DNA from: Nanobdellota archaeon
GTDB lineage: Archaea; Nanobdellota; Nanobdellia; Tiddalikarchaeales; Tiddalikarchaeaceae
Direction: 5' to 3'
DNA: 64,000 bases
Assembly (NCBI GenBank): GCA_016931175.1
Contig: JAFGFH010000011.1
Span: 2,854 to 66,853 of the forward strand
Part shown: positions 1 to 64,000 of the stretch, piece by piece
Numbering within the stretch: position 1 is the first letter of the stretch
Layout: every line of letters begins with the position of its first letter
Notes under the pieces: generated by a model
Told to the model about the DNA's origin: nothing
Seen by the model: only the letters and a program-made list of their open reading frames with translations
Database searches by the model: none
Translations under genes and position numbers: made by a program

Positions 1-1
1 G

Positions 2-1045
2 GCTTTATACAAGAATGAGTTAAACAATATTAAACTGGGCGACTTGCTTGAAGAAAACCCTTACATTATAGGCACTATTCAACGGTTGCGTGATTCGGAA
101 TTAAACACTTATCATGCAACAATTATGCTAGTAGTTGATGACGAGTTTAAAGTAGTTTACGCGTTTAATCCCTTGCTAAATTGCTTAGAGAATGGCATTT
201 TAATGAGGAAAACATTGAACTATTTTATCAAACACGATGAAAAAGCTTTTGAGGTCAATAATTTTCAAGAACATAATTTAATGGATTTTTTCAAGGATAA
301 GATGAGAAAAATAATTATTGACGGCAGGGAATACTTCGAACTAGTTATTGAGAGGAGAAATAGTATAAACACCTCAGAGCATTATAAAAGTTTTTTTAAA
401 TCAAGTAAGGGATTAGAAGATGAGCTGAAACTAGTTCTTGAAAACTTTAACGCGAAAATGTATAATCCTTACAAGGAAGAAAGGTTTAAACTGGTTAAAA
501 AAGAAGATTTTGAAAACAAGTACTCTGAGTACGTTAAGACATTAAAAGGATTAAAGGAGGATTTTGAAAACTTTTCAAAGACTGAGCTTGAAACAACAAA
601 GAACGAGATTAAAAAACAAATGCTTGACAGTTTGGAAGATGATATGTGCGGCAATGAACCTAACGCTGCAGTTTTCGTAGTCAAAAAAAAGATTATTCGC
701 GAAAGATTATCACAATTACTGAATAATTACATAATAAAAGATAAAAAATTATTGTTTGAAGGTTCAAGAAACAACTTAAGCGAAGAAGCAGAAGGTTTAA
801 CTGAACAATTAACTGTTTTGTATGAAAAAGTTTCAAAACCTTTGTTTGAAGAGTTGGAGAATAGTGTTATTAACAATTTCATAAATCACAAGATTAAGAG
901 ATTTGGCAAGTCATACACAGTTGAATTTCTCCTTTTAAACTCTGAGAGTATGAAAATAGTTGGTGCATTAAACAGTGCGTTTGTTAACAGTAAAACGGGC
1001 TTGTTCTTGTCTGATGAAGAAATAATAAAGAAGCATTTAGAATAA
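2..1045 (+). CDS. hypothetical protein, probably 5'-partial (frame open to the left window edge)
   Basis: The track ORF 44..1045 starts at a TTG. The same frame has no stop back to nt 2 and no in-frame ATG there. The protein is Lys/Glu-rich and helical-looking, with no motif I recognise. Confidence 0.55.
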   Translation, partial: ALYKNELNNIKLGDLLEENPYIIGTIQRLRDSELNTYHATIMLVVDDEFKVVYAFNPLLNCLENGILMRKTLNYFIKHDEKAFEVNNFQEHNLMDFFKDKMRKIIIDGREYFELVIERRNSINTSEHYKSFFKSSKGLEDELKLVLENFNAKMYNPYKEERFKLVKKEDFENKYSEYVKTLKGLKEDFENFSKTELETTKNEIKKQMLDSLEDDMCGNEPNAAVFVVKKKIIRERLSQLLNNYIIKDKKLLFEGSRNNLSEEAEGLTEQLTVLYEKVSKPLFEELENSVINNFINHKIKRFGKSYTVEFLLLNSESMKIVGALNSAFVNSKTGLFLSDEEIIKKHLE

Positions 1046-1080
1046 ACGTTTTTAATACACGAGAGTTTATTTAATTAATT

Positions 1081-2295
1081 ATGATGCAGGCGTATATAGG
1101 CACTCGTGACTTCCTTCCAAATGATTGGAAGGTAATGAATTACATCTTTAATAAGTGGAGGGATGTTAGCTTGGCTTACGGTTTTGAAGAGTACGACGCG
1201 CCGATAATAGCTCCTTTGAAACTATTCACTGACAAGAGCGGGGAGGAGATTAAGAACCAATTGTTTTACTTCACTGATAAGGGTGACAGGGAAGTCTGTC
1301 TGCGCGCTGAATTAACTCCTCAAACTGCAAGGTTCATTATTAACTATGGGAAAGAGTTAAAAAAGCCAATTAAGTGGTTCTCTATCCCAAGAGTGTACAG
1401 GTACGAGAAGCCTCAGAAAGGCCGGCTTAGGGAGTTCTTCCAATACAACGCTGACATAATAGGAGAAGAAAACGTATTAGCTACAAGTGAAATCATTAAC
1501 CTGTCAATTAATTTATTGAAGAGCTTCGGCTTGAAGAATAACGACTTTGTTATAAGAGTTAACAGCAGGAAAATCATTGACAGTTTAATTAACAGGCTTA
1601 ACATTACTGACAAAGCAGGATTATACTTGTTATTGGACAAGAAGAATAAGATGAAACCTGCAGAGTTCAACAAAGAGTTGAAGACTTTGGTTAAGGAATA
1701 CAAGTTATTACTTGACTTGCTGGAATTAAAAAGCAACGAGTTAATAGTTGAATTAACAAGGTTAGGCATTGACACTAATAGAGTTAAGAGCGTGTTCTCG
1801 CTGATTGACAAGAAATGCGCTGTCTTTGACTTAAGCGTAGTCAGGGGATTAGCTTACTATACTGACATAGTCTTCGAAGCCTTTGACAGGAAAGGAGATT
1901 TAAGAGCAATTCTCGGAGGGGGAGAGTATAATAATCTCATAAGCGACTTCGGAGGAGCTGAGACTCCAGCAGTCGGCGTCGGCATGGGTGACGCAGTACT
2001 ATTAGAGTTATTAAAGATTAAGAGATTAATTCCTGAATTCATTAATGATACAGTCTTCATCGCTACTATTGGCGACGTAGTGAAGGACGCAGTTAAACTC
2101 AGGGAGAAACTAGTCAGTGACGGCTTCAAAGTTGACATGAACTTGTCAAGCAGGAATATAAGCAAGCAGTTAAGCTATGCTGAAAGCAAAGGAATAACCA
2201 AAGTATACATACTCGGGGAGAAGGATTTAGCGAAGAATACAATAACCGTCAAAGACTTAATCACTGGCAAGGAGAAGAAGAGTAAAGCAAGATGA
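1081..2295 (+). CDS. hisS: histidyl-tRNA synthetase
   Basis: Class II motif 2 'YRYEKPQKGRLREFFQYNADIIG', 'RAELTPQTAR', and a C-terminal anticodon-binding domain (VFIATIGD...KVYILGEKDL). 404 aa. Confidence 0.92.
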   Translation: MMQAYIGTRDFLPNDWKVMNYIFNKWRDVSLAYGFEEYDAPIIAPLKLFTDKSGEEIKNQLFYFTDKGDREVCLRAELTPQTARFIINYGKELKKPIKWFSIPRVYRYEKPQKGRLREFFQYNADIIGEENVLATSEIINLSINLLKSFGLKNNDFVIRVNSRKIIDSLINRLNITDKAGLYLLLDKKNKMKPAEFNKELKTLVKEYKLLLDLLELKSNELIVELTRLGIDTNRVKSVFSLIDKKCAVFDLSVVRGLAYYTDIVFEAFDRKGDLRAILGGGEYNNLISDFGGAETPAVGVGMGDAVLLELLKIKRLIPEFINDTVFIATIGDVVKDAVKLREKLVSDGFKVDMNLSSRNISKQLSYAESKGITKVYILGEKDLAKNTITVKDLITGKEKKSKAR

Positions 2296-3065
2296 GTAAG
2301 GAACTTAAAGAAACAGTAAATGATGTTAAAAAAGAATATAGTAATTTAGACTTAGATAAGAGGTTGTTTGAAAGATTTAACGAATTAGTTCATAAAAAAT
2401 TTAACAAATATTTTAAGAAATACTTTGACTTGGATGATAAGAAGTTCATAAACAAGATTAACAGGGATTATGCTGAAAGGAATAAGGAGGCTTACGGTCC
2501 TGATTGGGAAGAGAAAGTTGGTGAAAAGTTCATAAAAGCCAATAATAAGTTCCCAACGCACGTTGTTAAGACAATAAAATCCATTAATAAGCGTGATTAC
2601 GATTTCATTATCTGCATATTAAGAGGCGCGCTGCCTTACACAATGCTCTTTGAAATCTTCGGCTGGAAGGGCAGGATAAAGTATGTTATTTGCGGAAGGA
2701 AGAAAGGGCAAAATTGGACGTTTAAGAAGGAAGAGGTTCGTTATGACGAGATTGAAGACTTGTCAGTGCTGAAAGGCAAAAAAGTCTTATTAGTAGAGAA
2801 CAATATTGCAACTGCCAAGACTCCTTTAAGAGTATTTGAAGAACTAAAAAATAGGCATGGTGTTGAAAGCGCAGACTTGTTCATTGATTACATTGCTCCT
2901 TTGTACGATCCTAAGATTAAATCTTACGTGCCTGCTTTGGTCACAACTAATCCGGGAATACTGAAACCTTTTAACAAGAGAATAATTGCTTTAAACACTA
3001 AAGTAAGCAGTGAAGAAGATACTCAAATTAAGAAAGAGTTATTAGAAAAACTTAATCTCGTCTGA
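2292..3065 (+). CDS. phosphoribosyltransferase-like protein (type I PRT fold, degenerate PRPP loop)
   Basis: 'KKVLLVENNIATAKTP' resembles the PRPP-binding loop VLLVDDxxxTGxT, but with DD->EN and TG->TA. The start overlaps the hisS stop by 4 nt (ATGA). Confidence 0.4.
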   Translation: MSKELKETVNDVKKEYSNLDLDKRLFERFNELVHKKFNKYFKKYFDLDDKKFINKINRDYAERNKEAYGPDWEEKVGEKFIKANNKFPTHVVKTIKSINKRDYDFIICILRGALPYTMLFEIFGWKGRIKYVICGRKKGQNWTFKKEEVRYDEIEDLSVLKGKKVLLVENNIATAKTPLRVFEELKNRHGVESADLFIDYIAPLYDPKIKSYVPALVTTNPGILKPFNKRIIALNTKVSSEEDTQIKKELLEKLNLV

Positions 3066-3621
3066 TTAGTTCGAGCGCTGCTTTAACTGTGTCTTCAAGA
3101 GTTTCGTAGAATCTCATGCTCATCAAAGCGTCAAGGAAGTTTTCTTTAATAACCTTTAAGCCGTCAAATCCTTCCTCTCCTCCTATTACAACGTTCAATC
3201 CGCCGTACTGCATTAAACCCCTGTATTCTCCAAGTTCTCCTCTCGTGTCGCGCGCGTAAGTTCTTTCACAATCATGCCTTGCCGGTTTTGGAAGCCAGAA
3301 CATTAACGCGCCGCTGCTCGCTGCGAAATGCATGTAATACCTCTCCCATAATAATTGCTTCTCGAAACAAGGAGCGTCAATAGGACCGTCTTCATTAACG
3401 ATTATGTCACGGAAATTATTTGATAATTCGTACTTAGGGCATGCAATGTATAACTCATAATCTGCTAATTCTTTAACTAACCTTATTGCTTCTTCCTGCC
3501 AAGGAGGGGCGGAATTAATCGGGCCTGCAAGGAATAATACGGGGGTTTCATCCTCTAACAAGTTGATTGAACGCAGAGGAACAAGTAATTTAACCATTAA
3601 AGATTTAAATTGTTTAATCAA
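3052..3621 (-). CDS. nucleoside 2-deoxyribosyltransferase-like protein
   Basis: N-terminal 'VLFLAGPINSAPPWQEEAI' and a later 'TRGELGEY' resemble the Nuc_deoxyri_tr2-type Rossmann signature. This is from memory and not searched. Confidence 0.4.
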   Translation of the reverse strand: MIKQFKSLMVKLLVPLRSINLLEDETPVLFLAGPINSAPPWQEEAIRLVKELADYELYIACPKYELSNNFRDIIVNEDGPIDAPCFEKQLLWERYYMHFAASSGALMFWLPKPARHDCERTYARDTRGELGEYRGLMQYGGLNVVIGGEEGFDGLKVIKENFLDALMSMRFYETLEDTVKAALELIRRD

Positions 3622-3691
3622 TTATTATAATTGCGACACCACTCACTAGTGGTGAAAGAGTTTTTTAATAAACAAGTATTATCTCTTATTC

Positions 3692-4054
3692 ATGAGTTCA
3701 AATAATGAAGGTTTAACGTTTCATGTTATCGCAGATAACAAAGAAGAGCTGGAAAAGCTCGTTGCTGACACTATCAGCGCGGAAGAGAAGAGAATGGTTG
3801 AGTACGGCATTGAAGCGCCTGAAAGAAAGAGAGTAATGGAGTACTGCGTGTTAATAAAGGATGAGAAGAGAGCAACAGGAAACAGTATTGAAGAGGCTAT
3901 AGAGAACGCTAAAACAACCGAGCCTAAGATGACTATAAAGGCAACGATAAAGTATAACCTCTCCCAGGAAGAGGTTGACAAGTATAACCGCAAGAAGAAG
4001 CCTTCAAGCGCTGAACCCTTCGAAGCTTTCAGTTTCACTAATGACCGGTTCTAA
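3692..4054 (+). CDS. hypothetical protein
   Basis: Clean 120-aa ORF with an ATG start and A/T-rich upstream region. No motif recognised. Confidence 0.5.
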   Translation: MSSNNEGLTFHVIADNKEELEKLVADTISAEEKRMVEYGIEAPERKRVMEYCVLIKDEKRATGNSIEEAIENAKTTEPKMTIKATIKYNLSQEEVDKYNRKKKPSSAEPFEAFSFTNDRF

Positions 4055-4090
4055 AGATTTTTAAAATAATTTATTTTAATTTTTAATTCA

Positions 4091-5731
4091 ATGTTAAGCC
4101 TTCCCAGCGAGTCAAAAGAGTTAATAAGATCTTACGCTGAAGACCTAATGTCTGAATTGGAATACTATAATGATTTCGAGGACAAGCTTAATACAGTGCT
4201 TAACTACTTGGCTTCTAATTACAGCTACGGCTTGCGCGAAGCCATGGTTCAGAAGAAGCCGATAAGGTACCCTCATGAGATCAAGCGCTTCGTTACCTGC
4301 TTCGAAGCAGGCGTCTTGTCATACCTAGTATTGAAAGAGTTGGGCTATCATGCCAGTCTTAAAGTCTTTGAGATGCAGAACAGCAATGATATTGCAAGCT
4401 TTGAATACGTTGACCACACCGTTGTTGAATTAAGCGACAACGGTAAAAAGTACTACTTTGATCTTGTTAACCTTGAGGTTGCAAAGGTTAAGAAAGAGGT
4501 TGAGAATAAAATATTTTTCAAGAATGATTTTAACAAGGTATTAACTTTCAAATCTCTTCAAGTTATTGACTCATTGGAGGATTTAGTTTCTAAAATGGAT
4601 TACTTGCAGGGCTTGGAAGGAAAAGTTGAAGCCTTGACGCAGAAGTACAGGGTTGACGCTCAGAAAATATTAAACGGCATGATAAGACTTTACACCTACT
4701 TCCAGTATGACAAGGAAAAAGAAGAGTTTAACACTAATGCTGAATGCTATATTGCAAACCATTTAAACCTTAAAATTAATGTTAAGGAAAGAGTTTTTCA
4801 AGAATCAGGTGAAGTAATTTTTAAAGGATTCTATGATGTGGATTATCCTGCATTCACCTTATCCAAGCAGAAACTGGACGAAGCCTTTAATATTCTTAAA
4901 TTAAGTAAATTAGTTAAGAACAAGGATTTCTGGCCTAATGATTTAACTGCGAGGCTAGTGCTGGGCATTGATTTGCCTGAACTCAGCAAGAGTTTAAATG
5001 CAAGTCTTGAACAAATCACAGGACTGCATGAATACTTTAACCAGAGGTTAGATGAGGACTTTAACAGTATTGATGCAAGTAAGAACATGTTCTTTCTAAA
5101 CATTTGCATGATGAACGATTACTTCACCAAAGCCAAGAATAAAAGTGGCAAGACTTTTTTTGAAAACTATTACAACGACTCGCAGATAATAACAGGTATT
5201 AAGAAGCTTGTTAGAAAAGCTAAGAATTTAAGCTCTAAGGTAAAAAGTCTCGAGTATAATGTTAGGATGAAGCGCGTCACTGGCAGGGACTGGAAAAATA
5301 ATTATAAGAAGTATTATTTTTACAAGAAAAGATTTGAAGACTTTGATGATTACATAATGTCGTTAGATAAGTTGATGCAGAACAAGAACAGGTTAGTGTT
5401 TACTGACATGGACACGAGCATTTTCAAAGATGAAATAATTAATAAGAAAATAATTGAGATAAAAAAGTCCTTGAAGAAAAACAGGTTTGTTGAAGTAAAG
5501 GGTGAAAAGGTTAGAGTTAATAAGAAGAACTTTGATAAAATCTACAATTTAAGCATACATAATTGGTTCCTAAATCAAGGATGCAGCAGTTTGAATGGTT
5601 TCAAGGAGTTGGCTGCGGGCGCTTTAGCCAAGTATTTCTACCTAAGGCCTAATATTAAACTTGTTTTTATCAAGAATAATGCTTTTAGCATTATTAAGGA
5701 GTTTAAAGCAAGTCAGGCCCAGTCCTTGTAA
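4091..5731 (+). CDS. transglutaminase-like (papain-fold) domain protein with long C-terminal region
   Basis: An N-terminal Cys-His-Asp arrangement typical of the transglutaminase-like core: 'FVTCFEAGVLSYLVLKELGYHASL', 'VDHTVVEL', 'YYFDLV'. The rest is Lys/Asn-rich and unknown. Confidence 0.45.
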   Translation: MLSLPSESKELIRSYAEDLMSELEYYNDFEDKLNTVLNYLASNYSYGLREAMVQKKPIRYPHEIKRFVTCFEAGVLSYLVLKELGYHASLKVFEMQNSNDIASFEYVDHTVVELSDNGKKYYFDLVNLEVAKVKKEVENKIFFKNDFNKVLTFKSLQVIDSLEDLVSKMDYLQGLEGKVEALTQKYRVDAQKILNGMIRLYTYFQYDKEKEEFNTNAECYIANHLNLKINVKERVFQESGEVIFKGFYDVDYPAFTLSKQKLDEAFNILKLSKLVKNKDFWPNDLTARLVLGIDLPELSKSLNASLEQITGLHEYFNQRLDEDFNSIDASKNMFFLNICMMNDYFTKAKNKSGKTFFENYYNDSQIITGIKKLVRKAKNLSSKVKSLEYNVRMKRVTGRDWKNNYKKYYFYKKRFEDFDDYIMSLDKLMQNKNRLVFTDMDTSIFKDEIINKKIIEIKKSLKKNRFVEVKGEKVRVNKKNFDKIYNLSIHNWFLNQGCSSLNGFKELAAGALAKYFYLRPNIKLVFIKNNAFSIIKEFKASQAQSL

Positions 5732-6273
5732 GCTTTCATAACCTTGTCAATGTTAGAGTATAATTGTTTTAGTGTTCCGCTGTTGTCTATTACTGCACTT
5801 GCCATCTTGAATGTCTGGTCGAGTTTGAACATCTTGTTCTGCCCGTCTTCTTGTTTCTTGAAGTGGTCTAAGTTCTTAGGCAAGTCAGACCTGCCCCTGC
5901 TCTGCAGCCTCTGGAATCTTATCATTGGGTCTGCGTCAACCTTGAGTAGTATGTAGTCTTTGCCGAACGCTTTCCTGATAACATCGTGGTCGCTTGGCAG
6001 CCTGACCCCGTCAATAACTGCTTTTTTTATATTTTCTCTCTTCACCTTCTCAACGCACTGGCCAATCCAATACTCTGCGCCGTGCTCGTCGCGCATCTCT
6101 TGGCTGAAGGCGTCGCTTTTCTCCCTTGTTACTTCTATGCCGCGCTTCTTCATCGCCTCCCTTACAACATCTCCAACAGTTACTTGAAAGTAACCGTATT
6201 TTGAAACCAAGTATTTGCTAACAACGTCTTTGCCGGCGCCTATACTCCCGCACAAACCAATAACCTTAACCAT
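5713..6273 (-). CDS. P-loop nucleotide kinase (dephospho-CoA kinase / UPF0200-like)
   Basis: Walker A 'GLCGSIGAGKD' at the N-terminus and an NMP-kinase-like size (186 aa). The 3' end overlaps the convergent 4091..5731 by 19 nt. Confidence 0.6.
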   Translation of the reverse strand: MVKVIGLCGSIGAGKDVVSKYLVSKYGYFQVTVGDVVREAMKKRGIEVTREKSDAFSQEMRDEHGAEYWIGQCVEKVKRENIKKAVIDGVRLPSDHDVIRKAFGKDYILLKVDADPMIRFQRLQSRGRSDLPKNLDHFKKQEDGQNKMFKLDQTFKMASAVIDNSGTLKQLYSNIDKVMKAYKDWA

Positions 6274-6279
6274 ACGTAA

Positions 6280-7479
6280 TTAAATCTTTACGATTTTTTT
6301 TAAGGTTTTCCCGTCGCACCCTTTAAGGTTGCACCACGCGTAATAGGTAGAGACTAGCATTAAACATCCTGCTAATACTCCAACCCAGCCAGGATAGTAA
6401 GTGTTAATAATAAAACCCCCAATTAAGGGTCCTATTATCTGCCCAATGCTCATTAATGAATCCGTTACTCCCATAACCTTGCCTCTCTCTTCCTTAGGAG
6501 CCTTGTTGCTTATAGATGTTATTATCATTGGCTGTGCGAGTCCTGCACCGACTGAGAACAATACCATTGTAATATATAATCCAACCCTTGATGACATGAA
6601 GAATACGCTGAACATTGCAGAGGCCAGTATTAAAGAACCTGTGATTGCAAGAACTGCTTCAGCGAACCTGTCAAGAAGCTTTGGCAACGCTAAGAGCTGG
6701 AAGAATACTCTCGTGAGTCCTACAATCATTAACAATAATCCGACGTCGTCAGGTCCGAAGCCTAACTGGTTGCCTACGATGAGTGCGAGATTAGCAGTTA
6801 GTAATGTGAATGCTACTGTGTAGAAAAAGAATTGCGTGAACAATTCTTTCAACTCTTTATTCCTCACTCCTTGAAGGAAGTCTTTTATTGGGAAGAAGTC
6901 TTCCAATGCCAGTTTTACTCCTTTCTTCCTCTTCACCGTCTCCTTCAAAAAGATTACTGTCAATATTATGCTTAATAGAACCACTCCTGCTGCTGCAAAC
7001 GCGGGAATGCTGTAATTAATCGTTGCGAGAAACCCACCAACCGCTGGGCCTATAAAGAATCCGAATCCGAAGACTGCACTCAACATGCCGAAGGTTTTTC
7101 CCCTCTCTTTCCCTTCAGTAATATCAGTCAAGTAAGCCCGGCTTAGTGTCATGTTGCTTCCGAACAATCCGTCAACAATCCTTGAAAAGAAAAGCATCCA
7201 AACTGAGTTAGCAAAGCCGAGTATTAAAAATCCCGCGAGCGTGCTTAACTGGCTTATGATTAGTAATGGTTTCCTGCCGAACCTGTCGCTGAGTTTTCCT
7301 ATTATTGGGCTTGATATGAACTGGAAGATTGAAAAACTTGAAAGTATCAAACCAACAATTAAAGGAGTAGCTCCCAAGTCCTGCGCGTAGTAGGGAAGGA
7401 AGGGCAGTATGAGGCTCCACCCTATTATCTCAGTGAACATGATTAAAGCAATTGTTAAAACTTCTTTTGTAAGTTTCAT
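6280..7479 (-). CDS. MFS transporter
   Basis: About 12 hydrophobic segments, with MFS loop 2-3 motif 'GKLSDRFGRKPLL'. Confidence 0.85.
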   Translation of the reverse strand: MKLTKEVLTIALIMFTEIIGWSLILPFLPYYAQDLGATPLIVGLILSSFSIFQFISSPIIGKLSDRFGRKPLLIISQLSTLAGFLILGFANSVWMLFFSRIVDGLFGSNMTLSRAYLTDITEGKERGKTFGMLSAVFGFGFFIGPAVGGFLATINYSIPAFAAAGVVLLSIILTVIFLKETVKRKKGVKLALEDFFPIKDFLQGVRNKELKELFTQFFFYTVAFTLLTANLALIVGNQLGFGPDDVGLLLMIVGLTRVFFQLLALPKLLDRFAEAVLAITGSLILASAMFSVFFMSSRVGLYITMVLFSVGAGLAQPMIITSISNKAPKEERGKVMGVTDSLMSIGQIIGPLIGGFIINTYYPGWVGVLAGCLMLVSTYYAWCNLKGCDGKTLKKIVKI

Positions 7480-7490
7480 CCTATGAACTA

Positions 7491-8672
7491 TTGAAGTATT
7501 ATTTAAAAATATTCACCTTATTACTTACAATTATGGATAAGAAGTCTAAAAAGGAGTTATTAACCTTTGGTTTGGCAAGCTTCTTTAATGATATTGGCAG
7601 CGACTTGGTTGCTCCAATATGGCCAATCTTTGTTAAGGTAATACTCGGCGCTAACATGACAGTCCTTGGTTTCCTTGACGGATTAGGAATTGCACTGGTT
7701 AGTGTCAGCAACGCGTTCAGCGGCTGGTTGAGCGACAAGTTAGGCAAGAGGAAACTATTCATATACGTTGGCTACTTGTTAAGCGGGTTAGCAAGGGTTG
7801 GTTATTTCATATCTCCCTCATGGCATTACCTTGCTCCTTTCAAAGCTATTGACAGGGTAGGCAAGATTAGGGGAGCGCCAAGGGATGCTTTAGTTACAGA
7901 ATTAAGCAAAAAGAGTAATAGGGGTGCTAGTTTTGGAATACTGCGCTCTCTTGATTCATTAGGCGCGGTTACTGGAACAATAATAGCTTATTTAATAATC
8001 AGTTTCGTAAGCATACGTAATATTTTGTTAATCGCTGCAGTGCCTAGCGTGTTAAGCGCGTTAATCGTCTTCTTGTTCGTTAAGGACAGGAGGACTGAAA
8101 AGCTTCACACTCCTCTTAGCAAGATTCGTTTCAACAAGAACCTGAAAATCTTCTTCATAATAAGCATGCTCTTCAGTTTTGCTACACTAAGCTACTCTTT
8201 TTTAATAGTATTTGCTGAAGATTACGGTTTCAGCGAATCCAACGTCATACTATTATACTTGTTATTCAACATAATTTATACTATATTCAGCTACCAGTTC
8301 GGGAAACTAGCAGACAAGAAAGGAAGAAAGTTCGTAGTGGTGCTTGCTATGATTACTTACTTCTTAATGTGCGCGGGTTTCCTAATGGTCAGCAACGCTT
8401 TCATCGTCTTAATCTTATTCGTCTTGTTCGGATTATTCAACGCTGCCTTTGACCCTGTGAAGAGAACCTTTATTGCAGACTTAGCTCCTAAAGATGCGAG
8501 AGGAAGCGTTTTAGGAGGTTACGAGATGTTCACTGGCTTGATAGCATTACCAAGCGGTGTATTAATGGGCTACTTGTGGGATTTTAACCCTTCGCTGCCC
8601 TTCATAACAGCAGGCGGTATGACTCTTGTATCAGTAATGCTTATGGGATTAATTAAAGAGAAGCGGTCATGA
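7491..8672 (+). CDS. MFS transporter (likely true start ATG 7533)
   Basis: Polytopic, with 'LSDKLGKRKLF' and 'GKLADKKGRKF' MFS motifs. A start at 7533 (MDKKSKKE) would leave a workable divergent intergenic region. Confidence 0.85.
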   Translation: MKYYLKIFTLLLTIMDKKSKKELLTFGLASFFNDIGSDLVAPIWPIFVKVILGANMTVLGFLDGLGIALVSVSNAFSGWLSDKLGKRKLFIYVGYLLSGLARVGYFISPSWHYLAPFKAIDRVGKIRGAPRDALVTELSKKSNRGASFGILRSLDSLGAVTGTIIAYLIISFVSIRNILLIAAVPSVLSALIVFLFVKDRRTEKLHTPLSKIRFNKNLKIFFIISMLFSFATLSYSFLIVFAEDYGFSESNVILLYLLFNIIYTIFSYQFGKLADKKGRKFVVVLAMITYFLMCAGFLMVSNAFIVLILFVLFGLFNAAFDPVKRTFIADLAPKDARGSVLGGYEMFTGLIALPSGVLMGYLWDFNPSLPFITAGGMTLVSVMLMGLIKEKRS

Positions 8673-8920
8673 AAAAGTGCGAGAATACTAACTGCAGTAA
8701 TAATATTAACGGCTTCTGCCAAAAAAATATTAGTTCAGGCAGAACTGTTTATGAAACTCTTAACTCTTACCAGTGGAGTGTTTTAAGAAAACGCATGTTA
8801 GAGAAGAGCAGAAAAAATTTTAAGCCTAACAAGCAGTGCAGGAACACTGACTGTGTTAATAATATTAACAGGGAATGCTACTTATTGTCAGAGATGGAGG
8901 TCTTGTCAATAATATTATAA
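8669..8920 (+). CDS. small Cys-rich protein with internal duplicated motif
   Basis: 83 aa with two copies of C-x-NT-x-C-x-NNIN-x-x-C ('CENTNCSNNINGFC', 'CRNTDCVNNINREC'). ATGA overlap with the MFS stop. Confidence 0.45.
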   Translation: MKKCENTNCSNNINGFCQKNISSGRTVYETLNSYQWSVLRKRMLEKSRKNFKPNKQCRNTDCVNNINRECYLLSEMEVLSIIL

Positions 8921-8961
8921 AAACAAGTTTTTTAAACCAAAAAACTCCTTATTCTATTTAT

Positions 8962-9036
8962 GTTCTGGGTCGTCCAGTTTGGTTAGGATAGTAGGTTGTG
9001 GCCCTGCTGACCTGGGTTCAAATCCCAGCCCAGAAC
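8962..9036 (+). tRNA. tRNA-His (anticodon GTG) with genome-encoded G-1
   Basis: Cloverleaf folded by eye. G-1 (8962) is followed by acceptor TTCTGGG/CCCAGAA. D stem GTCC/GGAT. Anticodon stem GTAGG/CCTGC with loop TTGTGGC. T arm CTGGG-TTCAAAT-CCCAG. Discriminator C (9036) can pair with G-1. CCA is not fully encoded. Confidence 0.9.
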
Positions 9037-9038
9037 CA

Positions 9039-9048
9039 TTTTCTTTTT
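9039..9048 (+). terminator. T-rich tract downstream of tRNA-His
   Basis: TTTTCTTTTT lies immediately 3' of the tRNA. Archaeal termination commonly uses oligo-T. Confidence 0.4.
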
Positions 9049-9073
9049 AAATTCTAAATTAGAAATTATTATC

Positions 9074-10009
9074 ATGAGGCTTTTAAATTCGGATTTGGAA
9101 GAAATTTGCAAATCATACGATTTAGGTAGTGTTAAATCCGTCAAGTTAATGAAAGAGGGTGTTGGCAATTACAACTTTGATGTAAAAACAACAAAAGGAG
9201 ATTATATCATTCGCATAATAATGGTTGAATTAAGCGATTGGAAGAAAGAACAATTAAAAAAAGAATTTGAAGTCCTGCAATACTTAAAGATAAAAAAGTT
9301 TCCTTATATTATTCCCGAACCTGTTTTGAACTCGAAAGGCGAAATAATGTCCTGCATTAACAAGCATAACATTTGGGTATATCCTAAGATTAAAGGAACG
9401 TGCAATAATAAATCAAACCGAATTAAATTGGAAGAGATTGGAAGGGCAATAGCTGTTTATCATAATTTCATCAAGGATTATAATATTAAGAAAAAGAATG
9501 AGTTATATGACCTTGAATGGGTTTATGATAGTTATAATGAGTATAAGAAGATAAGAGTAAAGAATGAATTAGATAGGTTGATAGCACAAAATGTTTCTTT
9601 GTTTGAAAAAGCACTTGGTATTGCTAAGGAGCGCGAGTTTAATGAGAAACTAACTCTCGTACATGCTGATTTTCAATTCGGCAACGTATTATTCAAAAAA
9701 AACAAACTAATCGGGGTTATTGATTTTGAAAACGTAAGGGTTGCTCCAAGAATCTTTGATTTAAGCCAGGCAGTCAAATATACTTGCATTAAGAATTACA
9801 AAGTAAATGAAAATGATAAAGCTGCGCTTATAAAAGGATATGAAAAGATTAATCCCTTAACAAAATCTGAGAAAGGTGTGATAACTAATTTAATGCTTTT
9901 ATCTTCGTGCTGCGAATTCGCATGGTTCTATAAATACATGAAGAGAAGTGATAAAGTTAAAATAAAATTTATTAAGCAAGAAGTAAAAATAGTTAAGAAC
10001 ATGATATAA
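9074..10009 (+). CDS. aminoglycoside phosphotransferase (APH)/homoserine kinase type II family kinase
   Basis: Catalytic loop 'LVHADFQFGNVLF' followed by 'GVIDFEN', which is the APH/choline-kinase signature. Confidence 0.7.
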   Translation: MRLLNSDLEEICKSYDLGSVKSVKLMKEGVGNYNFDVKTTKGDYIIRIIMVELSDWKKEQLKKEFEVLQYLKIKKFPYIIPEPVLNSKGEIMSCINKHNIWVYPKIKGTCNNKSNRIKLEEIGRAIAVYHNFIKDYNIKKKNELYDLEWVYDSYNEYKKIRVKNELDRLIAQNVSLFEKALGIAKEREFNEKLTLVHADFQFGNVLFKKNKLIGVIDFENVRVAPRIFDLSQAVKYTCIKNYKVNENDKAALIKGYEKINPLTKSEKGVITNLMLLSSCCEFAWFYKYMKRSDKVKIKFIKQEVKIVKNMI

Positions 10010-10017
10010 GTAATATT

Positions 10018-11232
10018 TTATAGTTTCTTCTTTTGTTCTAATAAGAATTCTAAGGCGCCTGTTTTTTGCAAAGACTCTGTTGCGTATTTCATATCGCATT
10101 TTCTAGTAATCAAGAGGGTGTTAATCAGTAATTCCTTATCAGTGTCTTTGAACAGGTTGTAAATTACGGCTTCAAAGATGCTCTTAGAAAAACCCCTGCT
10201 CTTAACCCTTTTAAAACCCGTTAAATATTTCTCGTAAACGGTTTTTGCGATTAAGAACTCTTCATGAGTTAATGCTGCAGAGTAATCCTCTTCTTGAAGC
10301 TCGTCTTCAATAAGTGCTTTGCCCTGCTTGGTTGCCTTGCTCAACTCCTTCGCCCTAGTCCTTAAAGTAACCTCTGTAACCCTTGAAGCTGAAGCTGCAT
10401 CACGCTGGGTTAAGTCAGGTTTTGACAAGTAAAGCGCAGCCCCTGCTACTCCCTTCGGGTCCTTGCCCTGCAGGTTTAAACCATTAAGCAATGCTTTCTT
10501 AACGCAATTAACTGCCTTATTCTGAACCATTTGAGGCAGTTTTAAATCGTTGCTTATTCTTGCTATTAGTGCTGAAATACTAGCTACTTTGTAATTAACA
10601 CCCATCTCTGGAAGAATATAGTGATTAATTAATCTAACATACTTGTTAACGTTCCTCTTATCACTAGGCACTAAATTAGTTAAATCCTCCAAGAAGTAAG
10701 GAGTTCTATGAATACGGAAAGCAGTATAAAATGAGGCAACAACGAATTCATCTATTGATCTTCCTCTTGTAAGCTTCTTAACTGCTGTTTTTGTGTAAAT
10801 CTTAACCGCGTCTTCTTTAACATGAGGGGGTATTATAAGATTGCTTGATATAGAATTTATGGGATTATTAGCCTCTGTTAAGTTCCTCTCTAACGTAGTT
10901 AAAGCATTATTGTTCAATTTGGAAATCCTGAATATCTTATACCTTATCTCAGGGAGCAAATAATTACCTTTTGAATCAATCCTTGACTTTGGAACTATTG
11001 TTCTATGCCCGTAACTCTTAGAAACAGGTTGTGTTCTCTTCCTATTCTTGAATTCTTCATTATTGAAAGCCCTTTTCTCATCCTCTGAAAAGTTTATTTC
11101 ATACTCTAAACCACAGTTGCTGCAGACGTAGAAACCGTTATGAACTATCCTGTTCGTTTCCCCGCACTCGCAGACATCTTCAAAAAACTCGTCTAATTCT
11201 CCTACTCTGCTGTTTCTTTCAACCGCTGTCAT
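10018..11232 (-). CDS. tfb: transcription initiation factor IIB (TFB) with ~100-aa C-terminal extension
   Basis: N-terminal Zn ribbon 'CECGETNRIVHNGFYVCSNCG', two cyclin-like repeats ('GRSIDEFVVASFYTAFR', 'GKDPKGVAGAALYLS', 'VTEVTLRTRAKEL'), then an extra helical tail. Confidence 0.85.
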   Translation of the reverse strand: MTAVERNSRVGELDEFFEDVCECGETNRIVHNGFYVCSNCGLEYEINFSEDEKRAFNNEEFKNRKRTQPVSKSYGHRTIVPKSRIDSKGNYLLPEIRYKIFRISKLNNNALTTLERNLTEANNPINSISSNLIIPPHVKEDAVKIYTKTAVKKLTRGRSIDEFVVASFYTAFRIHRTPYFLEDLTNLVPSDKRNVNKYVRLINHYILPEMGVNYKVASISALIARISNDLKLPQMVQNKAVNCVKKALLNGLNLQGKDPKGVAGAALYLSKPDLTQRDAASASRVTEVTLRTRAKELSKATKQGKALIEDELQEEDYSAALTHEEFLIAKTVYEKYLTGFKRVKSRGFSKSIFEAVIYNLFKDTDKELLINTLLITRKCDMKYATESLQKTGALEFLLEQKKKL

Positions 11233-11311
11233 CTGATTGAGAGAAAAAAATCTTCTATATATAAATCTTTGTTTAAAATAAGAATTAAAAAAAAATAATC
11301 AAAAAAAAATA

Positions 11312-11635
11312 TCAGTTCCACTTCTTCTTTTCAGTATGCGCTGCTATCTCTGCCTGTATCATCTGGTAATTCTCGTAAGCATCCTTCTCCAAGCGCTTGA
11401 ATATCTTAACACACGCAGGGTCAAGGTTTTCCTTAACACCAGTCTGAGCGTATTTCATTAACTTAACTAGTTTACCGCTTATCTTCATGTGCAAGTAATT
11501 AGTCTTCCTGGCCTTCTTTATTAGCTTCTCTGCCTCACTGCTTAATTTAGTGAAACTTGTTGAACCGCACTTCGGGCAGACGTCAATCTTTGTATCACTC
11601 ACGTAACCGCAAGTGTTGCACTTAAACAATACCAT
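11312..11635 (-). CDS. rubredoxin-like zinc-ribbon protein
   Basis: N-terminal 'CNTCGYVSDTKIDVCPKCG' (CxxC...CxxC) followed by a helical tail. The start lies 2 nt after the AOR-family stop. Confidence 0.5.
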   Translation of the reverse strand: MVLFKCNTCGYVSDTKIDVCPKCGSTSFTKLSSEAEKLIKKARKTNYLHMKISGKLVKLMKYAQTGVKENLDPACVKIFKRLEKDAYENYQMIQAEIAAHTEKKKWN

Positions 11636-11637
11636 TC

Positions 11638-13473
11638 CTACCTTATCACCTCCTCCACTCCTTTAACTAATTCACTCCAGTACTTTTTGCTTGTCTTCTC
11701 AAAATCTTTTTCAAACATTTTCTTCCACCCTAAAGCATTCTCGTCATACGGGTTGTCTTCCAAGTACGAAGTAATGTGATAATATAATAATTCTTTACTC
11801 CTCTTAGTCTCGTAATAAACAGGTTCAGCTCCTGCTAATTTATTATACTTAATAATTCCTTTAACCAAACGCTTGGCTCTGGCAAATAATTCCTTAAAAC
11901 CCATCATTGAAGCAAGTATTGGAACTAATTTTTCACTCCAAGCCCTGTGAAACCTGCAAACCCCTCCTTCTTCACTGTATAATTCCTTAACTGCCCTCTC
12001 AGCACTCGTCCTGCCTAATTCACGGGGAGTTATGAATCCAGAACTGTAATTAGTGTGAAACTTTCCCTGAACTGGCAGTGGGACGAGGAATCCTGGAACA
12101 AAATACATATTCGGCGATATTACACCATTCCTGCCGTAACTCATGTAAACAGCTGAACTTCTCTGCTTAAGCCTCTTAGATGCTGCTCTTATGCCTTTTT
12201 CTAATACTGGAATTTTTCCTAAAGCCAAGTCCTTCACAAACTTAGCTGCTATCCTGGCATTGCGTTTGGAGTCCTTAAAAGTAGCGTCTGGATTCATTAC
12301 AGGTTTATACCTCATGAGAAAAGCTTCCTTTTTGAAAACTCCTTTTGCCACGTTTTCAAAGACGTAAGCTGTTAAGTTGCCTACTTCTATAGCATCAAAT
12401 CCTAAATCATCAACTGCTCCTGCAAAGACTTCCATATCCCTCCTGTCAAATATGCCGCACAAAGGCCCGCAAGCAATGCACGGCTCGTAATCATTGCTCC
12501 TATTATTCCAAACCTTCTTGCAGACAGCACTGCAAGCTTCACCGCAGGTTTTGAAACTCTTATTCTTTATAACTTCTTCATTAAAACCTTTCAAGTAATG
12601 ATGTCTTATGTACTTGTCGTATAATTCCTCGCGCACCTTCCTGTCCATCATCATATTCTGCCAGTTAAACCATAACGTCTTATCCTTCTGGTAAAAGAAG
12701 TTAACGCCGTAAGTTCCGCCGGTTCCTAACTTGTCAACGAACCTGTACTTGTCAGTTGCTTCGTAAATAACCTTAACCATGTTTTTCTTGAATACTTTAT
12801 TGAAAACTTTTTCAGCATTAATCTCTGACTTGAACTCGTAATCTCCTCCGAAGATTACTGCTGCAACGTTATGCGCCTGCAATAATAAACTGCCCATTCC
12901 TCCTCTGCCTGCCCACCCTTCGCTTCCGTAATCAATCTTGTTGTCTCTTATCTTAACGCTGTGAACTGCTCCCATGTTAGTTTTAATACTTGCAGCTCCG
13001 ACAACTAAGGCGCGGTACTTTAATCCTTTGAAAGTTTTTGAATACTTCTTGATTAGTTTTTGCTGAAACTTTATAGTATTAAGAGGAATCTTGTTAATCT
13101 TGTCAAAAAAGACTGTTAATTTACCCTTCACGTTCTTAATTAAAACTATTGTTTTATCTCTCGCTTTGCCTTCTATTACTATTGTATTAAATCCCGTCTT
13201 TGACAGTTCAATGCTGCCCCCGCCAAGGGTTGACATGAAAAAAGTGTGTATTTGAGGGCTTCTTGCTGATATTATTAACCTGTGCGTTCCTGGAATGTTT
13301 AATCCCATAAAAGGACCTGTGCTTATGCAAACGCTGTTCATAGAACTCATTACAGGAAGTTTGTAAGTCTGCTTGTTCAAATGATAATTCAGGGAATAAC
13401 TTATTGGACCAAACTCTTTACTCTTCTCTTCATAATATTTTTTCCTGCCTACGTTTATTCTTAAAACGTTCAT
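11638..13473 (-). CDS. aldehyde:ferredoxin oxidoreductase (AOR) family tungsto/molybdopterin enzyme, possibly GAPOR
   Basis: AOR-like N-terminal domain ('GWAGRGGMGSLLLQAHNVAAVIFGG', compare AOR 'AAGRGGVGAVMGSKNLKAIAVEG') and Cys cluster 'CGEACSAVCKK ... CIACGPLCG'. 611 aa. ATGA overlap with tpiA. Confidence 0.75.
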   Translation of the reverse strand: MNVLRINVGRKKYYEEKSKEFGPISYSLNYHLNKQTYKLPVMSSMNSVCISTGPFMGLNIPGTHRLIISARSPQIHTFFMSTLGGGSIELSKTGFNTIVIEGKARDKTIVLIKNVKGKLTVFFDKINKIPLNTIKFQQKLIKKYSKTFKGLKYRALVVGAASIKTNMGAVHSVKIRDNKIDYGSEGWAGRGGMGSLLLQAHNVAAVIFGGDYEFKSEINAEKVFNKVFKKNMVKVIYEATDKYRFVDKLGTGGTYGVNFFYQKDKTLWFNWQNMMMDRKVREELYDKYIRHHYLKGFNEEVIKNKSFKTCGEACSAVCKKVWNNRSNDYEPCIACGPLCGIFDRRDMEVFAGAVDDLGFDAIEVGNLTAYVFENVAKGVFKKEAFLMRYKPVMNPDATFKDSKRNARIAAKFVKDLALGKIPVLEKGIRAASKRLKQRSSAVYMSYGRNGVISPNMYFVPGFLVPLPVQGKFHTNYSSGFITPRELGRTSAERAVKELYSEEGGVCRFHRAWSEKLVPILASMMGFKELFARAKRLVKGIIKYNKLAGAEPVYYETKRSKELLYYHITSYLEDNPYDENALGWKKMFEKDFEKTSKKYWSELVKGVEEVIR

Positions 13474-14102
13474 GCATTAGCCAACTCCCTTATTGTTTTA
13501 ACCGGGTTCCTGCTCTTAGCAACGTATGATGAGATTAAAACACCAACTGCTCCAAGCTTCAATGCCTTCCTAACATGTTCAGCAGAATTAATGCCAGCAC
13601 CGATTAGTAAAAAAACAGGTTTGATAATATTAACTATTTCTTTAATCTCTTTTTTCATAACCTCAGTTATGTCAGTCTTAGTGCCGATGTACTTCTTCGG
13701 CTCAAAAGCTATATAGTCTGGTTTAAGCTCTGCTATCTTCCCTGCCTCTTCCACTGACTCGCAGCAAACGATTGACTTCAAATTATTACTCTTCAATAAT
13801 TCAATGGTTTTCTTAATCTCTGAAAAGCTTAATCTGTTCTCGGAATGGTTTAATAAGCTTCCTGAAACTCCTGCTTTCTTAATTGCAAGAACGCTCACCT
13901 TCCCAGTATGAGCTCCTTCAACTACGGGGTCAACGTGCTGGCTGAAAATCCTGCACGACAAGCACTTAATATTGTCCAATTCCATAAACTGCGGGCAGAT
14001 TATAACATTGTCATAAGTGCTGCAGTAAGCAGCAAGCTTTAATCCCTTAGCTCCCATCGTCTCCTCGTAATTCTTGAAATTAATAACAATCAAAGGCTTC
14101 AT
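13470..14102 (-). CDS. tpiA: triosephosphate isomerase (short archaeal type)
   Basis: 'LIVINFKNY', 'LLNHSENR', 'EP..YIG' and 'GAGI' motifs. 210 aa, typical of archaeal TIM. Confidence 0.85.
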   Translation of the reverse strand: MKPLIVINFKNYEETMGAKGLKLAAYCSTYDNVIICPQFMELDNIKCLSCRIFSQHVDPVVEGAHTGKVSVLAIKKAGVSGSLLNHSENRLSFSEIKKTIELLKSNNLKSIVCCESVEEAGKIAELKPDYIAFEPKKYIGTKTDITEVMKKEIKEIVNIIKPVFLLIGAGINSAEHVRKALKLGAVGVLISSYVAKSRNPVKTIRELANA

Positions 14103-14159
14103 TATTTATTAGTAAGTAGCTAATAGTTTTTTAAATTATGCCTTGTTTTACTATTATTA

Positions 14160-14969
14160 ATGGTTGAAGCTAAGAAAGAGGTTAAAAAAGCATTTCTGAA
14201 CAAGTACGCGATTGGCAGTTTTAACATCTGTAACCTTGAAACCTTCCAAGCAGTGTTTAACGCGAGCAAGGAAACAAACAGTCCCGTATTCTTAAGCACG
14301 AGCAATACCAGCATTGATTACATGGGTTTGGAGAACATAAAAAATTTAGCTGAAGGTTTGAAGAGGACTAAAGTTATACTCCACCTTGACCATGGCAGTT
14401 ACAAAAACGCTGTTGCTTGTATTAATAAAGGCTATGACAGCGTAATGTTTGACGCTAGCAGGTTATCATTAAAAAAGAATATCATGTTAACCAAGAAAGT
14501 GGTTGACTACGCTCATGAGAATAACGTAATAGTTGAGGGGGAAGTTGGAGTTCTTGAAAAGGATGGGTTGACTAATCCTGGAGAGGCTGAAGACTTTGCT
14601 GAACAAACAGGCGTTGACTTATTAGCAGTCAGCGTCGGCAACCTGCACGGTTACTACAAGTACATGCCTGTTTTAGACTTCAAGAGATTGTTAGAGATTA
14701 AGCAAGTGGTTAAGACTCCTCTAGTATTGCACGGCGCGAGCGGTTTAAATGATGAGACAATAAAGACTGCAATAAGACACGGCATTGTAAAGATTAACAT
14801 AGACACTGAATTACGATGGGCTTTCACCAAATCTGTCAGGGACTTCTTAAGAAGAAACAGCATGAACAAGTTTAACAATAAAAGTTTTGACATAAGGAAT
14901 TATTTAGGCGAGGCGAGGAAGAGTTTTGAGAGAAAAGTGGTTGACAAGATTAGATTATTTCAGTCATGA
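14160..14969 (+). CDS. fba: class II fructose/tagatose-bisphosphate aldolase
   Basis: 'AIGSFNICNLE', 'HLDHG', 'SVMFDAS', 'VEGEVG', 'LAVSVGNLHG' and 'LVLHGASG', a class II (metal-dependent) aldolase motif series. Confidence 0.85.
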   Translation: MVEAKKEVKKAFLNKYAIGSFNICNLETFQAVFNASKETNSPVFLSTSNTSIDYMGLENIKNLAEGLKRTKVILHLDHGSYKNAVACINKGYDSVMFDASRLSLKKNIMLTKKVVDYAHENNVIVEGEVGVLEKDGLTNPGEAEDFAEQTGVDLLAVSVGNLHGYYKYMPVLDFKRLLEIKQVVKTPLVLHGASGLNDETIKTAIRHGIVKINIDTELRWAFTKSVRDFLRRNSMNKFNNKSFDIRNYLGEARKSFERKVVDKIRLFQS

Positions 14970-15318
14970 CTAATAATTCATCGGTTCTCTTCACGCTGAC
15001 GTTTGATTCAACGTAATCGTTTAATATTTTAAACTTCCACTCTGTGTGAGGGAATCTGAATGCTAGAACTGGAGTGCAGTGGAATTCCCTGCAGAATTTC
15101 ACGAAACTGTTAACCTCATCCTTGTGTATAGTCTTGTAATCACTAGCTGAGTATTTGCACTCGAATCCTAAGAGTTTAACACCGTTGCTTGCTATCAAAT
15201 CAGGCTGCTCCATCCTGGCTCTCCCGCTTCCAGCTACCCTGACTGCTGCGTAGCCTTTCTTTTTAAGCAAAGCTAATAATTCCCTCTCATAACTTGCTCC
15301 TTTACTATACGTTGTCAT
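14950..15318 (-). CDS. hjc: Holliday junction resolvase Hjc
   Basis: 'GASYERELLALLKKKGYAAVRVAGSG', 'PDLIA' and 'GFECK', the Hjc nuclease motifs. 122 aa. Confidence 0.88.
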   Translation of the reverse strand: MTTYSKGASYERELLALLKKKGYAAVRVAGSGRARMEQPDLIASNGVKLLGFECKYSASDYKTIHKDEVNSFVKFCREFHCTPVLAFRFPHTEWKFKILNDYVESNVSVKRTDELLVMTEII

Positions 15319-15362
15319 AAACTAACCTAAACATATAAAAAAACTGGGTTGTTTTAACTCTT

Positions 15363-16040
15363 ATGGTAGATTTTAACATTCCATGGAAGTTTCTTTCAAA
15401 GGACTGGGGCAAGACCTTAAAGTTCATAGCATTAGGCGCTTTAATGTTGTTGATACCTTTTGTAGGCATGCTAGCCTTCAGCGGATTGTCAATTAGATTA
15501 ATCAGCGATGCTATTAAGAAAAAGAATGAAATACCTGAAGTATTTGACGACTTTGGAGAGAACATAATTAAGGGATTGAAAGTATTCGCTTTGGACATGC
15601 TTGTAGGATTAGTCTTCCTTGTAATCTTCGGATTACTAATAGGCGGACAAGTTGCAGCAATAATAGGCACTGGATTAAATTCTGGAAGTGATGAAGCAGT
15701 CGTTGGAGCAATGTTTGCTGTAATGATGACAATACTTCCAATAACTCTTGGACTAATTATTGTCGCTGCAATAATCATGCCAGGATTGAGAGGCAACTTC
15801 GCTAAAGAGGATAAATTCTCAGCGCTTTTCAACTTCGGAAAGGCAATAAACTTAGTCTTCGGAAACATTGGAGCATTTCTTACAATGATTCTGATACAAA
15901 TAGTTTACGGCTTGATTGTGAGTTTAATAACAGGAGTTATTGGATTCACAGGTATTGGTTTTCTGCTAATACCTCCGTTAACAACTCTTATCAGCAGCAA
16001 GTTAATAGGAGAATGGTACGCAGAAGTTGAGAAGAAGTAA
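15363..16040 (+). CDS. polytopic membrane protein (DUF4013-like)
   Basis: N-terminal 'IPWKFLSKDWGKTLKF' followed by 4-5 hydrophobic segments. The family assignment is from memory only. Confidence 0.5.
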   Translation: MVDFNIPWKFLSKDWGKTLKFIALGALMLLIPFVGMLAFSGLSIRLISDAIKKKNEIPEVFDDFGENIIKGLKVFALDMLVGLVFLVIFGLLIGGQVAAIIGTGLNSGSDEAVVGAMFAVMMTILPITLGLIIVAAIIMPGLRGNFAKEDKFSALFNFGKAINLVFGNIGAFLTMILIQIVYGLIVSLITGVIGFTGIGFLLIPPLTTLISSKLIGEWYAEVEKK

Positions 16041-16052
16041 AAGAATATTTCT

Positions 16053-17690
16053 TTATTTTATTTTTTCTATCTTTAATTCAAGAGCGCAAGCAGGGTTTTC
16101 TAAACCGAATCTTACAAGAGCTGAAGGATGAACTTCTCCGAACCAGCCGATTATTTTATTCTTGAAACTTATGCCTGCGCATCTTCCTTTAATAAACGCT
16201 TCGTGCTCGAATTCCTTAATATCATGTTTTATTTTTAAATTATTCAATAACCATTCAACTGCTTGTTTCATCTCTGTAAAGTCAGCATCAGAATGGCATG
16301 ATAATATGCATAACCTGTCTTCTTCAACAACTTCATTTTTTTCTTTAATGAAGACTTTTCCTACTTCGTAAACGCGTTGAGGGTACTCGTTATGCGTGTT
16401 TCTTGACAAGAATAATAAGTTAACAGGGAGCAATTCGTTCCTTAAACAATTCATTCTAGTGCCTATTGGGTTTGCTATTTCAATGCAATTTTGATTAAAC
16501 AATATTTCCTTGTCTACTCTTGTATAATTAAGAAGTTCCTGATAACACATTCCGCAAACTAAGTCTCTTATCTTGTTTTTGTAATGCGTTGATTCCAAGA
16601 GTTCTCCTTTAGTGCTAATCTCTATATTCTCCGACTTTATATTCTCATAACCGTACATTATTCCTATATCTTCTATAATATCAAACTCGTGCATCACGTC
16701 TGTTCTGTAAAAAGGGACTTCAACAGTTATAAAATCCTTATTATAAGACTTAATGTTGAACCTTGCCCGCTCAAGCAATGATGTTATCTCTTTTTTTGGC
16801 AGGTCAAGCCCTAACCTGTTCTTAATACTATTAGTGTTAACGTATATAAGCTTTGACTTAAATACTGGAGTGTTCAATTTCTTCCTGCCGTAATCAATCT
16901 TTACATTAAAGACCTTGCCTTTCCTGTCTGCAAGGGCTGAAGTTACTATATTCAACGCTCCTAAAACCGTGCTCATATTCGTGCCTGTAACTTCTATGAA
17001 AACGTTCCTAGTCTCTTCTGTTACTTTCCCAACATCATTGCTGTTAATTATAGGGGGCATTGATAAGACTTTATTATCAGCGTCAACGAGTATAGGATAT
17101 TTTTTAAAGTCTTGAATAATTTTGCCGAACTCTAAACCTTTAGGGTGTTCTTTAAGTATATCTTCAGGAGTCATTCTCTTCTCAAAACCTAAAGGTATGA
17201 AACTTATACCGTCAGGTTTTATTGTCTTGTAAGTAACAGGGAAGACTATTTTATCAAAATCGTATATGCCAATTGCGCTCTTCTTCCTGTTCCTTCCGTA
17301 AGTAGTGTCAAGTTTTAACTGCAATTGTATTAACTGTTTTATTATATTCTCGTCAAATTTCAAGTCTTTTACAACAGCGGCTGCGATGAAAGGCCTTGCT
17401 TTATTAACTGACTTGTCAGCCTTTAATACTAATCGAGAAGTGTTAGTTTTGTAAATAGGAATTTTTTTCTCCAGCTTCAAAGCTCCTTTTAATGCCCTGG
17501 CGAGTCCTTCAACGCACCACAAGTCAGGCCGGTTAGTGTCAGCTAATTCTATCTTGAAATCGTCTCCGTGCAATTCTTCAACCTCACTCTTTATGTATAA
17601 TAATAAATCCCATAACTTCTCATGGTTTCTTGGCAATTTCTTGCCAACCAGTGATTGGAAGTCTTTAAAACTAACCTCTATTGTTGGCAT
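16053..17690 (-). CDS. pheT: phenylalanyl-tRNA synthetase beta subunit (archaeal type)
   Basis: 'MPTIEVSFKDFQSLVGK' start, B3/4 and B5 regions, 545 aa. Directly follows pheS with a 1-nt overlap. Confidence 0.9.
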   Translation of the reverse strand: MPTIEVSFKDFQSLVGKKLPRNHEKLWDLLLYIKSEVEELHGDDFKIELADTNRPDLWCVEGLARALKGALKLEKKIPIYKTNTSRLVLKADKSVNKARPFIAAAVVKDLKFDENIIKQLIQLQLKLDTTYGRNRKKSAIGIYDFDKIVFPVTYKTIKPDGISFIPLGFEKRMTPEDILKEHPKGLEFGKIIQDFKKYPILVDADNKVLSMPPIINSNDVGKVTEETRNVFIEVTGTNMSTVLGALNIVTSALADRKGKVFNVKIDYGRKKLNTPVFKSKLIYVNTNSIKNRLGLDLPKKEITSLLERARFNIKSYNKDFITVEVPFYRTDVMHEFDIIEDIGIMYGYENIKSENIEISTKGELLESTHYKNKIRDLVCGMCYQELLNYTRVDKEILFNQNCIEIANPIGTRMNCLRNELLPVNLLFLSRNTHNEYPQRVYEVGKVFIKEKNEVVEEDRLCILSCHSDADFTEMKQAVEWLLNNLKIKHDIKEFEHEAFIKGRCAGISFKNKIIGWFGEVHPSALVRFGLENPACALELKIEKIK

Positions 17691-19198
17691 TACTTAATCA
17701 CCTCAGCATCTCTTAACCAGTTTATGTCCTCGCAAAACATTGAACGAATATCTTTTAATCCATACTGGCTCATGAACATCCTGTCAAAGCCTAAACCCCA
17801 TGCTATGACTGGAACCTTAATGCCTAAAGGTTCAGTAACCTCTTTTCTGAAGATTCCTGCACCACCTAGTTCAATCCACCTGCCCTGGAAGTAGCCGTGG
17901 AGTGAAACGCTTGGTTCAGTGTAAGGGTAATAATCAGGCATTAGTTTGTATTTTTTAATTCCAGCAACCTCTTCCGCGAACATTCTCAAAAGCCCGAATA
18001 ATGACCTTAAATTAAGCCCTTCTCCTAAAACTATTCCTTCTAATTGGTTGAATTCAGGAAGGTGAGTTCTGTCAATAACATCAGGCCTGTAAACTCTTTG
18101 GATTCCGAAATATTTTCCTGGTATTTCCAAGTCTTTGTCCATAAGCATCCTGGCACTAGCTGCTGTTCCCTGGCTTCTCAGTATAAGCATCTTAGTAAAG
18201 TCGGTGTTAAAATCTACCTTCCAACCCGTGCTTCCCTTTATTCCCTTCTCATGGGCTTTCTTTACCTTTTTTATGAAATTCTTGAACTCTTTCAAATTAT
18301 CATAAACAGGTTCTTTTATGAAGAATATGTCATGAACTCCTCTCGCAGGATGGTCTTGAGGCATGAATAAGGCGTCGCAGTTGCAGAAGTTATTCTCAAC
18401 ATTAGGCCCTGTCATCTCCTTAAAACCAAGGCTTAAAAGTTTTTGTTTAATTCCTTCAATGAATTCTAAGTAAGGCTGCTTCTTACCATAATACTTTTTA
18501 GGAACAAGTTCTGACACGTTATACCTTCTGTAATCATTTGATTCCCAATCTTTCGATTTTATTATCTTAGCAGTGTTCCTCTCCAAGAGTTTCCTGTCAA
18601 GGTCAACTCCTCTCTTTAATACTTGTATTCCTAAAGGAGTTGTTATTATCTCTCTTTCAATTTTTTCCTCATTAATTATTAACCCTCTCTTCTCCAACTC
18701 TGCCAGTTCAGGTGATTGTTTCACCTTCTTGCCTTGATTTAAATCCTTTAATATCTTAGTCTTTGACTCCTCGCTTTTCAAATAATCCCTGCCTGAATCA
18801 TTAACAGATATTAATCCGTTATTTATTGATACGAAACCATTGTTTTTGCAGAAGCCGACTGCTTTGTTAAATTCGTTATTGTCAAAACCTGCCTTTTCTC
18901 TCAAATCATTAAATGACTGGTTATTCTTCTCAATTAATAATTCAAGCAGTCTTAACTCAGGCAATCCCTTCTTAACCGTCTCTTCTCCCCTGTTAGTTAA
19001 TGAAACGTTTTGAACCTTTTTCTCTTTAATTAAAACCAATCCTTTATTGCTTAACCACTGCGCTCCCCTCATAATCTCTATGTGATTAAGACCTGATAAT
19101 TCAACAGCTCTTTCAACACTTAAAGGATTCTCAAGTACTAAAAGAAGCCGCTTCTCAAACTCGTGCAAAGAGTCTAAAATGTTTGCCAGAGCGTCCAT
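17690..19198 (-). CDS. pheS: phenylalanyl-tRNA synthetase alpha subunit (archaeal type)
   Basis: Class II motifs 'FMPQDHPARG', 'GIQRVYRPD' and 'AWGLGFDRMFM', with N-terminal winged-helix repeats. Confidence 0.92.
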   Translation of the reverse strand: MDALANILDSLHEFEKRLLLVLENPLSVERAVELSGLNHIEIMRGAQWLSNKGLVLIKEKKVQNVSLTNRGEETVKKGLPELRLLELLIEKNNQSFNDLREKAGFDNNEFNKAVGFCKNNGFVSINNGLISVNDSGRDYLKSEESKTKILKDLNQGKKVKQSPELAELEKRGLIINEEKIEREIITTPLGIQVLKRGVDLDRKLLERNTAKIIKSKDWESNDYRRYNVSELVPKKYYGKKQPYLEFIEGIKQKLLSLGFKEMTGPNVENNFCNCDALFMPQDHPARGVHDIFFIKEPVYDNLKEFKNFIKKVKKAHEKGIKGSTGWKVDFNTDFTKMLILRSQGTAASARMLMDKDLEIPGKYFGIQRVYRPDVIDRTHLPEFNQLEGIVLGEGLNLRSLFGLLRMFAEEVAGIKKYKLMPDYYPYTEPSVSLHGYFQGRWIELGGAGIFRKEVTEPLGIKVPVIAWGLGFDRMFMSQYGLKDIRSMFCEDINWLRDAEVIK

Positions 19199-19236
19199 AA
19201 CAAGTATTTAATAACAATGCTATTTAAACTTTGCTT

Positions 19237-19551
19237 TTAAAGAAACTTTAAAATGTGCCTCTTTCCAAGCACGAATGAAAGGAAGAATAAACTCATAATT
19301 GTAGAAATGAATTGCGACACTACTATAATTAATTCGTTGTTGAAAGCATCTCCAAGGTTTTCTGTAAACTTCAAAAACATGTCAATAATTGAAACTATTA
19401 AAAGCAGTGTTACAACAATGGCTCTAGAGAACCATTCAAGCTTCCTGTTCTTCTTAACGCATTTAATAAATATTACAATCATAACGCAGACAGCTGTTAA
19501 TAATAAGAAAATCTCCACGTAAGACATTATTATAGACAAGATGCCGCTCAT
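19237..19551 (-). CDS. small membrane protein
   Basis: 104 aa with three hydrophobic segments. 4-nt overlap with the upstream ORF. Confidence 0.5.
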   Translation of the reverse strand: MSGILSIIMSYVEIFLLLTAVCVMIVIFIKCVKKNRKLEWFSRAIVVTLLLIVSIIDMFLKFTENLGDAFNNELIIVVSQFISTIMSLFFLSFVLGKRHILKFL

Positions 19552-19790
19552 TCCTTACCCTCCTTTAAGAAGAATATGCCGCTCATCATTAAGCATAAAG
19601 CGCCTAAAACCTTTGGGATGTTAAAGATTATTGCCCAAACACTGTCATTTATTATATAATCATTAATTAAGTACTGGATTCCGTAGAGCACGAAGCCGAC
19701 TGCGAAGTAAATATTATACCTCTTCCTAACCTCAAAAAGCAGTTTTAAACCGCTTATTATTAATACAAGACTGATTAATGCCCCGAACAT
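19548..19790 (-). CDS. small membrane protein
   Basis: 80 aa with two or three hydrophobic segments. Confidence 0.5.
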   Translation of the reverse strand: MFGALISLVLIISGLKLLFEVRKRYNIYFAVGFVLYGIQYLINDYIINDSVWAIIFNIPKVLGALCLMMSGIFFLKEGKE

Positions 19791-19828
19791 TATAACAAAT
19801 ACAACAAAGCGGACAATTATAAATTTTG

Positions 19829-20566
19829 TTAAAACTCGTTTATTTGTCTTTGTTTAACGTTTGAGTGGTTTAAACTGTTAGGGGGCTTAACTGGTTTGTA
19901 TTCAAAACCTAAGTCTGTAAGCATTTTCAAAGCATTACTTGAGATGTTCGGCGCAGCCATAATTCCCTTAACATTATCCACTCCCTTGCTCTGCTTCACC
20001 TTTTCAACGTATCTTCTTAACTGCGTTACTGAATCCAATCCTGCAGTATACCTCTTGCACTCAACTACTATGAAACTGCCTTCCCCGTCGTGGCCGAAGA
20101 CGTCAAGAAAACCATACTCTGTCTGCTCTTCCCTGCTTAAAGGTATGAACTTTTCACTTATGAGTTTAGGATTGTCGTAAATCATGTCGCTCATGTCCTT
20201 CTCTGTTCCAACCAGTTTTAATTGTTCAGTATCCACTAAAGGCGCTGAAGTAAACGAGTAAGCCTCGAAGACGTTTATTCTCATCTCCTCGTAAGGTTTA
20301 AGATTAGAGGCTTTAATTACAAGCATTCCTTCCTCAAAAACAGCAGTTATTGTTGAACCCTGAGGCATCCAGTTTACAGGACTCCTGCCGTCAGGCTTAT
20401 GCACTAACAAAGTGTTGTCATGCTTTATTATAACCATCCTGTCGCCTTGTCCTAACACGCTCTTAGCTCTGCCCTCATACTCTACCTCGCAGTTGCAGAA
20501 TAATACAATTATGTAGTTCTTGTTAATAGAGGATACTAGTTCATTAAACACTTTTTTCAAATCCAT
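19829..20566 (-). CDS. nucS: endonuclease NucS / EndoMS
   Basis: N-terminal half-barrel ('RMVIIKHDNTLLVHKP...PVNWM') and C-terminal RecB-like site 'GFLDVFGHDGEGSFIVVECKR'. Confidence 0.88.
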   Translation of the reverse strand: MDLKKVFNELVSSINKNYIIVLFCNCEVEYEGRAKSVLGQGDRMVIIKHDNTLLVHKPDGRSPVNWMPQGSTITAVFEEGMLVIKASNLKPYEEMRINVFEAYSFTSAPLVDTEQLKLVGTEKDMSDMIYDNPKLISEKFIPLSREEQTEYGFLDVFGHDGEGSFIVVECKRYTAGLDSVTQLRRYVEKVKQSKGVDNVKGIMAAPNISSNALKMLTDLGFEYKPVKPPNSLNHSNVKQRQINEF

Positions 20567-20646
20567 TATAGTATTATGTTTAAAAAAACGCGATTTATAT
20601 TCTTTTTCAAAACTTTTAATAAATAAAGAGTGTTATTTTCTTATTA

Positions 20647-23493
20647 ATGGTGTACCCTGATTCTTGGAAATGCCCGAACTGCAATAAAATAGTAAAGAAC
20701 AACAAGATTTGCAGCAATTGCAGGTTCAAATACAGCATGCACTACCCTAATCTTTGGCAGTGCCCTGAATGCAGGGAATTGGTCAGTGATTCAGTGAGCT
20801 GCCCTAAGTGCAATTATCCTAACGAGCTTCACTATCCTCACTTGTGGCACTGCCCTAAATGCAATAACCTCGTTCACTCGAGCACTAAATGCAGTGAGTG
20901 CGGTTATGAAACACGAGAGGAGAAACTTCTTGAAGAGAGCAAAGATTACAGTTTGCAGAAAAAAATTAGCAGTTACGGCGATATTATAAAGAAGAGGAAG
21001 AATGTTTTACTCGCATCAATTGGTATTATAACAATACTTGGTGTTTTGCTTATCTTAAGCACTCCAACAACTCCTGTTAATACTTTAGTGGCTGGAAACG
21101 TAGTAGCTGGCGAGAGCTTCACTCCTTACTTGACAACTTCAAGCGCTGCACAGAGTGTTAATTTCATACTAACCAGCCCTAACGGGAATAGTTACGAGTA
21201 CCCTGGTGAATTAGATGATAAAGGGAACTGGGTTGTTAATGATTTAGTTCTTAATGAGAGTGGTGAGTGGAGAATTATCACTCAAATAAAGAGTTTCAGC
21301 TCTGTTACTGAATTAATAAACTCCATAAACGCTACCAAGTCCTGTGATTCCAACAAGGATTGCAATAATGGAATCTGCTGTTACGGCTCATGCGTTAAAT
21401 TATGCGGGAATGATAATGACTGCGATGACGGGAACGAGTTCACAACTAATACCTGCGTCTCTGCAGGAAGCTGCAGCGCCAAGTGCGTTTTTAAGGAGCC
21501 TGCGTGTTTCTCAAGCGTGAGTGATGATTATTGTCCGAGCAACTGCAGTTTAGAGAATGATATTGACTGCAATAATTGTCCTGTTGGCAAAGTCTTATGC
21601 AATAATCAGTGCTACAAGCCTTGTTACACTAACAGCGACTGCAGTGACGGTGACAGTTCAACCAGTGATACCTGTGTTGCGAGCTCTAACCCCTGCAATT
21701 CTTACTGCACGCATACTTACTACTCTGACATGGGATGCCCAAGCGGGAAGATAAGAGTGGGGAATACTTGCATCTCTCCTTCGTGCTTCACTGATGAAGA
21801 CTGTGATGACGGGAGAAGTAATTACGCTCACAAGTGTTATTTCGGAGGGACTGAGAACTCTTACTGCTACCACCAGCCTTGCAGTTCAGACGAGATAGTT
21901 TGCAAAGTTAACGGGGTTAACACTTGTGTTAAGCCGGCTTGCAGCAGTAATAGTGATTGTAATGACGGAACTCCTAACAAAGAGTTTTACTGCATGAATC
22001 ATGACAGCTGCGCTGCTTACTGCACTTCATCCTGCAAGAATGGTTTCAAATTATACAATAATGAGTGCTTGCCTCAGTGCACTTCAATAATTGAATGCGC
22101 TTCTTATGAAGGATTATACACGCCTGGCTGCGTTATTACTTGCGGCCAGAACGAGACTTGCTTGACTACTTGCTTGTCAGGCCAGCCTTTAAAGACCAAG
22201 TGTGATTACGTTAACAATGTTTGCAAGCCTTACGATTGCGTGAATAATGCTGGCTGCAATGACAGCAACGCCTGCACTATTGACGTATGCACTGATAACA
22301 GGTGCACTCATACTTACCTTGGTGATAATAAATTAGTTAATAATAATGAGAATGCTTGCTGCAACGGCGGGGAGGCTTTTTACTGCACTTACTCTTCTAA
22401 GTGCAACACTCCAAATTATTTCTACAACTTCAGCGTTCAAATACCCACACTGGATTACGACTTGCCTGGCGGAAGGGTTCACTTTGACAATACTGAAAAT
22501 CCAAAGATTATGATAGTAGACTTGCAGGCTTCTGACACTAACAGGGGTGTTTACTTTACTGGAATAAACTGTGTTGACAACAGCCCTTTCATAATATCAG
22601 CAGATATAAAGACTGTCGGGGGAGTGGTTGGTATGTGGTACTCTGCTAATGATTACAACAGTCCTGTTTATAATAATATAACAAGTAACGGTTACAACGT
22701 CTGGCAGACTTACACAATTAACGGGACCATGGATTGTTCAAAGCCTGATAAGAGTTTAGTAATCTATGGTATGAGTCCTGAGATTATGAGCTTCTACATT
22801 GACAACGTGACTGTAATAACCGGGTATGACAGTCCAAGGTACTGCAACAATGCAGTAATATGCAAAACTAGTTGCGACAAACAGTATAACTGCGTTAACG
22901 GCGACGGTGTCTGCCCAGCAGGCTGCTTTAATAATGTTGATAATGACTGCAAAGTCTGCCAAGCGCCTGATATTTACTGCGGTAATCTCGGCTGCTCGCC
23001 TGTTGAGTGCTACTCTAACAGCGACTGCTCGTGGTTTACGAACTGCATGAGTCCAGGCAGCTGCACCAGCATGTGCGTCCCAGTTCCTGATTACGAGTTC
23101 GACTTTAGTGACAGCGTATTATCCAATGTTTACGCTACTAGTACCAGCGCCTCGATTAGCATAGTAAACGAGAAACTAAAAGTGGTTTCAAACACTGTTG
23201 ACAACGGAGCATACTTTGACATCAAGAGCGAATGCGTTACTGGCAATAATTTCATGATAGATTTAGAAGTAGAGGTTACTAAGGGGTGCAGTGTTGAAGT
23301 AAGCTACCCTGCTGGTGGAAATGCTCAAACCTTTGATTTAGGAACTGGTGTTCAAACAGTTAGTTTTTCAGGAACAATGACTTGCGCAGGGGATAATAAT
23401 GACAGTTTATTCTTTAAAACGAAATTAGGAAGCTGTTCAGCTTATACTCAAACCGAGTTCACAGTTGATAATGCAGTAATATTCATTCAATAA
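20647..23493 (+). CDS. large Cys-rich surface protein: 3 cytoplasmic zinc ribbons, 1 TM, Cys-rich repeats, 2 CBM-like beta-sandwich modules
   Basis: One TM ('VLLASIGIITILGVLLILS'). Repeated 'C-x3-DC-x-DG...C...C...C' modules (e.g. 'CGNDNDCDDGNEFTTNTC', 'CYTNSDCSDGDSSTSDTC', 'CFTDEDCDDGRSNYAHKC', 'CSSNSDCNDGTPNKEFYC'). Two Cys-poor modules end in 'FYIDNVTVI' and 'FTVDNAVIF'. Confidence 0.8.
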   Translation: MVYPDSWKCPNCNKIVKNNKICSNCRFKYSMHYPNLWQCPECRELVSDSVSCPKCNYPNELHYPHLWHCPKCNNLVHSSTKCSECGYETREEKLLEESKDYSLQKKISSYGDIIKKRKNVLLASIGIITILGVLLILSTPTTPVNTLVAGNVVAGESFTPYLTTSSAAQSVNFILTSPNGNSYEYPGELDDKGNWVVNDLVLNESGEWRIITQIKSFSSVTELINSINATKSCDSNKDCNNGICCYGSCVKLCGNDNDCDDGNEFTTNTCVSAGSCSAKCVFKEPACFSSVSDDYCPSNCSLENDIDCNNCPVGKVLCNNQCYKPCYTNSDCSDGDSSTSDTCVASSNPCNSYCTHTYYSDMGCPSGKIRVGNTCISPSCFTDEDCDDGRSNYAHKCYFGGTENSYCYHQPCSSDEIVCKVNGVNTCVKPACSSNSDCNDGTPNKEFYCMNHDSCAAYCTSSCKNGFKLYNNECLPQCTSIIECASYEGLYTPGCVITCGQNETCLTTCLSGQPLKTKCDYVNNVCKPYDCVNNAGCNDSNACTIDVCTDNRCTHTYLGDNKLVNNNENACCNGGEAFYCTYSSKCNTPNYFYNFSVQIPTLDYDLPGGRVHFDNTENPKIMIVDLQASDTNRGVYFTGINCVDNSPFIISADIKTVGGVVGMWYSANDYNSPVYNNITSNGYNVWQTYTINGTMDCSKPDKSLVIYGMSPEIMSFYIDNVTVITGYDSPRYCNNAVICKTSCDKQYNCVNGDGVCPAGCFNNVDNDCKVCQAPDIYCGNLGCSPVECYSNSDCSWFTNCMSPGSCTSMCVPVPDYEFDFSDSVLSNVYATSTSASISIVNEKLKVVSNTVDNGAYFDIKSECVTGNNFMIDLEVEVTKGCSVEVSYPAGGNAQTFDLGTGVQTVSFSGTMTCAGDNNDSLFFKTKLGSCSAYTQTEFTVDNAVIFIQ
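20653..20916 (+). repeat. three tandem ~90-nt coding repeats (30-aa zinc-ribbon units)
   Basis: The units are 'YPDSWKCPNCNKIVKNNKICSNCRFKYSMH', 'YPNLWQCPECRELVSDSVSCPKCNYPNELH' and 'YPHLWHCPKCNNLVHSSTKCSECGYE'. Confidence 0.85.
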
Positions 23494-23875
23494 CTAGTCT
23501 TAACTCTTCATCCTTGAAACTGTGATTCTTAACACTCTTTCCTTCAAGGTTGATTATCTTAAAATACCTCTTGTCCTGCGTGTAAGCATTAACCTCTAAT
23601 GAGTCCTTAACTTTTCTCAAACTTATACTCTGAGCGGTTTTAACCCCTGGAAACTCTATAATTAAGACTCCTTTTTCTTTTCTAGTGACGGGTTCAATTA
23701 CTTCTAAACTGCTTGAAGGAGTTCTCATTAAAGTATTCATTCCCGGCGTCTTAATGACTCTGACGCGTATGTTAGGCAAAACCTTGTTTAACAAGACTGG
23801 TTTAATCCTCGCCCCGCACTTCGGGCAATAATTCCACTCCTCCTTTACCGGGTCTGAGCACCTTGGACAGTTCAT
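23483..23875 (-). CDS. zinc-ribbon protein with Hsp20/alpha-crystallin-like C-terminal domain
   Basis: 'CPRCSDPVKEEWNYCPKCG' followed by 'GVLIIEFPGVKTAQSISLRKVKDSLEVNA', which resembles the ACD core (xxPGVxxxxIxVxxxxxxLxI). Confidence 0.4.
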   Translation of the reverse strand: MNCPRCSDPVKEEWNYCPKCGARIKPVLLNKVLPNIRVRVIKTPGMNTLMRTPSSSLEVIEPVTRKEKGVLIIEFPGVKTAQSISLRKVKDSLEVNAYTQDKRYFKIINLEGKSVKNHSFKDEELRLVIE

Positions 23876-23913
23876 GATAATTTTTATTAAATGGCTTATT
23901 TATTAATTTACTC

Positions 23914-24144
23914 ATGCTTGCAGTGAAGAAAGACTATGAAACGGCGAGAAATAAAGCTTTTACAGTAGTTAATTCTGAAAACAATAAAAAGCACAGCGTA
24001 TTGTTTAAGATTGACAAGAACGAGTGGAGCTGCGACTGCAAATGGAACAGTTTGAAAGAGACTCATTGCTCTCACATAAAAGCAGTAATCTCAAAACTTG
24101 ACAAAGAGAAGGTTAAGTCCTTGATTAAAAACTTAGGAGTATGA
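23914..24144 (+). CDS. SWIM-type zinc finger protein
   Basis: 'CDCKWNSLKETHCSHIKAV' matches the CxCx(n)CxH SWIM signature. 76 aa. Confidence 0.6.
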   Translation: MLAVKKDYETARNKAFTVVNSENNKKHSVLFKIDKNEWSCDCKWNSLKETHCSHIKAVISKLDKEKVKSLIKNLGV

Positions 24145-25372
24145 AGAGTATTAAAGGCAACAGCATTAAAGCGTATACTATTACAAGCCTCCTAAACAAC
24201 TGTTTTGAACCAACACTTCTTGAAAGCAGTAATTTAACAATTGTATTAGTCAGGCACGCGAGCAGCACTGAATTAACGCCGGTATTATAATTTATTGAAC
24301 TTCCTGATAATGTTGCCATTGAAAGTGTTATAGCATCCGTATCAACGAGTCCTGCGAATACGCTTGCTATGTAAGAACCTGCATCACCAATTAAATCATT
24401 GGCTGCTTTTGAGACTAAGAGTATCACAGCCAGGAAGATAGTGAACCTAATGGCTGGCCTGAAATTGAAAGGGCTTGTCTTAACAAACTCTGCAGAGTTA
24501 ACGTTTTTAGTTGTTCTCCATTTGAAAAATGAGTAAGTTAGTCCGAGAATCATTGAACTTATTAAAGGAACTGCCAGGCGGATACCGAAGGAGGGATTGA
24601 CAATGTACGCCTCTATTAATACTCTTGCAAACATTATGCTGCTCGCAAAGGTTATACCAATCGCGCAGGCATCGATTAAACTCTTGTCTTTCCTGCTAAG
24701 TATTGACAACGAACTTGTTACTGCTGTAGAACTCACTAATCCTCCTAAAGCCCCGGATAAGTATAGTCCTTTGCTTGAACCAAACGCCTTTGATGCAATG
24801 TATCCTATGAAACTGATTCCAAGTATTAAAACAACCATTAGCCATAAATTGTATGGGTTTATTACATGGAAAGGGTCTATCTCAGTATTCGGCAATAAAG
24901 GCAGTATAACAAAGGCTACGATTCCGAACTTCAAGGCATCCATTAATTCTGAACTTTTAATCTTCCTGGCAAAGTTGTGAAGAACTGCTTTTTCAGTAAG
25001 TATTAGTGTAGTTATTATTGATATAGCAACAGCCAAGTATTGGAAATCGTCATAGTAAGAGATTAATCCTATAAAATATGTTACGAATAATACTACAGTG
25101 CTTGTAAGCCCGAATCTTTTCTGCTGGTTTAAGCTCACGCCGTAGCCGACTATTACTAAAATAAAGACCGTTGCCATAGAGAAAGGTATAATCCAAGGGT
25201 TAAGCGTAGCCTCTGATAAGAAGCTGGTAAGCATCCCTATTAATGATATAAACGCTAAGGTTCTGACACCTGCGGGGTAGCCTTTATGCGCGCGCTCCCT
25301 CTCTATACCAATTAATCCTCCCAGTCCTAATGCGAGCACTATCTTAAATAATAGGGCATATAATTCAACCAT
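24125..25372 (-). CDS. MgtC/SapB family membrane protein with DUF4010-like C-terminal half
   Basis: 'LGLGGLIGIERERAHK' MgtC N-terminal signature. 415 aa, polytopic. Confidence 0.7.
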   Translation of the reverse strand: MVELYALLFKIVLALGLGGLIGIERERAHKGYPAGVRTLAFISLIGMLTSFLSEATLNPWIIPFSMATVFILVIVGYGVSLNQQKRFGLTSTVVLFVTYFIGLISYYDDFQYLAVAISIITTLILTEKAVLHNFARKIKSSELMDALKFGIVAFVILPLLPNTEIDPFHVINPYNLWLMVVLILGISFIGYIASKAFGSSKGLYLSGALGGLVSSTAVTSSLSILSRKDKSLIDACAIGITFASSIMFARVLIEAYIVNPSFGIRLAVPLISSMILGLTYSFFKWRTTKNVNSAEFVKTSPFNFRPAIRFTIFLAVILLVSKAANDLIGDAGSYIASVFAGLVDTDAITLSMATLSGSSINYNTGVNSVLLACLTNTIVKLLLSRSVGSKQLFRRLVIVYALMLLPLILFILLSF

Positions 25373-25409
25373 TAAAATAATATAAATAATTTTGGGTTAA
25401 AAAGATTGC

Positions 25410-26360
25410 TTATTTGGAAATTTCATCAAAGGCTTCTTCAACCTGTTCTGCCTGTTCAAACAAGCTTGTAGCTGCAGGCCTTTTGCTCCTGATTCTTTCC
25501 TCTAATGCTGTCCTGAAAACGTTTTCAGGCTTATCATTAGTGTTTTCAGGAAGATTTGTTAAAACCTCAAGAATCTCGGCTTTAACCTCTTCTAATGAAG
25601 CGTTAATTTTATAATTGTAATTTTCAGATAATTCAACAAAGATTTCGAAGTAAATCTCGTAAATAAACCATAACCTTTCGTCAAGGTTTCTTAAATCACT
25701 AATTATTTTTTGAGAAATCTCTTCATCCGTGAGTGAAGGCAAGAACCTGACGTAAGTCTTTACAAAATTTGAAAACAAGTACTTGTTTTTACGCGATTCA
25801 AAAACTATTTGAGGGTATGACTTTCCGAAGACTTGTTTAATCATAGAGTTCAAAGCAGTTATTACTGCATAATAATCTTCATTTCTGATTATTTCAAGAC
25901 CTTTCAGGAAGGATTCCTTGTCAATTACTTCTTCTTTAGGCTTAAAAATACTGTCTCTAACCTCATTAACTCTGTTTCTCAAATCTTCTTCAGTAATATT
26001 ATTTGCGTTAGAAACGTTTTCTATACTTGTGATAATATCCTTTATTAATCTGAAAAAATTCGGGTTATTAAAATCAAACTCGTAATCTTTTGAAAAGGTT
26101 AAGAATACGTATTCATCTCTTAAGTGTTTTTTAAAATACGCTTGTATTATTCTTTTAAAAACCAGTTCTTTGTCTTTTTTATTGATTAAAAAAATATTAA
26201 AATCCTCTCTTATTATGCCTAAGTTTTTTAGGAAAGTGATTATTGCTCCCAGTCCTGAAACCATAAGTGTCTGGTTTCCTAAATTAATATAAGAATCTTT
26301 TGATAAAAGGAAAGGGATAGAATTTTTAAGTACAATAAAAGACTTATCTTCAAAGCTCAT
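25410..26360 (-). CDS. hypothetical protein
   Basis: 316-aa ORF with host-like codon usage. No motif recognised. Confidence 0.5.
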   Translation of the reverse strand: MSFEDKSFIVLKNSIPFLLSKDSYINLGNQTLMVSGLGAIITFLKNLGIIREDFNIFLINKKDKELVFKRIIQAYFKKHLRDEYVFLTFSKDYEFDFNNPNFFRLIKDIITSIENVSNANNITEEDLRNRVNEVRDSIFKPKEEVIDKESFLKGLEIIRNEDYYAVITALNSMIKQVFGKSYPQIVFESRKNKYLFSNFVKTYVRFLPSLTDEEISQKIISDLRNLDERLWFIYEIYFEIFVELSENYNYKINASLEEVKAEILEVLTNLPENTNDKPENVFRTALEERIRSKRPAATSLFEQAEQVEEAFDEISK

Positions 26361-26410
26361 AATATTAACTGGATAAGTTTTTAAATTAAAAGATTTCTGT
26401 TAAGTATCTG

Positions 26411-27037
26411 ATGGGAGTAGAACAGATTATTATAAAAGGGGAAGCTAATCTCGGGCCTGAAGAGTTTAATTCCATCTTTAAGCCATTAAATAGTGGTTTC
26501 TGCACAGTTGATGCCCATGGTTCCAATAATTGGAGGGATTATGTTAAAAGAGTTAAAAGTTCTTCTGAAAATATAGGTGTTATAATTATGGAAAAAAAGT
26601 TGGAGAATTTATTCTATTTCTCAAAAAAGCATAACTTAATGTATATTAACATGCCTGATTTAAACAATAAGAAACAGGCTATTTTTATTAAAAATGTATA
26701 CTTATATCTTCTTGCCAGGGAGCACTTGGTAGCAACTGGGGCAGAGATAGAAGATTTTTTTGAAAAATTCATGGCAGAGGGGCTTGACACTTCCAATTGC
26801 AGGAGAGACATATTATACGGGGTTGACGTTATTGCAGAAAGCCACAAACCAAGTGACTGCGTAGTTAATACAAAAATCTTCCTTTACGATGAAAAGGATT
26901 CAATATTTAATAAATTCTTAAAAATGGACGGAATATGCTACAATTGTTATATTAGGCTTCCTGAAGATGTGCGTGAAAATTTCATTAACGGTTTGCTCAT
27001 ATCTTCTCAGCAAGGTATAAGTTGTGTTTCGTCTTAA
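26411..27037 (+). CDS. hypothetical protein
   Basis: 208-aa ORF divergent from 25410..26360. No motif recognised. Confidence 0.5.
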   Translation: MGVEQIIIKGEANLGPEEFNSIFKPLNSGFCTVDAHGSNNWRDYVKRVKSSSENIGVIIMEKKLENLFYFSKKHNLMYINMPDLNNKKQAIFIKNVYLYLLAREHLVATGAEIEDFFEKFMAEGLDTSNCRRDILYGVDVIAESHKPSDCVVNTKIFLYDEKDSIFNKFLKMDGICYNCYIRLPEDVRENFINGLLISSQQGISCVSS

Positions 27038-27977
27038 TAATTTTTGCAGTTACGGAATCTTTAATCTTATTCTTAGAATTGAAAACAGTTACGAGCCTGT
27101 TCTTGACGCTTATTATAACTTCATTCTTTAACCAGCCGGGCAATACTACTCTGCCTTTAATCTTCTCACCTTTTTTGAAGACTATGGGCAAACTCTTAGC
27201 CTTGTGTATGTTAAAATCCGTTTTTGATAATAATAATCTCAAACCGTGCTTCTTTTCCAAACCTTTCAATAAGTTGTTAAAACTGTACCAGTTCTGCTCT
27301 TTCACATTTAACTTCCTGCCGTGCTTGTGGCGTTCAAACCTTTGAATGCCTAACTTCGCTCCTAATTTCTTTGCAAAGATTATCAAATCACTCATTGATT
27401 CTTCATTATAACCGGGAACCAGTACTGGAGCTATTAGTAATTCCATTCCAGACCCGACTATTTGTTCAGCTGTCTCTTTAATCTTGTTTATATCATACCA
27501 GTCAGAACCTGCCATCCTCTTAGCAATTTCAGCGTTTAAACTGTTAATGCTTAAGTTAATCCTGTCAAGCCCTGCCTTTGCCAGGCTCTTAATTAATTCC
27601 GGTTTTAACAAGACTCCGTTGCTTTGCATGCTAATTGTTTTAACACCAGTGTTTTTTCTTATTCCTTTAACTAATTCAACGATTTTGGAATAAAGAACTG
27701 GTTCTCCAATGCCGTCTATGTGAGCTTCAATATCAGCGCATTCCTTATAATCCACTATTTTGTTAAACTCTTCAATTAAAAACTTCACCTCAACCTCATA
27801 AGTGTTAAGCTTCTTAGAATCAGGGCCTTCATCAACACTGCAGTACACGCAGTTTAACGGGCATCCGCTTATCGGCCGGACCTGTATAATATTAGTGCCC
27901 CTGTCTATTAAACCGAAGACGTGAACACCTATTAGCGGTATGTTATCTTCTTTTCTTATAAAATAATGTTTTCTCAT
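26997..27977 (-). CDS. radical SAM protein (archaeal type with TRAM-like C-terminus)
   Basis: 'GCPLNCVYCSVDEG' CxxxCxxC cluster. The C-terminal beta-rich ~60 aa is 'KGEKIKGRVVLPGW...'. ATGA overlap with the upstream protease gene. Confidence 0.8.
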   Translation of the reverse strand: MRKHYFIRKEDNIPLIGVHVFGLIDRGTNIIQVRPISGCPLNCVYCSVDEGPDSKKLNTYEVEVKFLIEEFNKIVDYKECADIEAHIDGIGEPVLYSKIVELVKGIRKNTGVKTISMQSNGVLLKPELIKSLAKAGLDRINLSINSLNAEIAKRMAGSDWYDINKIKETAEQIVGSGMELLIAPVLVPGYNEESMSDLIIFAKKLGAKLGIQRFERHKHGRKLNVKEQNWYSFNNLLKGLEKKHGLRLLLSKTDFNIHKAKSLPIVFKKGEKIKGRVVLPGWLKNEVIISVKNRLVTVFNSKNKIKDSVTAKIIKTKHNLYLAEKI

Positions 27978-29737
27978 AACAGTAACCTGTAAGAGACTAG
28001 TAATACGAGCATTACACCTATTACTAAGCCGATACCTACTATGGTAAAATTATAACCCACTTCTTGAGGGTTTAAGTTGTTAAAGAGAGGAACCGTTATG
28101 CTTGACTCTATACTGTTAACCATTTGTATTGACAATAAAGAGAATTGCTTGGAGTATTCGAGAAATGTTAATGACTGTGCAGGACTGTCTTCCTCAAAGG
28201 TTTCAGAATACTCGTAATAAGACAATGCCATTATAGGCATTAAATCATTCGACTGCACTAAGTTAATATTCTGTCTGGCCTGCTTCTTTGACAATTCTAT
28301 TCTTCCGCTCACCTGCTCCAAGGTTATTCCTCTCAACTGCATTGCGAGATTAGCATTGCTTAAAGCCCTTAAACTCTCAAACAAAGAGTAGATGTAATTG
28401 CCTTCATTATAAGCCTGCCTGCTAGTATCCAAGTGATTAGTTGCAATAACTGAATATGTTGAGTAATCAACGGATTCCGCGTAAGTAATCATAGTATTAG
28501 CATTCTCTATCCTGCTTAAAGCCAATTCTTTAAGAAGCTCCTGGTTAAACTCTACATGCAATTCGTCAGTGAATGCTTCCTTTAAAGTAAGCCATGACCT
28601 GCTCGTCTCTAAACGCACGTAAGTAAATGCTACGTCATAAAATGCTGAGAATATATCATCCTGTTTGTAATACTCTACTGCTTCGTTGTATAATTGTTTG
28701 GCTTCAAAAAACCTGTCAACTGCTATATTAACTGCTTCCAAGTCATTAATGTGGTTTAATGTGAAAGGCTGGTTAATTGTTTCTTCAAAATCGTTAAGCG
28801 ATTGGTTAAGGAAATAAAGAAGTTCGTTCAAGTAAGCAGTGTCGTTTTTTTCAAAATAATTAATCAAGTAAGTAGTGTATAAAGAGTTAATGCTTGAAGT
28901 TACAGCATAACTTGCCGCACTGTAATAACTGTTGTTATTATACAATTCCAAAGTTTCAACTCTCTGGTTTAAAGTATTATTTATTAAGATGTCAATAATT
29001 GCTGAATCCTCTGGTGTTAAAGAGCTTATCTCATAAAAACTGTTCAAGTCATTGAATAAAGTGTTTGAATAATTCATCAAGTAATCGCTTAAAGGCTTCA
29101 TGAAATCATTGAACTCGTCAAAGTAGATAACGTCATCTAATTCCTCAAAGAAATTATTAGTGAAGTAACCGTAAGCTTCCCTAACAGTTGAAACCTCAAA
29201 GACTCTCATACCATTCTCGAACTCGTAATCACTTACTTCAGCAAGCTGGCCTTGAGGCACGAGGAAAGTAGTTATACCGTACTTGCTGGCAGCTACTGCT
29301 TTTTCTAACAAGCCTCCAATGTTGCCCACGCTGCCGTCAGGATTAACTGTTCCAGTCATTGCAACATTAGAATTAATTATTGCTCCTGATAGTTCAGCCA
29401 TTGACAATACAGTCATTGCGGCTCCGGCACTGGGGCCTCCAATCATTGGAAATTCTCCCCTGACTGTGTAAAAAAAGTCCTTATCACTGCAGTCAACACT
29501 CATAGTCTCACAAGCCACTTCCCTGGCAAGCCTTGCACTTGCTTGAGTATCTATCTCTGTCAAAGGAAGAGTATCCATGTAAACGTGATTACTTCCTTCC
29601 ATAACCTCAACATTAAGTGTGGCAATAACTCCTTCAAACTCTTCACCAACCTGCCTGACTCCTATTATAATAGAATCCGCACTGTAAGCAATGCTAAAAC
29701 AGGTTAATACGAGAAATACTAGAAATAATTTTCTCAT
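27974..29737 (-). CDS. exported, membrane-anchored Lon-type (S16) serine protease domain protein
   Basis: Signal peptide 'LFLVFLVLTCFSIAYSA'. Lon proteolytic domain with Ser in 'GGPSAGAAMTV' and Lys in 'GGLLEKAVAA'. About 380 aa of unknown helical region, then a C-terminal TM 'IVGIGLVIGVMLVLLVSY'. Confidence 0.75.
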   Translation of the reverse strand: MRKLFLVFLVLTCFSIAYSADSIIIGVRQVGEEFEGVIATLNVEVMEGSNHVYMDTLPLTEIDTQASARLAREVACETMSVDCSDKDFFYTVRGEFPMIGGPSAGAAMTVLSMAELSGAIINSNVAMTGTVNPDGSVGNIGGLLEKAVAASKYGITTFLVPQGQLAEVSDYEFENGMRVFEVSTVREAYGYFTNNFFEELDDVIYFDEFNDFMKPLSDYLMNYSNTLFNDLNSFYEISSLTPEDSAIIDILINNTLNQRVETLELYNNNSYYSAASYAVTSSINSLYTTYLINYFEKNDTAYLNELLYFLNQSLNDFEETINQPFTLNHINDLEAVNIAVDRFFEAKQLYNEAVEYYKQDDIFSAFYDVAFTYVRLETSRSWLTLKEAFTDELHVEFNQELLKELALSRIENANTMITYAESVDYSTYSVIATNHLDTSRQAYNEGNYIYSLFESLRALSNANLAMQLRGITLEQVSGRIELSKKQARQNINLVQSNDLMPIMALSYYEYSETFEEDSPAQSLTFLEYSKQFSLLSIQMVNSIESSITVPLFNNLNPQEVGYNFTIVGIGLVIGVMLVLLVSYRLLL

Positions 29738-29774
29738 TGCTTTATTTATAGAGTAATGCGAGTTTTATATTTTT

Positions 29775-30680
29775 TTAGTATTGATTCCTCTCATAATCAA
29801 AATGAGGTATTCTCTCCCTGTTTGATAAGGCTATCATCTGTTCTCTCTGCCCGTCGGTTATTCTTTCGGCAATACTAATCCTTTCATCTAATTTTGCCCG
29901 CTCATATTGTTCAATAATCTTTTTATTAAGAAACACTGGTTTTTCAATCAAGACCTCTATCTCTTCCCCTTTTTCAATCCTGCCGTCTATAAAGATTATA
30001 GTATAAGGTATGCCTGCAGGAAACTCATGTTTTAACAAGACACTATTCATTAAGCAATACTTTGATGCTCCTTTCTTAAATGTTCCAAAGGTCTTAGTCT
30101 CATCATAGTTCTTATTCCTTGTTCCTTCCGGGAAGATTAAGACCAAATCCCCTCTGCTAAGAGTGTATGTTATGGCATTATCAACCTCAGGAGTTGCTAT
30201 TCTCTTGCCTTCAGCATTCATATCAAGCCCGATTCCGCCGCAGCTTTCAAGAATTTTGCCGACCAGTTTCATTTCAAGGTTTTCTTTTTTAGAAACTCCT
30301 CTTACAAATAACTGCTCTGGTATTAAAGAACCTAACAGGAAAGGGTCAATGAATTTCTTATGATTAGGCAGTATTAATCCAGGATAATGATTCTTAACAT
30401 AAAATTCCAGATTTTCCAAATCATTAGAGAAGACATTATATTTTTTAGTTAAAAAAGGAACTAGTTTCTTAATCCCAACGCTTTGAAAAAAATCGTGCAA
30501 ATAATCATACTCTGCCTCAATACCCTGCTTTCTTGCTTTCCTCAAAAAATAACCTGCAAATAAGGCTTTCAATATATTATACTTCTTACCGGTTCCAGCA
30601 CTGCCCTCAACACCATTAAGCTCTAATTCATTAATTAATAACTCATCAGAGAAAAATTTTTGTGCGTATTCAACAACCAT
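29775..30680 (-). CDS. PlsC/LPLAT-family acyltransferase
   Basis: HX4D block 'LPNHKKFIDPF' and block III 'IFPEGTRN'. Confidence 0.7.
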   Translation of the reverse strand: MVVEYAQKFFSDELLINELELNGVEGSAGTGKKYNILKALFAGYFLRKARKQGIEAEYDYLHDFFQSVGIKKLVPFLTKKYNVFSNDLENLEFYVKNHYPGLILPNHKKFIDPFLLGSLIPEQLFVRGVSKKENLEMKLVGKILESCGGIGLDMNAEGKRIATPEVDNAITYTLSRGDLVLIFPEGTRNKNYDETKTFGTFKKGASKYCLMNSVLLKHEFPAGIPYTIIFIDGRIEKGEEIEVLIEKPVFLNKKIIEQYERAKLDERISIAERITDGQREQMIALSNRERIPHFDYERNQY

Positions 30681-30755
30681 GGTAGGAATAAAAAATAACC
30701 TGTGGTTTATATTCTTTTAACGCTGATTAACTAATTCGGTAATAGACGAAGAAAA

Positions 30756-30827
30756 TTGTAATCAGAAGGTACTGCATCTCATCACAGCGAATAGCTCTGG
30801 CCGCCTGTATCCTTCATCATCTTACAA
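30756..30827 (-). ncRNA. candidate C/D-box sRNA
   Basis: The minus strand reads TTGTAA-G-ATGATGA(C)-28 nt-GTGATGA(C')-GATGCAGTACCTT-CTGA(D)-TTACAA. A perfect 6-bp terminal stem flanks the C and D boxes. No canonical D' box is present (only CAGA). It sits in a 210-nt intergenic region with a local G+C rise. Confidence 0.45.
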
Positions 30828-30890
30828 GTATTATTATTAGAAGAATCATTATAAAAGGTTTTTTAAAACGTTTCTGAATCCAATAATTTC

Positions 30891-31805
30891 ATGAATGTTC
30901 TTGCAGGCAAGACTGTTAAAATTAAGACTAAGAATTACACTATTGCTCTTGACGGGGACTGCAAAGACACTGATTACTCCTTTTTAAGCCACGCCCACGC
31001 TGACCACTTGTTTAAAACAAGCAAGAAAGTTGTTTGCAGCGACCCTACTTGCATAATATCACATCTCAGGGGCAAGAGTATTGTTCAGGAAAAATCCTTG
31101 AATAATATTGAACTATTAAACTCAGCCCACATCCTTGGAAGCAAAAGCCTTCTGATTAAAGAGGGCGATGAGAGGTTATTATTCACCGGTGATTTCAGCA
31201 CGAATACGAGAGGATTCATGAAGGGTTTTAAACCAGTAAGGTGTGATACTTTAATAATTGAGTCAACCTTCGGCTCTCCCTTCTTCATATTCCCTGATTA
31301 CGAAGAAGAGATGAAGAAGGCCAAGGACTGGGTTGATGATAATATTCGAAAGGGTTACTTAAGTGTTTTAATGGGCTACTCTCTTGGTAAGAGCCAGGAA
31401 CTGCAATACTATTTCAAGAATTATAACAAGTCAGTTAATGAAAATATTAGCTTATACAACAAAATTTACGAAGATTATGGTATAAGTTTAGGCAGTAATA
31501 GCTTGCCTCAGAATAGTGACTTGTTATTCACAACTCCCATGAGAACGAATAATAATTATTTTAACAGTTTGAGGCGGAAAAAAGGTTTAAGGTTTGCAGT
31601 CTTCAGCGGGTGGAATATGATACCTAGTTACAGGAAGAGGTTCAACGCTGATGCGGGTTTCACTGTAAGCGACCACGCTGACTTTAAAGGCCTTCTTGAA
31701 GTGGTTAAGAAATCAAAGGCTAAGACTGTTTACGTTAACCACGGGAACAGCGAGACCTTCACGAATTTTTTAAGAACTGAAGGAATTTGTGCAATTAATT
31801 TATAA
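30891..31805 (+). CDS. metallo-beta-lactamase fold nuclease (beta-CASP-like)
   Basis: 'SHAHADH' (HxHxDH) and a C-terminal 'SDHAD...VNHG', as in beta-CASP/ligase-associated exonucleases. Confidence 0.65.
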   Translation: MNVLAGKTVKIKTKNYTIALDGDCKDTDYSFLSHAHADHLFKTSKKVVCSDPTCIISHLRGKSIVQEKSLNNIELLNSAHILGSKSLLIKEGDERLLFTGDFSTNTRGFMKGFKPVRCDTLIIESTFGSPFFIFPDYEEEMKKAKDWVDDNIRKGYLSVLMGYSLGKSQELQYYFKNYNKSVNENISLYNKIYEDYGISLGSNSLPQNSDLLFTTPMRTNNNYFNSLRRKKGLRFAVFSGWNMIPSYRKRFNADAGFTVSDHADFKGLLEVVKKSKAKTVYVNHGNSETFTNFLRTEGICAINL

Positions 31806-31825
31806 ATTAGATATTTATCCAATTA

Positions 31826-32572
31826 TTGAATATGATACTTCTCGTTAGCACTGGATGCTACCACAAGGTAGAGGACGACACGGATACTATTATTAAGAAA
31901 ATAATCAGGAAGAAGGATGTTAACGGTTTTGAATTAAACATTGCAAGTGCTGAAACCTTCATGAAATACGTTCCTGACAAGAGCATTTATTATTACATTA
32001 GTAAGAGTTTTTGCAACACTTTACACTCTCCTAGCAAGAACATAAAATACTCAGTTAGTGATGATGATTCGAAACAAGTGCTTTATAAACTATTAGAGTT
32101 TTACAAAGCGTTCAAGTGCAGGAATATAACATTCCACATAGATAAGTTAGAAGAGCCTGAAAAAGTTAAAGACTTGTTAAGAACTTCTCTTTACTTCTTT
32201 GAAAACATTAGCGTTGAGAATCCTGACAAGAGGTTTGAAGGAGACAGTGTTGAAATGGTTGAGAACTTTTTGCTAGAGCACGAGGATTACAATTTCACTC
32301 TTGACTTATGCCACGCTCTTGAAAGAAGAACTAATGAATTATCAGACTTTTTGGACTCAAAGATTATCATGGAAAGACTATGCGAGGTTCATTGGAGTTT
32401 CCCAGGAGGCAGTTTTAAACACGACGTTTACAGCGAGCACTTTCCTGAAATTAAGAGATTAAAGTCAAAAACAGGCTTCAATACTTTCCTAGTGATAGAG
32501 ACGGATTTAAGGCCTGAATTAAAAGAAAGGAATATTATCAAGAAAGAGATTAGGTATGCCAGGAGTTTTTAG
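31826..32572 (+). CDS. hypothetical protein (likely true start ATG 31832)
   Basis: The track start is a TTG, and an ATG lies two codons later (MILLVSTGCY). There is a weak hint of a TIM-barrel sugar-phosphate isomerase/endonuclease IV-like fold (HLD..., 'LVIETD'), but I cannot support it. Confidence 0.45.
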   Translation: MNMILLVSTGCYHKVEDDTDTIIKKIIRKKDVNGFELNIASAETFMKYVPDKSIYYYISKSFCNTLHSPSKNIKYSVSDDDSKQVLYKLLEFYKAFKCRNITFHIDKLEEPEKVKDLLRTSLYFFENISVENPDKRFEGDSVEMVENFLLEHEDYNFTLDLCHALERRTNELSDFLDSKIIMERLCEVHWSFPGGSFKHDVYSEHFPEIKRLKSKTGFNTFLVIETDLRPELKERNIIKKEIRYARSF

Positions 32573-33081
32573 AGCTTCTTCCACTTTGACTCCCAGTAAG
32601 TAACGTCTCCTTCATCATCAACTATTGCTGTAACTGCTGATTTATTAACGCCGTGACTGAGTCTCATTAATTTACTGAAATCTTTCCAGGAAAACTTCTC
32701 ACTCTCATTATAACACGAGATTAACCAATCAGCGTGCTTGCTTCCAGGCTTAACTCCTTTATCATACACTCTATAATCAAAACCGTACTTTAACGCTGTC
32801 TTTACAACGTAACCCTTTTCTTTCAAATCAGAGAATACCTTATACCTGAGGTTGAACCTCTTATCCATCCTGAATGCTTTCTTAACAAGTTCTTGTTCAG
32901 TAATCTTCTTATTCTTATAAGAGACTTCTAACTTATTTTTCTCCATCAAGTATAATGCTTCAATAAGCGATAATTCCAATTTAGCCCTGTTTAATACGCC
33001 AATATAACCTTTAGAGTGCAATGAGTTAGCTAGTTTCTCATCACGTACTATTACCTTATCGCCTAAGAATTCAGCCGTCAT
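32569..33081 (-). CDS. endA: tRNA-splicing endonuclease (short, homotetramer-type)
   Basis: 'LSLIEALYLMEKNKLEV' and 'YKVFSDLKEKGYVVKTALKYGFDYRVY...HADWLI'. 170 aa. Confidence 0.88.
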   Translation of the reverse strand: MTAEFLGDKVIVRDEKLANSLHSKGYIGVLNRAKLELSLIEALYLMEKNKLEVSYKNKKITEQELVKKAFRMDKRFNLRYKVFSDLKEKGYVVKTALKYGFDYRVYDKGVKPGSKHADWLISCYNESEKFSWKDFSKLMRLSHGVNKSAVTAIVDDEGDVTYWESKWKKL

Positions 33082-33091
33082 GTTAAGTAAT

Positions 33092-34741
33092 TTAATACTT
33101 ATTCGCTTCTTTTATTTCTTTCTTTACGAAAGCGTACACGATTATCAGGAAAAGAGTGAATCCTGTTATTAAAGAAGCATTAGTGGCGGTTCTCATAATC
33201 AAACCAGTGACTCCGTTGTCATAATAAGTTGTGTTTGCTTTTCCGTAAGCATTATTTCCCTCCATTACCACCTGGAAGGATTCAACACCGTATTCTTTAT
33301 GTATAAGCATTAAAGGTGTTAGCGTGAATGTTGAACTCTGGCCAGCGTCCAGCGTGAAACTCATATTGTCAATCTCATTATAAGCAAAGACGTGCATAGT
33401 GTAAGTGTTTTGTCTCGTACCATTATTATGAACAGTGACTTTAGTATTATTGTCAAAGAAGCTTGGCTGAAGCTCTAAAAATCCGTTGTAGCATTCACCG
33501 TAAGGCTTAACGTGCAGGGTTGCGCTGTCCTCTTTGGTTAAACTGCAGCTGTCAGTGCTCACGCTTAGCAAGTAAGCGGTTAAGTCTCCAGCTGGCAAGT
33601 CCACACCTGATAGTGTAATGTTCACCTTCCTGCCCGCGTCAACCTCGTAATACCTTGAGAGATTAGTTTCTCCAAACAAGAAGAATGCATCATAAGAGTT
33701 CTTCTTAACACCAGTGTTTTCTATTGTGAATGTAACGTTCTTAGCGTCACCTTCGCAGACATTGTTAAAGTCTTCATTTATCCAAACGTTCTGGTCATAA
33801 CAGTTCAACACGTTATAATTTACTGGAACAATAACTTCACCTAATAGTGAAGATTTTACTAGCAAGCTTGTAATCTTGTAACCCTTATCCTCGCAGCTGG
33901 TTGTTATATTAAATCTTATTATCTTGCTCTGCCCAGGGTTTAAAACGAAAAAAGTATCGTTTAATTCCAAAACCTTGCTCTTCGTTGAAACGTTGTAAAA
34001 GTCAGTGTGAACTCCTTCATTAGTTATCTTCAAACTATGAGTCTTCATATCCCCTTCGCATAATTCTATATCACTAACTTCGTATCCCATGAAGTCGCAG
34101 TCGCTTATGTTTAAGACGTACTCTTTATAGTCTGAGTAGAATTCATTCTCTGCAAGTATTTGCAGCCTGTTGTCATTAACGTCTTCTTCATAAAAAGTTA
34201 GAGGGTATTGTTTAACCTCTCCTGGTGAAACAATAGCAGTGAAAGAAAACCTGCCTGAGTTAACATTAATGCTCTCTTCATAAATTCCTGTATTCTCAAT
34301 ATTTAGTGTATAATTTATTCCCCCATTAGTGCAGTAACTTTCCTGTAAATCATTTACTGAAACGTTAAACAAGTGGCAGTTAGTGACGTTGAAATCGTAA
34401 TGGTAACTAGTCTTTCCTGTCTTTGAATTATCAACTATGATATTCAAGTCATAAACTCCTTTGAAAGGCAGGTAAGTTTCAAAACTTATCTTTTTAGACT
34501 CGCCGTTTGACAAGAAAAAACTAGTATCTCCTAATATGCTGGTGAATATTGCTGCTTTCCCTCCTGCAGATATCTCGTAATAAACGGGCGAACCCATGTT
34601 GTTATAAATAGTTACAGAATCTTTGAAATAAGTCTCGCTGCAAACCGTTGCAGCATTAGCTGCTGAGACTAAAAAAATAGTAATAAAGAAATAAAAAAGG
34701 AAGCGTTTCAAAGCTTTAAAGCGCCTCCTTATTACTTCCAA
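33092..34741 (-). CDS. secreted surface protein with repeated CARDB/NEW3-like beta-sandwich modules and C-terminal TM anchor
   Basis: Signal-like N-terminus 'FFITIFLVSAANA'. Repeated 'xxNTG/NEG/NNG + aromatic' strands ('IENTGIYEESINV', 'ITNEGVHTDFYNV', 'IENTGVKKNSYDA', 'VHNNGTRQNTYTM'). C-terminal TM plus a basic tail. Confidence 0.7.
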   Translation of the reverse strand: MEVIRRRFKALKRFLFYFFITIFLVSAANAATVCSETYFKDSVTIYNNMGSPVYYEISAGGKAAIFTSILGDTSFFLSNGESKKISFETYLPFKGVYDLNIIVDNSKTGKTSYHYDFNVTNCHLFNVSVNDLQESYCTNGGINYTLNIENTGIYEESINVNSGRFSFTAIVSPGEVKQYPLTFYEEDVNDNRLQILAENEFYSDYKEYVLNISDCDFMGYEVSDIELCEGDMKTHSLKITNEGVHTDFYNVSTKSKVLELNDTFFVLNPGQSKIIRFNITTSCEDKGYKITSLLVKSSLLGEVIVPVNYNVLNCYDQNVWINEDFNNVCEGDAKNVTFTIENTGVKKNSYDAFFLFGETNLSRYYEVDAGRKVNITLSGVDLPAGDLTAYLLSVSTDSCSLTKEDSATLHVKPYGECYNGFLELQPSFFDNNTKVTVHNNGTRQNTYTMHVFAYNEIDNMSFTLDAGQSSTFTLTPLMLIHKEYGVESFQVVMEGNNAYGKANTTYYDNGVTGLIMRTATNASLITGFTLFLIIVYAFVKKEIKEANKY

Positions 34742-36888
34742 TACTTTAATTCAACCTTTGACTGGTTGAATGATCTTACTCCTAAGAAGACAAGAGCTCC
34801 TATGAGTGCAATCCCAAGGATTATTGCACCCAAGCTTCCTGCCTCGCTTAGTGTTATTAAACCAGTAAGTCCTAATCCAGGATAAGACAAGGTGAGGTTT
34901 CCTGTTGAAACCACTTCTTTGCCGCTCATTACGTTGTAAGTAATGTCCTGAGTCATCTTGTTCTCTGGTTTAGCGTAGAGGTAAAACACTCCCTCTTCGC
35001 CGTTCATTATTGTTAAATCTGAAGGGCTTACTTGAATTTCTCCGTTGAAAGCATCAACGGATACTGAGTAAGTCTTGGTTGCTCCTTCAAAGTTTTGAAC
35101 TGCAACTTCAAATACTGCTCCTTCATCTCCTGACAAGTCTTGCAGAGTCTGGTTTAAAACAATTGTTGTGTTCTCTTTCTCTTTCTCCAATACTGTTATT
35201 GTAAAGTCGTCAGTGTCGCACTCGTAAGTTGTTAATGAACAAACCTCTGCTTCAACATTGAAAGCTCCAACCTCTGCAGTGTTGCTTATTAGTATTGGAA
35301 CTGTTATGTCAGTGCTTTGTCCTGCTAATAAGTAAACTCTCTTATCAAGTGAGGCGTAATTGCTTTCAACAGTTACTTGGTAGTATTCTGCAGTGTTTCC
35401 GTCATTCCTTACTTTTATGACGTTCTCGTCAGTATCCCCTTGCTCTAAGTACTTGTATTCCGTCTTCCATCTAGTGAATGGTGTGAAAACGAATGGTTCT
35501 ATGTAGATGTTTGTTACGGTTCCTGCAATAACGTCATCCTCTTTCAATATGTTCAGTGAGAAAGGAACAACTTCTTCCTCTGGAGCATTGAAAGTTACGC
35601 TTACGCTTCTAATCTGGTTCTTAAGCAGGTTGTAAGTGTTTCCGTAATTAACAGGGTCTTCGTCTCCTAAAACGTACTGGACTCTTACTCTCTCTGAGAA
35701 GTCTCCAGTGTTTTTAACCTTGAAGCTTACTGTTACTTCATCACCTGGCCTAATATCTGTTGGTGTTATATCAAAATCAAGGATGCTTATTTGACTTAAT
35801 AAATCACGAGTTTCAACAGTTACGCTGCCGTTTAATGATTGAAGAACTTGAGCTCCGTATTTCAAGTTTAGTTCTAACTGCTTTACTGGCGCGTCGCCTT
35901 CAACACCAGTTAGTGTTATTGTTCCTGTTCTTTCAGTGTTTGGCTGCAATAGTGAGGAATCGAATGACACGCTGGTTTCAAGCTCTGAACTTGCTGTTAC
36001 TGCAAAAGATGCAGGATAATCTCCTGTATTAGTTACAGTAAAGCTGCAAATTCTTTCAGCGCCTTCTTTTGCCTTGCAATTATCGTAATTGAATGCCATA
36101 CTTCCAGAACTTTCAATACTTACTGGCTGCCCGATTAACCAGACTCTTGCGAATCCCTGAGGTAAGTCCTGAACTGTCTGGTTAGTTCCTGTTACTTTTA
36201 CAACTAATACGTTAGCCAAGTCTGAGAACTCTGCTGAAGTGAATGATACTAGTTTGCTGCTTGAATTAGTGTTAGTAACTGTCATCGTATCTGTTTGTTT
36301 TGAAGTTCCTTGCCCGTCCATTGTTGGCGTGTAAAAGTCAACAGTGTAGATTACGTCTTCAACAGTGTTTACTTTGCTTATAGTATAACCAACGTTTATG
36401 TTGCCTGCTGTGATGTAAGAGCTTGGCACTGTTAATGTGCTGTTCCTGTTCAAGCTTGAATCATAACTGAACATTGCAGAAGCTTCAACTTGTCCGTTTA
36501 TTAACGCTTCAACGTAATAATCCCCTGTTGTTAGTCCTGACAATGATTTGGTTGCTGTGAAAGCACCGTCTAGCAACAAATTATTTGGATTCTCGTAATC
36601 ACTTACATAATTAATGCTTGTGATTGGTGTTGACAAACCAGGTCCTGACATTGAATTATAGAACCTTAGTGTTAGACTGGTTTTTGGAAGTGTTCCTTCA
36701 CCAGTTGTATGGTCTATGAAACCATATACTGTTAATGTGTCTCCTGGACCGTAAGTGCCCATTAACACATTAAGGCTTGCATCATATATTGGTTCTGCAG
36801 CGAAAACTGCACCAATTATGGCAAGAATTACTAATATTGAAAATAGTTTTTTCATCCTTGTTTCACTCTCGTGTATTAACACTTTCAA
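34732..36888 (-). CDS. secreted surface (S-layer-candidate) protein with repeated beta-sandwich modules and C-terminal TM anchor
   Basis: Signal peptide 'LFSILVILAIIGAVFA'. Thr/Ser/Val-rich. 'VTNTGDYPASFAV', 'VKNTGDFSERVRV' and 'VRNDGNTAEYYQV' strands. C-terminal TM 'GAIILGIALIGALVFLGV'. Overlaps the next gene by 10 nt. Confidence 0.7.
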   Translation of the reverse strand: MKVLIHESETRMKKLFSILVILAIIGAVFAAEPIYDASLNVLMGTYGPGDTLTVYGFIDHTTGEGTLPKTSLTLRFYNSMSGPGLSTPITSINYVSDYENPNNLLLDGAFTATKSLSGLTTGDYYVEALINGQVEASAMFSYDSSLNRNSTLTVPSSYITAGNINVGYTISKVNTVEDVIYTVDFYTPTMDGQGTSKQTDTMTVTNTNSSSKLVSFTSAEFSDLANVLVVKVTGTNQTVQDLPQGFARVWLIGQPVSIESSGSMAFNYDNCKAKEGAERICSFTVTNTGDYPASFAVTASSELETSVSFDSSLLQPNTERTGTITLTGVEGDAPVKQLELNLKYGAQVLQSLNGSVTVETRDLLSQISILDFDITPTDIRPGDEVTVSFKVKNTGDFSERVRVQYVLGDEDPVNYGNTYNLLKNQIRSVSVTFNAPEEEVVPFSLNILKEDDVIAGTVTNIYIEPFVFTPFTRWKTEYKYLEQGDTDENVIKVRNDGNTAEYYQVTVESNYASLDKRVYLLAGQSTDITVPILISNTAEVGAFNVEAEVCSLTTYECDTDDFTITVLEKEKENTTIVLNQTLQDLSGDEGAVFEVAVQNFEGATKTYSVSVDAFNGEIQVSPSDLTIMNGEEGVFYLYAKPENKMTQDITYNVMSGKEVVSTGNLTLSYPGLGLTGLITLSEAGSLGAIILGIALIGALVFLGVRSFNQSKVELKYWK

Positions 36889-36930
36889 GACGAAATTCTC
36901 TTTAAAAATATTTCGATATATTGCTTTAAA

Positions 36931-37104
36931 TCAGATTATAGTATAGGTTTCAAAGAGAGAAACTCGGTTTCTTTCATCTATTAAACTCTTAACATAGTCT
37001 AAATAAAACCTTTCTATCATGTCAATAATCTTCTTTCCAGCTTCACTATCCGGACTGCAAAAACTTTCATACTTAGTTAGTGTATATTCTTCAACAACTG
37101 ACAT
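36931..37104 (-). CDS. small hypothetical ORF (57 aa; below the track cut-off)
   Basis: Hand translation: MSVVEEYTLTKYESFCSPDSEAGKKIIDMIERFYLDYVKSLIDERNRVSLFETYTII*. An A/T box (TTTTTAAAATAAT on the minus strand) lies ~25-30 nt upstream of the ATG. The 5' end is duplicated at 37766..37871. Confidence 0.4.
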   Translation of the reverse strand: MSVVEEYTLTKYESFCSPDSEAGKKIIDMIERFYLDYVKSLIDERNRVSLFETYTII

Positions 37105-37148
37105 AAGAATACAAGAATAGGAAGGATTATTTTAAAAAGGTTTTCATT
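37045..37148 (-). repeat. direct repeat copy 1 (promoter + 5' end of the small ORF)
   Basis: Aligns with 37766..37871 over ~105 nt with few mismatches. See the corresponding finding. Confidence 0.85.
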
Positions 37149-37216
37149 AAGAATTGGAAATGCTTGACAACTATATTAAAACAAACTCAATGAACACGTG
37201 GCAAAAGAAATACTAA

Positions 37217-37483
37217 TTAAAAATACTTGCCGCAGACCTTGCAACTTGCGTTAAGATTTTTATCAATTGATGTAGCTCCTAGGATAATTGCATCGCACCA
37301 TCCGCAATAATAAAAACTTCCTTCATCCATGTACATCTCAAAATAAAACTCTCCTGAAGCTCTCTTCTCGGCATAATTCTCGGGATAAACACGGAAGAAA
37401 TCCTTTTCCTTAATATAATCATCTAAAGACATAATAGTATACTTATCTAAAGGTATAGTTGTCCACTTATCGCCAAACATCAC
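37217..37483 (-). CDS. small hypothetical protein with C-terminal zinc-knuckle pair
   Basis: 88 aa, with 'CGWCDAI...CKVCGKYF'. 4-nt overlap with the upstream ORF. Confidence 0.5.
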   Translation of the reverse strand: MMFGDKWTTIPLDKYTIMSLDDYIKEKDFFRVYPENYAEKRASGEFYFEMYMDEGSFYYCGWCDAIILGATSIDKNLNASCKVCGKYF

Positions 37484-37686
37484 GCGCGGTGAAACACCCT
37501 CCCTGCGCTTATTATAGCATCAAGTTCCTCATTCGTAGCGTTGTTCTTCCAGCGCACAAGTGCAGCATCACGTGCCTCATTATAACTCTTCAATAGAGCA
37601 ACATGCTGCTTCCACTTCTTGTCAATCCTGCGGTCCAAGAAACCTTCTGATATTCTCCCTATGAATCGCTTTAACTTACTTCTCAT
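37480..37686 (-). CDS. small basic helical hypothetical protein
   Basis: 68 aa, Arg/Lys-rich. Locally higher G+C than the neighbouring sequence. Confidence 0.5.
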   Translation of the reverse strand: MRSKLKRFIGRISEGFLDRRIDKKWKQHVALLKSYNEARDAALVRWKNNATNEELDAIISAGRVFHRA

Positions 37687-37765
37687 AATAAAGCAATTTT
37701 ATAAAAAGATTAGGTTATAAAGTTTTCGTAATAGCCTGAATCTTATAAAAAAATATCCATGAATT

Positions 37766-37871
37766 ACTTTCCAGACTGCAAAAACTTTCATACTTAGTTA
37801 GTGTATATTCTTCAACGGTTGACATAAGAATACAAGAGTAGGAAGGATTATTTTAAAAAAAAGTTTTCATT
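37766..37871 (-). repeat. direct repeat copy 2 (promoter + truncated 5' end of the small ORF)
   Basis: The minus strand gives MSTVEEYTLTKYESFCSLESNSW..., a 36-codon remnant (37715..37825). The copy extends across the GNAT stop codon (37867..37869). Confidence 0.85.
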
Positions 37872-38337
37872 TTTTAATCTTTAATCTCTTATACATCATA
37901 ACATAGCTCACGTCGTAACCTTTCTTCTTGTAAAAACTTATTAACTTCTCAGGTTCGCTGCTTACCGCGTACAAGTATACTGAACCTATTTTGATTTTTC
38001 TTGCATAATCTTCTATTGCTTTGATTAACTTATTGCCTATCTTCTTGTTCCTGTAATCTTTCAGGACGTAAACGTAGTCAATGAATAAGTATTTCTGGCC
38101 CTTCTTTAAGGTGCTGTACTCCTGCTTCTTAGCCTTCTTTAATGTGAATAAAGAGTATCCTATTAATTTATCATCTTCTTGTGCGACGAATAATCTAGAA
38201 TGTTTAATGCAGTTCTTTAAATAATTCCTAGACTCGCCTCCAACGTTTGATTCCTTTTCCCAAACCTCATCTAATGACTTAACCGCGTCAATGTCTTCAA
38301 TTATTGCAGGCCTTATTATCATATAATATTCACGCAC
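37867..38337 (-). CDS. GNAT family N-acetyltransferase
   Basis: Acetyl-CoA motif A 'YRNKKIGNKLIKAIEDYA'. 156 aa. Lies 4 nt downstream of thrS. Confidence 0.8.
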   Translation of the reverse strand: MREYYMIIRPAIIEDIDAVKSLDEVWEKESNVGGESRNYLKNCIKHSRLFVAQEDDKLIGYSLFTLKKAKKQEYSTLKKGQKYLFIDYVYVLKDYRNKKIGNKLIKAIEDYARKIKIGSVYLYAVSSEPEKLISFYKKKGYDVSYVMMYKRLKIKK

Positions 38338-38341
38338 TTAA

Positions 38342-40078
38342 TTAAATTAAATGCTTCAAGTTTCTATTCTTTATCTCTTCCAACAATTTCTTGGTGAACT
38401 CTTCCTTCTTGACTCCAAACTTAGGCTTTTTGTCTCCTTTCACTCTGACTGCTAAGGTCTTATTCTCTTCTTCCTTGTCGCCTATTACTATAATGTAAGG
38501 CACTTTCATTATTTCAGCATCCCTTACCTTGTAATTAACCGTCTTGTTCGACAAGTCTGACTCTGCCCTGATTCCTGACTCTTTAAGCTCTTTCACTAAT
38601 TTCTCAACTGCCTTAACATTGGACTCTGAGAAGTTAATCACTTTAACCTGCACTGGTGACAACCAAGTTGGCAGGTTAGCATTAGTGTGCTCTAATAGTA
38701 TTCCTATGAATCTCTCAACGCTTCCGTAAACAACGTGGTGAAGCATTATCGGAGTCTGAGGCTTGTCAGATTCATCAACGTATTCTAATTCGAACCTGTT
38801 AGGAGTGTTAAAATCTAACTGCAGTGTTGAACACTGCCATTCCCTGCCTAAAGAGTCCTTGATTAACAAGTCCAGGCTTGGACCGTAAAACTTCGCCTCT
38901 CCAGGTTCAATCTTAAAATTCATGCCCAACTTGTTCAAAGCATTGCTTAATGTCTTAATCGCGTTATTCCATACTGCGTCGCTTCCCAAATACTTGTCTT
39001 TCTTCTCCTCGCTTCTAGTGCTGAGTGAGAACCTGAACTCTTTAAACCCGAACATTTGATACATTCCTACGAATAATTTAACTATCCTGGTTACCTCACT
39101 CTCTAACTGTTTCTCAGTGCAGAAAACGTGCGCGTCATCCTGCGTGAATTGTATAACCCTGAAAAGTCCTGCAAGTGTTCCTGACAATTCAAGCCTGTGA
39201 ACCTTGCCCAGTTCGGATACTCTCATAGGCAGTTCCTTATAAGAGTGCGGCCTGCTCCTATATATCAGCATGCCTCCAGGGCAGCTCATTGGTTTCACCG
39301 CGTAATCAGATTCTTCATACTTTGTTAAGAACATGTTCTCCTTGTATAATCTCCAGTGCCCGCTTATCTCCCATAATCTCTTGTCCATTATCTGCGGTGT
39401 TGAAACCTCAGAGTAATTCTCACTCCTGTGCAATTCCCTCCATAACTCTACTAATTCGTTGAATATGATTAAACCATTACTGTGCCAGAACACCATTCCC
39501 GGAGCTACTTCGTTAAAGCTGAACAAGTCCAACTGCTGGCCTAATAATCTGTGGTCGTTCTCTTTCAATTTCCTGGAATCTATTCTCATCTTGCTGATAT
39601 CCCTTAGCATGTTCTTGCGCTCTTCTTCTGTTAAGTCCTCGCCAACCGTTTTCTTCAAAGTCTCAGCAGTGAATTCCCTGCTAAACTCTGCGAGTGGGTG
39701 GCCTTTGCAGGATACTGTGAACTTCTTATACCAGCCGAACGGCGCGCGCTTGACAGAGTATTTCTTTTTAAGTGCAAGTTCTGCCTTTTCTAAAACTTCC
39801 TGAGCGATTCTAGGATTAGCTAAACTATTTGACAAGTGAGCGTAAGGGTACAAGACTACATTACTCGTCTTCAATTGTTTTATAATATTATCAACTTCGG
39901 ACACTAATTTGTCAACGACTTGTTCCGGATTCTTCTCATCGTTTTTTTCAACACTCATGAAGACTACCAAGCACTCCTTCATCTCCTCAGCTTCCTTCTT
40001 AACCTCAGGAGCAGTTTTCAACGCCTTCTTAGTAGGCTCAAACTTGATATAATCCGAGTGCAGTGTAAGTATTCTCAA
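38342..40078 (-). CDS. thrS: threonyl-tRNA synthetase (archaeal type, N-terminal editing domain); TTG start
   Basis: 'MRILTLHSDYIKFEP' archaeal editing-domain start. Class II motifs 'FRVIQFTQDDAHVFC' and 'VVYGSVERFIGILLE'. By hand, the start codon is TTG with an in-frame TGA three codons upstream. Confidence 0.9.
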   Translation of the reverse strand: MRILTLHSDYIKFEPTKKALKTAPEVKKEAEEMKECLVVFMSVEKNDEKNPEQVVDKLVSEVDNIIKQLKTSNVVLYPYAHLSNSLANPRIAQEVLEKAELALKKKYSVKRAPFGWYKKFTVSCKGHPLAEFSREFTAETLKKTVGEDLTEEERKNMLRDISKMRIDSRKLKENDHRLLGQQLDLFSFNEVAPGMVFWHSNGLIIFNELVELWRELHRSENYSEVSTPQIMDKRLWEISGHWRLYKENMFLTKYEESDYAVKPMSCPGGMLIYRSRPHSYKELPMRVSELGKVHRLELSGTLAGLFRVIQFTQDDAHVFCTEKQLESEVTRIVKLFVGMYQMFGFKEFRFSLSTRSEEKKDKYLGSDAVWNNAIKTLSNALNKLGMNFKIEPGEAKFYGPSLDLLIKDSLGREWQCSTLQLDFNTPNRFELEYVDESDKPQTPIMLHHVVYGSVERFIGILLEHTNANLPTWLSPVQVKVINFSESNVKAVEKLVKELKESGIRAESDLSNKTVNYKVRDAEIMKVPYIIVIGDKEEENKTLAVRVKGDKKPKFGVKKEEFTKKLLEEIKNRNLKHLI

Positions 40079-40188
40079 AACATTTCACCTTTAATAATTC
40101 TAGAATATGAAACAGTATTTAAAACTAACTCTTTACTGGCGTGTGGGGCGATCAACTCGTTTCATGAATAATATTCTTATAAATAATC

Positions 40189-40209
40189 TTAATAAAAAAC
40201 TTTCTAAAT
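40189..40209 (-). promoter_or_regulatory. 21-nt motif TTAATAAAAAACTTTCTAAAT (copy A)
   Basis: Identical to 41667..41687. The minus strand reads ATTTAGAAAGTTTTTTATTAA, which is TATA-like. Confidence 0.35.
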
Positions 40210-40968
40210 TCACTTGTTTTTAGCAGGGCTTCTAATCTTCCAATCATTGATGTCAAACCCTCCCATCTCCTTAATCACGTGATTGTATAATTTTTCCAAA
40301 GGAGTAATACTATTATAGTTTAAGGATTGAAGAACTATTTTTGAGAAGAGTTTGTCAGGGAAGGGTTTGAACCTGTATTTTTTCAAGCTTTTATCATTGC
40401 TGAAGTATTCGTAATATTTCTTTGGTTTAGGAATGTCAATTCTTAAGAAAGCAGAGTAGGTTCGTATTATCGCATTTAATCCGAGATAGTATTGCATCTT
40501 CAGATTCTTGGATGATTTGCCTGAACCTTTAATGTCATCTATAACGTCCCATAAAGCGTATTTGCTTAATTCAACCTTGAACTTTGGCATTTTTTCAAAC
40601 CTTGTCTTTAATAGTTTCGTGCATTTTTTCTTTAATTCTTTTAGTTTGCCTGTCTTGTCAAACAATATCTTGCCTGTTGCAAACATTGCAGCATTAACTC
40701 TTCTCTTATCTTTTTCATCCTCTTTTATGTAATCCTCGTGCCTCCAAGCCGGGTTTGCAAAGTACTCGATTAAATAACCTTTAACTAATTTGTTGCCCCG
40801 TTCTCTATACTTGACACTATCTTTTAATATTATTTGAACATCAATGTCAGATTGTTTTGTTGGTTTGCCTGTAACGTAGCTGCCAGTAATTAAAACACCT
40901 GTAACATCTTTTTTGAAGGGCAGGTTTTCTAGGAACTCATTAACTGCATTAATCCATTTTTCAACCAT
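40210..40968 (-). CDS. nucleotidyltransferase (Pol-beta superfamily, kanamycin nucleotidyltransferase-like architecture)
   Basis: 'GVLITGSYVTGKPTKQSDIDVQIIL' (GS...DxD) plus a helical C-terminal domain. 252 aa. Confidence 0.65.
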   Translation of the reverse strand: MVEKWINAVNEFLENLPFKKDVTGVLITGSYVTGKPTKQSDIDVQIILKDSVKYRERGNKLVKGYLIEYFANPAWRHEDYIKEDEKDKRRVNAAMFATGKILFDKTGKLKELKKKCTKLLKTRFEKMPKFKVELSKYALWDVIDDIKGSGKSSKNLKMQYYLGLNAIIRTYSAFLRIDIPKPKKYYEYFSNDKSLKKYRFKPFPDKLFSKIVLQSLNYNSITPLEKLYNHVIKEMGGFDINDWKIRSPAKNK

Positions 40969-40987
40969 ATAACATTATCTATTTTGA

Positions 40988-41008
40988 TTAGTAAAAAACC
41001 TTTCTAAT
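40988..41008 (-). promoter_or_regulatory. degenerate copy of the 21-nt motif (TTAGTAAAAAACCTTTCTAAT)
   Basis: One substitution plus a 1-nt insertion relative to copies A and C. It lies 20-40 nt upstream of the 40968 start and overlaps the stop of 41004..41642. Confidence 0.3.
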
Positions 41009-41642
41009 CCGTGTTAACGTAGCCTTGATTAAAAGCAGTATTTTGTTCTTGGTTCAAGAATTGAGAGAATGTATTAATATCAAAACTAATATTTTTAGGG
41101 TTTGATTCCCTGCAGTCCTCACCGTCTATGAATATTAATCCCACAATATTCTTAGGCATCAAGTCTCCGTGCGCTATTCCCAAGCCGTGAAGTTCTCTTA
41201 GATTAAATCCTATCTTGAAAAACGCGTCAGACTTAACCTCTCCTTTAAGCATCTCTTCTTCCAAGGAACAACCAGGTATTAATGATTCCTTAATGTAATA
41301 ACCGTTGGCAAACCTTCCAGTCTCTAAGAGTTCAGGTGTTAAGTTACTGCCTTCTCTTAAAAAGTGAACCTCGTTGTTAAATCGTTCATGAGCGGTTAAG
41401 TTATCCCTTGGAACTGGAATAATAACCTTAATAACCTCATTGGTTTTAATCATCACGTCGCTGTTGTAAACGCTTAACAAACTGGACAAGTGGAAGTCTT
41501 TGAAAAAATACCTGTCAATTACTACCTCTTTGCCTTTCCTGAGAATACCGTAAGCAGTCTCCCAGAAACCCTTATTAGGGTGGCAGAATGCCTGCCTGGC
41601 AAACCCAATTGCTTTTATCATCTTATGAAAGTAAGCCTTCAT
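41004..41642 (-). CDS. atypical protein-kinase-fold protein (Bud32/RIO/Kdo-kinase-like)
   Basis: Catalytic loop 'LHGLGIAHGDLMPKNIV' followed by 'IFIDGE'. 212 aa. Confidence 0.5.
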   Translation of the reverse strand: MKAYFHKMIKAIGFARQAFCHPNKGFWETAYGILRKGKEVVIDRYFFKDFHLSSLLSVYNSDVMIKTNEVIKVIIPVPRDNLTAHERFNNEVHFLREGSNLTPELLETGRFANGYYIKESLIPGCSLEEEMLKGEVKSDAFFKIGFNLRELHGLGIAHGDLMPKNIVGLIFIDGEDCRESNPKNISFDINTFSQFLNQEQNTAFNQGYVNTD

Positions 41643-41666
41643 TAGCTATTATTATTGAAGAAATTG

Positions 41667-41687
41667 TTAATAAAAAACTTTCTAAAT
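41667..41687 (-). promoter_or_regulatory. 21-nt motif TTAATAAAAAACTTTCTAAAT (copy C)
   Basis: Lies 25-45 nt upstream of the 41642 start (minus strand), in the divergent region shared with 41705..42328. Confidence 0.35.
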
Positions 41688-41704
41688 AGGAGATTTTAAG
41701 GAAA

Positions 41705-42328
41705 ATGTTAATGATAGAATTAAGTGATTGTTTAAACTGCGAGAATACTTGCTGTGAGAACATTACTGTTAACTTGAACGTTTTCGACCTCGCAAAGATA
41801 TTATACTCTTTAAGAGATTACGAGTTCAAGGATAAGGAAGTAAAAGGAACAGGATGGATTTATTCCAAGAATACTCCTTTAATCTTCATAGGCAAAAGAA
41901 ATAATTTTTACGGCGTTTACTTAATAAATTGCAGGTTTTACAAAGAAAAGAAGTGCCAGCTTCACAATCTAAAAATAAAAGAAGATTCACAATTAGCAGA
42001 TAATCTTAAAAAGTTGAGTATTAATCTTTGTGCTAAGCCAAGCGTTTGCAGGTATCACCCTTACTTTTACGATTATAGTTTGAAGAAAGTTAGAAGATTA
42101 GAGCCTTGCAATGATGTCAGCAAAGAAGCGCACAGAAGAGCTGTAATAGTTAAAGATTTTGAAAAGGAAGAAGAGTTAGAGAAAACGGCTTGGATTATTT
42201 ACAGTTTTAACAGGGAATTACTGCAATTGTTTAATGAAACAGGAGAGTTATTATTCCTTGAAATGGCGGAGTCCCTAATAAAAGACAAGCTAAAAGTTAA
42301 TGGGAATAATATTCAAATCTTCCAGTAA
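41705..42328 (+). CDS. YkgJ/UPF0153-like cysteine-cluster protein
   Basis: N-terminal 'CLNCENTCCEN' (CxxCxxxCC) and later Cys residues ('CRFYKEKKCQLH', 'CAKPSVCRYHP'). Confidence 0.5.
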   Translation: MLMIELSDCLNCENTCCENITVNLNVFDLAKILYSLRDYEFKDKEVKGTGWIYSKNTPLIFIGKRNNFYGVYLINCRFYKEKKCQLHNLKIKEDSQLADNLKKLSINLCAKPSVCRYHPYFYDYSLKKVRRLEPCNDVSKEAHRRAVIVKDFEKEEELEKTAWIIYSFNRELLQLFNETGELLFLEMAESLIKDKLKVNGNNIQIFQ

Positions 42329-42483
42329 TTGTTAACGATTATGCCAATCCCTATTACTATTAATAGTAAAGGCCACCAGCTTATACTAGTGCTCAACCAG
42401 CCCATGTCCTGAGCTAACCATAAGCTCCCTATTAGTATAAGAACTAAAGCTCCTATTGGCAGAACTCCTTTATTTTTATCCAT
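42313..42483 (-). CDS. small two-TM membrane protein (56 aa; below the track cut-off)
   Basis: Hand translation: MDKNKGVLPIGALVLILIGSLWLAQDMGWLSTSISWWPLLLIVIGIGIIVNNYWKI*. ATG start and two clear hydrophobic helices. Confidence 0.4.
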   Translation of the reverse strand: MDKNKGVLPIGALVLILIGSLWLAQDMGWLSTSISWWPLLLIVIGIGIIVNNYWKI

Positions 42484-42518
42484 AAACTAAAAACACGCAG
42501 CAGTTATTTATTAAGTTT

Positions 42519-43409
42519 TTACAATAATATGTTTAGCAGATAAGAGAAGAATAATACCATTAAAGTGCTGATTATAGTATAATACGTAGCAGTTCTCTTT
42601 CCAAACACGGTGTCAAGCATTGTTAGTTCAGTAATGTCTGTTGTAACACCAACCATCATAACAGCAAAAACAACTCCTATATTAGCGCCTAATGAGTATA
42701 ATTCTCCCGCGAAGACGCCTAAACCTTCACCAACGGTTTCAACAATAGTTGCTAAAGGCACAGCGTAAACCACTGATAAAACGTTTAATCCGAAAATATT
42801 ACTCACATCAGAGGATGTCATGAATGTCTTAACAAGAGCGGCGAGCAATACACCTATTAACAAATTCTTGCCAACGAATAAGAATAAGTCAATTAACTCA
42901 TTCTGATTCGAGTGCTCTTTCAAGTACTTATCCTCTTCCTCACAATTGCAAGATTCAAGAACTGCTCTTGTTATCCTCTTAGGAGGTTCAAGAGTTTTCT
43001 TTTTCTCCAAGTAAGCAAAGATTAAACCAGTAACTACTGCAAGAATTATTGAAGCTATTAATAATATTAACGCCTTCAAAGGCCCGATATACGCGGTTAA
43101 GATTACAGACTGGAATAATCCCATCCAAGGGGTTGAGAGCAGCATGGTAATGCATGAAGCAGTAGTGGCTCCTTTCTTGCGAAGCCCTGCTATTACCGGC
43201 ACTGCTCCGTAACTGCACGCGCTTAACAATACACCCGTAAGGGATGAGTAAATAATAGTCTTCAACTTGTTCTTCCCGAAGACCTTGACAATATTCTCCT
43301 TAGGCACGAAGTATTGAACAAGGAAAGTGATAACAAAACCTGCCAATACGAAGACCCAAGTATTAACAATTATTGAATAAAAATTACTTAAAAACTCCTC
43401 CAAAACCAT
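42519..43409 (-). CDS. predicted permease (COG0701-like)
   Basis: Polytopic. 'SACSYGAVPVIAGLRKKGATTASCITMLLSTP' resembles the conserved Cys-containing loop of COG0701 permeases. Confidence 0.55.
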   Translation of the reverse strand: MVLEEFLSNFYSIIVNTWVFVLAGFVITFLVQYFVPKENIVKVFGKNKLKTIIYSSLTGVLLSACSYGAVPVIAGLRKKGATTASCITMLLSTPWMGLFQSVILTAYIGPLKALILLIASIILAVVTGLIFAYLEKKKTLEPPKRITRAVLESCNCEEEDKYLKEHSNQNELIDLFLFVGKNLLIGVLLAALVKTFMTSSDVSNIFGLNVLSVVYAVPLATIVETVGEGLGVFAGELYSLGANIGVVFAVMMVGVTTDITELTMLDTVFGKRTATYYTIISTLMVLFFSYLLNILL

Positions 43410-43435
43410 AGTAATAAAGTAAGAATTAAGGGTTT

Positions 43436-43442
43436 AAAAAAA
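43436..43442 (-). terminator. oligo-T tract downstream of tRNA-Trp
   Basis: The minus strand reads CCA-CTC-TTTTTTT-AAACC. Confidence 0.4.
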
Positions 43443-43445
43443 GAG

Positions 43446-43567
43446 TGGTGGGGCTGCGAGGATTTGAACCCCGATTTACTGGTTTCTTCAACGACGCAAA
43501 GCGCCTCAGCGCTCCACCAAAACATGTTGCTGGAGCCAGTTGCCCTGCCAGGTTAGACGACAGCCCC
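43446..43567 (-). tRNA. tRNA-Trp (anticodon CCA) with 46-nt intron at 37/38 (intron 43484..43529); CCA encoded
   Basis: Acceptor GGGGCTG/CAGCCCC, discriminator A, CCA encoded. D stem GTCT/GGGC (two G-U pairs) with A14, G18, G19 and A21. Anticodon stem ACTGG/CCAGT with loop CTCCAG|intron|A. T arm CGGGG-TTCAAAT-CCTCG. Mature length 76 nt. Confidence 0.88.
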
Positions 43568-43678
43568 ACAAAAACTAGGACAGGGATAAAGAATTATTGA
43601 AACATAAGATTTTATAAGATTTTGGTAGGCTAAGAAAAGATTTTTAAGCAAAATCTTCCCTTTTTATGGTACAATCTT

Positions 43679-45235
43679 ATGAACGAAGAACAACTGCATA
43701 AAAATGCATTATACTCATTAAATGGATCTATTGCTGATGCGAGAACGCAGTTAAGACGGCAGGGTGAAAAAGAGTTGCCTAATTACGTTGACGACTTTGA
43801 GCATTACATTATTGAAAAAGAAGGGCAAAGACTCTTGTTATACCCTACCGGCTTTTACGAATGCAGCGATGGAAATAACCGCGTCGCGGGAGTGTGCTTG
43901 GCTTATCACAAAGGAGGAGGCTTCATAATCGGAGGGTTTGTGTATGATGATAAAGAATTACTGGCCAGTCCAATAAAACACCCCTGCCATGCAGGAGGAG
44001 AATTCGGAGAGATTGGCATGCTAATGACTATTAGAAACTTAATGACTTACCTGCACCCGAATCTAAGACTATCTGCACCTTTCCAAGTTATACCTCATAT
44101 TAATAATGCTGTACAGGAGAGCGCTATGAGTAAAGGATTTACAATTAACGCCTTCAGGGAAGAACAAGAGTCAATACTAGAATTATCACTTAACAAATAC
44201 TTAGATAATTATTTAGCAATCAAAAAAGAAGGGAGTGATATTAGCAGAGGATTAATGTTTGACATACTGGGCAATTTCGTTAATTACGTTAACATCATAG
44301 GTGAAGAAGCGCTTGAAAGACTAGTAGACAACGTATCAGAGCCAGTATTCATGCCAATACTTGACGCCTTATGCGATGAGCAATTTACGGAAACAGGTTA
44401 CCCTATACTCAGCAGTTTCATAATTAAATCAGGAACGAAAATATTAAACAATCTCTTAAAAAACCAACCAAGAAGTGCAGTAAAAGAATTATACAAGTAT
44501 CACGTAACAATAGACGGCGAGCTATTTATACAATTTAAAAAATCTGAAAACCCCTCACTAAACGGGGCAATAAAATACTTATCCTTAAATGATTTGATAA
44601 ACAACCTTTCAAATTTTGAAGCAAAGATGATTAAAAAACTTGACTTGAACAATTACGGGGAAAAGTATAATAATCTTATTTGTGACGGATTAGGTTCTAT
44701 TCCTGAATCAATAACTAGACTGGTTAACTTAGAAGAATTAAGATTAAACAGGAATCCATTATTCAAATTCCCGGAAGAGATACTTGAATTAAAGAATTTA
44801 AAGTCTTTAATGATACAGAATATTAATATAAACGCATTACCTGAACGTATATACTTGTTATCAAAACTTGAAGATTTAACTATATCTAACAATAATTTAA
44901 AGTGCTTGCCTGAATCATTTTGGAACCTGAAAAATCTGAAAATATTAGATATAGTTGAAAATGAAATAAAGTCCATACCAGAAAGTATCAGAAACCTTGC
45001 AAATCTAAAACAATTATTTATAGGCAGCAACCCTCTCACTAATGTTCCGGAAGATATTGGTAATCTTTCAAAACTAGAATTTATCAGCATGCTTGGATTA
45101 AAAATAGAGGCAGTGCCGGATAGTATTATAAACAATTTTAGTACACCTGCTATTGAATGCCACTGGTACCGCAATGACTCTAAATCATTAAAAGAGTTCA
45201 ATTCTTTCATGATAAAACAGATCAAAGACAGATAA
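43679..45235 (+). CDS. leucine-rich repeat (LRR) protein with unknown ~330-aa N-terminal domain
   Basis: About seven 23-aa repeats of LxxLxxLxLxxNxLxxLPxxIxxL (e.g. 'LVNLEELRLNRNPLFKFPEEILE', 'LKNLKILDIVENEIKSIPESIRN'). No signal peptide or TM. Confidence 0.8.
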   Translation: MNEEQLHKNALYSLNGSIADARTQLRRQGEKELPNYVDDFEHYIIEKEGQRLLLYPTGFYECSDGNNRVAGVCLAYHKGGGFIIGGFVYDDKELLASPIKHPCHAGGEFGEIGMLMTIRNLMTYLHPNLRLSAPFQVIPHINNAVQESAMSKGFTINAFREEQESILELSLNKYLDNYLAIKKEGSDISRGLMFDILGNFVNYVNIIGEEALERLVDNVSEPVFMPILDALCDEQFTETGYPILSSFIIKSGTKILNNLLKNQPRSAVKELYKYHVTIDGELFIQFKKSENPSLNGAIKYLSLNDLINNLSNFEAKMIKKLDLNNYGEKYNNLICDGLGSIPESITRLVNLEELRLNRNPLFKFPEEILELKNLKSLMIQNININALPERIYLLSKLEDLTISNNNLKCLPESFWNLKNLKILDIVENEIKSIPESIRNLANLKQLFIGSNPLTNVPEDIGNLSKLEFISMLGLKIEAVPDSIINNFSTPAIECHWYRNDSKSLKEFNSFMIKQIKDR

Positions 45236-45281
45236 TTTTACCAAGACAAGTTTAATAAAACCTGAAAGAAAGACAATAATA

Positions 45282-48125
45282 ATGGATATTCACGTTATTG
45301 AAAAGAAGTGGGTGAAGAAGTGGAAGGATGCTAAAATCTTTGAAAGTGAGGTAGGTTCTAGAAAGAAATTCTTCGCAACCTTTCCTTACCCTTACGTTAA
45401 CTTAAGCCCTCACGTGGGCCACGCTTACAGTGCTATCCGCAATGATATGGTAATCAGGTTCTACCGCATGCTAGGATATAACACATTATTCCCTTTCGGT
45501 TTTCACGCAACAGGCGAGCCAATAGTCGGCGCAGCGAAGAGGGTGAAGAAAGGTGAAGAGTCGCAGATAAAAGCCTTCGAAAAAGCAGGTATTAAGAAAG
45601 AAGAGATTGAGAAATTCAAAGACCCTGAATTTATTGTAAAATACTTCGTTAACGAGTGGGTGAAGGACATGGGAGAGTTCGGACTCGCAGTGGACTGGAG
45701 AAGAAGCTTCTACACCACGAGCTTAAACCAAGAGTATAACGCTTTCGTAACATGGCAGTTCAACAAATTAAAAGAGAAAGGATTATTAGTGAAAGGCACG
45801 CATCCAGTAATCTACTGTCCTGAGTGTGACAGCGCGTGCGGAAGCCACGACAGGAAAGAAGGAGAGGATGCGACGATAGAAGAATACGTCTTGTTAAAAT
45901 TCAAACTCGGAGACGAGCACTTAATCGCTGCAACATTAAGGCCTGAGACAGTATTCGGGCAAACAAACTTATGGGTTAATCCTGACACGAGTTATGTAAG
46001 AATAAAAGTAGGCAAAGAGGAATGGGTTGTAAGCGAAATAGCTTATGAGAAACTAAAATGGCAGCAGAAAGACTTGGAAAAGTTAGGCAATGTGAAAGGA
46101 AGCACTCTAATAGGAAGATACGCAAAAGCCCCAATGATAAAAAAAGAGATAATAATATTGCCAGGCTTATTCGTAAACCCTAATGTTGGAACAGGCATAG
46201 TCACAAGCGTTCCAAGCGATGCACCTTTTGACTACATCGCTTTAAAAATGCTTCAAAGAGATGAAAATTTATGCAAAAAGTACGGATTAGATATTGAAGA
46301 GATTAAAAAAATAAAACCCATACCAATTATCAAAACTGAAGAGTTAGGAGAGTTCTCAGCAGAGAAAGCTTGCAATGATTACAAGATTAAAAGTTTAAAC
46401 CAGAAGGATTTGCTTGAAAAGGCTACGAAACACGTTTACAAAATAGGTTTTCATAAAGGAGTTATGAACAAAAACTGCGGAAAGTATGCAGGGAAGAAAG
46501 TGGAACTCGTCAAGGACAAGGTCAGCGAGGAGATGATAAAGAACAACGAAGCAGGCCTTCTGCACGAGATGAGCGAGCCGGTTGTTTGCAGGTGCTTAAC
46601 GAACTGCGTAATCAAAATATTAGAAAACCAGTGGTTCATAAAATACAGCGATGAAATTTGGAAGAAAAAAACTTTGAAGTGCTTGAATGATATGCGCGTA
46701 TTGCCTGAAGAGGCGCGCAATGTTATGAAAAATATGATAATCAAGATGAAGGACAAAGCGTGCGCGAGAAAAAGCGGACTTGGAACTCCTCTGCCCTGCG
46801 ACCCAAAATGCAATATTGAATGCTTAAGCGACAGCACGATTTACATGAGTTATTACATTATACAAAAACACGTTCATAATAAAGAAGTTAGTGTCAAGAA
46901 TATGAAGCCGGAATTCTTCGATTACGTGCTTCTCAAGAAAGGCGAGCCGAGGATAGTTGCTAAAAAGACGGGACTATCAGAGGAGTTAATTAAACAATTA
47001 AAAAAAGAGTTCGAGTACTGGTACCCTGTTGATTTAAGAAACAGCGGTAAAGACCTGCTAACGAATCACTTAATCTTCTTCTTATACAATCACACTGCTT
47101 TCTGGCCTGAAAAGTACTGGCCTAAGGCTATAGGCGCCAACGGGTGGGTAACGGTTGACGGTATGAAGATGAGCAAGAGCAAAGGCAACTTTGTAACATT
47201 AAGGGATGCTATTAATAAGTACGGCAACGACGCGAGCAGGTTAGCCTTCATGGACACTGGAGAGGGAATAAGCGATGCTGACTTCAGCACAAAAGCAGCG
47301 CTTAGTTTCAAAAACAAACTGGTTTCAATAATTGAACGCGTTGAGATGCTGAAAGACGTCAAAGGAAAAGATAAGGACGTTCTTGATGAGTGGTTGTTGT
47401 CAAAAGTTCAGAAGAGAATAAAGAATACCACAATTGCTTTGAAAGATTATTTGAACAGGACTGCATTAAAAGACAGTTTCCACGGGTTACTGAATGATGT
47501 TAATTATTACTATGACAAGAAGAAGAATTTAAACACTGAAACACTTAATTACTTCTGGAGCGTGTTCAGCAGGTTAAACGTTCCATTCATACCCCACACT
47601 TGCGAGGAAGTAAACGAATTATTAGGCAGTAAGGAATTCGTGCACAACTTGAAATACCCAGTCTTTGACAAGAAACTCGTAAATGAATCAGTTGAAGAAA
47701 ACGTTGAACTGTTAAAAGATATAAACTATGACGTGAAGAATATCATAAAATTAGTAGGGAAGAAGCCTAAGAATATTACATTAATCATAAGCCCAGCTTG
47801 GAAGTATGATTTCTTCAAAGAGTTCAAGAAAGCTTTTGAGAAGAAAAAGGATGTTAAGGAATTAATAAATCTCTTCATGAAACAAGAAGAGTATAAGAAG
47901 AACAGCAAGCAAATAATTGGGTTAATAAATGCACTAGTAAAAGATTTAAGCAAACTGCCTGATAAGGTTACAAATCAGAAGGAAGAGTTTGAAGCGTTCA
48001 ACAAAAATAAGAAGTTCATAGAAGAAGAGTTCAATTCTGAAGTAATCATTGTTAAAGCAGAGGACTCTAAAAATCTTAAGGCGCAAACCGCTATTCCTGG
48101 AAAGCCTGGGATATTAATCGAGTGA
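45282..48125 (+). CDS. leuS: leucyl-tRNA synthetase (archaeal/eukaryal type)
   Basis: HIGH-type 'PHVGHAYS', 'KMSKSKGN', a CP1 editing insertion, and 947 aa. Confidence 0.92.
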   Translation: MDIHVIEKKWVKKWKDAKIFESEVGSRKKFFATFPYPYVNLSPHVGHAYSAIRNDMVIRFYRMLGYNTLFPFGFHATGEPIVGAAKRVKKGEESQIKAFEKAGIKKEEIEKFKDPEFIVKYFVNEWVKDMGEFGLAVDWRRSFYTTSLNQEYNAFVTWQFNKLKEKGLLVKGTHPVIYCPECDSACGSHDRKEGEDATIEEYVLLKFKLGDEHLIAATLRPETVFGQTNLWVNPDTSYVRIKVGKEEWVVSEIAYEKLKWQQKDLEKLGNVKGSTLIGRYAKAPMIKKEIIILPGLFVNPNVGTGIVTSVPSDAPFDYIALKMLQRDENLCKKYGLDIEEIKKIKPIPIIKTEELGEFSAEKACNDYKIKSLNQKDLLEKATKHVYKIGFHKGVMNKNCGKYAGKKVELVKDKVSEEMIKNNEAGLLHEMSEPVVCRCLTNCVIKILENQWFIKYSDEIWKKKTLKCLNDMRVLPEEARNVMKNMIIKMKDKACARKSGLGTPLPCDPKCNIECLSDSTIYMSYYIIQKHVHNKEVSVKNMKPEFFDYVLLKKGEPRIVAKKTGLSEELIKQLKKEFEYWYPVDLRNSGKDLLTNHLIFFLYNHTAFWPEKYWPKAIGANGWVTVDGMKMSKSKGNFVTLRDAINKYGNDASRLAFMDTGEGISDADFSTKAALSFKNKLVSIIERVEMLKDVKGKDKDVLDEWLLSKVQKRIKNTTIALKDYLNRTALKDSFHGLLNDVNYYYDKKKNLNTETLNYFWSVFSRLNVPFIPHTCEEVNELLGSKEFVHNLKYPVFDKKLVNESVEENVELLKDINYDVKNIIKLVGKKPKNITLIISPAWKYDFFKEFKKAFEKKKDVKELINLFMKQEEYKKNSKQIIGLINALVKDLSKLPDKVTNQKEEFEAFNKNKKFIEEEFNSEVIIVKAEDSKNLKAQTAIPGKPGILIE

Positions 48126-48482
48126 ATCGTTCAAGTGCTTCCATTTGTTCTCAAAGAATTCTTTAAACTCTTCAACCTCTTCAGGTGTTGAATCCCTGAA
48201 GTTAACAATATTTCTTGGCCTGATTAAAGGTTCTTTAGTAAACAAGTTCATCAGATTAATATCGTAAGGGCTTGTCTCCTCTTCTTCAAAGTCAGGTTCT
48301 GTAGCAAAGTATTTTCCTTTATCTGTCTTAACTAATTGTTTAAGTATTGTATAAACGTTTGATTCTATAACAGGTTCATACTTTTCTTTGATTATCAAGT
48401 ATATTGTCTTAAGAACTTTTCTGCCTTTTTCATCATGGAAGTCATGAGCTTCACTAGTATCTCTTGTAATATATTTTTCCAT
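48114..48482 (-). CDS. hypothetical protein
   Basis: 122-aa acidic ORF, convergent with leuS (12-nt overlap). Confidence 0.45.
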   Translation of the reverse strand: MEKYITRDTSEAHDFHDEKGRKVLKTIYLIIKEKYEPVIESNVYTILKQLVKTDKGKYFATEPDFEEEETSPYDINLMNLFTKEPLIRPRNIVNFRDSTPEEVEEFKEFFENKWKHLNDSLD

Positions 48483-48517
48483 AAAATTAGAAGAAAAGAT
48501 TCTCTTTAAAAGAATTG

Positions 48518-48724
48518 TTATTCTACAACTTTCAAGCTTACGCCTGTCTTTTTTATCTTAGTTATGTATCCCGCGAGCCTGTTTCTTATCTTCTTGCTGT
48601 TAGTCTTAACTAATTCGTCCAGTTTCTTCTTATTAGACTCGAAGTCTTTGCTGAACTTTTCACTGAACTGGTCCATTACTTGCCTAACATTCCTTTTAAT
48701 AAACGTGTTTCTTACGCGCCCCAT
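48518..48724 (-). CDS. rps17e: 30S ribosomal protein S17e
   Basis: 'MGRVRNTFIKRNVRQVMDQFSEKFSKDFESNKK' matches the S17e N-terminal signature. 68 aa. Confidence 0.85.
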   Translation of the reverse strand: MGRVRNTFIKRNVRQVMDQFSEKFSKDFESNKKKLDELVKTNSKKIRNRLAGYITKIKKTGVSLKVVE

Positions 48725-48760
48725 AGTAAGACTAATAATTCAAAGAATACCTTATAAACT

Positions 48761-49177
48761 TTACTGTTTAGATAACACTTCTTGTTTTAATAACAAGTTA
48801 ACCAGTTTATCCCTGGCGCTAATACCTATAATGTGCTTCTTTTCAACCTTGACATTAATGAAATCATTCTTCGGTTTGGCAATGTTTGCAAGAATGAAAT
48901 TAACACTCCTGCCTCCGCTGTCCAAGTAAGCCATCATGCAAACCCTGGCGCACTCATTATTTTTGCTCTGCACTAACTTAACGTACTCGTTATTGCAGAA
49001 CTCATAAGGAACCAACTGCACGAAATCATCCTTTGAGACTAAGTCACTCTTCCCGTAATTGTTTCTAATAATCAAAGATGTTGCAAGCGCTAGTGAGAAA
49101 TCCCTCTCCTCCCCTTCAAATAAGTTAGTAAAATATTGAGGTTCCGTTTCTAAAACGCGGTTAAGTCTTAAAAGCAT
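48761..49177 (-). CDS. hypothetical protein
   Basis: 138-aa ORF with no motif recognised. Confidence 0.45.
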   Translation of the reverse strand: MLLRLNRVLETEPQYFTNLFEGEERDFSLALATSLIIRNNYGKSDLVSKDDFVQLVPYEFCNNEYVKLVQSKNNECARVCMMAYLDSGGRSVNFILANIAKPKNDFINVKVEKKHIIGISARDKLVNLLLKQEVLSKQ

Positions 49178-49210
49178 AAAATCTTTGTTAAATATTATTG
49201 TTTATAAATC

Positions 49211-50716
49211 TTATTGTATTGTGAATATTCTTCTTAACTGCAAAACTTTCCTGGCCCTGTCAAGCTTCTCTTTGCTCTCCGCGTGAATCCTCATCAACAA
49301 GTCCCCTTTCACAACACTGTCTGATAATTTAGCCTTCACGAAGACACCAGCTCCCTTATTATAAGGAGCGCCTGCAGCTCGGGCGCAGCTTGACAAAGCC
49401 TTATTATTAATTAAAGAAACAATTCCCGGATTCTCAGCCAAGACGTCAAACGTGTACTCTCCAACCTTAATATCCTCAAGCTTAACATCAGGGTCTCCTC
49501 CCTGAGCCTTAACAATGCGCTTGAACTGTTCATAAGCCTTGCCGCTGGCAAGTATCTCCCGCGCCATTTCAGAACCCTTGCCAACTGCTGCTTTGCCTGC
49601 AATCTCAAGCATGAAACCAGAGAATAAAATGCATTTTTCAATAAAATCTTTAGGCGCACTCTCATCATTGGTTAAAACCTTTAAAACGTCACGAGCTTCT
49701 AAAGCCGGGCCGACGCCGTTGCCGCAAGGCTGGCTCCCATTGCTTTCAATAGCATAAACTTTGACGCCTAATTTTTCACCTAACCTAGTGAAGGATTCAA
49801 CCAAGTCTGCAGCGTCTTCATGGCTTGGAACCTTAGTGCCTGGACCCATAGGCAAGTCTATAACAATATGAGTTGAGCCTACACTAATCTTCTTAGCCAT
49901 TATACTCGCAAGCAGTTGGCCTTCAGGGTCAATGCTTAAAGGCTTCTCAACCTTGATTATCTTATCATCAGCAGGCGCCAGGTTAAAACTGCCTCCCCAC
50001 ACCATGCAGCCTCCAACTTTTCTAACAATATTTTCAATCTTTCTCTTGGATAAAGTTACAGGAGCAAAGACTTCCATAGTATCCGCGGTTCCTGCAGGAC
50101 TAGTAATCGCTCTAGAACTAGTCTTAGGAATCTTCAAACCTGCGCTTGAAACAATAGGAATCATAACCATAGTAACCCTGTTGCCTGGAACTCCGCCAAT
50201 ACTGTGCTTGTCAAACACGGGCCCGTCGCCAATATTAAGCCTCTCACCAGTGTCAACCATTGCCTTAGTCAAATAATAAGTCTCTTCCATACTCAAGCCT
50301 TCACAGTAAGAAGCTGTTATGAACGCGGTGAGTTCAACGTCGTTCAAAGCATCATGAACTATGTCATTAACTATTGCTCTTAACTCTTCCTCGTTCAACT
50401 CTTCACCTTCAAGTTTTGCTCTTATGAAATCGAAACTCGCTGGTTTAGGCACGCCTTCAATAGAAACCTTCTTCCCTCTAACTAATCCTAAAGCATCCCA
50501 AGGCTCCACGAACAAGCCAATCTCTCCCTTTTTAATAGTAGTCCTGGTTAAATCAATACTGCAGATAACTTTCTTCTTACCATACTTAACCAATATTCTA
50601 TCCAAGTGCTTCAAATCCCTGTCCTTAGCCTCTTCAGTATTAAGAACAGCAATCTTAATTCCCGCAGTCTCAAAAGGAACTCTTACAACCTTTAACAAAT
50701 CATTCTTCATAACCAT
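49211..50716 (-). CDS. deoA: AMP phosphorylase (thymidine phosphorylase family, archaeal DeoA type)
   Basis: About 500 aa with an extra N-terminal domain. 'DKHSIGGVPGNRVTM' (compare TP 'HSTGGVGD') and 'TSSRAITSPAGTADTME'. Confidence 0.8.
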   Translation of the reverse strand: MVMKNDLLKVVRVPFETAGIKIAVLNTEEAKDRDLKHLDRILVKYGKKKVICSIDLTRTTIKKGEIGLFVEPWDALGLVRGKKVSIEGVPKPASFDFIRAKLEGEELNEEELRAIVNDIVHDALNDVELTAFITASYCEGLSMEETYYLTKAMVDTGERLNIGDGPVFDKHSIGGVPGNRVTMVMIPIVSSAGLKIPKTSSRAITSPAGTADTMEVFAPVTLSKRKIENIVRKVGGCMVWGGSFNLAPADDKIIKVEKPLSIDPEGQLLASIMAKKISVGSTHIVIDLPMGPGTKVPSHEDAADLVESFTRLGEKLGVKVYAIESNGSQPCGNGVGPALEARDVLKVLTNDESAPKDFIEKCILFSGFMLEIAGKAAVGKGSEMAREILASGKAYEQFKRIVKAQGGDPDVKLEDIKVGEYTFDVLAENPGIVSLINNKALSSCARAAGAPYNKGAGVFVKAKLSDSVVKGDLLMRIHAESKEKLDRARKVLQLRRIFTIQ

Positions 50717-50757
50717 ACTTAACTAAAAGAAGGTGATGGAATTTTTTAAAGTTTTAC

Positions 50758-51558
50758 TCATAACTTCTTGAAATCAATGCACCACCTGTAAGTGCCTGGG
50801 CCGATGTCTCCGCACTTAGTCTTTCGCAGTATCCTGCAATCACCTGCTCTCTTAATCTCCTTAACCCTGTCCTTCAACTCTTCATCATTAGCAAAGGTGT
50901 AGTAAAAGACTGTGCCTCCTACTTTGCAGTTCTTGAAAGCTGTTTTAAGAAAAGACTCTGAAAATTTTGGAATATTCATTATAACCTTGTCAGCCTTTAA
51001 TTTGAAACTCTTAGCATCCCTGTTATAAACCTCTATTCTTTTCTCATCCAATTTGTTAAGCTTGATGTTCTGCTCCAAGTAATACACTGCGTTCTTGTTC
51101 AAATCATTCATTATTACCTTCTTCGCCTTTGAAAACTTGGCAATAAGGATTGAATAAGGTCCTACTCCGCAGAACAAATCAGCAACAACGTCGCCTTTAT
51201 TAATCCTGGACAACACTCTTAACCTCTCCCCGCTCAACCTAGGCGTGAAGAAAGTCTTGTTCAAATCCAATTTTAACAATACGCCGTTCTCTTTATGCAA
51301 AGTCTCAGTAGTTTTCTCACCAACGAGTATTTTAACCGGGCGTATCCTGTACTCTCCCTGAGTAATATCAGACTTCTTAACAACAGTCTTAATATTCTTG
51401 AAACTGTGCAAAACCTTTTCTGCAATAATCTTCTCCTTAGATTTTAACTCTTCAGGAACTTCTAATTGTGCAATGCTTCCTACCTGGTCAAAACTCCTCT
51501 TAACCAGGCTTAACTCTTCTTTTGTTAAAACGTTCTTCAGCAAGTCTTTCAAACCCAT
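50758..51558 (-). CDS. trm5: tRNA (guanine37-N1)-methyltransferase Trm5 (short form)
   Basis: Met-10+ like: SAM site 'VADLFCGVGPYSI' and catalytic 'VIMNIPKFS' (NxP-type). Confidence 0.75.
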   Translation of the reverse strand: MGLKDLLKNVLTKEELSLVKRSFDQVGSIAQLEVPEELKSKEKIIAEKVLHSFKNIKTVVKKSDITQGEYRIRPVKILVGEKTTETLHKENGVLLKLDLNKTFFTPRLSGERLRVLSRINKGDVVADLFCGVGPYSILIAKFSKAKKVIMNDLNKNAVYYLEQNIKLNKLDEKRIEVYNRDAKSFKLKADKVIMNIPKFSESFLKTAFKNCKVGGTVFYYTFANDEELKDRVKEIKRAGDCRILRKTKCGDIGPGTYRWCIDFKKL

Positions 51559-51613
51559 AATAAATACTATGTTGTGATTAATTATATAAAAGACTATTGA
51601 ATCAAGCCTAATT

Positions 51614-52237
51614 ATGAAAGCAGACCTTCACGTTCACACAGAATACTCTCCCTGCTCCAAGACAAAGATTAAGGATGTATTAATCGCAGCAGTTAAAGCA
51701 GGATTGGATACTATTGCAGTAACCGACCATAACACTATCAAAGGTGCATTATTGACTAAGAAGTTGAGCAAAGATGTTAAAGTAATAATAGGCTGCGAGA
51801 AGAAGTGCGAGTACGGGGAATTGTTAATCTATGGTTTGAAGAAGGAGATTAAATCCAAAAAATTCACAGGTATTATTAAAGAAGCGCGAAAACAAGGGGC
51901 TAAAATCTTCATCAGCCACCCAATTGATTACGCGAGATTCCCGAACATGTGGAAGAAATTAAATGATGAAGTGTTTAAGCTAGTTGACGGTGTAGAATTA
52001 TACAACGGCAGGAACCTCTTCAATAAAAGAGTTAAAAGAATAGCAGAAAATAAAAAATTGGCTGGTGTTGCAGGAAGCGACGCTCACTACAGTGAAGAGT
52101 TAGGGAATACTTACGTGATTTACAAAAAAGACTTATGGAAAGAAGTGATAAGCAATAAAGCGAGTTATTACCATAATAACAATGTCTTAAACAAGTTGAA
52201 ATACTTATTGAAGAGCTTCCTGCTTAAATGGTTCTAA
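51614..52237 (+). CDS. PHP-domain metal-dependent phosphoesterase
   Basis: 'ADLHVHTEYS', 'IAVTDHN', 'ISHP' and 'GSDAH' His/Asp motifs. Confidence 0.8.
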   Translation: MKADLHVHTEYSPCSKTKIKDVLIAAVKAGLDTIAVTDHNTIKGALLTKKLSKDVKVIIGCEKKCEYGELLIYGLKKEIKSKKFTGIIKEARKQGAKIFISHPIDYARFPNMWKKLNDEVFKLVDGVELYNGRNLFNKRVKRIAENKKLAGVAGSDAHYSEELGNTYVIYKKDLWKEVISNKASYYHNNNVLNKLKYLLKSFLLKWF

Positions 52238-52638
52238 ACAATCCCGAATGTCAGCTTCTTGTCAAGTACGTAATTAACAGACAAGCCAAGTATTAATACC
52301 AAGACTTTGCTGACAATTGTTGAAAAGTTGAAAAAGTCAACGAATATGAAGAGCATGACCTCAGTCACTATTGTATAAACCATTAAGACTATTAATGAAT
52401 ACGTGTATTGTTTTCTGACCTTGCTGCTCTTGTTTTTGAAAGTGAATCTCTTATTAATCAGGAACTTAACGGTTGATGCGAGCCATACAGAAAAGAGGTG
52501 CGCGATTAAATAAGAGACTCCTAATATTATATTAAGAAGATAGTAAGCTCCGATGTCAACAAAAGCGCATAAACCTCCGACAAAGGCATAAACTATGAAC
52601 TCTCTTTTCATGAAATACTTAACAAGATTCATAATCAT
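52234..52638 (-). CDS. GtrA-family membrane protein
   Basis: 134 aa with 4 TM segments. 'FVGGLCAFVDIGAYYLL' and 'FLINKRFTFKN'. Confidence 0.75.
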   Translation of the reverse strand: MIMNLVKYFMKREFIVYAFVGGLCAFVDIGAYYLLNIILGVSYLIAHLFSVWLASTVKFLINKRFTFKNKSSKVRKQYTYSLIVLMVYTIVTEVMLFIFVDFFNFSTIVSKVLVLILGLSVNYVLDKKLTFGIV

Positions 52639-52714
52639 ATTTGTCGCTCCTTGTTATTTAAAATCTTATTATTTGAAAGGGTTTTTAAAACTTAAACAAT
52701 TTCTTTAAAATCAT

Positions 52715-54166
52715 ATGAAAATAACCAAGAAGAAGAAATATTACGAATTAGACCTGAATCTCAGCAAGGCGCAAATAATCACATTAATACTCGCTGCTAT
52801 GAGTCTTTTAATTAACTTGTTCTACTTCTCTGCGAATACTGGAGTGTGGTGGGATGAGGCCGAGTATTTAAGCTTCGTTAATCACATAGTTAAGGGAAGC
52901 GGTTACTCTATGTGGGAGGGAAGAGCAATACTTTACCCTTTAATATTGTCAGTATTTGGTTTCATAAGCACGAGCGGGTTTTTCCTTAGAATAATACTCG
53001 TATTAATCAGCTGCGCAACAGTAGTATTAACATTTCTGGTAATAAACGCGTTGTTCAAGGAAAAAATAGCAATAATAGCAACACTGTTATTCTTAACAAA
53101 TAATTTGTTCAACTTCTTCTCCATAAGATTCCTGACAGGAATACCTAGTTTGTTATTCATTTTATTGGGTGTTTTCTTCTTTCTGAAAAATAATACTAGA
53201 AACAGGTTATACGCCGGACTATTCATAGGTGTCGCTGTAGCAATGAGATTCACAAGCGTCTTCATAATACCTGCTTTAATACTGCACGACTTATTATCAA
53301 AAAGTGATATTAAAAAATATGTCTGGATTCCTGCGATTCTTTTAGGTTTCGTACCAACAGGAGTATTTGATTTAATAAACGGCAACCTTCCTTGGACAAC
53401 CCTTTACACTTTCTTCACGCAGAGCACTATGCAGAGAGAGTGGGGCATGAATTTAGGAGACTGGACTTATTACTTAACAAGTTCTCCTCACATAATGGGT
53501 GTTTTTACTGTAATATTTTTCATAATAGGAGGGATTGTATTATTGTCAAAATTAAAATCAAACCTTAATAAGAATATTTTATTCATAAGTTGTTTCATAA
53601 TACTTCACTTATTATCTTACAGTTTCCTGACTCCTTTAAAAGAGGAGAGGTATATGATTCCAGCATTGCCTTTCATTTTTTCAATAGCAGCAGCAGGTAT
53701 TGTTTCAATAAGCGCGACCATTTCAAAGTCCTTGAAAAAAACTATTAAAACACCTCATTTGAAGAGTATAATAAACGGAATCTTTATTCTAATAATTGCT
53801 TACGGTTCATTAAGTTCAGGTTATACCATGATTAACCAGTTGGGAAGCAGTTACAGCGCATTAGGTGAAGCAGGTAATTACTTGAAAACAATAACTGCGA
53901 ATGATGAGATAATAATAACTAATGCAGGACCTCACACTGCTTATTATACTGAGAGAAAAGTTGCGGGTTTTCCTGATAATATGAGCGCGCTTTACGAATT
54001 ACTAGACTCTAATCCTAAGATTAATTTCTTATTCTTCAGCTTTTATGAAACACTTCCTAATTACATGCAGGAATTCGTTAACAACACCAGGTTTAATGTT
54101 GTTAGTAGTTACGCTTCTCCTGATAATGCTCCAATAGTTGTTGTTCTTAAATACTTACGTGAATAA
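52715..54166 (+). CDS. GT-C fold glycosyltransferase (GT39/ArnT/PMT_2-like)
   Basis: Polytopic, 483 aa. The first loop contains 'WWDEAEYLSF' (acidic motif), and a soluble C-terminal domain follows. Confidence 0.7.
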   Translation: MKITKKKKYYELDLNLSKAQIITLILAAMSLLINLFYFSANTGVWWDEAEYLSFVNHIVKGSGYSMWEGRAILYPLILSVFGFISTSGFFLRIILVLISCATVVLTFLVINALFKEKIAIIATLLFLTNNLFNFFSIRFLTGIPSLLFILLGVFFFLKNNTRNRLYAGLFIGVAVAMRFTSVFIIPALILHDLLSKSDIKKYVWIPAILLGFVPTGVFDLINGNLPWTTLYTFFTQSTMQREWGMNLGDWTYYLTSSPHIMGVFTVIFFIIGGIVLLSKLKSNLNKNILFISCFIILHLLSYSFLTPLKEERYMIPALPFIFSIAAAGIVSISATISKSLKKTIKTPHLKSIINGIFILIIAYGSLSSGYTMINQLGSSYSALGEAGNYLKTITANDEIIITNAGPHTAYYTERKVAGFPDNMSALYELLDSNPKINFLFFSFYETLPNYMQEFVNNTRFNVVSSYASPDNAPIVVVLKYLRE

Positions 54167-55066
54167 TACTATAAGCAGCCATGTTATGCAGAATAAGAGT
54201 CCTGAGATTGTGAAGTTTTTCTTTTTAGAAAAAACTTCTTCCGGTCTTTTCACAACGCTCTCCTTGTCTTTAAGGAAGCTCTTATACCAGTACATTTCAA
54301 TAAAGAACCAAGGTCCTATAAGGAAGAGGTTCTTGTTGAAAATGTTGGCAAAGAAGTAATAACCTAGTATGCTGAGCGTTAAGTAAACATTAATAGACAC
54401 GTGAAGTGATTTATCATTGTAATACTTGAATACTTTCCTGACCTTTGCTGCTTTCCTGCCTAGAAAATTATACTCTGCTAAACGCTTGCATGACAAAAGG
54501 AATCCTGCTATGAAGAAAGGGAATAATATTACAATCTTATAAACCTGCAAGTCAGTTACAGAGTACCAACCTATTATAACTCTTAATGAAAAGTTTAAAC
54601 CCGCGCTGAAGACGTCAAGCAAAGGCAGGTCTTTTAATCTCAAAGGTTTAAAACTGTATATTAAATTGTTTAAAAGCATTAATAACAAGACAAAAACCAG
54701 CCATGGCTTGATTAAGTATATTATAATTAAAGAGGCTGATAATAAAAGAACTGCAAGAATCAATCCCTGCTTAATGCTTATCTTGCCGCTAGCTATTGGC
54801 CTGTTCTTCTTAATAGGGTGCATCCTGTCTTTTTCAACGTCTGCTATATCATTAAAAATGTAAATAGTTGAAGACAATAATGAAACTGCTAAGAACGCGA
54901 GTATTAAATTAAGTATGGAAATAGTGAATAATCCCTGCTCGTAGATGACAACGCTCGCTCCGAATAATAAGCTGAAGCTCTTAAACCATTGCTGGGGCCG
55001 CATTAGCTTAAACAATTCCTTAAAATTAATCAAGACATTTAATACCTCTCGAATATTTTGCCCCAA
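54155..55066 (-). CDS. UbiA-superfamily prenyl-phosphate transferase (resembles decaprenyl-phosphate phosphoribosyltransferase type)
   Basis: 'FNDIADVEKDRMHPIKKNRPIASG' first Asp-rich motif. Polytopic. Confidence 0.7.
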   Translation of the reverse strand: MGQNIREVLNVLINFKELFKLMRPQQWFKSFSLLFGASVVIYEQGLFTISILNLILAFLAVSLLSSTIYIFNDIADVEKDRMHPIKKNRPIASGKISIKQGLILAVLLLSASLIIIYLIKPWLVFVLLLMLLNNLIYSFKPLRLKDLPLLDVFSAGLNFSLRVIIGWYSVTDLQVYKIVILFPFFIAGFLLSCKRLAEYNFLGRKAAKVRKVFKYYNDKSLHVSINVYLTLSILGYYFFANIFNKNLFLIGPWFFIEMYWYKSFLKDKESVVKRPEEVFSKKKNFTISGLLFCITWLLIVLFT

Positions 55067-56121
55067 TCAGATTTCATGAATTCATTAACTCTCGGTTTTC
55101 CAATTAACGGGTACCAGAAATAGTCGTGGTATAACGCGCTTCCAAGTATTGGAATTTTAAACAAAGGAGTGTGAAATAATAATCCCTCAAATAATGGTAA
55201 TTTCTTCCTAAGCATTTGGTCCCAGAAAACCACTAAACTCTTGCCTGTCTTGAAATTGTAATTAATTTTTTTAATATTAACCCCTTCAATGTCTAAGCTG
55301 TCAACGTCCCCGCAACCCAAACCTTTGTCATGAGCTATTTTAATAAAAGGTATTTTTAACGGGTCAAAACCCATCATTTTAGCACTGACTGCGTCAACCG
55401 CTACCTGGTCAGCGCTCGCGAGTATGTAATTCTTCTCATGCCAAGTCATTGTTCTGGGGCCCGCGCCGTTGCCGCATATTGTACCATCTGTTACTGAAAA
55501 TATTCCAGGATGTATCTCTTTTTGGATAGTAAGCAAGTCTACGAGAACCTCGTGAATAACCTTGTGCGAGTGGTGCCTTCTTTCGGTGATTAACCCTCCG
55601 AAAGCATTCTTCATAGCTCCAGTAATAGTTGTGTGCCCGTGGGTTTTCTGCGTCGGCAAGTGCACAACGTTTTTCCCAATAAACATTTTGGGAATCTTAT
55701 GAGTATGGTTGAATAATTCATTTAATACGAGCATCTCGTGTTTCGGCTCGTACTTAACCCATTCAACCTCTGTTAAAGGCTTGAATTCGAGATTGTATTT
55801 CTTAAGAACTGGCAGCCACTTGTTCTGCAATGCTCCTTTCCAGGGATTGGTTACAACAGTCTTATTCTCAACAGGTATTAGATTAGTGTAACCGTCCTTG
55901 GTTAACTTGTTAATAACAGCGTCTAACTGCCAAGGAGGTGTTGAACAGGCAGGGTAGAACAAACTCCATGACAAGTTAATCTTAATAACAGTTTCATTTT
56001 TTTTCTTCAGGAACTTCTTATAATCTGCTAAGTCCATTAGTTTAGAATAATCTTTCATGTAAGTCTTGGGTGACGTTTTAAGTACTGCAACTTTGCTCTT
56101 GCTCATCTCTGCTTCTCCCAA
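55039..56121 (-). CDS. DUF362-domain protein (likely true start 56106, ATGA-coupled)
   Basis: 'LPTQKTHGHTTITGAMKNAFGG' is a DUF362-like core. ATG 56106 overlaps the upstream stop by 4 nt. Confidence 0.6.
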   Translation of the reverse strand: MGEAEMSKSKVAVLKTSPKTYMKDYSKLMDLADYKKFLKKKNETVIKINLSWSLFYPACSTPPWQLDAVINKLTKDGYTNLIPVENKTVVTNPWKGALQNKWLPVLKKYNLEFKPLTEVEWVKYEPKHEMLVLNELFNHTHKIPKMFIGKNVVHLPTQKTHGHTTITGAMKNAFGGLITERRHHSHKVIHEVLVDLLTIQKEIHPGIFSVTDGTICGNGAGPRTMTWHEKNYILASADQVAVDAVSAKMMGFDPLKIPFIKIAHDKGLGCGDVDSLDIEGVNIKKINYNFKTGKSLVVFWDQMLRKKLPLFEGLLFHTPLFKIPILGSALYHDYFWYPLIGKPRVNEFMKSDWGKIFERY

Positions 56122-57374
56122 TACTTTGATTTCTTAATCACTGGTTCTTGTATCATGTAATCCATGTTATAATATATTTTGCTGTTTATTATGCTGTTGT
56201 TGTCCACGTTCAGGAAAGGCCAAAGTCTAGTATTATAGAGTATTTGAGAATTGGCTCCTATAAGGCAGGAGTAGCCTATCATTGCCTGCTCTTCAACCCT
56301 GTTATTCTCAAGGATTATGCAGTCTCCGTCGATTAAAGCCCTTGTTATCTTAACATTATCCTTGGTCTTAACGTTTTCAAAGATTATTGAACCGCTTATA
56401 TTATTATTCTTGCCTATCTCAGCATCTCTTAATATAGTAGTGTAAGGGTTTATGATGGTTCCCTGGCCTATCATAGTATTCTCTCCTATTATGCAAGGGC
56501 CTATTATTATAACATCATCTCCTAAGACGCAGCCTTTTCGTATGATAACCTTTCCTGAAACCTTGATATTGTTGCCTAACTTAACACTCTTATCCGTGTG
56601 CCTCTCAATCATGTCAAGCGCTTTATGATTAATCTCAACGTAATAGTCTGGTTTCCCAACATCGCCCCAGTAGCCTGAGAACTTGTAACCATATATTCTA
56701 AGCTTGTCCGAGTAGTAAGCCCACAAGTCCCCAATATTGTCAGGTTTCCTGCCCTCCAATCTTTCTTTCTTAACATATTCTGGAAGCTCTTTCTTCAAGA
56801 ACTCCTTGTTAACTATGTAAATAAAGGTTGAGGCCAGCATTGAAAGAGACTCTTCAACCTTTGGCTTCTCCTGGAACTGGATTATCCTGCTGTCCTTGTT
56901 CAAAACTCCTATTCCAAACCTGGAAACCTTTGTAATATCAGTGAGTTCAAAAAGAGCTATTGTAACATCGGCTTTCTTATTCTTATGATGCTCCATTAAT
57001 TTCTTGTAATCCAATCCCTGCGTGTAATTATCAGCCCCAACGATTATGCAGTCGTCAGCGCCTGCCTTCTTAACCACTTCAAGCAATGCACCTATCGCGC
57101 CTAACTTGTCAGAGTCTTCTTTGGACTCTTCAAAATCGTACCTTATCTTAAGCCCTGTGTATTGCGAATCTATAAATTCTTTAACCTTTACCTGGTTCTT
57201 GTTTAGTGAAATTACTGCCTCGTTAACACCTACTCTCTCTAATTGCTTGAGAATACTAATTAGTGCGGTTGTGTCACCTATTGGAAGAACACACTTCGGA
57301 GTTCTTAATGTTAAAGGCTGCAGTCTAGTCCCGTAACCTCCTGCCATTATAATCGCCTTCATATTAAAATTCAA
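56103..57374 (-). CDS. sugar-1-phosphate nucleotidyltransferase with C-terminal left-handed beta-helix (GlmU/ST0452-like)
   Basis: 'AIIMAGGYGTRLQPLT' and C-terminal hexapeptide repeats ('IIGPCIIGENTMIGQGTIIN'). Confidence 0.8.
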   Translation of the reverse strand: MNFNMKAIIMAGGYGTRLQPLTLRTPKCVLPIGDTTALISILKQLERVGVNEAVISLNKNQVKVKEFIDSQYTGLKIRYDFEESKEDSDKLGAIGALLEVVKKAGADDCIIVGADNYTQGLDYKKLMEHHKNKKADVTIALFELTDITKVSRFGIGVLNKDSRIIQFQEKPKVEESLSMLASTFIYIVNKEFLKKELPEYVKKERLEGRKPDNIGDLWAYYSDKLRIYGYKFSGYWGDVGKPDYYVEINHKALDMIERHTDKSVKLGNNIKVSGKVIIRKGCVLGDDVIIIGPCIIGENTMIGQGTIINPYTTILRDAEIGKNNNISGSIIFENVKTKDNVKITRALIDGDCIILENNRVEEQAMIGYSCLIGANSQILYNTRLWPFLNVDNNSIINSKIYYNMDYMIQEPVIKKSKYWEKQR

Positions 57375-57386
57375 CCCGTTTCTATT

Positions 57387-58724
57387 TTATAAAAACTTCC
57401 TTACTAATTTGGAATACTCATCAAAATACTTGTTTAGAGATGTTTTATTGCTGGCTTCAACCGTTAACCTTATAACTGTTTCAGTGTTGCTCGGCCTTAT
57501 AAGAACCCAGTCCGTATCGTTTAAGAAAATCTTTACGCCGTCAACAGTGTTTGCATCATTTTTTTTGCACAATTCTTGTTTAATTTTTTCAAAGGCTTCA
57601 AACTTGTGCTCGTGGTCTTTTGCCTGAAACTTGGCATGCTTTATGGGATAATCAGGCAGTTCCTTAACCATTGCTGAAAAAGGTTTATCACTATCTGATA
57701 AAATCTTTGCAAGCTTCGCGCAAGCAAGTATCCCGTCACTGAACGGGTAAAAGTCGTTAAAATGGAAGTGGCAGCTGACCTCTGCGCCGAACATTCCCTT
57801 ATTATCTATCAAGCCGTGGGACAAACTGGTTAAACCAACAGGGCACCATACAATATTTCCTTGATTCTCTTCAACAACTTTTTTCAAAACACTGCTCATG
57901 TCAACGCTTGCAACTATGTAAGCGTATTTGAATTCTTTCAAAACCTCTCTTGCGAAAAAACAAGCCATCCTGCTGCCGTCAACAAATTTTCCTTTATCAT
58001 CAACGAATACGCACCTGTCTCCGTCTCCGTCGAACGCGCATCCGAAGTCAGCCTTAGCTTCAACAACTCTTTTCTGAAGAAAACCGAGATTCTCTTCTTT
58101 AGGCTCCGGTTTCCTGTTAGGAAAGTGGCCGTCAGGTTCAGCGCTGATGTTAATAACCTCGCAGCCCATTTCTTCAAAGAGTTTAGTTGCAGCAAAACCT
58201 GTTGTTCCGTTGCCGTAGTCGAGGACTATTTTCAAACTTTTGCTTAGTTTAATCTTATCCTTAATATTGTCAACGTATTCTCTTACTGCGTTATCATCGG
58301 TCTCTACTAGTCCAATCTCATCCCACTCAGCGCGGTCGAATTCTTTTTTCAAAAACTTTTCTTCAATCCTTCTAAGCCTGTCATTATAAACAACTCCCCT
58401 CTTGTCATAGAATTTTAAACCGTTAGTATCAGATGAAGTATGGCTGCCGGTAATGGTTACGTTCTCAACCTGGTGTTTTACGCCGTAAAAGTTTGAGACT
58501 GGTGTTGGAACAACTCCTATGTCAACGATGCTGCAGCCTGAAGCTGAGAATCCTGCCAGGAAAGAGTTCTTTAATATTTCAGAACTGGTTCTGACATCTC
58601 TTGCAATGCTAGCCTTTTGTTTTATAAGATTAGCATAGCATGAAGCAATAACGACAACGTCTTCTGGAAGAAGCTCTTTGTTAAAAACTCCCCTTACATC
58701 ATATGATTTGAAAGGGTTCATCAT
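57387..58724 (-). CDS. alpha-D-phosphohexomutase family protein with non-canonical phosphoserine loop
   Basis: 'AFDGDGDR' Mg loop and 'IRPSNTETVIRL' phosphate loop. The active-site loop is 'TITGSHTSSDTNG' instead of TASHNP. Confidence 0.75.
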   Translation of the reverse strand: MMNPFKSYDVRGVFNKELLPEDVVVIASCYANLIKQKASIARDVRTSSEILKNSFLAGFSASGCSIVDIGVVPTPVSNFYGVKHQVENVTITGSHTSSDTNGLKFYDKRGVVYNDRLRRIEEKFLKKEFDRAEWDEIGLVETDDNAVREYVDNIKDKIKLSKSLKIVLDYGNGTTGFAATKLFEEMGCEVINISAEPDGHFPNRKPEPKEENLGFLQKRVVEAKADFGCAFDGDGDRCVFVDDKGKFVDGSRMACFFAREVLKEFKYAYIVASVDMSSVLKKVVEENQGNIVWCPVGLTSLSHGLIDNKGMFGAEVSCHFHFNDFYPFSDGILACAKLAKILSDSDKPFSAMVKELPDYPIKHAKFQAKDHEHKFEAFEKIKQELCKKNDANTVDGVKIFLNDTDWVLIRPSNTETVIRLTVEASNKTSLNKYFDEYSKLVRKFL

Positions 58725-58797
58725 ATCTATTTAACCAATAGTGATTCAGTTTTAAGCTTTATTAAAAGACAAAAACCCAACCATTAAAAAAAGTTTT

Positions 58798-60132
58798 TTA
58801 ATAGATGAGTTTTAGAATCTTTTTTTTCTTCTCTTCCATTAATTCTTTGCTGTCTGCTTCAAGGTTTAACCGTATCAAGGGTTCAGTGTTTGATTTCCTT
58901 AGATTAAACCACCAGTCTTTGAATTCAACGGTTATGCCGTCCAAATGAGTTGTTTTTCCATTCTTGTAAGCGTTCTCAATTCTTGCAATAACAGCGTCTT
59001 TGTCTTTCACTTCCCTGTTAATTTCTCCAGTGTGATAGTATTTCTTGAAGCTCTTGATAAGTTCTGAGAGTTTCTTCTTCTCTGATGATAATAAAGAGAG
59101 TATTATAACCACTGGTATTGCTGCTGAGTCTGTGAAGAAGTTGTCTTTGAAATAGTAGTGCCCGCTCATCTCCCCGGCGAAGAGCACGTCTTCTTTTTTC
59201 ATACGAGTCTTTATGAACGAGTGCCCGACTCTTGAAACTAAGGGTTTGCCTCCAGAGTCTTCAATAACTTTTTTCACTGACTTTGTTGAGCGCAGATCAT
59301 ACATTATCTTTGCACCTTTATTCTTATTTAACATTTTTTTTGCAATGAGCGCAGTTGTTATGTCTCCAGGTATTCTCTCTCCTTTCTCGTCCACCATTAC
59401 TACCCTGTCAACGTCTCCGTCGAATGCGAATCCTATGTCTGCTTTTTCTTTCACTACTCTTTTCTGCAGGTCTTTCATGTTCTCTTCATCGAATGGGTTG
59501 GCGTCATGGTTTGGGAACGTGCCGTCTAATTCCTCATACATTGGGATTAGTTTAATATTGAATGATTCAAGCAAGGGTATTATTGTCTTACCTGCCATGC
59601 CGTTCCCGCAGTCAATAACTACTTTAAGCTCTTTAATATTGTTAGCGAATGATTTAACATAGCTGACGTATTTTTCCAGAACATTTTCAGTTTTTAATGA
59701 GCCTTTTTCTTCAGCATCTTTGAAGTCTCTTGCTTCAACCATCTTCTCTATCTCTTTAATTCCAGTGTCAGCGTTTAAAGGAACTGCTTTCGATTTTACC
59801 ATTTTCAAGCCGTTGTATTTTCCAGGGTTGTGCGATGCTGTTATCATTAGTCCAGCGTCTGCTTCTAATTCGTTCACTGCGTAGTAGAACATTGGCGTGC
59901 TTGACAATCCAATATCTATAATTTCGGCTCCTTGTTCAAGCAAGGCTTCTGTTAATGCGTTGAACAAGCTGGGCGAGCTAATTCTCATATCCCTTGCAAC
60001 AACTACTTTCCTGCATCTTATGAAGTCCATGAAGGCTTTGCCTATTCTGTATATTATTTTCTCGTTAATCTCTGAAGGGTATAATCCTCTTATGTCATAT
60101 GCTTGGAAGATGCTCAATCTACTCCTCTCCAT
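58798..60132 (-). CDS. phosphomannomutase/phosphoglucomutase (or phosphoglucosamine mutase)
   Basis: Canonical 'ITASHNPGKYNG', 'AFDGDVDR', 'GEMSGHYYF' and 'LRKSNTEPLIRL'. Confidence 0.85.
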   Translation of the reverse strand: MERSRLSIFQAYDIRGLYPSEINEKIIYRIGKAFMDFIRCRKVVVARDMRISSPSLFNALTEALLEQGAEIIDIGLSSTPMFYYAVNELEADAGLMITASHNPGKYNGLKMVKSKAVPLNADTGIKEIEKMVEARDFKDAEEKGSLKTENVLEKYVSYVKSFANNIKELKVVIDCGNGMAGKTIIPLLESFNIKLIPMYEELDGTFPNHDANPFDEENMKDLQKRVVKEKADIGFAFDGDVDRVVMVDEKGERIPGDITTALIAKKMLNKNKGAKIMYDLRSTKSVKKVIEDSGGKPLVSRVGHSFIKTRMKKEDVLFAGEMSGHYYFKDNFFTDSAAIPVVIILSLLSSEKKKLSELIKSFKKYYHTGEINREVKDKDAVIARIENAYKNGKTTHLDGITVEFKDWWFNLRKSNTEPLIRLNLEADSKELMEEKKKKILKLIY

Positions 60133-60974
60133 TCCTTAATCGCTGCCTCGTACTCGTCAGGTGTGCCTGCGGGAAGCCACTGGCCTCCCATGACGTAGCC
60201 GTAGAATTGCTTGTCAGCGATTAGTTTCGGAAAGACTTCCGTCTCTATCATGGAAAAGATTTTGTCAGGAACGTAATCAAAGATTTTTGGCGAGAACAAG
60301 TATACTCCCGCGTTTATCAAATTGCTCGGCGCTTGTTCAATCTTCGGCTTCTCTATGAACTCGAGTATCTTGCTGCCTTTCAGTTTTGCAACGCCGTATC
60401 TTGTCGGGTCGCTCACTGATGCTAGTGCAATGGTTGCTATGGCATCGTTCTCGAAGTGGGCTCTTATCATGTCGTACAAGTCAAGGTTGAAGAGATTGTC
60501 GCCGTTTATCATCACGAAGTGGTTGTTTTCAAGCAAGGGTTTTGCCATTAATAACGGGCCTGATGTGCCTCTTGCTTCCTTCTCCTCAACGTATGTTATC
60601 TTCACCCCAAACTTGCTTCCGTTGCCGAAGTGCTCCCTAATCTTGTCTCCCAAGAATCCTATGGATATTATTATGTCACGTATCTCGTACTTCTTTAAAA
60701 CTTCAATAGTATGCTCTAGCAAGGGCCTGCCTTGTATTGGAACCATTGGCTTAGGTATCTCATAAGTGATTGGCCTGAGCCTTGTTCCCTTTCCTCCTGC
60801 GAGAATGAAAGCCTTCTTAACGCGTTTCTCACCTAATGCTTTTGCTAGGAGCAGTTCTACAGCGTGGCTCCTGTTTCGCACCTTGTTGCCGTCTATGGTT
60901 GCGTCAACAGAGTTGATTATGTTCTTATCCAAAGTAAGAGAAACCCGCTCCCTATGTATCATAACGTAATACAA
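60114..60974 (-). CDS. ribbon-helix-helix (CopG/NikR-like) domain fused to sugar-phosphate nucleotidyltransferase
   Basis: N-terminus 'RVSLTLDKNIINSVDATIDGNKVRNRSHAVELLLAKAL', then 'AFILAGGKGTRLRPIT...PKPMVPI'. Confidence 0.75.
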   Translation of the reverse strand: MYYVMIHRERVSLTLDKNIINSVDATIDGNKVRNRSHAVELLLAKALGEKRVKKAFILAGGKGTRLRPITYEIPKPMVPIQGRPLLEHTIEVLKKYEIRDIIISIGFLGDKIREHFGNGSKFGVKITYVEEKEARGTSGPLLMAKPLLENNHFVMINGDNLFNLDLYDMIRAHFENDAIATIALASVSDPTRYGVAKLKGSKILEFIEKPKIEQAPSNLINAGVYLFSPKIFDYVPDKIFSMIETEVFPKLIADKQFYGYVMGGQWLPAGTPDEYEAAIKEWRGVD

Positions 60975-60998
60975 CGTAATACTTATTTATATATTTTA

Positions 60999-61379
60999 CT
61001 AAAATAATCCAAAATACCTTCTGAAGAACTCCTTTATCTTGTCAGTCCATGAGGAAGTAATTATAGTAGTAATATCTTCATCTTCTTCGTCATCGAATAA
61101 GTTATCATCTAAAGAAGGCCTGGTTTTAATGATTGGAAGCTTCTCAGCGCAGCCAGCCTCGTATAATCTCTGAATCTCTTCCCTGCAGTCATTAATCTCA
61201 TTAGTGTAATCATGATTTTCTAAAACACCAACCTTTTCAAGAAGATTAATCTTTTCAATAAACTGGTTAGCGAGTCTAAACCTGTAAACCTCTTTCCTTT
61301 TCTTCAAATACTTCTTATGCGTGTCCAATATATCATCGCTTAACTTGAAAATCTTAAACCAAACAGAGTAAGGCCTCAT
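60999..61379 (-). CDS. hypothetical protein
   Basis: 126-aa ORF with an acidic C-terminal stretch 'DDNLFDDEEDED'. Confidence 0.45.
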   Translation of the reverse strand: MRPYSVWFKIFKLSDDILDTHKKYLKKRKEVYRFRLANQFIEKINLLEKVGVLENHDYTNEINDCREEIQRLYEAGCAEKLPIIKTRPSLDDNLFDDEEDEDITTIITSSWTDKIKEFFRRYFGLF

Positions 61380-61415
61380 AACAAGATATGCAAAAAAAAT
61401 TTCCTGCTTAAAAAA

Positions 61416-61814
61416 TTATTGCTCTATATTACAACAAGAAATAACTAAACTCTCAAGCAATTTAGTTTCCTCTTCTTCAAATCTAACACTACTCTTATCA
61501 TACTTTGGAGTAATCCTTTTAAGCTCCAAACAATTCCTTTTAATCCTCGCCTTATTATACTTGTTAACAACCTTCCAATCTCCTTTGGAATCAAAGACTT
61601 GTTTCAGAGACGAAAGATTAACAAAGAATGGCCTAACTAACAATTCTTCCTCAAACTTAACACCATACGCTAGCCTTGGATTATTAAAATCACTCGAGTA
61701 GATAAACCCCTCACTCAAACGAACATTTAACTCCTTCAACAAATAATTCTTCTTCAAATCCTCGGGCATAGCCTCAAGTTCAGAGACAGTAATGAATAAA
61801 TCACTATCAATCAT
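61416..61814 (-). CDS. hypothetical protein
   Basis: 132-aa ORF with no motif recognised. Confidence 0.45.
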   Translation of the reverse strand: MIDSDLFITVSELEAMPEDLKKNYLLKELNVRLSEGFIYSSDFNNPRLAYGVKFEEELLVRPFFVNLSSLKQVFDSKGDWKVVNKYNKARIKRNCLELKRITPKYDKSSVRFEEEETKLLESLVISCCNIEQ

Positions 61815-61847
61815 ATAAGAAAAACTATAAACCCATTTTTTATTAAT

Positions 61848-62621
61848 TTATTTGTTCAACTCTTCAACGTCTTTCTTGGTGTGAACGTTCCTCCACTTCC
61901 CAGTAAAGATAAACCCGCCGAGATTATTCATAGCAATAAGTTTCGGGATTAACTCGTTCTCTACCGACGCGTAATCATAGTATAAGACCTCAGGCTCGCA
62001 GACCATTATCCCTGTCCACACTAAGTAACTATTGCTCTTCTTCGGCTTCTGCTGGAAACCAACAACACTGCCTCCCTGCAGTTCAACCACCCCTAATCTT
62101 GTGGGATTAGTTGAAGCAGTGATAGCCAAATCAACAAGTTTACCATTCCTGGAATGATAGTTCCAGAAAGAATCCAAGTCGGTCTCAAAAAAATTATCAG
62201 CAGGCAAGACAAGAAAGGTTGAATTAATCTTGTTCTTCAAAAGAGACAAAGACTTAGCGCTGCCTGCAGGCTTAGAATCCTCAACGTACTCAATGCTTAA
62301 CAAGTAATCCTGGCCAGTGCCTAAGAGCTCAAAGATTTTGGACAATGTATTCTTCTCCCCCACAATGAACAACTTCTTAAAATTATAAGACTGCAAAGCC
62401 TTCAAATTATGAAAAATCATGGGCTGGCCCTTAACAATAGACAAAATCCTGAAAGGCTCAATCCTGGTAGCAAGAATAACAGCAACCCTGTTATTGCTCA
62501 AACCCCTGCTAATCAAATGCTCAATAGCCTGAGAGCGGTTCCTGACATTAATCCCGTCAATGTAAGAATCCAAACCCTTAAGCAATGACTCTTCAACAGT
62601 TATTGAAATCTTCTGCTTCAT
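61848..62621 (-). CDS. ribbon-helix-helix domain fused to nucleotidyltransferase-like domain lacking the GGxGTR signature
   Basis: N-terminus 'KISITVEESLLKGLDSYIDGINVRNRSQAIEHLISRGL'. It then reads 'AVILATRIEPFRIL' where the paralog has 'AFILAGGKGTRLRPIT'. The rest aligns by eye with 60114..60974. Confidence 0.65.
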   Translation of the reverse strand: MKQKISITVEESLLKGLDSYIDGINVRNRSQAIEHLISRGLSNNRVAVILATRIEPFRILSIVKGQPMIFHNLKALQSYNFKKLFIVGEKNTLSKIFELLGTGQDYLLSIEYVEDSKPAGSAKSLSLLKNKINSTFLVLPADNFFETDLDSFWNYHSRNGKLVDLAITASTNPTRLGVVELQGGSVVGFQQKPKKSNSYLVWTGIMVCEPEVLYYDYASVENELIPKLIAMNNLGGFIFTGKWRNVHTKKDVEELNK

Positions 62622-62657
62622 CCTACAAAGTAGGATAAAGGTAAGACTTTTTAAGGT

Positions 62658-63608
62658 TTGTGGATAAGTAAAGAGTTGATGAAGGTATTAATAACAGGAG
62701 GAGCAGGCTTCCTCGGAAGCAACCTGTGCAGATTATTCCTTGAAAATGGGCATGAGGTTATATGCCTGGACAACCTCGGCAGCGGCAGCTTGTCAAACGT
62801 GGAGCCTTTAATGAAAAACAAGAACTTCAAATTATTAAACGCTGACGTCACGCAGGACTTATGGGAGATGGACAAGGTTGATTTAATACTTCACTTCGCG
62901 AGCAGGGCGAGCCCGAACGATTACCAGACCAACTCATTCGAGACAATGACTGCGAACAGCAACGGCACATTTAACCTCTTAAAAAAAGCTCATAAAGACA
63001 AGGCAGTATTCTTATTCGCGAGCACGAGCGAGGTATACGGGCAGGCTAGCGTGTTCCCAACACCTGAAACTTATTACGGTTACGTTAACAGCTTCGGTCC
63101 GAGAAGCTGCTATGATGAGAGCAAGAGATTCGGCGAAACCTTGTGCTACGAGTTCATCCACAAGTTCGACGTTGACGCGAGGATAGTAAGAATCTTCAAC
63201 ACTTACGGTCCTGGCATGAGATATAATGACGGCAGAGTAGTCACTAACTTCATACACCAGGCTTTGAACAATGAAGACATAACTGTTTACGGGGACGGGA
63301 AACAGACAAGGAGCTTCTGCTTCGTTGATGACTTAACAAGAGGAATATACGATTTTGCAACAAGGCAGGGATTGAAAGGAGAGGTAATAAACCTGGGAAA
63401 CCCTGTTGAGAACACTATGCTGGAATTAGCAGACAAGATAATAAAGATAACCAAGAGCAAATCAAAGATAGTGTATAAGCCTTTGCCAAAAGACGACCCT
63501 GTCAGGAGAGTGCCGGATATTACAAAGGCAAATAAATTACTGGACTGGCAGCCGAAGTTTTCACTAGATGAAGGTTTGCGAATATTAGTGGAGTGGTTCA
63601 GGAAATGA
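62658..63608 (+). CDS. uxs: UDP-glucuronate decarboxylase / UDP-xylose synthase-type SDR (likely true start ATG 62679)
   Basis: 'VLITGGAGFLGSNL', 'YDESKRFGETL' and 'RIFNTYGP'. The track start is a TTG, and an ATG (MKVLITGG) lies 7 codons in. Confidence 0.75.
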   Translation: MWISKELMKVLITGGAGFLGSNLCRLFLENGHEVICLDNLGSGSLSNVEPLMKNKNFKLLNADVTQDLWEMDKVDLILHFASRASPNDYQTNSFETMTANSNGTFNLLKKAHKDKAVFLFASTSEVYGQASVFPTPETYYGYVNSFGPRSCYDESKRFGETLCYEFIHKFDVDARIVRIFNTYGPGMRYNDGRVVTNFIHQALNNEDITVYGDGKQTRSFCFVDDLTRGIYDFATRQGLKGEVINLGNPVENTMLELADKIIKITKSKSKIVYKPLPKDDPVRRVPDITKANKLLDWQPKFSLDEGLRILVEWFRK

Positions 63609-64000
63609 TTGGATTAATACCTGCAGCAGGAAGCGGAACAAGAATGTACCCATTCACAAGAGCAAACCCTAAAGAATTATACCATATAGACAGGATGGCA
63701 GTTATAGACCACGCAATAACATCGCTTCATGAAGAAGCAGGAGTTAACAAAGTATTCATAATAATAGGCGGGCATAAAAGCGCCATAATAGACCACGTCG
63801 GGGACGGCAGCAGATTAAACAACGGAGACTTAAAGGTGAGCTACTTGTATCAGGAAGAGTTGAAGGGTTTGGCAAACGCCATATACCAGGGAAAGGAATG
63901 GGTAAACGAGGACTTCATGGTGCACGTCGGGGACAGCTTCGTATACCCTAAGAGTGAATTGAAAAAAATGGTGCAGGTTCATGAGAAGGAGAAGCCGTTC
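63605..64000 (+). CDS. sugar-1-phosphate nucleotidyltransferase, 3'-partial (runs off the window)
   Basis: Hand translation: 'MIGLIPAAGSGTRMYPFTRANPKELY...'. ATGA overlap with the uxs stop. No stop before nt 64000. Not in the track. Confidence 0.75.
   Translation, partial: MIGLIPAAGSGTRMYPFTRANPKELYHIDRMAVIDHAITSLHEEAGVNKVFIIIGGHKSAIIDHVGDGSRLNNGDLKVSYLYQEELKGLANAIYQGKEWVNEDFMVHVGDSFVYPKSELKKMVQVHEKEKPF

Follow-up and report, generated by a model that had tools for sequence, protein, structure and literature searches.

At one gene junction in the 64-kb window (the whole stretch of DNA that was analysed, 64,000 nt), two direct repeats of about 105 nt bracket a short cargo with two small genes. 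The genes read on the minus strand, from ThrRS through the cargo to S718, and the features, in that order, are as follows.

38342–40078, minus strand: archaeal threonyl-tRNA synthetase (ThrRS), the conserved upstream anchor, assigned by domain search and from relatives
37867–38322, minus strand: GNAT acetyltransferase, 151 aa from its ATG, the upstream neighbour, assigned by domain search
37869–37867, minus strand: TGA stop codon of GNAT, inside the BRE-like AATGAAAAC of repeat copy 2
37766–37871, minus strand: repeat copy 2, 106 nt, with the BRE-like AATGAAAAC (37871–37863), a T8/TATA box (37862–37847), a 21-nt spacer, an ATG (37825–37823) and 17 shared codons
37774–37816, no strand assigned: 43-nt perfect core of copy 2, a candidate crossover segment with its partner at 37053–37095
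37715–37825, minus strand: 36-codon remnant or decoy ORF, MSTVEEYTLTKYESFCS followed by 19 unrelated codons, with a non-coding-like tail rich in T runs (T7 at 37753–37747)
37480–37686, minus strand: p68, 68 aa, basic (pI 10.7), predicted to form two helices, with a borderline coding signal
37217–37483, minus strand: p88, 88 aa, acidic (pI 4.65), with a C-terminal CxxC...CxxC zinc-ribbon-like tail and host-like codon use
37149–37216, minus strand: 68-nt spacer that separates the stop of p88 from copy 1; its T-rich runs, TTTCTTTTG and TTTGTTTT, may act as termination signals
37045–37148, minus strand: repeat copy 1, 104 nt, with a BRE-like element (37148–37140), a TATA box (37138–37126), an ATG (37104–37102) and the first 17–20 codons of p57
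37053–37095, no strand assigned: 43-nt perfect core of copy 1, identical to the core of copy 2
36931–37104, minus strand: p57, an intact, acidic small gene of 57 aa, predicted to be leaderless, the positional resident of the ThrRS–S718 slot
34732–36855, minus strand: S718, a surface-type protein (signal/TM, Ig-like repeats), the conserved downstream anchor, preceded by a conserved promoter and SD leader of its own (36856–36925)

The direct repeat and its presence in independent data

The two copies of the repeat are identical at 97 of 106 aligned columns (91.5%, E = 8.3e-38, from a blastn comparison of the region with the entire window), in agreement with the original prediction of a repeat of ~105 nt with a handful of differences, all of which were found where it had listed them. 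Specifically, the copies differ by AAC/GGT at 37096–98, by A/G in the spacer, by a 2-nt indel in a T run together with C/T, and by two changes at the low-coordinate edge, giving seven substitutions plus one 2-nt indel. The longest exact run common to both is the 43-nt core, which occurs exactly twice in the window, with 0 occurrences expected from 100 shuffles. The repeat itself has only two copies in the window, the next-best blastn match having an E value of at least 0.016, and its core 25–26-mer has no match in GTDB representative genomes or IMG/VR; the repeat is thus locus-specific. A Rfam scan of 36700–38100 gave no match. Outside both edges, local alignments are no better than those of shuffled sequences (p = 0.81 and 0.16), so that the edges are sharp and the unrelated sequence described beyond the low-coordinate side is also found beyond the other. 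An old tandem gene duplication followed by decay was rejected, since the copies match at every position, synonymous sites included, over 42 nt of coding sequence, and the adjoining sequence is at random level.

A metagenome assembly could have joined two loci or strains through the common core. The sequence comes from a 68-kb MAG contig, and p57, p68 and p88 are recorded only in NCBI and not in Logan, whereas the flanking GNAT, NTase and S718 are also in Logan. However, the Logan contigs of run SRR13394437 end at 37787 (= 37817 − 30) and start at 37082 (= 37052 + 30), which are exact k = 31 unitig breaks, indicating that, in the raw data, the 43-nt core continues on either side into two different contexts. 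These k = 31 contigs, broken at the predicted nodes, place copy-2-specific bases by GNAT and copy-1-specific bases by p57. Furthermore, 9 of the 106 columns differ between the copies, and their longest shared exact run is 43 nt; the locus is therefore resolved by any assembler that uses k > 43, and reads of at least 100 nt give unique paths. The duplicated structure is therefore not an assembly artefact, a false join of this kind being extremely improbable.

Predicted leaderless units and the cargo genes

Each copy of the repeat is a complete archaeal leaderless expression unit, as predicted from its BRE, TATA box at −32, ATG and 17 codons. Among the genes of the window (49 compared), the motif TTTA[AT]A is concentrated at −28 to −34 from ATGs without an SD (16 hits, against 0–2 at any other position), while the internal genes of operons carry GGAG/GAGGTGA at −12 to −17. 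The TATA box at −32 in both repeat copies has the same geometry as in other genes of the window. In addition, the first 65 nt of both predicted transcripts are less structured than shuffled sequences (z = +1.55 and +1.87), which fits the expectation for leaderless transcripts.

The ORFs lie as originally described: the 57-aa ORF, the 36-codon remnant, and the 68-aa and 88-aa ORFs, the latter with its CxxC...CxxC tail, and with the GNAT stop codon inside copy 2. The cargo between the two copies (37149–37765, 617 bp) is single-copy in the window by blastn. p68 and p88 are co-directional and overlap by 4 nt (GTGA, 37480–37483), so that the start of p88 overlaps the stop of p68 (GTGA/TGATG), and GGGAGG lies 14–17 nt upstream of the p88 start. 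By codon score, p88 (0.30) and p57 (0.24) both exceed all 80 spurious ORFs; p68 scores 0.17, a value exceeded by 4% of the spurious ORFs, and the remnant −0.003. The part of the cargo that had been called G+C-rich does rise to a G+C of 0.47 at 37450–37650, against a window mean of 0.376, but this is within the range of the host, whose whole genes span 0.30–0.46 and whose ThrRS contains windows of up to 0.49–0.51. A foreign origin argued from G+C was rejected, as both composition and codon use fall inside the host range.

The original prediction also held that the duplicated promoter drives the cargo. A genuine promoter-plus-start unit is indeed duplicated, but it is doubtful whether this unit drives the cargo. 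Between the ATG of copy 2 and the ATG of p68 there are three oligo-T tracts (T5, T7 and T5), so that this 140-nt stretch has three runs of at least five T against 0.18 expected from gene bodies; these tracts may terminate transcription ahead of the cargo. p68 is preceded by a 28-nt gap without an SD, and its start has only a mis-spaced TATA-like box.

Neither p68 nor p88 had a homologue in any search, and both are orphan, lineage-specific small genes. No real homologue of p88 was found by a word-index search or by an exhaustive phmmer search of 1.84 billion representatives; matches to RCC1-repeat and Ig-repeat proteins were rejected as artefacts, their scores being sums of weak repeat matches to 'MDEGSFYYCGW', and two matches in GTDB genomes were rejected because one falls within an acyl-CoA synthetase and the other is antisense to a CTP synthase. 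The word-index search with p68 returned only p68 itself. p88, p68, p57 and the core 25–26-mer are absent from IMG/VR, GTDB representatives, phages and plasmids in our scans, tblastn against phage and plasmid collections gave no match, and exact p57, p68 and p88 (in 88-aa and 87-aa forms) are not on record in Logan/ENA/JGI. The predicted model of p88 (pLDDT 48.7) is too poor for structure search, and that of p68 gave 0 Foldseek matches in PDB and no viral match with E < 6.

One profile match deserves mention. p68 scores 22.8 bits against Pfam Swi5 (PF07061), 0.7 bit above the gathering score of 22.1 (E = 1e-4), and the match covers only 24 of the 80 profile positions, through LLKSYNEARD (LLxxYNExRD motif). 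Reversed and scrambled sequences give no match, and a motif mutant loses it. Membership of p68 in the Swi5 family is thus a marginal lead.

The variable slot and the origin of the arrangement

The ThrRS/surface-protein junction is a lineage-variable slot. The gene order ThrRS–slot–S718–S549–tRNA-intron endonuclease is conserved in relatives, and the slot is empty in three of them (L040, L042 and L087), holds a single leaderless ORF of 49–65 aa on the same strand in four (L004, L006, L007 and L085), and holds a PIF1 helicase with an 86-aa protein in another (L086). In L084, the closest of the relatives, whose S718 is 65% identical, the contig is cut 129 nt upstream of S718 and ends in a p57-like C-terminus directly before the S718 promoter. 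Against an HMM of the relatives' slot ORFs, p57 ranks second of 1647 ORFs, but with E = 1.1; homology of p57 to these ORFs is suggested by a likeness that is positional and weak. The only relative of GNAT that was found is 63% identical and lies in an unrelated context, and neither the GNAT gene, nor the duplication, nor the two cargo genes occur in any of the distant relatives compared.

Any account of the locus starts from a repeat of this anatomy that is unique in the window and present in an independent assembly graph, from a slot that varies and from a cargo of orphan genes. We favour a locus-specific duplication-insertion in this uncultured DPANN archaeon (Woesearchaeota/Nanoarchaeia-type), which would have arisen at the 5′ end of p57 by insertion with duplication or by one crossover, and give it an even chance of being correct. 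p57 would be the resident of the variable slot and, as is the case for the majority of genes here, its expression would depend on a leaderless unit whose BRE, TATA, ATG and first codons make up one indivisible module. The ~617 bp with p68 and p88 would have been placed at the 5′ end of p57 in a single event, leaving the whole 104–106-nt promoter-start module on both sides, either by insertion at staggered breaks with fill-in or by one crossover in which the 43-nt core recombined with that of a DNA circle bearing a diverged copy of the module. p57 would thereby have kept an intact promoter and start, while the upstream copy would start a leaderless transcript that opens with the 36-codon decoy ORF; a promoter that cannot move without its start codon and first codons leaves a decoy N-terminal ORF before newly placed genes. 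Read-through of the three oligo-T tracts would then reach p68 and, by way of the SD-like GGGAGG and the start/stop overlap, p88.

The proposal that the cargo was inserted into the 5′ end of the small gene had been made at the outset, and it fits the locus-specific repeat, the intact p57, the slot ORFs in relatives and the lack of a transposase or integrase. A true empty site (GNAT, promoter and p57, with no cargo) was not found among the ThrRS, GNAT and S718 relatives, the nearest of which are distant (53–65% identity in neighbouring proteins), and we therefore infer the direction and mechanism of the event, as we do the expression of the cargo. Against the duplication-insertion stands that no second instance of the arrangement was found in the collections scanned. 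Moreover, the nine differing columns (seven substitutions plus the 2-nt indel) mean that the copies either differed from the start or are old; in the latter case, selection or a low rate of recombination is needed to retain the cargo between direct repeats that are identical over 43 nt.

The same layout could be that of a decayed or non-autonomous site-specific integrative element, similar to a CIME, with the two copies as attL and attR. Its target would be p57 at the 5′ end, a replacement promoter-start segment carried by the element would keep p57 expressed, and recombination would take place in the 43-nt core by an integrase encoded elsewhere or lost. The direct repeats bracket the cargo and have an identical core with diverged arms on both sides, copy 1 provides an intact p57 with its promoter, its ATG and its first 17 codons, and the slot cargo varies between lineages. 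However, a domain scan of the ORFs of 36.9–37.9 kb and 18 flanking proteins found no transposase or integrase within about 10 kb, a result that also upholds the original judgement that this is not a canonical IS. The cargo, at 617 bp, is far below the size of any described element; cargo and repeat are absent from IMG/VR, GTDB representatives and phage and plasmid collections; and the similarity spans 104–106 nt, against the att identity of 8–60 bp usually quoted (PMC5704250). A 43-nt perfect run among nine differences is itself only mildly unusual (p ~ 0.08, a rough estimate made with no tool). We regard such an element as unlikely. The locus does not qualify as an insertion sequence or MITE, there being no transposase domain, no terminal inverted repeats (an inverted-repeat scan of 36900–37950 found short AT-rich matches only, none at the cargo ends), a duplication of 104–106 nt, and a cargo and repeat that are unique in the window and absent from the collections scanned.

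The event could also have run in the opposite direction, with p68–p88 already between GNAT and p57 and lacking a good promoter until the p57 promoter-start block was copied upstream by illegitimate recombination or template switching. Promoter reuse ahead of unrelated genes is common (PMC3575422), silent acquired genes are readily activated when microhomology-mediated rearrangement captures a promoter for them (PMC6614815), and a transplanted leaderless promoter must carry its ATG and first codons, which would explain the 17 duplicated codons. A classical tandem duplication would nevertheless have given two copies of the captured genes, and the cargo is single-copy; the block would need to land exactly at the GNAT stop; and oligo-T tracts followed by a 28-nt SD-less gap before p68 make a poor activating arrangement. 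Capture of the promoter by resident genes is accordingly a rather improbable account. Whatever brought the cargo in, a separate suggestion concerns its function, namely that its two genes form a toxin-antitoxin module or some other defence or selfish unit. The type II layout of two small co-directional genes with a 4-nt overlap is there, as are opposite charges (pI 10.7 and 4.65), lineage specificity and a place in a variable slot, but a recognisable toxin-antitoxin family is not. p68 and p88 have no meaningful match in PADLOC, NCBIfam or PDB; Pfam yields only the marginal Swi5 match of p68, and PHROGs only the non-significant phrog_24304 (p68, E = 0.069). Toxin-antitoxin and defence families are normally widespread, whereas no homologues of these genes were found, and the neighbouring GNAT appears to be of the generic RimI/Acetyltransf_1 type and has no upstream antitoxin. 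This part of the original prediction is therefore unsupported, and such a function is very unlikely.

Comparison with known systems

Transposable elements leave target-site duplications of 2–15 bp and have terminal inverted repeats and a transposase. The locus resembles such insertions in the direct duplication of target sequence at both sides of inserted DNA, but it differs in the length of the duplication (104–106 bp), in having neither inverted repeats nor a transposase, and in being single-copy. We know of no enzyme that makes target duplications of ~105 bp.

The Swi5/Sae3 proteins are mediators of Rad51/Dmc1, and the family is, to our knowledge, eukaryotic. p68 resembles its members (for instance S. 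pombe Swi5, PDB 3viq) in being small and apparently two-helical, its KQHVALLKSYNEARDAAL aligns with the family signature QKHIDLLHTYNEIRDIAL, and pairwise BLASTP gives 13/41 identities (E = 7e-6). Unlike them, p68 is an orphan in an archaeon and lacks a Sfr1/Mei5-like partner, as p88 is predicted to be beta-rich with a Zn ribbon and has no Mei5/Sfr1 match in Pfam; in a PDB phmmer search, moreover, the unrelated Med19 outscores Swi5 for p68. A bolder combined scenario would make the 617-bp insert a miniature cassette that carries a promoter-start module of its own and recombines, via the 43-nt core, into a leaderless gene at its 5′ end, p68 a genuine Swi5-type mediator of RadA, the first outside eukaryotes, and p88 its Zn-ribbon partner; that all of this holds is a long shot. 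Should p68 prove to act as a Swi5-like cofactor of RadA, this would be relevant to how the recombination mediators of eukaryotes arose.

Elements moved by tyrosine recombinases, including the rarer ones that target 5′ ends, have the same layout, and CIMEs keep their att sites after the loss of the integration genes (PMC5704250). With CIMEs and gene-end-targeting IMEs (PMC5704250) the locus shares flanking direct repeats, an identical core, diverged arms and a hotspot slot between conserved genes. It differs in its 617-bp cargo, the lack of an integrase nearby, the longer repeat and the lack of a second copy in our searches, as well as in its archaeal host and in a target that is a 5′ end including the promoter. 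Should excision or circular forms exist, this would be a tiny att-flanked cassette in archaea.

A further parallel is promoter reuse and capture. Putative mobile promoters (Matus-Garcia, Nijveen and van Passel 2012, as presented in PMC3575422) fall into over 4000 families, usually pairs that are about 92% identical (PMC3575422), and are recognised by at least 80% identity over at least 50 nt at −150 to −50, with pairs that have similar coding starts excluded (PMC3575422). Experimental capture events are described in PMC6614815, and the LTEE Cit+ rnk-citT case is cited in both PMC3575422 and PMC6614815. Likewise, the locus has a promoter segment at about 92% identity ahead of two unrelated coding regions in one genome with no IS, and expression of newly acquired or silent genes is a plausible consequence. 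Measured against the definition of mobile promoters, the copies are 91.5% identical over 106 nt and the coding sequence is unrelated after codon 17–20, while the promoter lies at −47 to −1 and the similarity runs into the ORF. In leaderless archaeal genes the promoter is fused to the start codon, and for that reason the duplicated block here takes in 17 codons of the gene. In further contrast, the two copies directly bracket the cargo, and the drive of the cargo by copy 2 is doubtful given the T tracts and the missing SD. Capture by tandem duplication of the Cit+ type differs as well, since the locus has no tandem second cargo copy and only the 104–106-nt block is duplicated. The promoter duplication is of a known general kind, a one-off local rearrangement with no recognisable mobile element, toxin-antitoxin pair or defence system. 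It identifies the junction between ThrRS and the surface-protein gene as a slot that varies in this DPANN lineage, and it provides a clean natural example of promoter duplication in a genome that runs on leaderless mRNAs.

The direct repeat and its surroundings

The repeat lies in a run of minus-strand genes, listed here in order of transcription.

40078-38342, minus: threonyl-tRNA synthetase (ThrRS), first in order
38322-37867, minus: GNAT acetyltransferase
37871-37766, minus: copy 2, with a 36-codon remnant opened by its ATG, between GNAT and p68
37686-37480, minus: p68 (68 aa)
37483-37217, minus: p88 (88 aa)
68-nt spacer between p88 and copy 1, minus
37148-37045, minus: copy 1
37104-36931, minus: p57 (57 aa), entered from copy 1
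36855-34732, minus: S718, a 707-aa surface-type protein, last in order

A blastn search of 36900-37950 against the whole window aligns the two copies at 91.5% identity over 106 columns (E 8.3e-38), as the original prediction described, and returns this one pair, with no further match better than E 0.016; the predicted open reading frames are likewise all present. The copies differ by seven substitutions and one 2-nt indel in a T-run, and outside either edge their similarity is at the level of shuffled sequence. A 43-nt core (37053-37095 and 37774-37816) contains no mismatch and occurs exactly twice, where shuffles expect 0, and a repeat scan of the whole window detects no other repeat of the same kind.

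We set aside an assembly artefact. Two contigs of an independent Logan assembly (run SRR13394437) are 100% identical to the window; one of them ends at 37787 (37817 − 30) and the other starts at 37082 (37052 + 30). Logan uses k = 31, and these are the forced unitig ends provided that the core is flanked by two contexts on each side. In addition, identity between the copies never runs beyond 43 bases, a length that normal reads and larger k can span. p57, p68 and p88 are on record solely through the NCBI record and are absent from Logan, so the evidence that the cargo is joined to both copies comes from the deposited contig.

The window has a G+C content of 37.6%. Its ThrRS carries the archaea-specific editing domain, and the best relatives of this enzyme, in Woesearchaeota, Nanoarchaeia and Pacearchaeota MAGs, are at most 64% identical, which indicates a DPANN archaeon without a close relative in the collections. 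Elsewhere, the window encodes a 518-aa LRR protein (43679-45235, plus; LRR_14 and LRR_8, E 1e-18 to 1e-11) and adjacent tandem paralogues of 445 and 444 aa (57387-58724 and 58798-60132, minus) with 76% DNA identity over 90 nt.

Promoter layout of the repeat and possible expression of the cargo

Among the 49 long genes of the window, TTTA[AT]A occurs 16 times between −28 and −34 relative to the ATG, compared with 0-2 hits per position outside this band, and no Shine-Dalgarno (SD) motif accompanies these gene starts; operon-internal genes have GGAG or GAGGTGA between −12 and −17 instead. In archaea, a TATA-box band without SD is the mark of leaderless mRNAs transcribed from BRE/TATA promoters. 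Both copies have the layout AATGAAAAC-(T-run)-AAAATAAT-21 nt-ATG, with the TATA at −32, and the block begins at the upstream BRE edge and extends to codon 17-20, which makes it a complete leaderless expression unit. Since a promoter in a leaderless genome is not usefully duplicated without its ATG, coding sequence lies inside the repeat. The first 65 nt of the two predicted transcripts fold more weakly than 189/200 and 199/200 shuffles, in keeping with an open 5′ end.

Promoter reuse occurs a second time in the window: a 41-nt direct repeat (80%; 40169-40209 and 41647-41687) places a shared BRE/TATA, AGAAAGTTTTTTATTAA, in front of both the ThrRS region and a 212-aa gene (41642-41004). Downstream of the ThrRS-side copy is a leaderless 10-codon mini-ORF, MKRVDRPTRQ* (40133-40165); another TATA and a GGTGA SD come after it, and ThrRS then starts at a TTG.

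The original prediction had the duplicated promoter driving the cargo, the ~617 bp between the copies. Copy 2 retains intact promoter elements. The 140 nt from its ATG to that of p68 contain three oligo-T runs (T5, T7 and T5), against an expectation of 0.18 based on gene bodies, and oligo-T tracts are archaeal termination signals. p68 has no SD, and its sole TATA-like box begins at −19, ~12 nt too close; p88 overlaps the p68 stop, with GGGAGG 14-17 nt ahead of its start. The idea that copy 2 drives the cargo is thus unsupported; read-through from the duplicated promoter would be possible.

The cargo proteins

Codon-usage log-odds of p88 (0.30) and p57 (0.24) exceed those of 80/80 spurious ORFs of similar size, that of p68 (0.17) is borderline against the same set, and that of the remnant (−0.003) falls among non-coding values. 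To the original prediction, part of the cargo looked richer in G+C than the sequence around it; the cargo's G+C and codon use lie inside the host range. The acidic p88 ends in a CxxC-17-CxxC tail; its structure model is unusable (pLDDT 48.7). p68 is basic (pI 10.7) and predicted to form a long and a short helix (pLDDT 74.6), with zero Foldseek matches.

A word search of 5.8 billion proteins finds p88 and p68 themselves only, and an exhaustive phmmer search with p88 gives repeat-protein matches alone, which we rejected as artefacts. Scans of viral, phage, plasmid and GTDB-representative collections are negative or spurious. A suggested toxin-antitoxin or defence role finds no backing, with zero matches to the cargo region in NCBIfam, PADLOC and Rfam and one non-significant PHROGs match (p68, E 0.069).

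p68 (37480-37686, minus) matches Pfam Swi5 (PF07061) at 22.8 bits (gathering score 22.1; E 1e-4) through the Swi5/Sae3 signature LLKSYNEARD. Reversed and scrambled p68 give no Swi5 match and mutation of YNExRD abolishes it, so the match is driven by the motif and not by composition. Furthermore, KQHVALLKSYNEARDAAL of p68 aligns with QKHIDLLHTYNEIRDIAL of S. pombe Swi5 (Swi5 sequence confirmed against 3viq_B) with 13/41 identities (BLASTP, pairwise E 7e-6). The match covers just 24 profile positions, the unrelated Med19 outscores Swi5 in phmmer against the PDB, and a literature search found no report of an archaeal Swi5. We give true membership of the Swi5 family roughly one chance in four.

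The variable slot and the origin of the arrangement

Relatives whose S718 is 31-65% identical share the order ThrRS-[slot]-S718-S549-tRNA-intron endonuclease, in which the ThrRS/surface-protein junction is a variable slot.

Contents of the slot in the window and at the loci of relatives
Window, 36856-38341: the arrangement described here
L040, L042, L087: empty
L004, L006, L007, L085: one same-strand ORF of 49-65 aa with its own leaderless promoter
L006, slot at 9797-10231: also an opposite-strand 81-aa ORF
L086, 3234-4833: PIF1-type helicase and 86-aa membrane protein

The contig of the closest relative, L084, stops 129 nt upstream of S718, and its terminal residues '...LYIKYLKESRTRMYSSEK*' resemble the p57 C-terminus. 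Against an HMM of the relatives' slot ORFs, p57 ranks 2/1647 ORFs at E 1.1, a weak link, so we take p57 as a positional slot resident, unproven as a family member. An internal repeat in p57 is possible, since its N-terminal VVEEYTLTKYESF is similar to MIERFYLDYVKSL in the same protein; each is also similar to the conserved ILEEYTLAVVD helix of the relatives' small ORFs, to which the p57 N-terminus aligns at E 0.023 (BLASTP). The S718 promoter and ~50-nt leader (36856-36925, minus) are conserved in L004, L006, L040, L042, L084, L085 and L086, although the proteins are only 31-65% identical; the pattern ATATCGAAATGTTTTTAAA ... ATCACGAGGTT (SD-like, ~10 nt ahead of the ATG) sets this gene apart from most window genes, which have a leaderless layout.

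The duplication and cargo are absent from every relative examined, none of which is close enough to serve as an empty site, and for GNAT the searches returned a single relative (63% identical), whose surroundings are unrelated. The cargo is single-copy, which excludes a plain tandem duplication. An ancient paralogous duplication that later decayed is unlikely, as 42 coding nucleotides are identical, including every synonymous site, while the adjoining sequence has random-level similarity. Transposition of an IS or MITE is excluded, with no transposase within ~10 kb, no inverted repeats and an unsuitable repeat length.

Our preferred reading, to which we give about an even chance, is that the cargo entered either by insertion at widely staggered breaks or by a single crossover with circular DNA that would have borne a diverged version of the module. 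We consider a cassette of the site-specific, CIME-like type (definitions in PMC5704250) unlikely, and slightly less likely still that the promoter block was moved to a position ahead of genes already present (for comparison, PMC3575422 and PMC6614815). The insertion beside a resident small gene that the original prediction proposed is plausible; promoter-driven cargo, foreign composition and a toxin-antitoxin or defence role are not supported. The feature is a single instance with orphan cargo, and would be more notable only if the Swi5-like motif of p68 or a mini att-flanked cassette proved true. It belongs to a known general class, promoter duplication or capture accompanying gene gain, here in leaderless-archaeal form.

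Follow-up and report, generated by a model that had tools for sequence, protein, structure and literature searches.

The gene set described here, from a small archaeon, most likely serves to assemble a sugar derived from ribose on a lipid carrier in the membrane and then to pass it to the cell surface, in the way that tuberculosis bacteria construct their cell wall. We consider it probable that this locus, which lies in a 64-kb stretch of DNA analyzed as a whole (the window), encodes an archaeal (DPANN-type) PRPP-dependent pathway to a lipid-linked pentofuranose donor, a judgment that covers the UbiA and GT-C steps forming its core. The complete set reads best as a variant, in an archaeon, of the "three-component" pentofuranose system of bacteria, a PHP-family protein being the putative 5'-phosphatase; this reading gives DUF362, a highly conserved enzyme without an assigned function, a role that can be tested.

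The proposed pathway would run as follows: (i) the UbiA protein, typed by its sequence and residue conservation, would join PRPP to a polyprenyl phosphate (the likely lipid) to yield polyprenyl-P-ribose-5-P; (ii) the PHP phosphoesterase, judging from gene context, would take off the 5'-phosphate; (iii) DUF362 might modify the lipid-linked sugar, likeliest by redox epimerization to another pentofuranose, a speculative step that we hold tentatively and that DprE1/DprE2 or the SDR ORF13 performs in bacteria; (iv) GtrA, or an MprF-type flippase-like protein in relatives, would flip the donor across the membrane; and (v) the GT-C protein, whose fold comes from a structural model, would move the pentofuranose onto a presumed surface glycan, protein, or lipid.

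Organization of the locus

The GtrA, GT-C, UbiA, and DUF362 ORFs occupy exactly the positions given in the first-pass annotation (52234-56121; Table 1), and the GT-C and UbiA genes are convergent, as it claimed, with 3' ends that share 12 bp. The ATGA coupling that it placed between DUF362 and UbiA, however, belongs to another junction: the DUF362 gene stops at TAA (55041-55039), with the ATG just beyond being out of the UbiA frame, whereas the real ATGA overlap joins the stop of the upstream nucleotidyltransferase gene to the DUF362 ATG at 56106. The UbiA gene most likely starts at TTG 55033 or, alternatively, at ATG 55003; the TTG start leaves a gap of 5 nt to DUF362, and the corresponding gap in relatives is 6-9 nt. 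The PHP phosphoesterase gene is a module member that had been overlooked. The closest relatives have the flanking housekeeping genes (Trm5, AMP phosphorylase, S17e, and LeuRS) in common as well.

Table 1. Genes of the module and of the adjoining sugar-activation cluster, in window coordinates
Feature	Position	Strand	Profile evidence
PHP-family metal-dependent phosphoesterase	51614..52237	+	Pfam PHP 49 bits, PHP_C 38 bits
GtrA-family small membrane protein	52234..52638	-	PF04138 74.5 bits (cutoff 26.1), match spans full length
GT-C fold glycosyltransferase	52715..54166	+	Glyco_transf_22 2e-11, PMT_2 3e-8
UbiA-superfamily PPPRS-type protein (predicted)	54155..55033	-	PF01040 98.4 bits (cutoff 34.2), residues 39-265; ORF open to 55066
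DUF362 protein, 355 aa, soluble	55039..56106	-	PF04015 84 bits; ORF to 56121
Sugar-1-phosphate nucleotidyltransferase with left-handed beta-helix domain (archaeal GlmU-like)	56103..57374	-	Pfam NTP_transferase 136 bits, LbH; Arch_glmU 166 bits, below cutoff
Two phosphohexomutases, one GlmM-like and one PMM/PGM-like	57387..58724 and 58798..60132	-	All four PGM_PMM domains in both; Arch_GlmM 398 and 406 bits; PMM/PGM 485 bits
Two nucleotidyltransferases with N-terminal ribbon-helix-helix-like extensions	60114..60974 and 61848..62621	-	NTP_transferase 166 and 73.5 bits
SDR nucleotide-sugar dehydratase/decarboxylase (RmlB/UXS-like)	62658..63608	+	Epimerase 182 bits, GDP_Man_Dehyd 170 bits; below cutoff, dTDP-glucose 4,6-dehydratase (155 bits) and UXS-type (106 bits) models

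The sugar-activation genes upstream are as previously described, with two PGM/PMM genes and three complete and one partial NTP-transferase genes. The nucleotidyltransferase gene that overlaps DUF362 holds the same place in relatives. The nucleotidyltransferase at 61848-62621 has weak NikR N-terminal matches, and the two small ORFs that separate it from the nucleotidyltransferase at 60114-60974 matched no Pfam family. The protein formerly named UDP-xylose synthase is better described as an RmlB/UXS-like SDR, which scores below every curated cutoff. The upstream genes would supply nucleotide sugars, probably including UDP-GlcNAc, to the surface glycan that the module serves.

The UbiA-superfamily protein and its GT-C neighbor

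Sequence places the UbiA protein among the polyprenyl-phosphate phosphoribosyltransferases (PPPRS) of the Rv3806c type, with the activity that this predicts, and not among the prenyltransferases. The first-pass annotation had likened it to DPPR synthase rather than to the quinone or heme prenyltransferases on the strength of a motif, NDIADVEKDRMHPIKKNRPIASG, which is present verbatim and aligns with NDVRDVEADREHPTKRFRPIAAG of Rv3806c. Profile searches agree with this likeness: the DPPR-synthase models of NCBIfam, among which is one for the HAD-fused ORF15 type, reach 104-134 bits (NF008977, 134; NF006088, 126; NF008978, 121; NF008976, 104), whereas other UbiA classes score at most 58 bits (ChlG, 58; heme O synthase, 47; UbiA, 39, with no UbiA/MenA-type model exceeding that value; DGGGPS, 29-33). 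In the PDB, Rv3806c (8J8J) is the best match (E=4e-22, 82 bits), compared with E=2e-5 and 27 bits for DGGGPS; neither the profile scores nor the PDB matches group the protein with DGGGP synthase or with quinone or heme prenyltransferases. Because its score lies below the curated NCBIfam equivalog cutoff (134 versus 234 bits), we assign it to a divergent clade, separate from the bacterial equivalogs under curation. Source annotations label many of the UbiA homologs "4-hydroxybenzoate polyprenyltransferase".

The substrate-binding residues of Rv3806c comprise (i) N73 and D77, which contact Mg2+ and the ribose; (ii) K28 and Y70, which bind the 5'-phosphate; (iii) a pyrophosphate cluster of R22, K87, R90, Y138, and K143; and (iv) K28 and K191, which bind the lipid phosphate. 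The PRPP-specific sites among them are not conserved in UbiA prenyltransferases (PMC10994848), and mutants in the NDxxDxxxD motif have been described for ORF15 (PMC11127046). We compared these positions, in Rv3806c numbering, among 47 UbiA neighbors of DUF362 orthologs, the window protein included. The latter keeps R22, K28, Y70, N73, D74, D77, D81, K87, R90, Y138, K143, K191, and R192. Throughout the set, the N, D, D, and D of the NDxxDxxxD motif are kept (47/47), as are R22, Y70, K87, R90, Y138, and the lipid-phosphate pair K28 and K191, while K143 is replaced, by arginine, in a single protein. Less constant are the ribose-O3 contact Q135, a position that varies within the family and is occupied by Asn in the window; K208, which the window protein retains but which likewise varies within the family; and Y157, which is Phe in the window, a change also found in some mycobacteria.

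The product of the convergent gene is confirmed, at the level of its AF2 model (pLDDT 86), as having a GT-C fold: it is a multi-pass protein with an acidic first-loop motif and resembles solved GT-C structures. Its Foldseek matches comprise ALG9, STT3/AglB/PglB, ArnT, AftA, AftB, AftD, and Emb (probability 1.0, TM 0.45-0.65), and the arabinofuranosyltransferases come no nearer to the model than do ALG9, OST, and ArnT. The motif in the first external loop, WWDEAEY (W45, W46, D47, E48, A49, E50, and Y51), is invariant. We regard the protein as a candidate extracytoplasmic pentofuranosyltransferase, with a presumed donor and acceptor.

DUF362, its partner genes, and their linkage

We assessed linkage in 77 non-redundant loci with DUF362 orthologs, 39 of which have flanks of 1.5 kb or more in either direction (well-flanked loci). 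A PPPRS-type UbiA gene lies no more than 300 bp from DUF362 in 45 of the 77. Within 5 kb of DUF362, the well-flanked loci contain UbiA in 32 cases (82%), PHP in 13 (33%), and a flippase-like gene in 8 (about a fifth); UbiA or PHP is near in 37 of the 39, and at least 15 have a GT-C gene nearby (38-50% detected). Gene order within the pair varies (upstream in 18 loci, downstream in 16, divergent in 8, and convergent in 3), and the pairing holds in these four gene orders down to 25-35% UbiA identity. By a rough estimate from the few UbiA genes per genome, the chance of such adjacency is well under 1%. The GT-C neighbors come from differing families (GT22/PMT_2, GT87, and YfhO). No UbiA gene neighbors DUF362 in two relatives that are more remote (44% identity). 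Of the co-localization first proposed for UbiA, GT-C, GtrA, and DUF362, the DUF362-UbiA link thus proved very strong and GT-C recurs, but conservation does not extend to GtrA, whose slot goes to an LPG_synthase_TM gene of flippase-like type; the conserved set differs in membership by including PHP and this flippase-like gene.

DUF362 orthologs share 54-80% identity, and their conservation is twice that of the partner proteins. The AF2 model (pLDDT 89.8) relates DUF362, remotely, to the fold of the LarA racemases/epimerases: all Foldseek matches at E < 0.01 belong to the LarA family, the nine best having probabilities of 0.96-1.0 and TM-scores of 0.34-0.39, and PF04015 shares Pfam clan CL0471 with LarA. 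At the sequence level, Pfam reported PF04015 alone and not DUF2088, the N-terminal family of LarA, and neither phmmer nor profile searches of PDB sequences matched a LarA chain. LarA binds its nickel-pincer nucleotide (NPN) through R75, K184, and H200 and uses H108 and H174 in catalysis (PMC11770544); in DUF362, the invariant H161-x9-K171, followed 12-15 residues on by H183/H184/H186, resembles LarA H174, K184, and H200 in spacing. Further invariant residues include H163, H204, D212, H264, D265, H332, and D333, and some orthologs contain an intein at K159|T160, within the invariant KTHGH motif. No LarB, LarC, or LarE gene was seen in the annotated neighborhoods of the DUF362 loci. In other lineages, the family is associated with Fe-S and carbohydrate-binding domains.

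Speculatively, DUF362 is a candidate cofactor-dependent, sugar-modifying (epimerase-like) enzyme. It is conceivable, if rather unlikely, that it represents a new LarA-related class of epimerase/oxidoreductase acting on lipid-linked ribofuranose, as a non-homologous replacement of DprE1/DprE2 or the SDR ORF13. In that case, PRPP-derived pentofuranoses such as Araf or Xylf would adorn the surfaces of many DPANN archaea (Woese-, Aenigm-, Altiarchaeota, and Tiddalikarchaeales relatives); the literature searched reports no pentofuranose from DPANN glycans. If true, this would be the first function for the large domain of unknown function DUF362, and would extend the pentofuranose pathway to the archaea.

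PHP enzymes are established phosphoesterases. The PHP protein of the window has the CehA/McbA metallohydrolase model as its best NCBIfam match (58 bits, below cutoff), along with weak matches to ribose-phosphate esterases. It belongs to one ortholog cluster, represented in 22 of the 77 DUF362 loci, where the gene frequently overlaps that of UbiA or DUF362. We consider the protein a candidate 5'-phosphatase on polyprenyl-P-ribose-5-P, functionally analogous to Rv3807c or the HAD PRP domain. Alternatively, DUF362 itself might be the 5'-phosphoribose phosphatase, or another metal-dependent hydrolase, with PHP as an accessory. In bacteria, no component is tied more closely to PPPRS than the phosphatase, which is fused to it in Citrobacter youngae ORF15 (PMC11127046) and adjacent in Mycobacterium tuberculosis, and here UbiA has DUF362 as its most constant neighbor, with invariant residues rich in His and Asp in the manner of metallohydrolases. 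Its only structural relatives, however, are hydride-transfer isomerases of the LarA type and no hydrolases, Fe-S domains are frequent in the wider family, and a haloarchaeal gene table lists PHP, an annotated DPPR synthase, a 140-aa hypothetical protein, and an SDR epimerase consecutively, that is, a PHP-PPPRS adjacency with an SDR epimerase instead of DUF362. We therefore judge a hydrolase role for DUF362 improbable and retain PHP as the candidate phosphatase.

GtrA is a candidate flippase for the lipid-linked sugar. Among the DUF362 loci compared, it was found only in the window and in one relative (L005); in the closest relatives, its slot between PHP and GT-C holds a flippase-like gene that scores above the TIGR00374 cutoff, with weak matches to MprF and the GlcN-PG flippase. 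Genes for PPPRS, a flippase candidate, and GT-C are thus encoded together, within 3 kb in the window (UbiA, GtrA, and GT-C), and relatives repeat this arrangement with different flippase-like and GT-C proteins. The same flippase-like partner, whose family flips modified phospholipids, and the detection of GT-C in only some of the loci would also suit a module making a modified membrane lipid: UbiA would phosphoribosylate a lipid phosphate (for example, scavenged archaetidic acid or a polyprenyl phosphate), PHP and DUF362 would process the head group, and an MprF-type flippase or GtrA would expose the end product on the outer leaflet, with the nearness of GT-C no more than a by-product of the glycan island around it. 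Scavenging of host lipids, which is general among DPANN archaea, is in keeping with such a scheme, but we know of no phosphoribosyl head-group lipid. Moreover, GT-C genes of varied families adjoin the DUF362-UbiA pair in many lineages, the window included, and the characterized Rv3806c-type enzymes all make a polyprenyl-P-ribose donor that is used by GT-C (PMC11127046), so that a lipid end product appears quite improbable compared with a glycosyl donor. That UbiA is an ordinary archaeal prenyltransferase (of the DGGGP synthase, quinone, or heme type) within a functionally uncoupled cluster inherited by close relatives, as the prevalent annotation of its homologs and the common housekeeping flanks might suggest, is very improbable, being contradicted by the model scores, the retained PRPP-specific residues, and a pairing with DUF362 that persists in divergent UbiA proteins well beyond chance.

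Comparison with known systems

The closest published framework, absent from the first-pass annotation, is the bacterial three-component pentofuranose system, which has been established experimentally (PMC11127046); in Citrobacter youngae O1/O2, it consists of ORF15 (PPPRS-PRP), ORF14 (a MATE flippase), ORF12 (a GT136 GT-C), and ORF13 (an SDR epimerase). The archaeal locus resembles it in (i) a predicted UbiA-fold, PRPP-dependent PPPRS with the same catalytic residues; (ii) a phosphatase, flippase, and GT-C encoded together, as candidates named from their genes; (iii) an optional or additional enzyme that would determine which pentose is made; and (iv) a position inside a surface-glycan locus. 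It differs in its archaeal (DPANN) host; in a candidate phosphatase that is a separate PHP protein rather than a fused HAD domain; in a candidate flippase that is GtrA or MprF-like rather than MATE; in a GT-C that resembles GT22/PMT_2 here and the GT87 or YfhO types elsewhere; in DUF362 taking the place of the SDR as the extra enzyme; and in a lipid carrier that is presumably dolichyl phosphate. Accordingly, profile searches found no HAD, PAP2, or MATE match in the module.

The likeness to the mycobacterial DPR/DPA pathway (Rv3806c, Rv3807c, and DprE1/DprE2) that had been claimed is apt as an analogy, in that no solved structure comes closer than Rv3806c, which has almost all of its substrate-binding residues (PMC10994848) in common with the window UbiA protein, a GtrA-family protein is present (Rv3789 in mycobacteria), and GT-C transferases (Emb/Aft there) consume the donor. 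Arabinose specifically, however, is not supported, since the 64-kb window contains no DprE1/DprE2 homologs; it also contains no PRPP synthase and no PAP2 phosphatase. Further, identity to Rv3806c is an estimated ∼33% over the aligned region, the UbiA scores lie below the equivalog cutoffs, and the window GT-C, a small protein of 483 aa, lacks a carbohydrate-binding module and any specific likeness to Emb/Aft.

DUF362 shares its clan with the LarA superfamily of NPN-dependent 2-hydroxyacid racemases/epimerases (DUF2088; PMC11770544), but differs from it in Pfam family, in low TM-scores and the lack of a sequence-level match to LarA structures, in having no NPN-biosynthesis genes seen nearby, and in its proposed substrate, a lipid-linked sugar instead of a 2-hydroxy acid. 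Finally, the scheme parallels Gtr-type periplasmic glucosylation (GtrA, GtrB, and a Gtr* GT-C), where a sugar on a cytoplasmic polyprenyl monophosphate is flipped by GtrA and transferred outside by a GT-C; the donor synthase there is GtrB, a GT2 polyprenyl-P-glucose synthase that uses a UDP-sugar, whereas here it would be a UbiA-fold, PRPP-dependent enzyme.

Gene layout of the locus and its surroundings

The window, which derives from a sediment metagenome, is archaeal, encoding TFIIB, NucS, and an archaeal ThrRS editing domain; of named organisms, Candidatus Tiddalikarchaeum (Nanobdellota, DPANN) is the closest to it. None of the sequence words sampled from the window was present in a metatranscriptome from the same study. 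The GtrA, GT-C, UbiA, and DUF362 ORFs lie exactly where the first-pass annotation had placed them. That annotation had also coupled DUF362 to UbiA through an ATGA overlap, which was misplaced: DUF362 stops at TAA, and the ATG that comes next does not lie in frame with UbiA. The ATGA overlap instead joins the stop of a nucleotidyltransferase gene to the DUF362 ATG at 56106, and UbiA probably starts either at TTG 55033, 5 nt past the DUF362 stop, or at ATG 55003. Given this overlap and the short DUF362-UbiA gap, the three genes form one tight co-directional string. GT-C and UbiA are convergent and share 12 bp at their 3' ends, an overlap also present in the related locus L001 (10874-10885) and kept in relatives of 62-66% identity.

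Coordinates of features in the window
Feature	Position	Strand	Observation
Phosphoribosyltransferase-domain protein	2292-3065	+	257 aa; generic type-I domain alone (PF00156, 29 bits)
tRNA-His	8963-9037	+
948-aa protein	20647-23493	+	Begins with Cys-rich, zinc-ribbon-like repeats
549-aa protein	33092-34741	-	Hydrophobic, signal-like N-terminus
718-aa protein	34732-36888	-	Hydrophobic, signal-like N-terminus
tRNA	43449-43567	-	Rfam match spanning 119 nt; absent from ARAGORN output
Leucine-rich-repeat protein	43679-45235	+	518 aa; C-terminal LRR_14, LRR_8; N-terminal 350 aa without Pfam family
AMP-phosphorylase-type gene	49211-50716	-	501 aa; Glycos_trans_3N, Glycos_transf_3, PYNP_C
GtrA	52234-52638	-	PF04138, 74.5 bits, above Pfam gathering score
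GT-C	52715-54166	+	Glyco_transf_22 and PMT_2, above Pfam gathering score
UbiA/GT-C 3' overlap	54155-54166
UbiA	54155-55066	-	PF01040, 98 bits, above Pfam gathering score
DUF362	55039-56121	-	PF04015, 84 bits, above Pfam gathering score
Intein site in DUF362 orthologues	55645/55644		Intein_splicing; P0253, P0254, P0257, P0260, P0266, P0268, P0272
Nucleotidyltransferase	56103-57374
Sugar-1-phosphate nucleotidyltransferase	60114-60974	-	N-terminal ribbon-helix-helix-like extension
Sugar-1-phosphate nucleotidyltransferase	61848-62621	-	N-terminal ribbon-helix-helix-like extension; weak NikR N-terminal matches

Among the sugar-activation genes previously listed, two phosphohexomutases and the nucleotidyltransferases (three complete, one partial) were found as described, whereas the "UDP-xylose synthase" is an RmlB/UXS-like SDR. 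The extensions on two of the nucleotidyltransferases (∼45-50 aa, with a weak RHH_1 match in the relative from locus L005) could represent a regulatory or DNA-binding domain joined to an enzyme of sugar activation. Neither a PRPP synthase nor DprE1/DprE2 was found within the 64-kb window; the phosphoribosyltransferase-domain protein was considered for the former role and rejected, as it matches the generic domain only and is not recognizable as a PRPP synthase. Two genes from the module lies an AMP-phosphorylase-type gene, whose position is kept in the close relatives L001, L004, and L005, with synteny that does not reach distant lineages. Characterized archaeal enzymes of this type make ribose-1,5-bisphosphate, and a putative link to pentose-phosphate supply for the UbiA enzyme is conceivable.

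Elsewhere in the window, the tRNA seen by Rfam probably contains an intron, and the leucine-rich repeats are unusual for a small archaeal genome. The 948-, 549-, and 718-aa proteins have no Pfam family or a sub-threshold Ig-like match only; the latter two may be located on the cell surface, which would make them candidate targets of glycosylation.

The UbiA enzyme and its conserved neighbourhood

The Asp-rich string of UbiA, likened in the first-pass annotation to the mycobacterial Rv3806c type, occurs in the window as quoted, and its counterpart in the Rv3806c alignment is NDVRDVEADREHPTKRFRPIAAG. This assignment was borne out by model scores, structure matches, and ligand residues. When UbiA was compared with NCBIfam, the four top models (104-134 bits) all described phosphoribosyltransferases that act on decaprenyl or polyprenyl phosphate, including the HAD-fused type exemplified by C. 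youngae ORF15. They came clearly ahead of chlorophyll synthase (58 bits), heme O synthase (47), 4-hydroxybenzoate prenyltransferase (39), and DGGGP synthase (29-33). All of these scores fall below the curated equivalog cutoffs, which indicates a divergent clade. The top match among solved structures was Rv3806c (8J8J; E=4e-22, against 2e-5 for DGGGP synthase). In Rv3806c, Mg2+ is bound by N73 and D77, the PRPP 5'-phosphate by K28 and Y70, the pyrophosphate by R22, K87, R90, Y138, and K143, and the lipid phosphate by K28 and K191, while UbiA prenyltransferases do not conserve the phosphoribose sites (PMC10994848). Every one of these ligand residues is identical in the window UbiA, and in a set of 47 such UbiA proteins from archaea they are invariant except for one K-to-R case. 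Variation is confined to Q135, which contacts the ribose O3 and is N in the window, and to K208; Y157 is F in most. Considering these scores and residue identities together, the window UbiA is best read as a polyprenyl-phosphate phosphoribosyltransferase (PPPRS), for which a polyprenyl phosphate would be the lipid carrier.

Homologues of this UbiA at 62-66% identity lie in the order nucleotidyltransferase > DUF362 > UbiA >< GT-C < flippase-like (LPG_synthase_TM) < PHP. At 51% identity, a locus keeps GT-C and GtrA and has neither DUF362 nor PHP; at 33-34%, DUF362, UbiA, and PHP are once more neighbours, in differing orientations and in unrelated lineages, one of them represented by an Aenigmatarchaeota MAG. 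A single-protein DUF362 scan of genome contigs returned two close relatives only. We therefore rely on 80 metagenomic loci (77 non-redundant) found with a DUF362 orthologue alignment and annotated with our own HMMs. UbiA lies within 300 bp of DUF362 in 45 of the 77 and within 5 kb in 55. Where at least 1.5 kb was available on both sides (n=39), UbiA was present in 32 loci, PHP in 13, a flippase-like gene in 8, and GT-C in at least 15, with UbiA or PHP in 37. UbiA precedes DUF362 on the same strand in 18 loci and follows it in 16, and the two genes are divergent in 8 and convergent in 3, indicating that the pairing was kept through rearrangement rather than merely inherited. Unbiased clustering of all neighbours returned the same families, the extras being only general glycan genes (SDRs, GT2, GT4, UDP-glucose dehydrogenase). 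Thus, of the proposed co-occurrence of UbiA, GT-C, GtrA, and DUF362, the DUF362-UbiA pairing stood, as did GT-C with varied families, whereas GtrA was found only in the window and one relative.

Linkage to UbiA cannot be generalized to the whole DUF362 Pfam family, as neither of two remoter relatives (44% identity) has UbiA beside it. A Clostridium homologue (P0028) is surrounded by housekeeping genes and has no partner genes, so the nearest bacterial relatives in sequence do not share the module. In a woesearchaeal locus (L012 6600-10020, JAAOYA010000008.1), a second, divergent DUF362 paralogue (Npun_F2552-like) lies just upstream of the DUF362-UbiA pair, and after this paralogue come an amine-oxidase/phytoene-desaturase-like flavoprotein, a GT2, and a DUF2304 protein; flavoprotein clusters of this kind occur in five loci, and L012 also holds STT3/AglB and three GT9 genes.

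DUF362 and its possible role

To our knowledge, DUF362 is a widespread family with no known function, and the literature searched held no paper assigning it one. Its orthologues are 54-80% identical across Woese-, Alti-, and Aenigmatarchaeota, and its conservation is roughly double that of its partners (61% median identity to the window, against 31% for UbiA and 36% for PHP). Invariant residues include K159, H161, H163, K171, R182, H183, H184, H186, H204, D212, H264, D265, H332, and D333. At least seven representative 50%-identity clusters have an intein, in most cases one with a LAGLIDADG endonuclease, whose insertion point falls precisely at K159|T160 in the invariant PTxK-THGH motif, marking the motif as a critical site; the window copy has no intein. 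The C-terminal helices, assessed for hydrophobicity and amphipathicity, contain no segment as hydrophobic as a transmembrane helix (maximum Kyte-Doolittle 1.25).

Sequence and profile searches of the PDB gave no useful match for DUF362. With its AF2 model (pLDDT 89.8), all Foldseek matches at E<0.01 were to the LarA family, at probabilities of 0.96-1.0 and TM scores of only 0.34-0.39, in agreement with the shared Pfam clan CL0471 of the two families (PMC11770544). The spacing H161-x9-K171 followed by histidines resembles H174-x9-K184-x15-H200 of LarA, a likeness of spacing that serves as a lead only. We tentatively hypothesize, with low confidence, that DUF362 performs an epimerase-like step of the pathway, a role supported by its fold, its conservation, its family ties to Fe-S and carbohydrate-binding domains, and a haloarchaeal locus with an SDR epimerase beside PHP and PPPRS. 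The LarA likeness is remote, however, and no cofactor-biosynthesis genes lie nearby; moreover, the His/Asp-rich site would also fit a hydrolase.

Remaining components and comparison with the bacterial pathway

A sequence search of the PDB with GT-C found no match, while structure searches with its AF2 model (pLDDT 86) matched ALG9, STT3/AglB/PglB, ArnT, Pmt4, AftA, AftB, AftD, and Emb at probability 1.0, and its first-loop motif WWDEAEY is invariant. On this model the protein is a GT-C enzyme; its fold, like the enzyme type of UbiA, is a computational result. It is no closer to arabinofuranosyltransferases than to the other GT-C structures matched, and its acceptor could be a surface glycan, protein, or lipid. 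GT-C neighbours in DUF362 loci belong to several families (GT22/PMT_2-like, GT87, YfhO), as would be expected of a single donor-making module that supplies a variety of transferases; these counts are a lower bound, coming from an HMM built on four close sequences and a Pfam scan of 20 adjacent multi-pass ORFs, 9 of which have no family.

Outside the window and one relative, the slot of GtrA is filled by a TIGR00374 flippase-like gene, which supports an equivalent, presumptive flippase role. The PHP protein is by profile match a generic PHP/PHP_C metal-dependent phosphoesterase, and would act as the pathway phosphatase. Consecutive entries in a published table of haloarchaeal genes are a PHP-domain protein, a 'decaprenyl-phosphate phosphoribosyltransferase', a hypothetical protein of 140 aa, and an NAD-dependent epimerase (PMC4866403). 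This row is HLASA_2009-2013 of Halanaeroarchaeum sulfurireducens, with a 432-aa hypothetical protein as fifth member, in a phage-like region or island, and Haloarcula amylolytica has consecutive WP_ numbers for it (PMC4866403). These rows suggest that the PHP-PPPRS pairing reaches Halobacteria and may be mobile.

In the literature searched, no paper joined DPANN, glycosylation, and UbiA, and none described a PRPP-derived lipid-linked pentofuranose pathway in archaea. In mycobacteria this pathway is a validated drug target, and it was generalized to bacterial O-antigens only in 2024. The window locus and ∼60 related ones indicate a rebuilt pathway in ultra-small DPANN archaea, which predicts unusual pentofuranoses on DPANN surfaces that would mediate host attachment, and would tie DUF362 to one specific, assayable biochemical step.

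The nearest published parallel is the three-component system, described for bacteria only, in which a PPPRS with its phosphatase, a flippase, and a GT-C enzyme add a pentofuranose extracytoplasmically, and the ribose on the lipid can be turned by optional epimerases into arabinose (by DprE1/E2) or into xylose (by an SDR) (PMC11127046). The window follows the same logic with non-homologous parts, and on this ground we interpret the locus as an archaeal form of this known kind of system. Its PHP protein stands where bacteria have a HAD or PAP2 phosphatase, suggesting a third, independent solution for 5'-dephosphorylation; GtrA, or an MprF-like protein in relatives, would take the place of a MATE flippase; the GT-C enzyme is GT22/PMT_2-like; and DUF362 would occupy the place of the bacterial epimerase.
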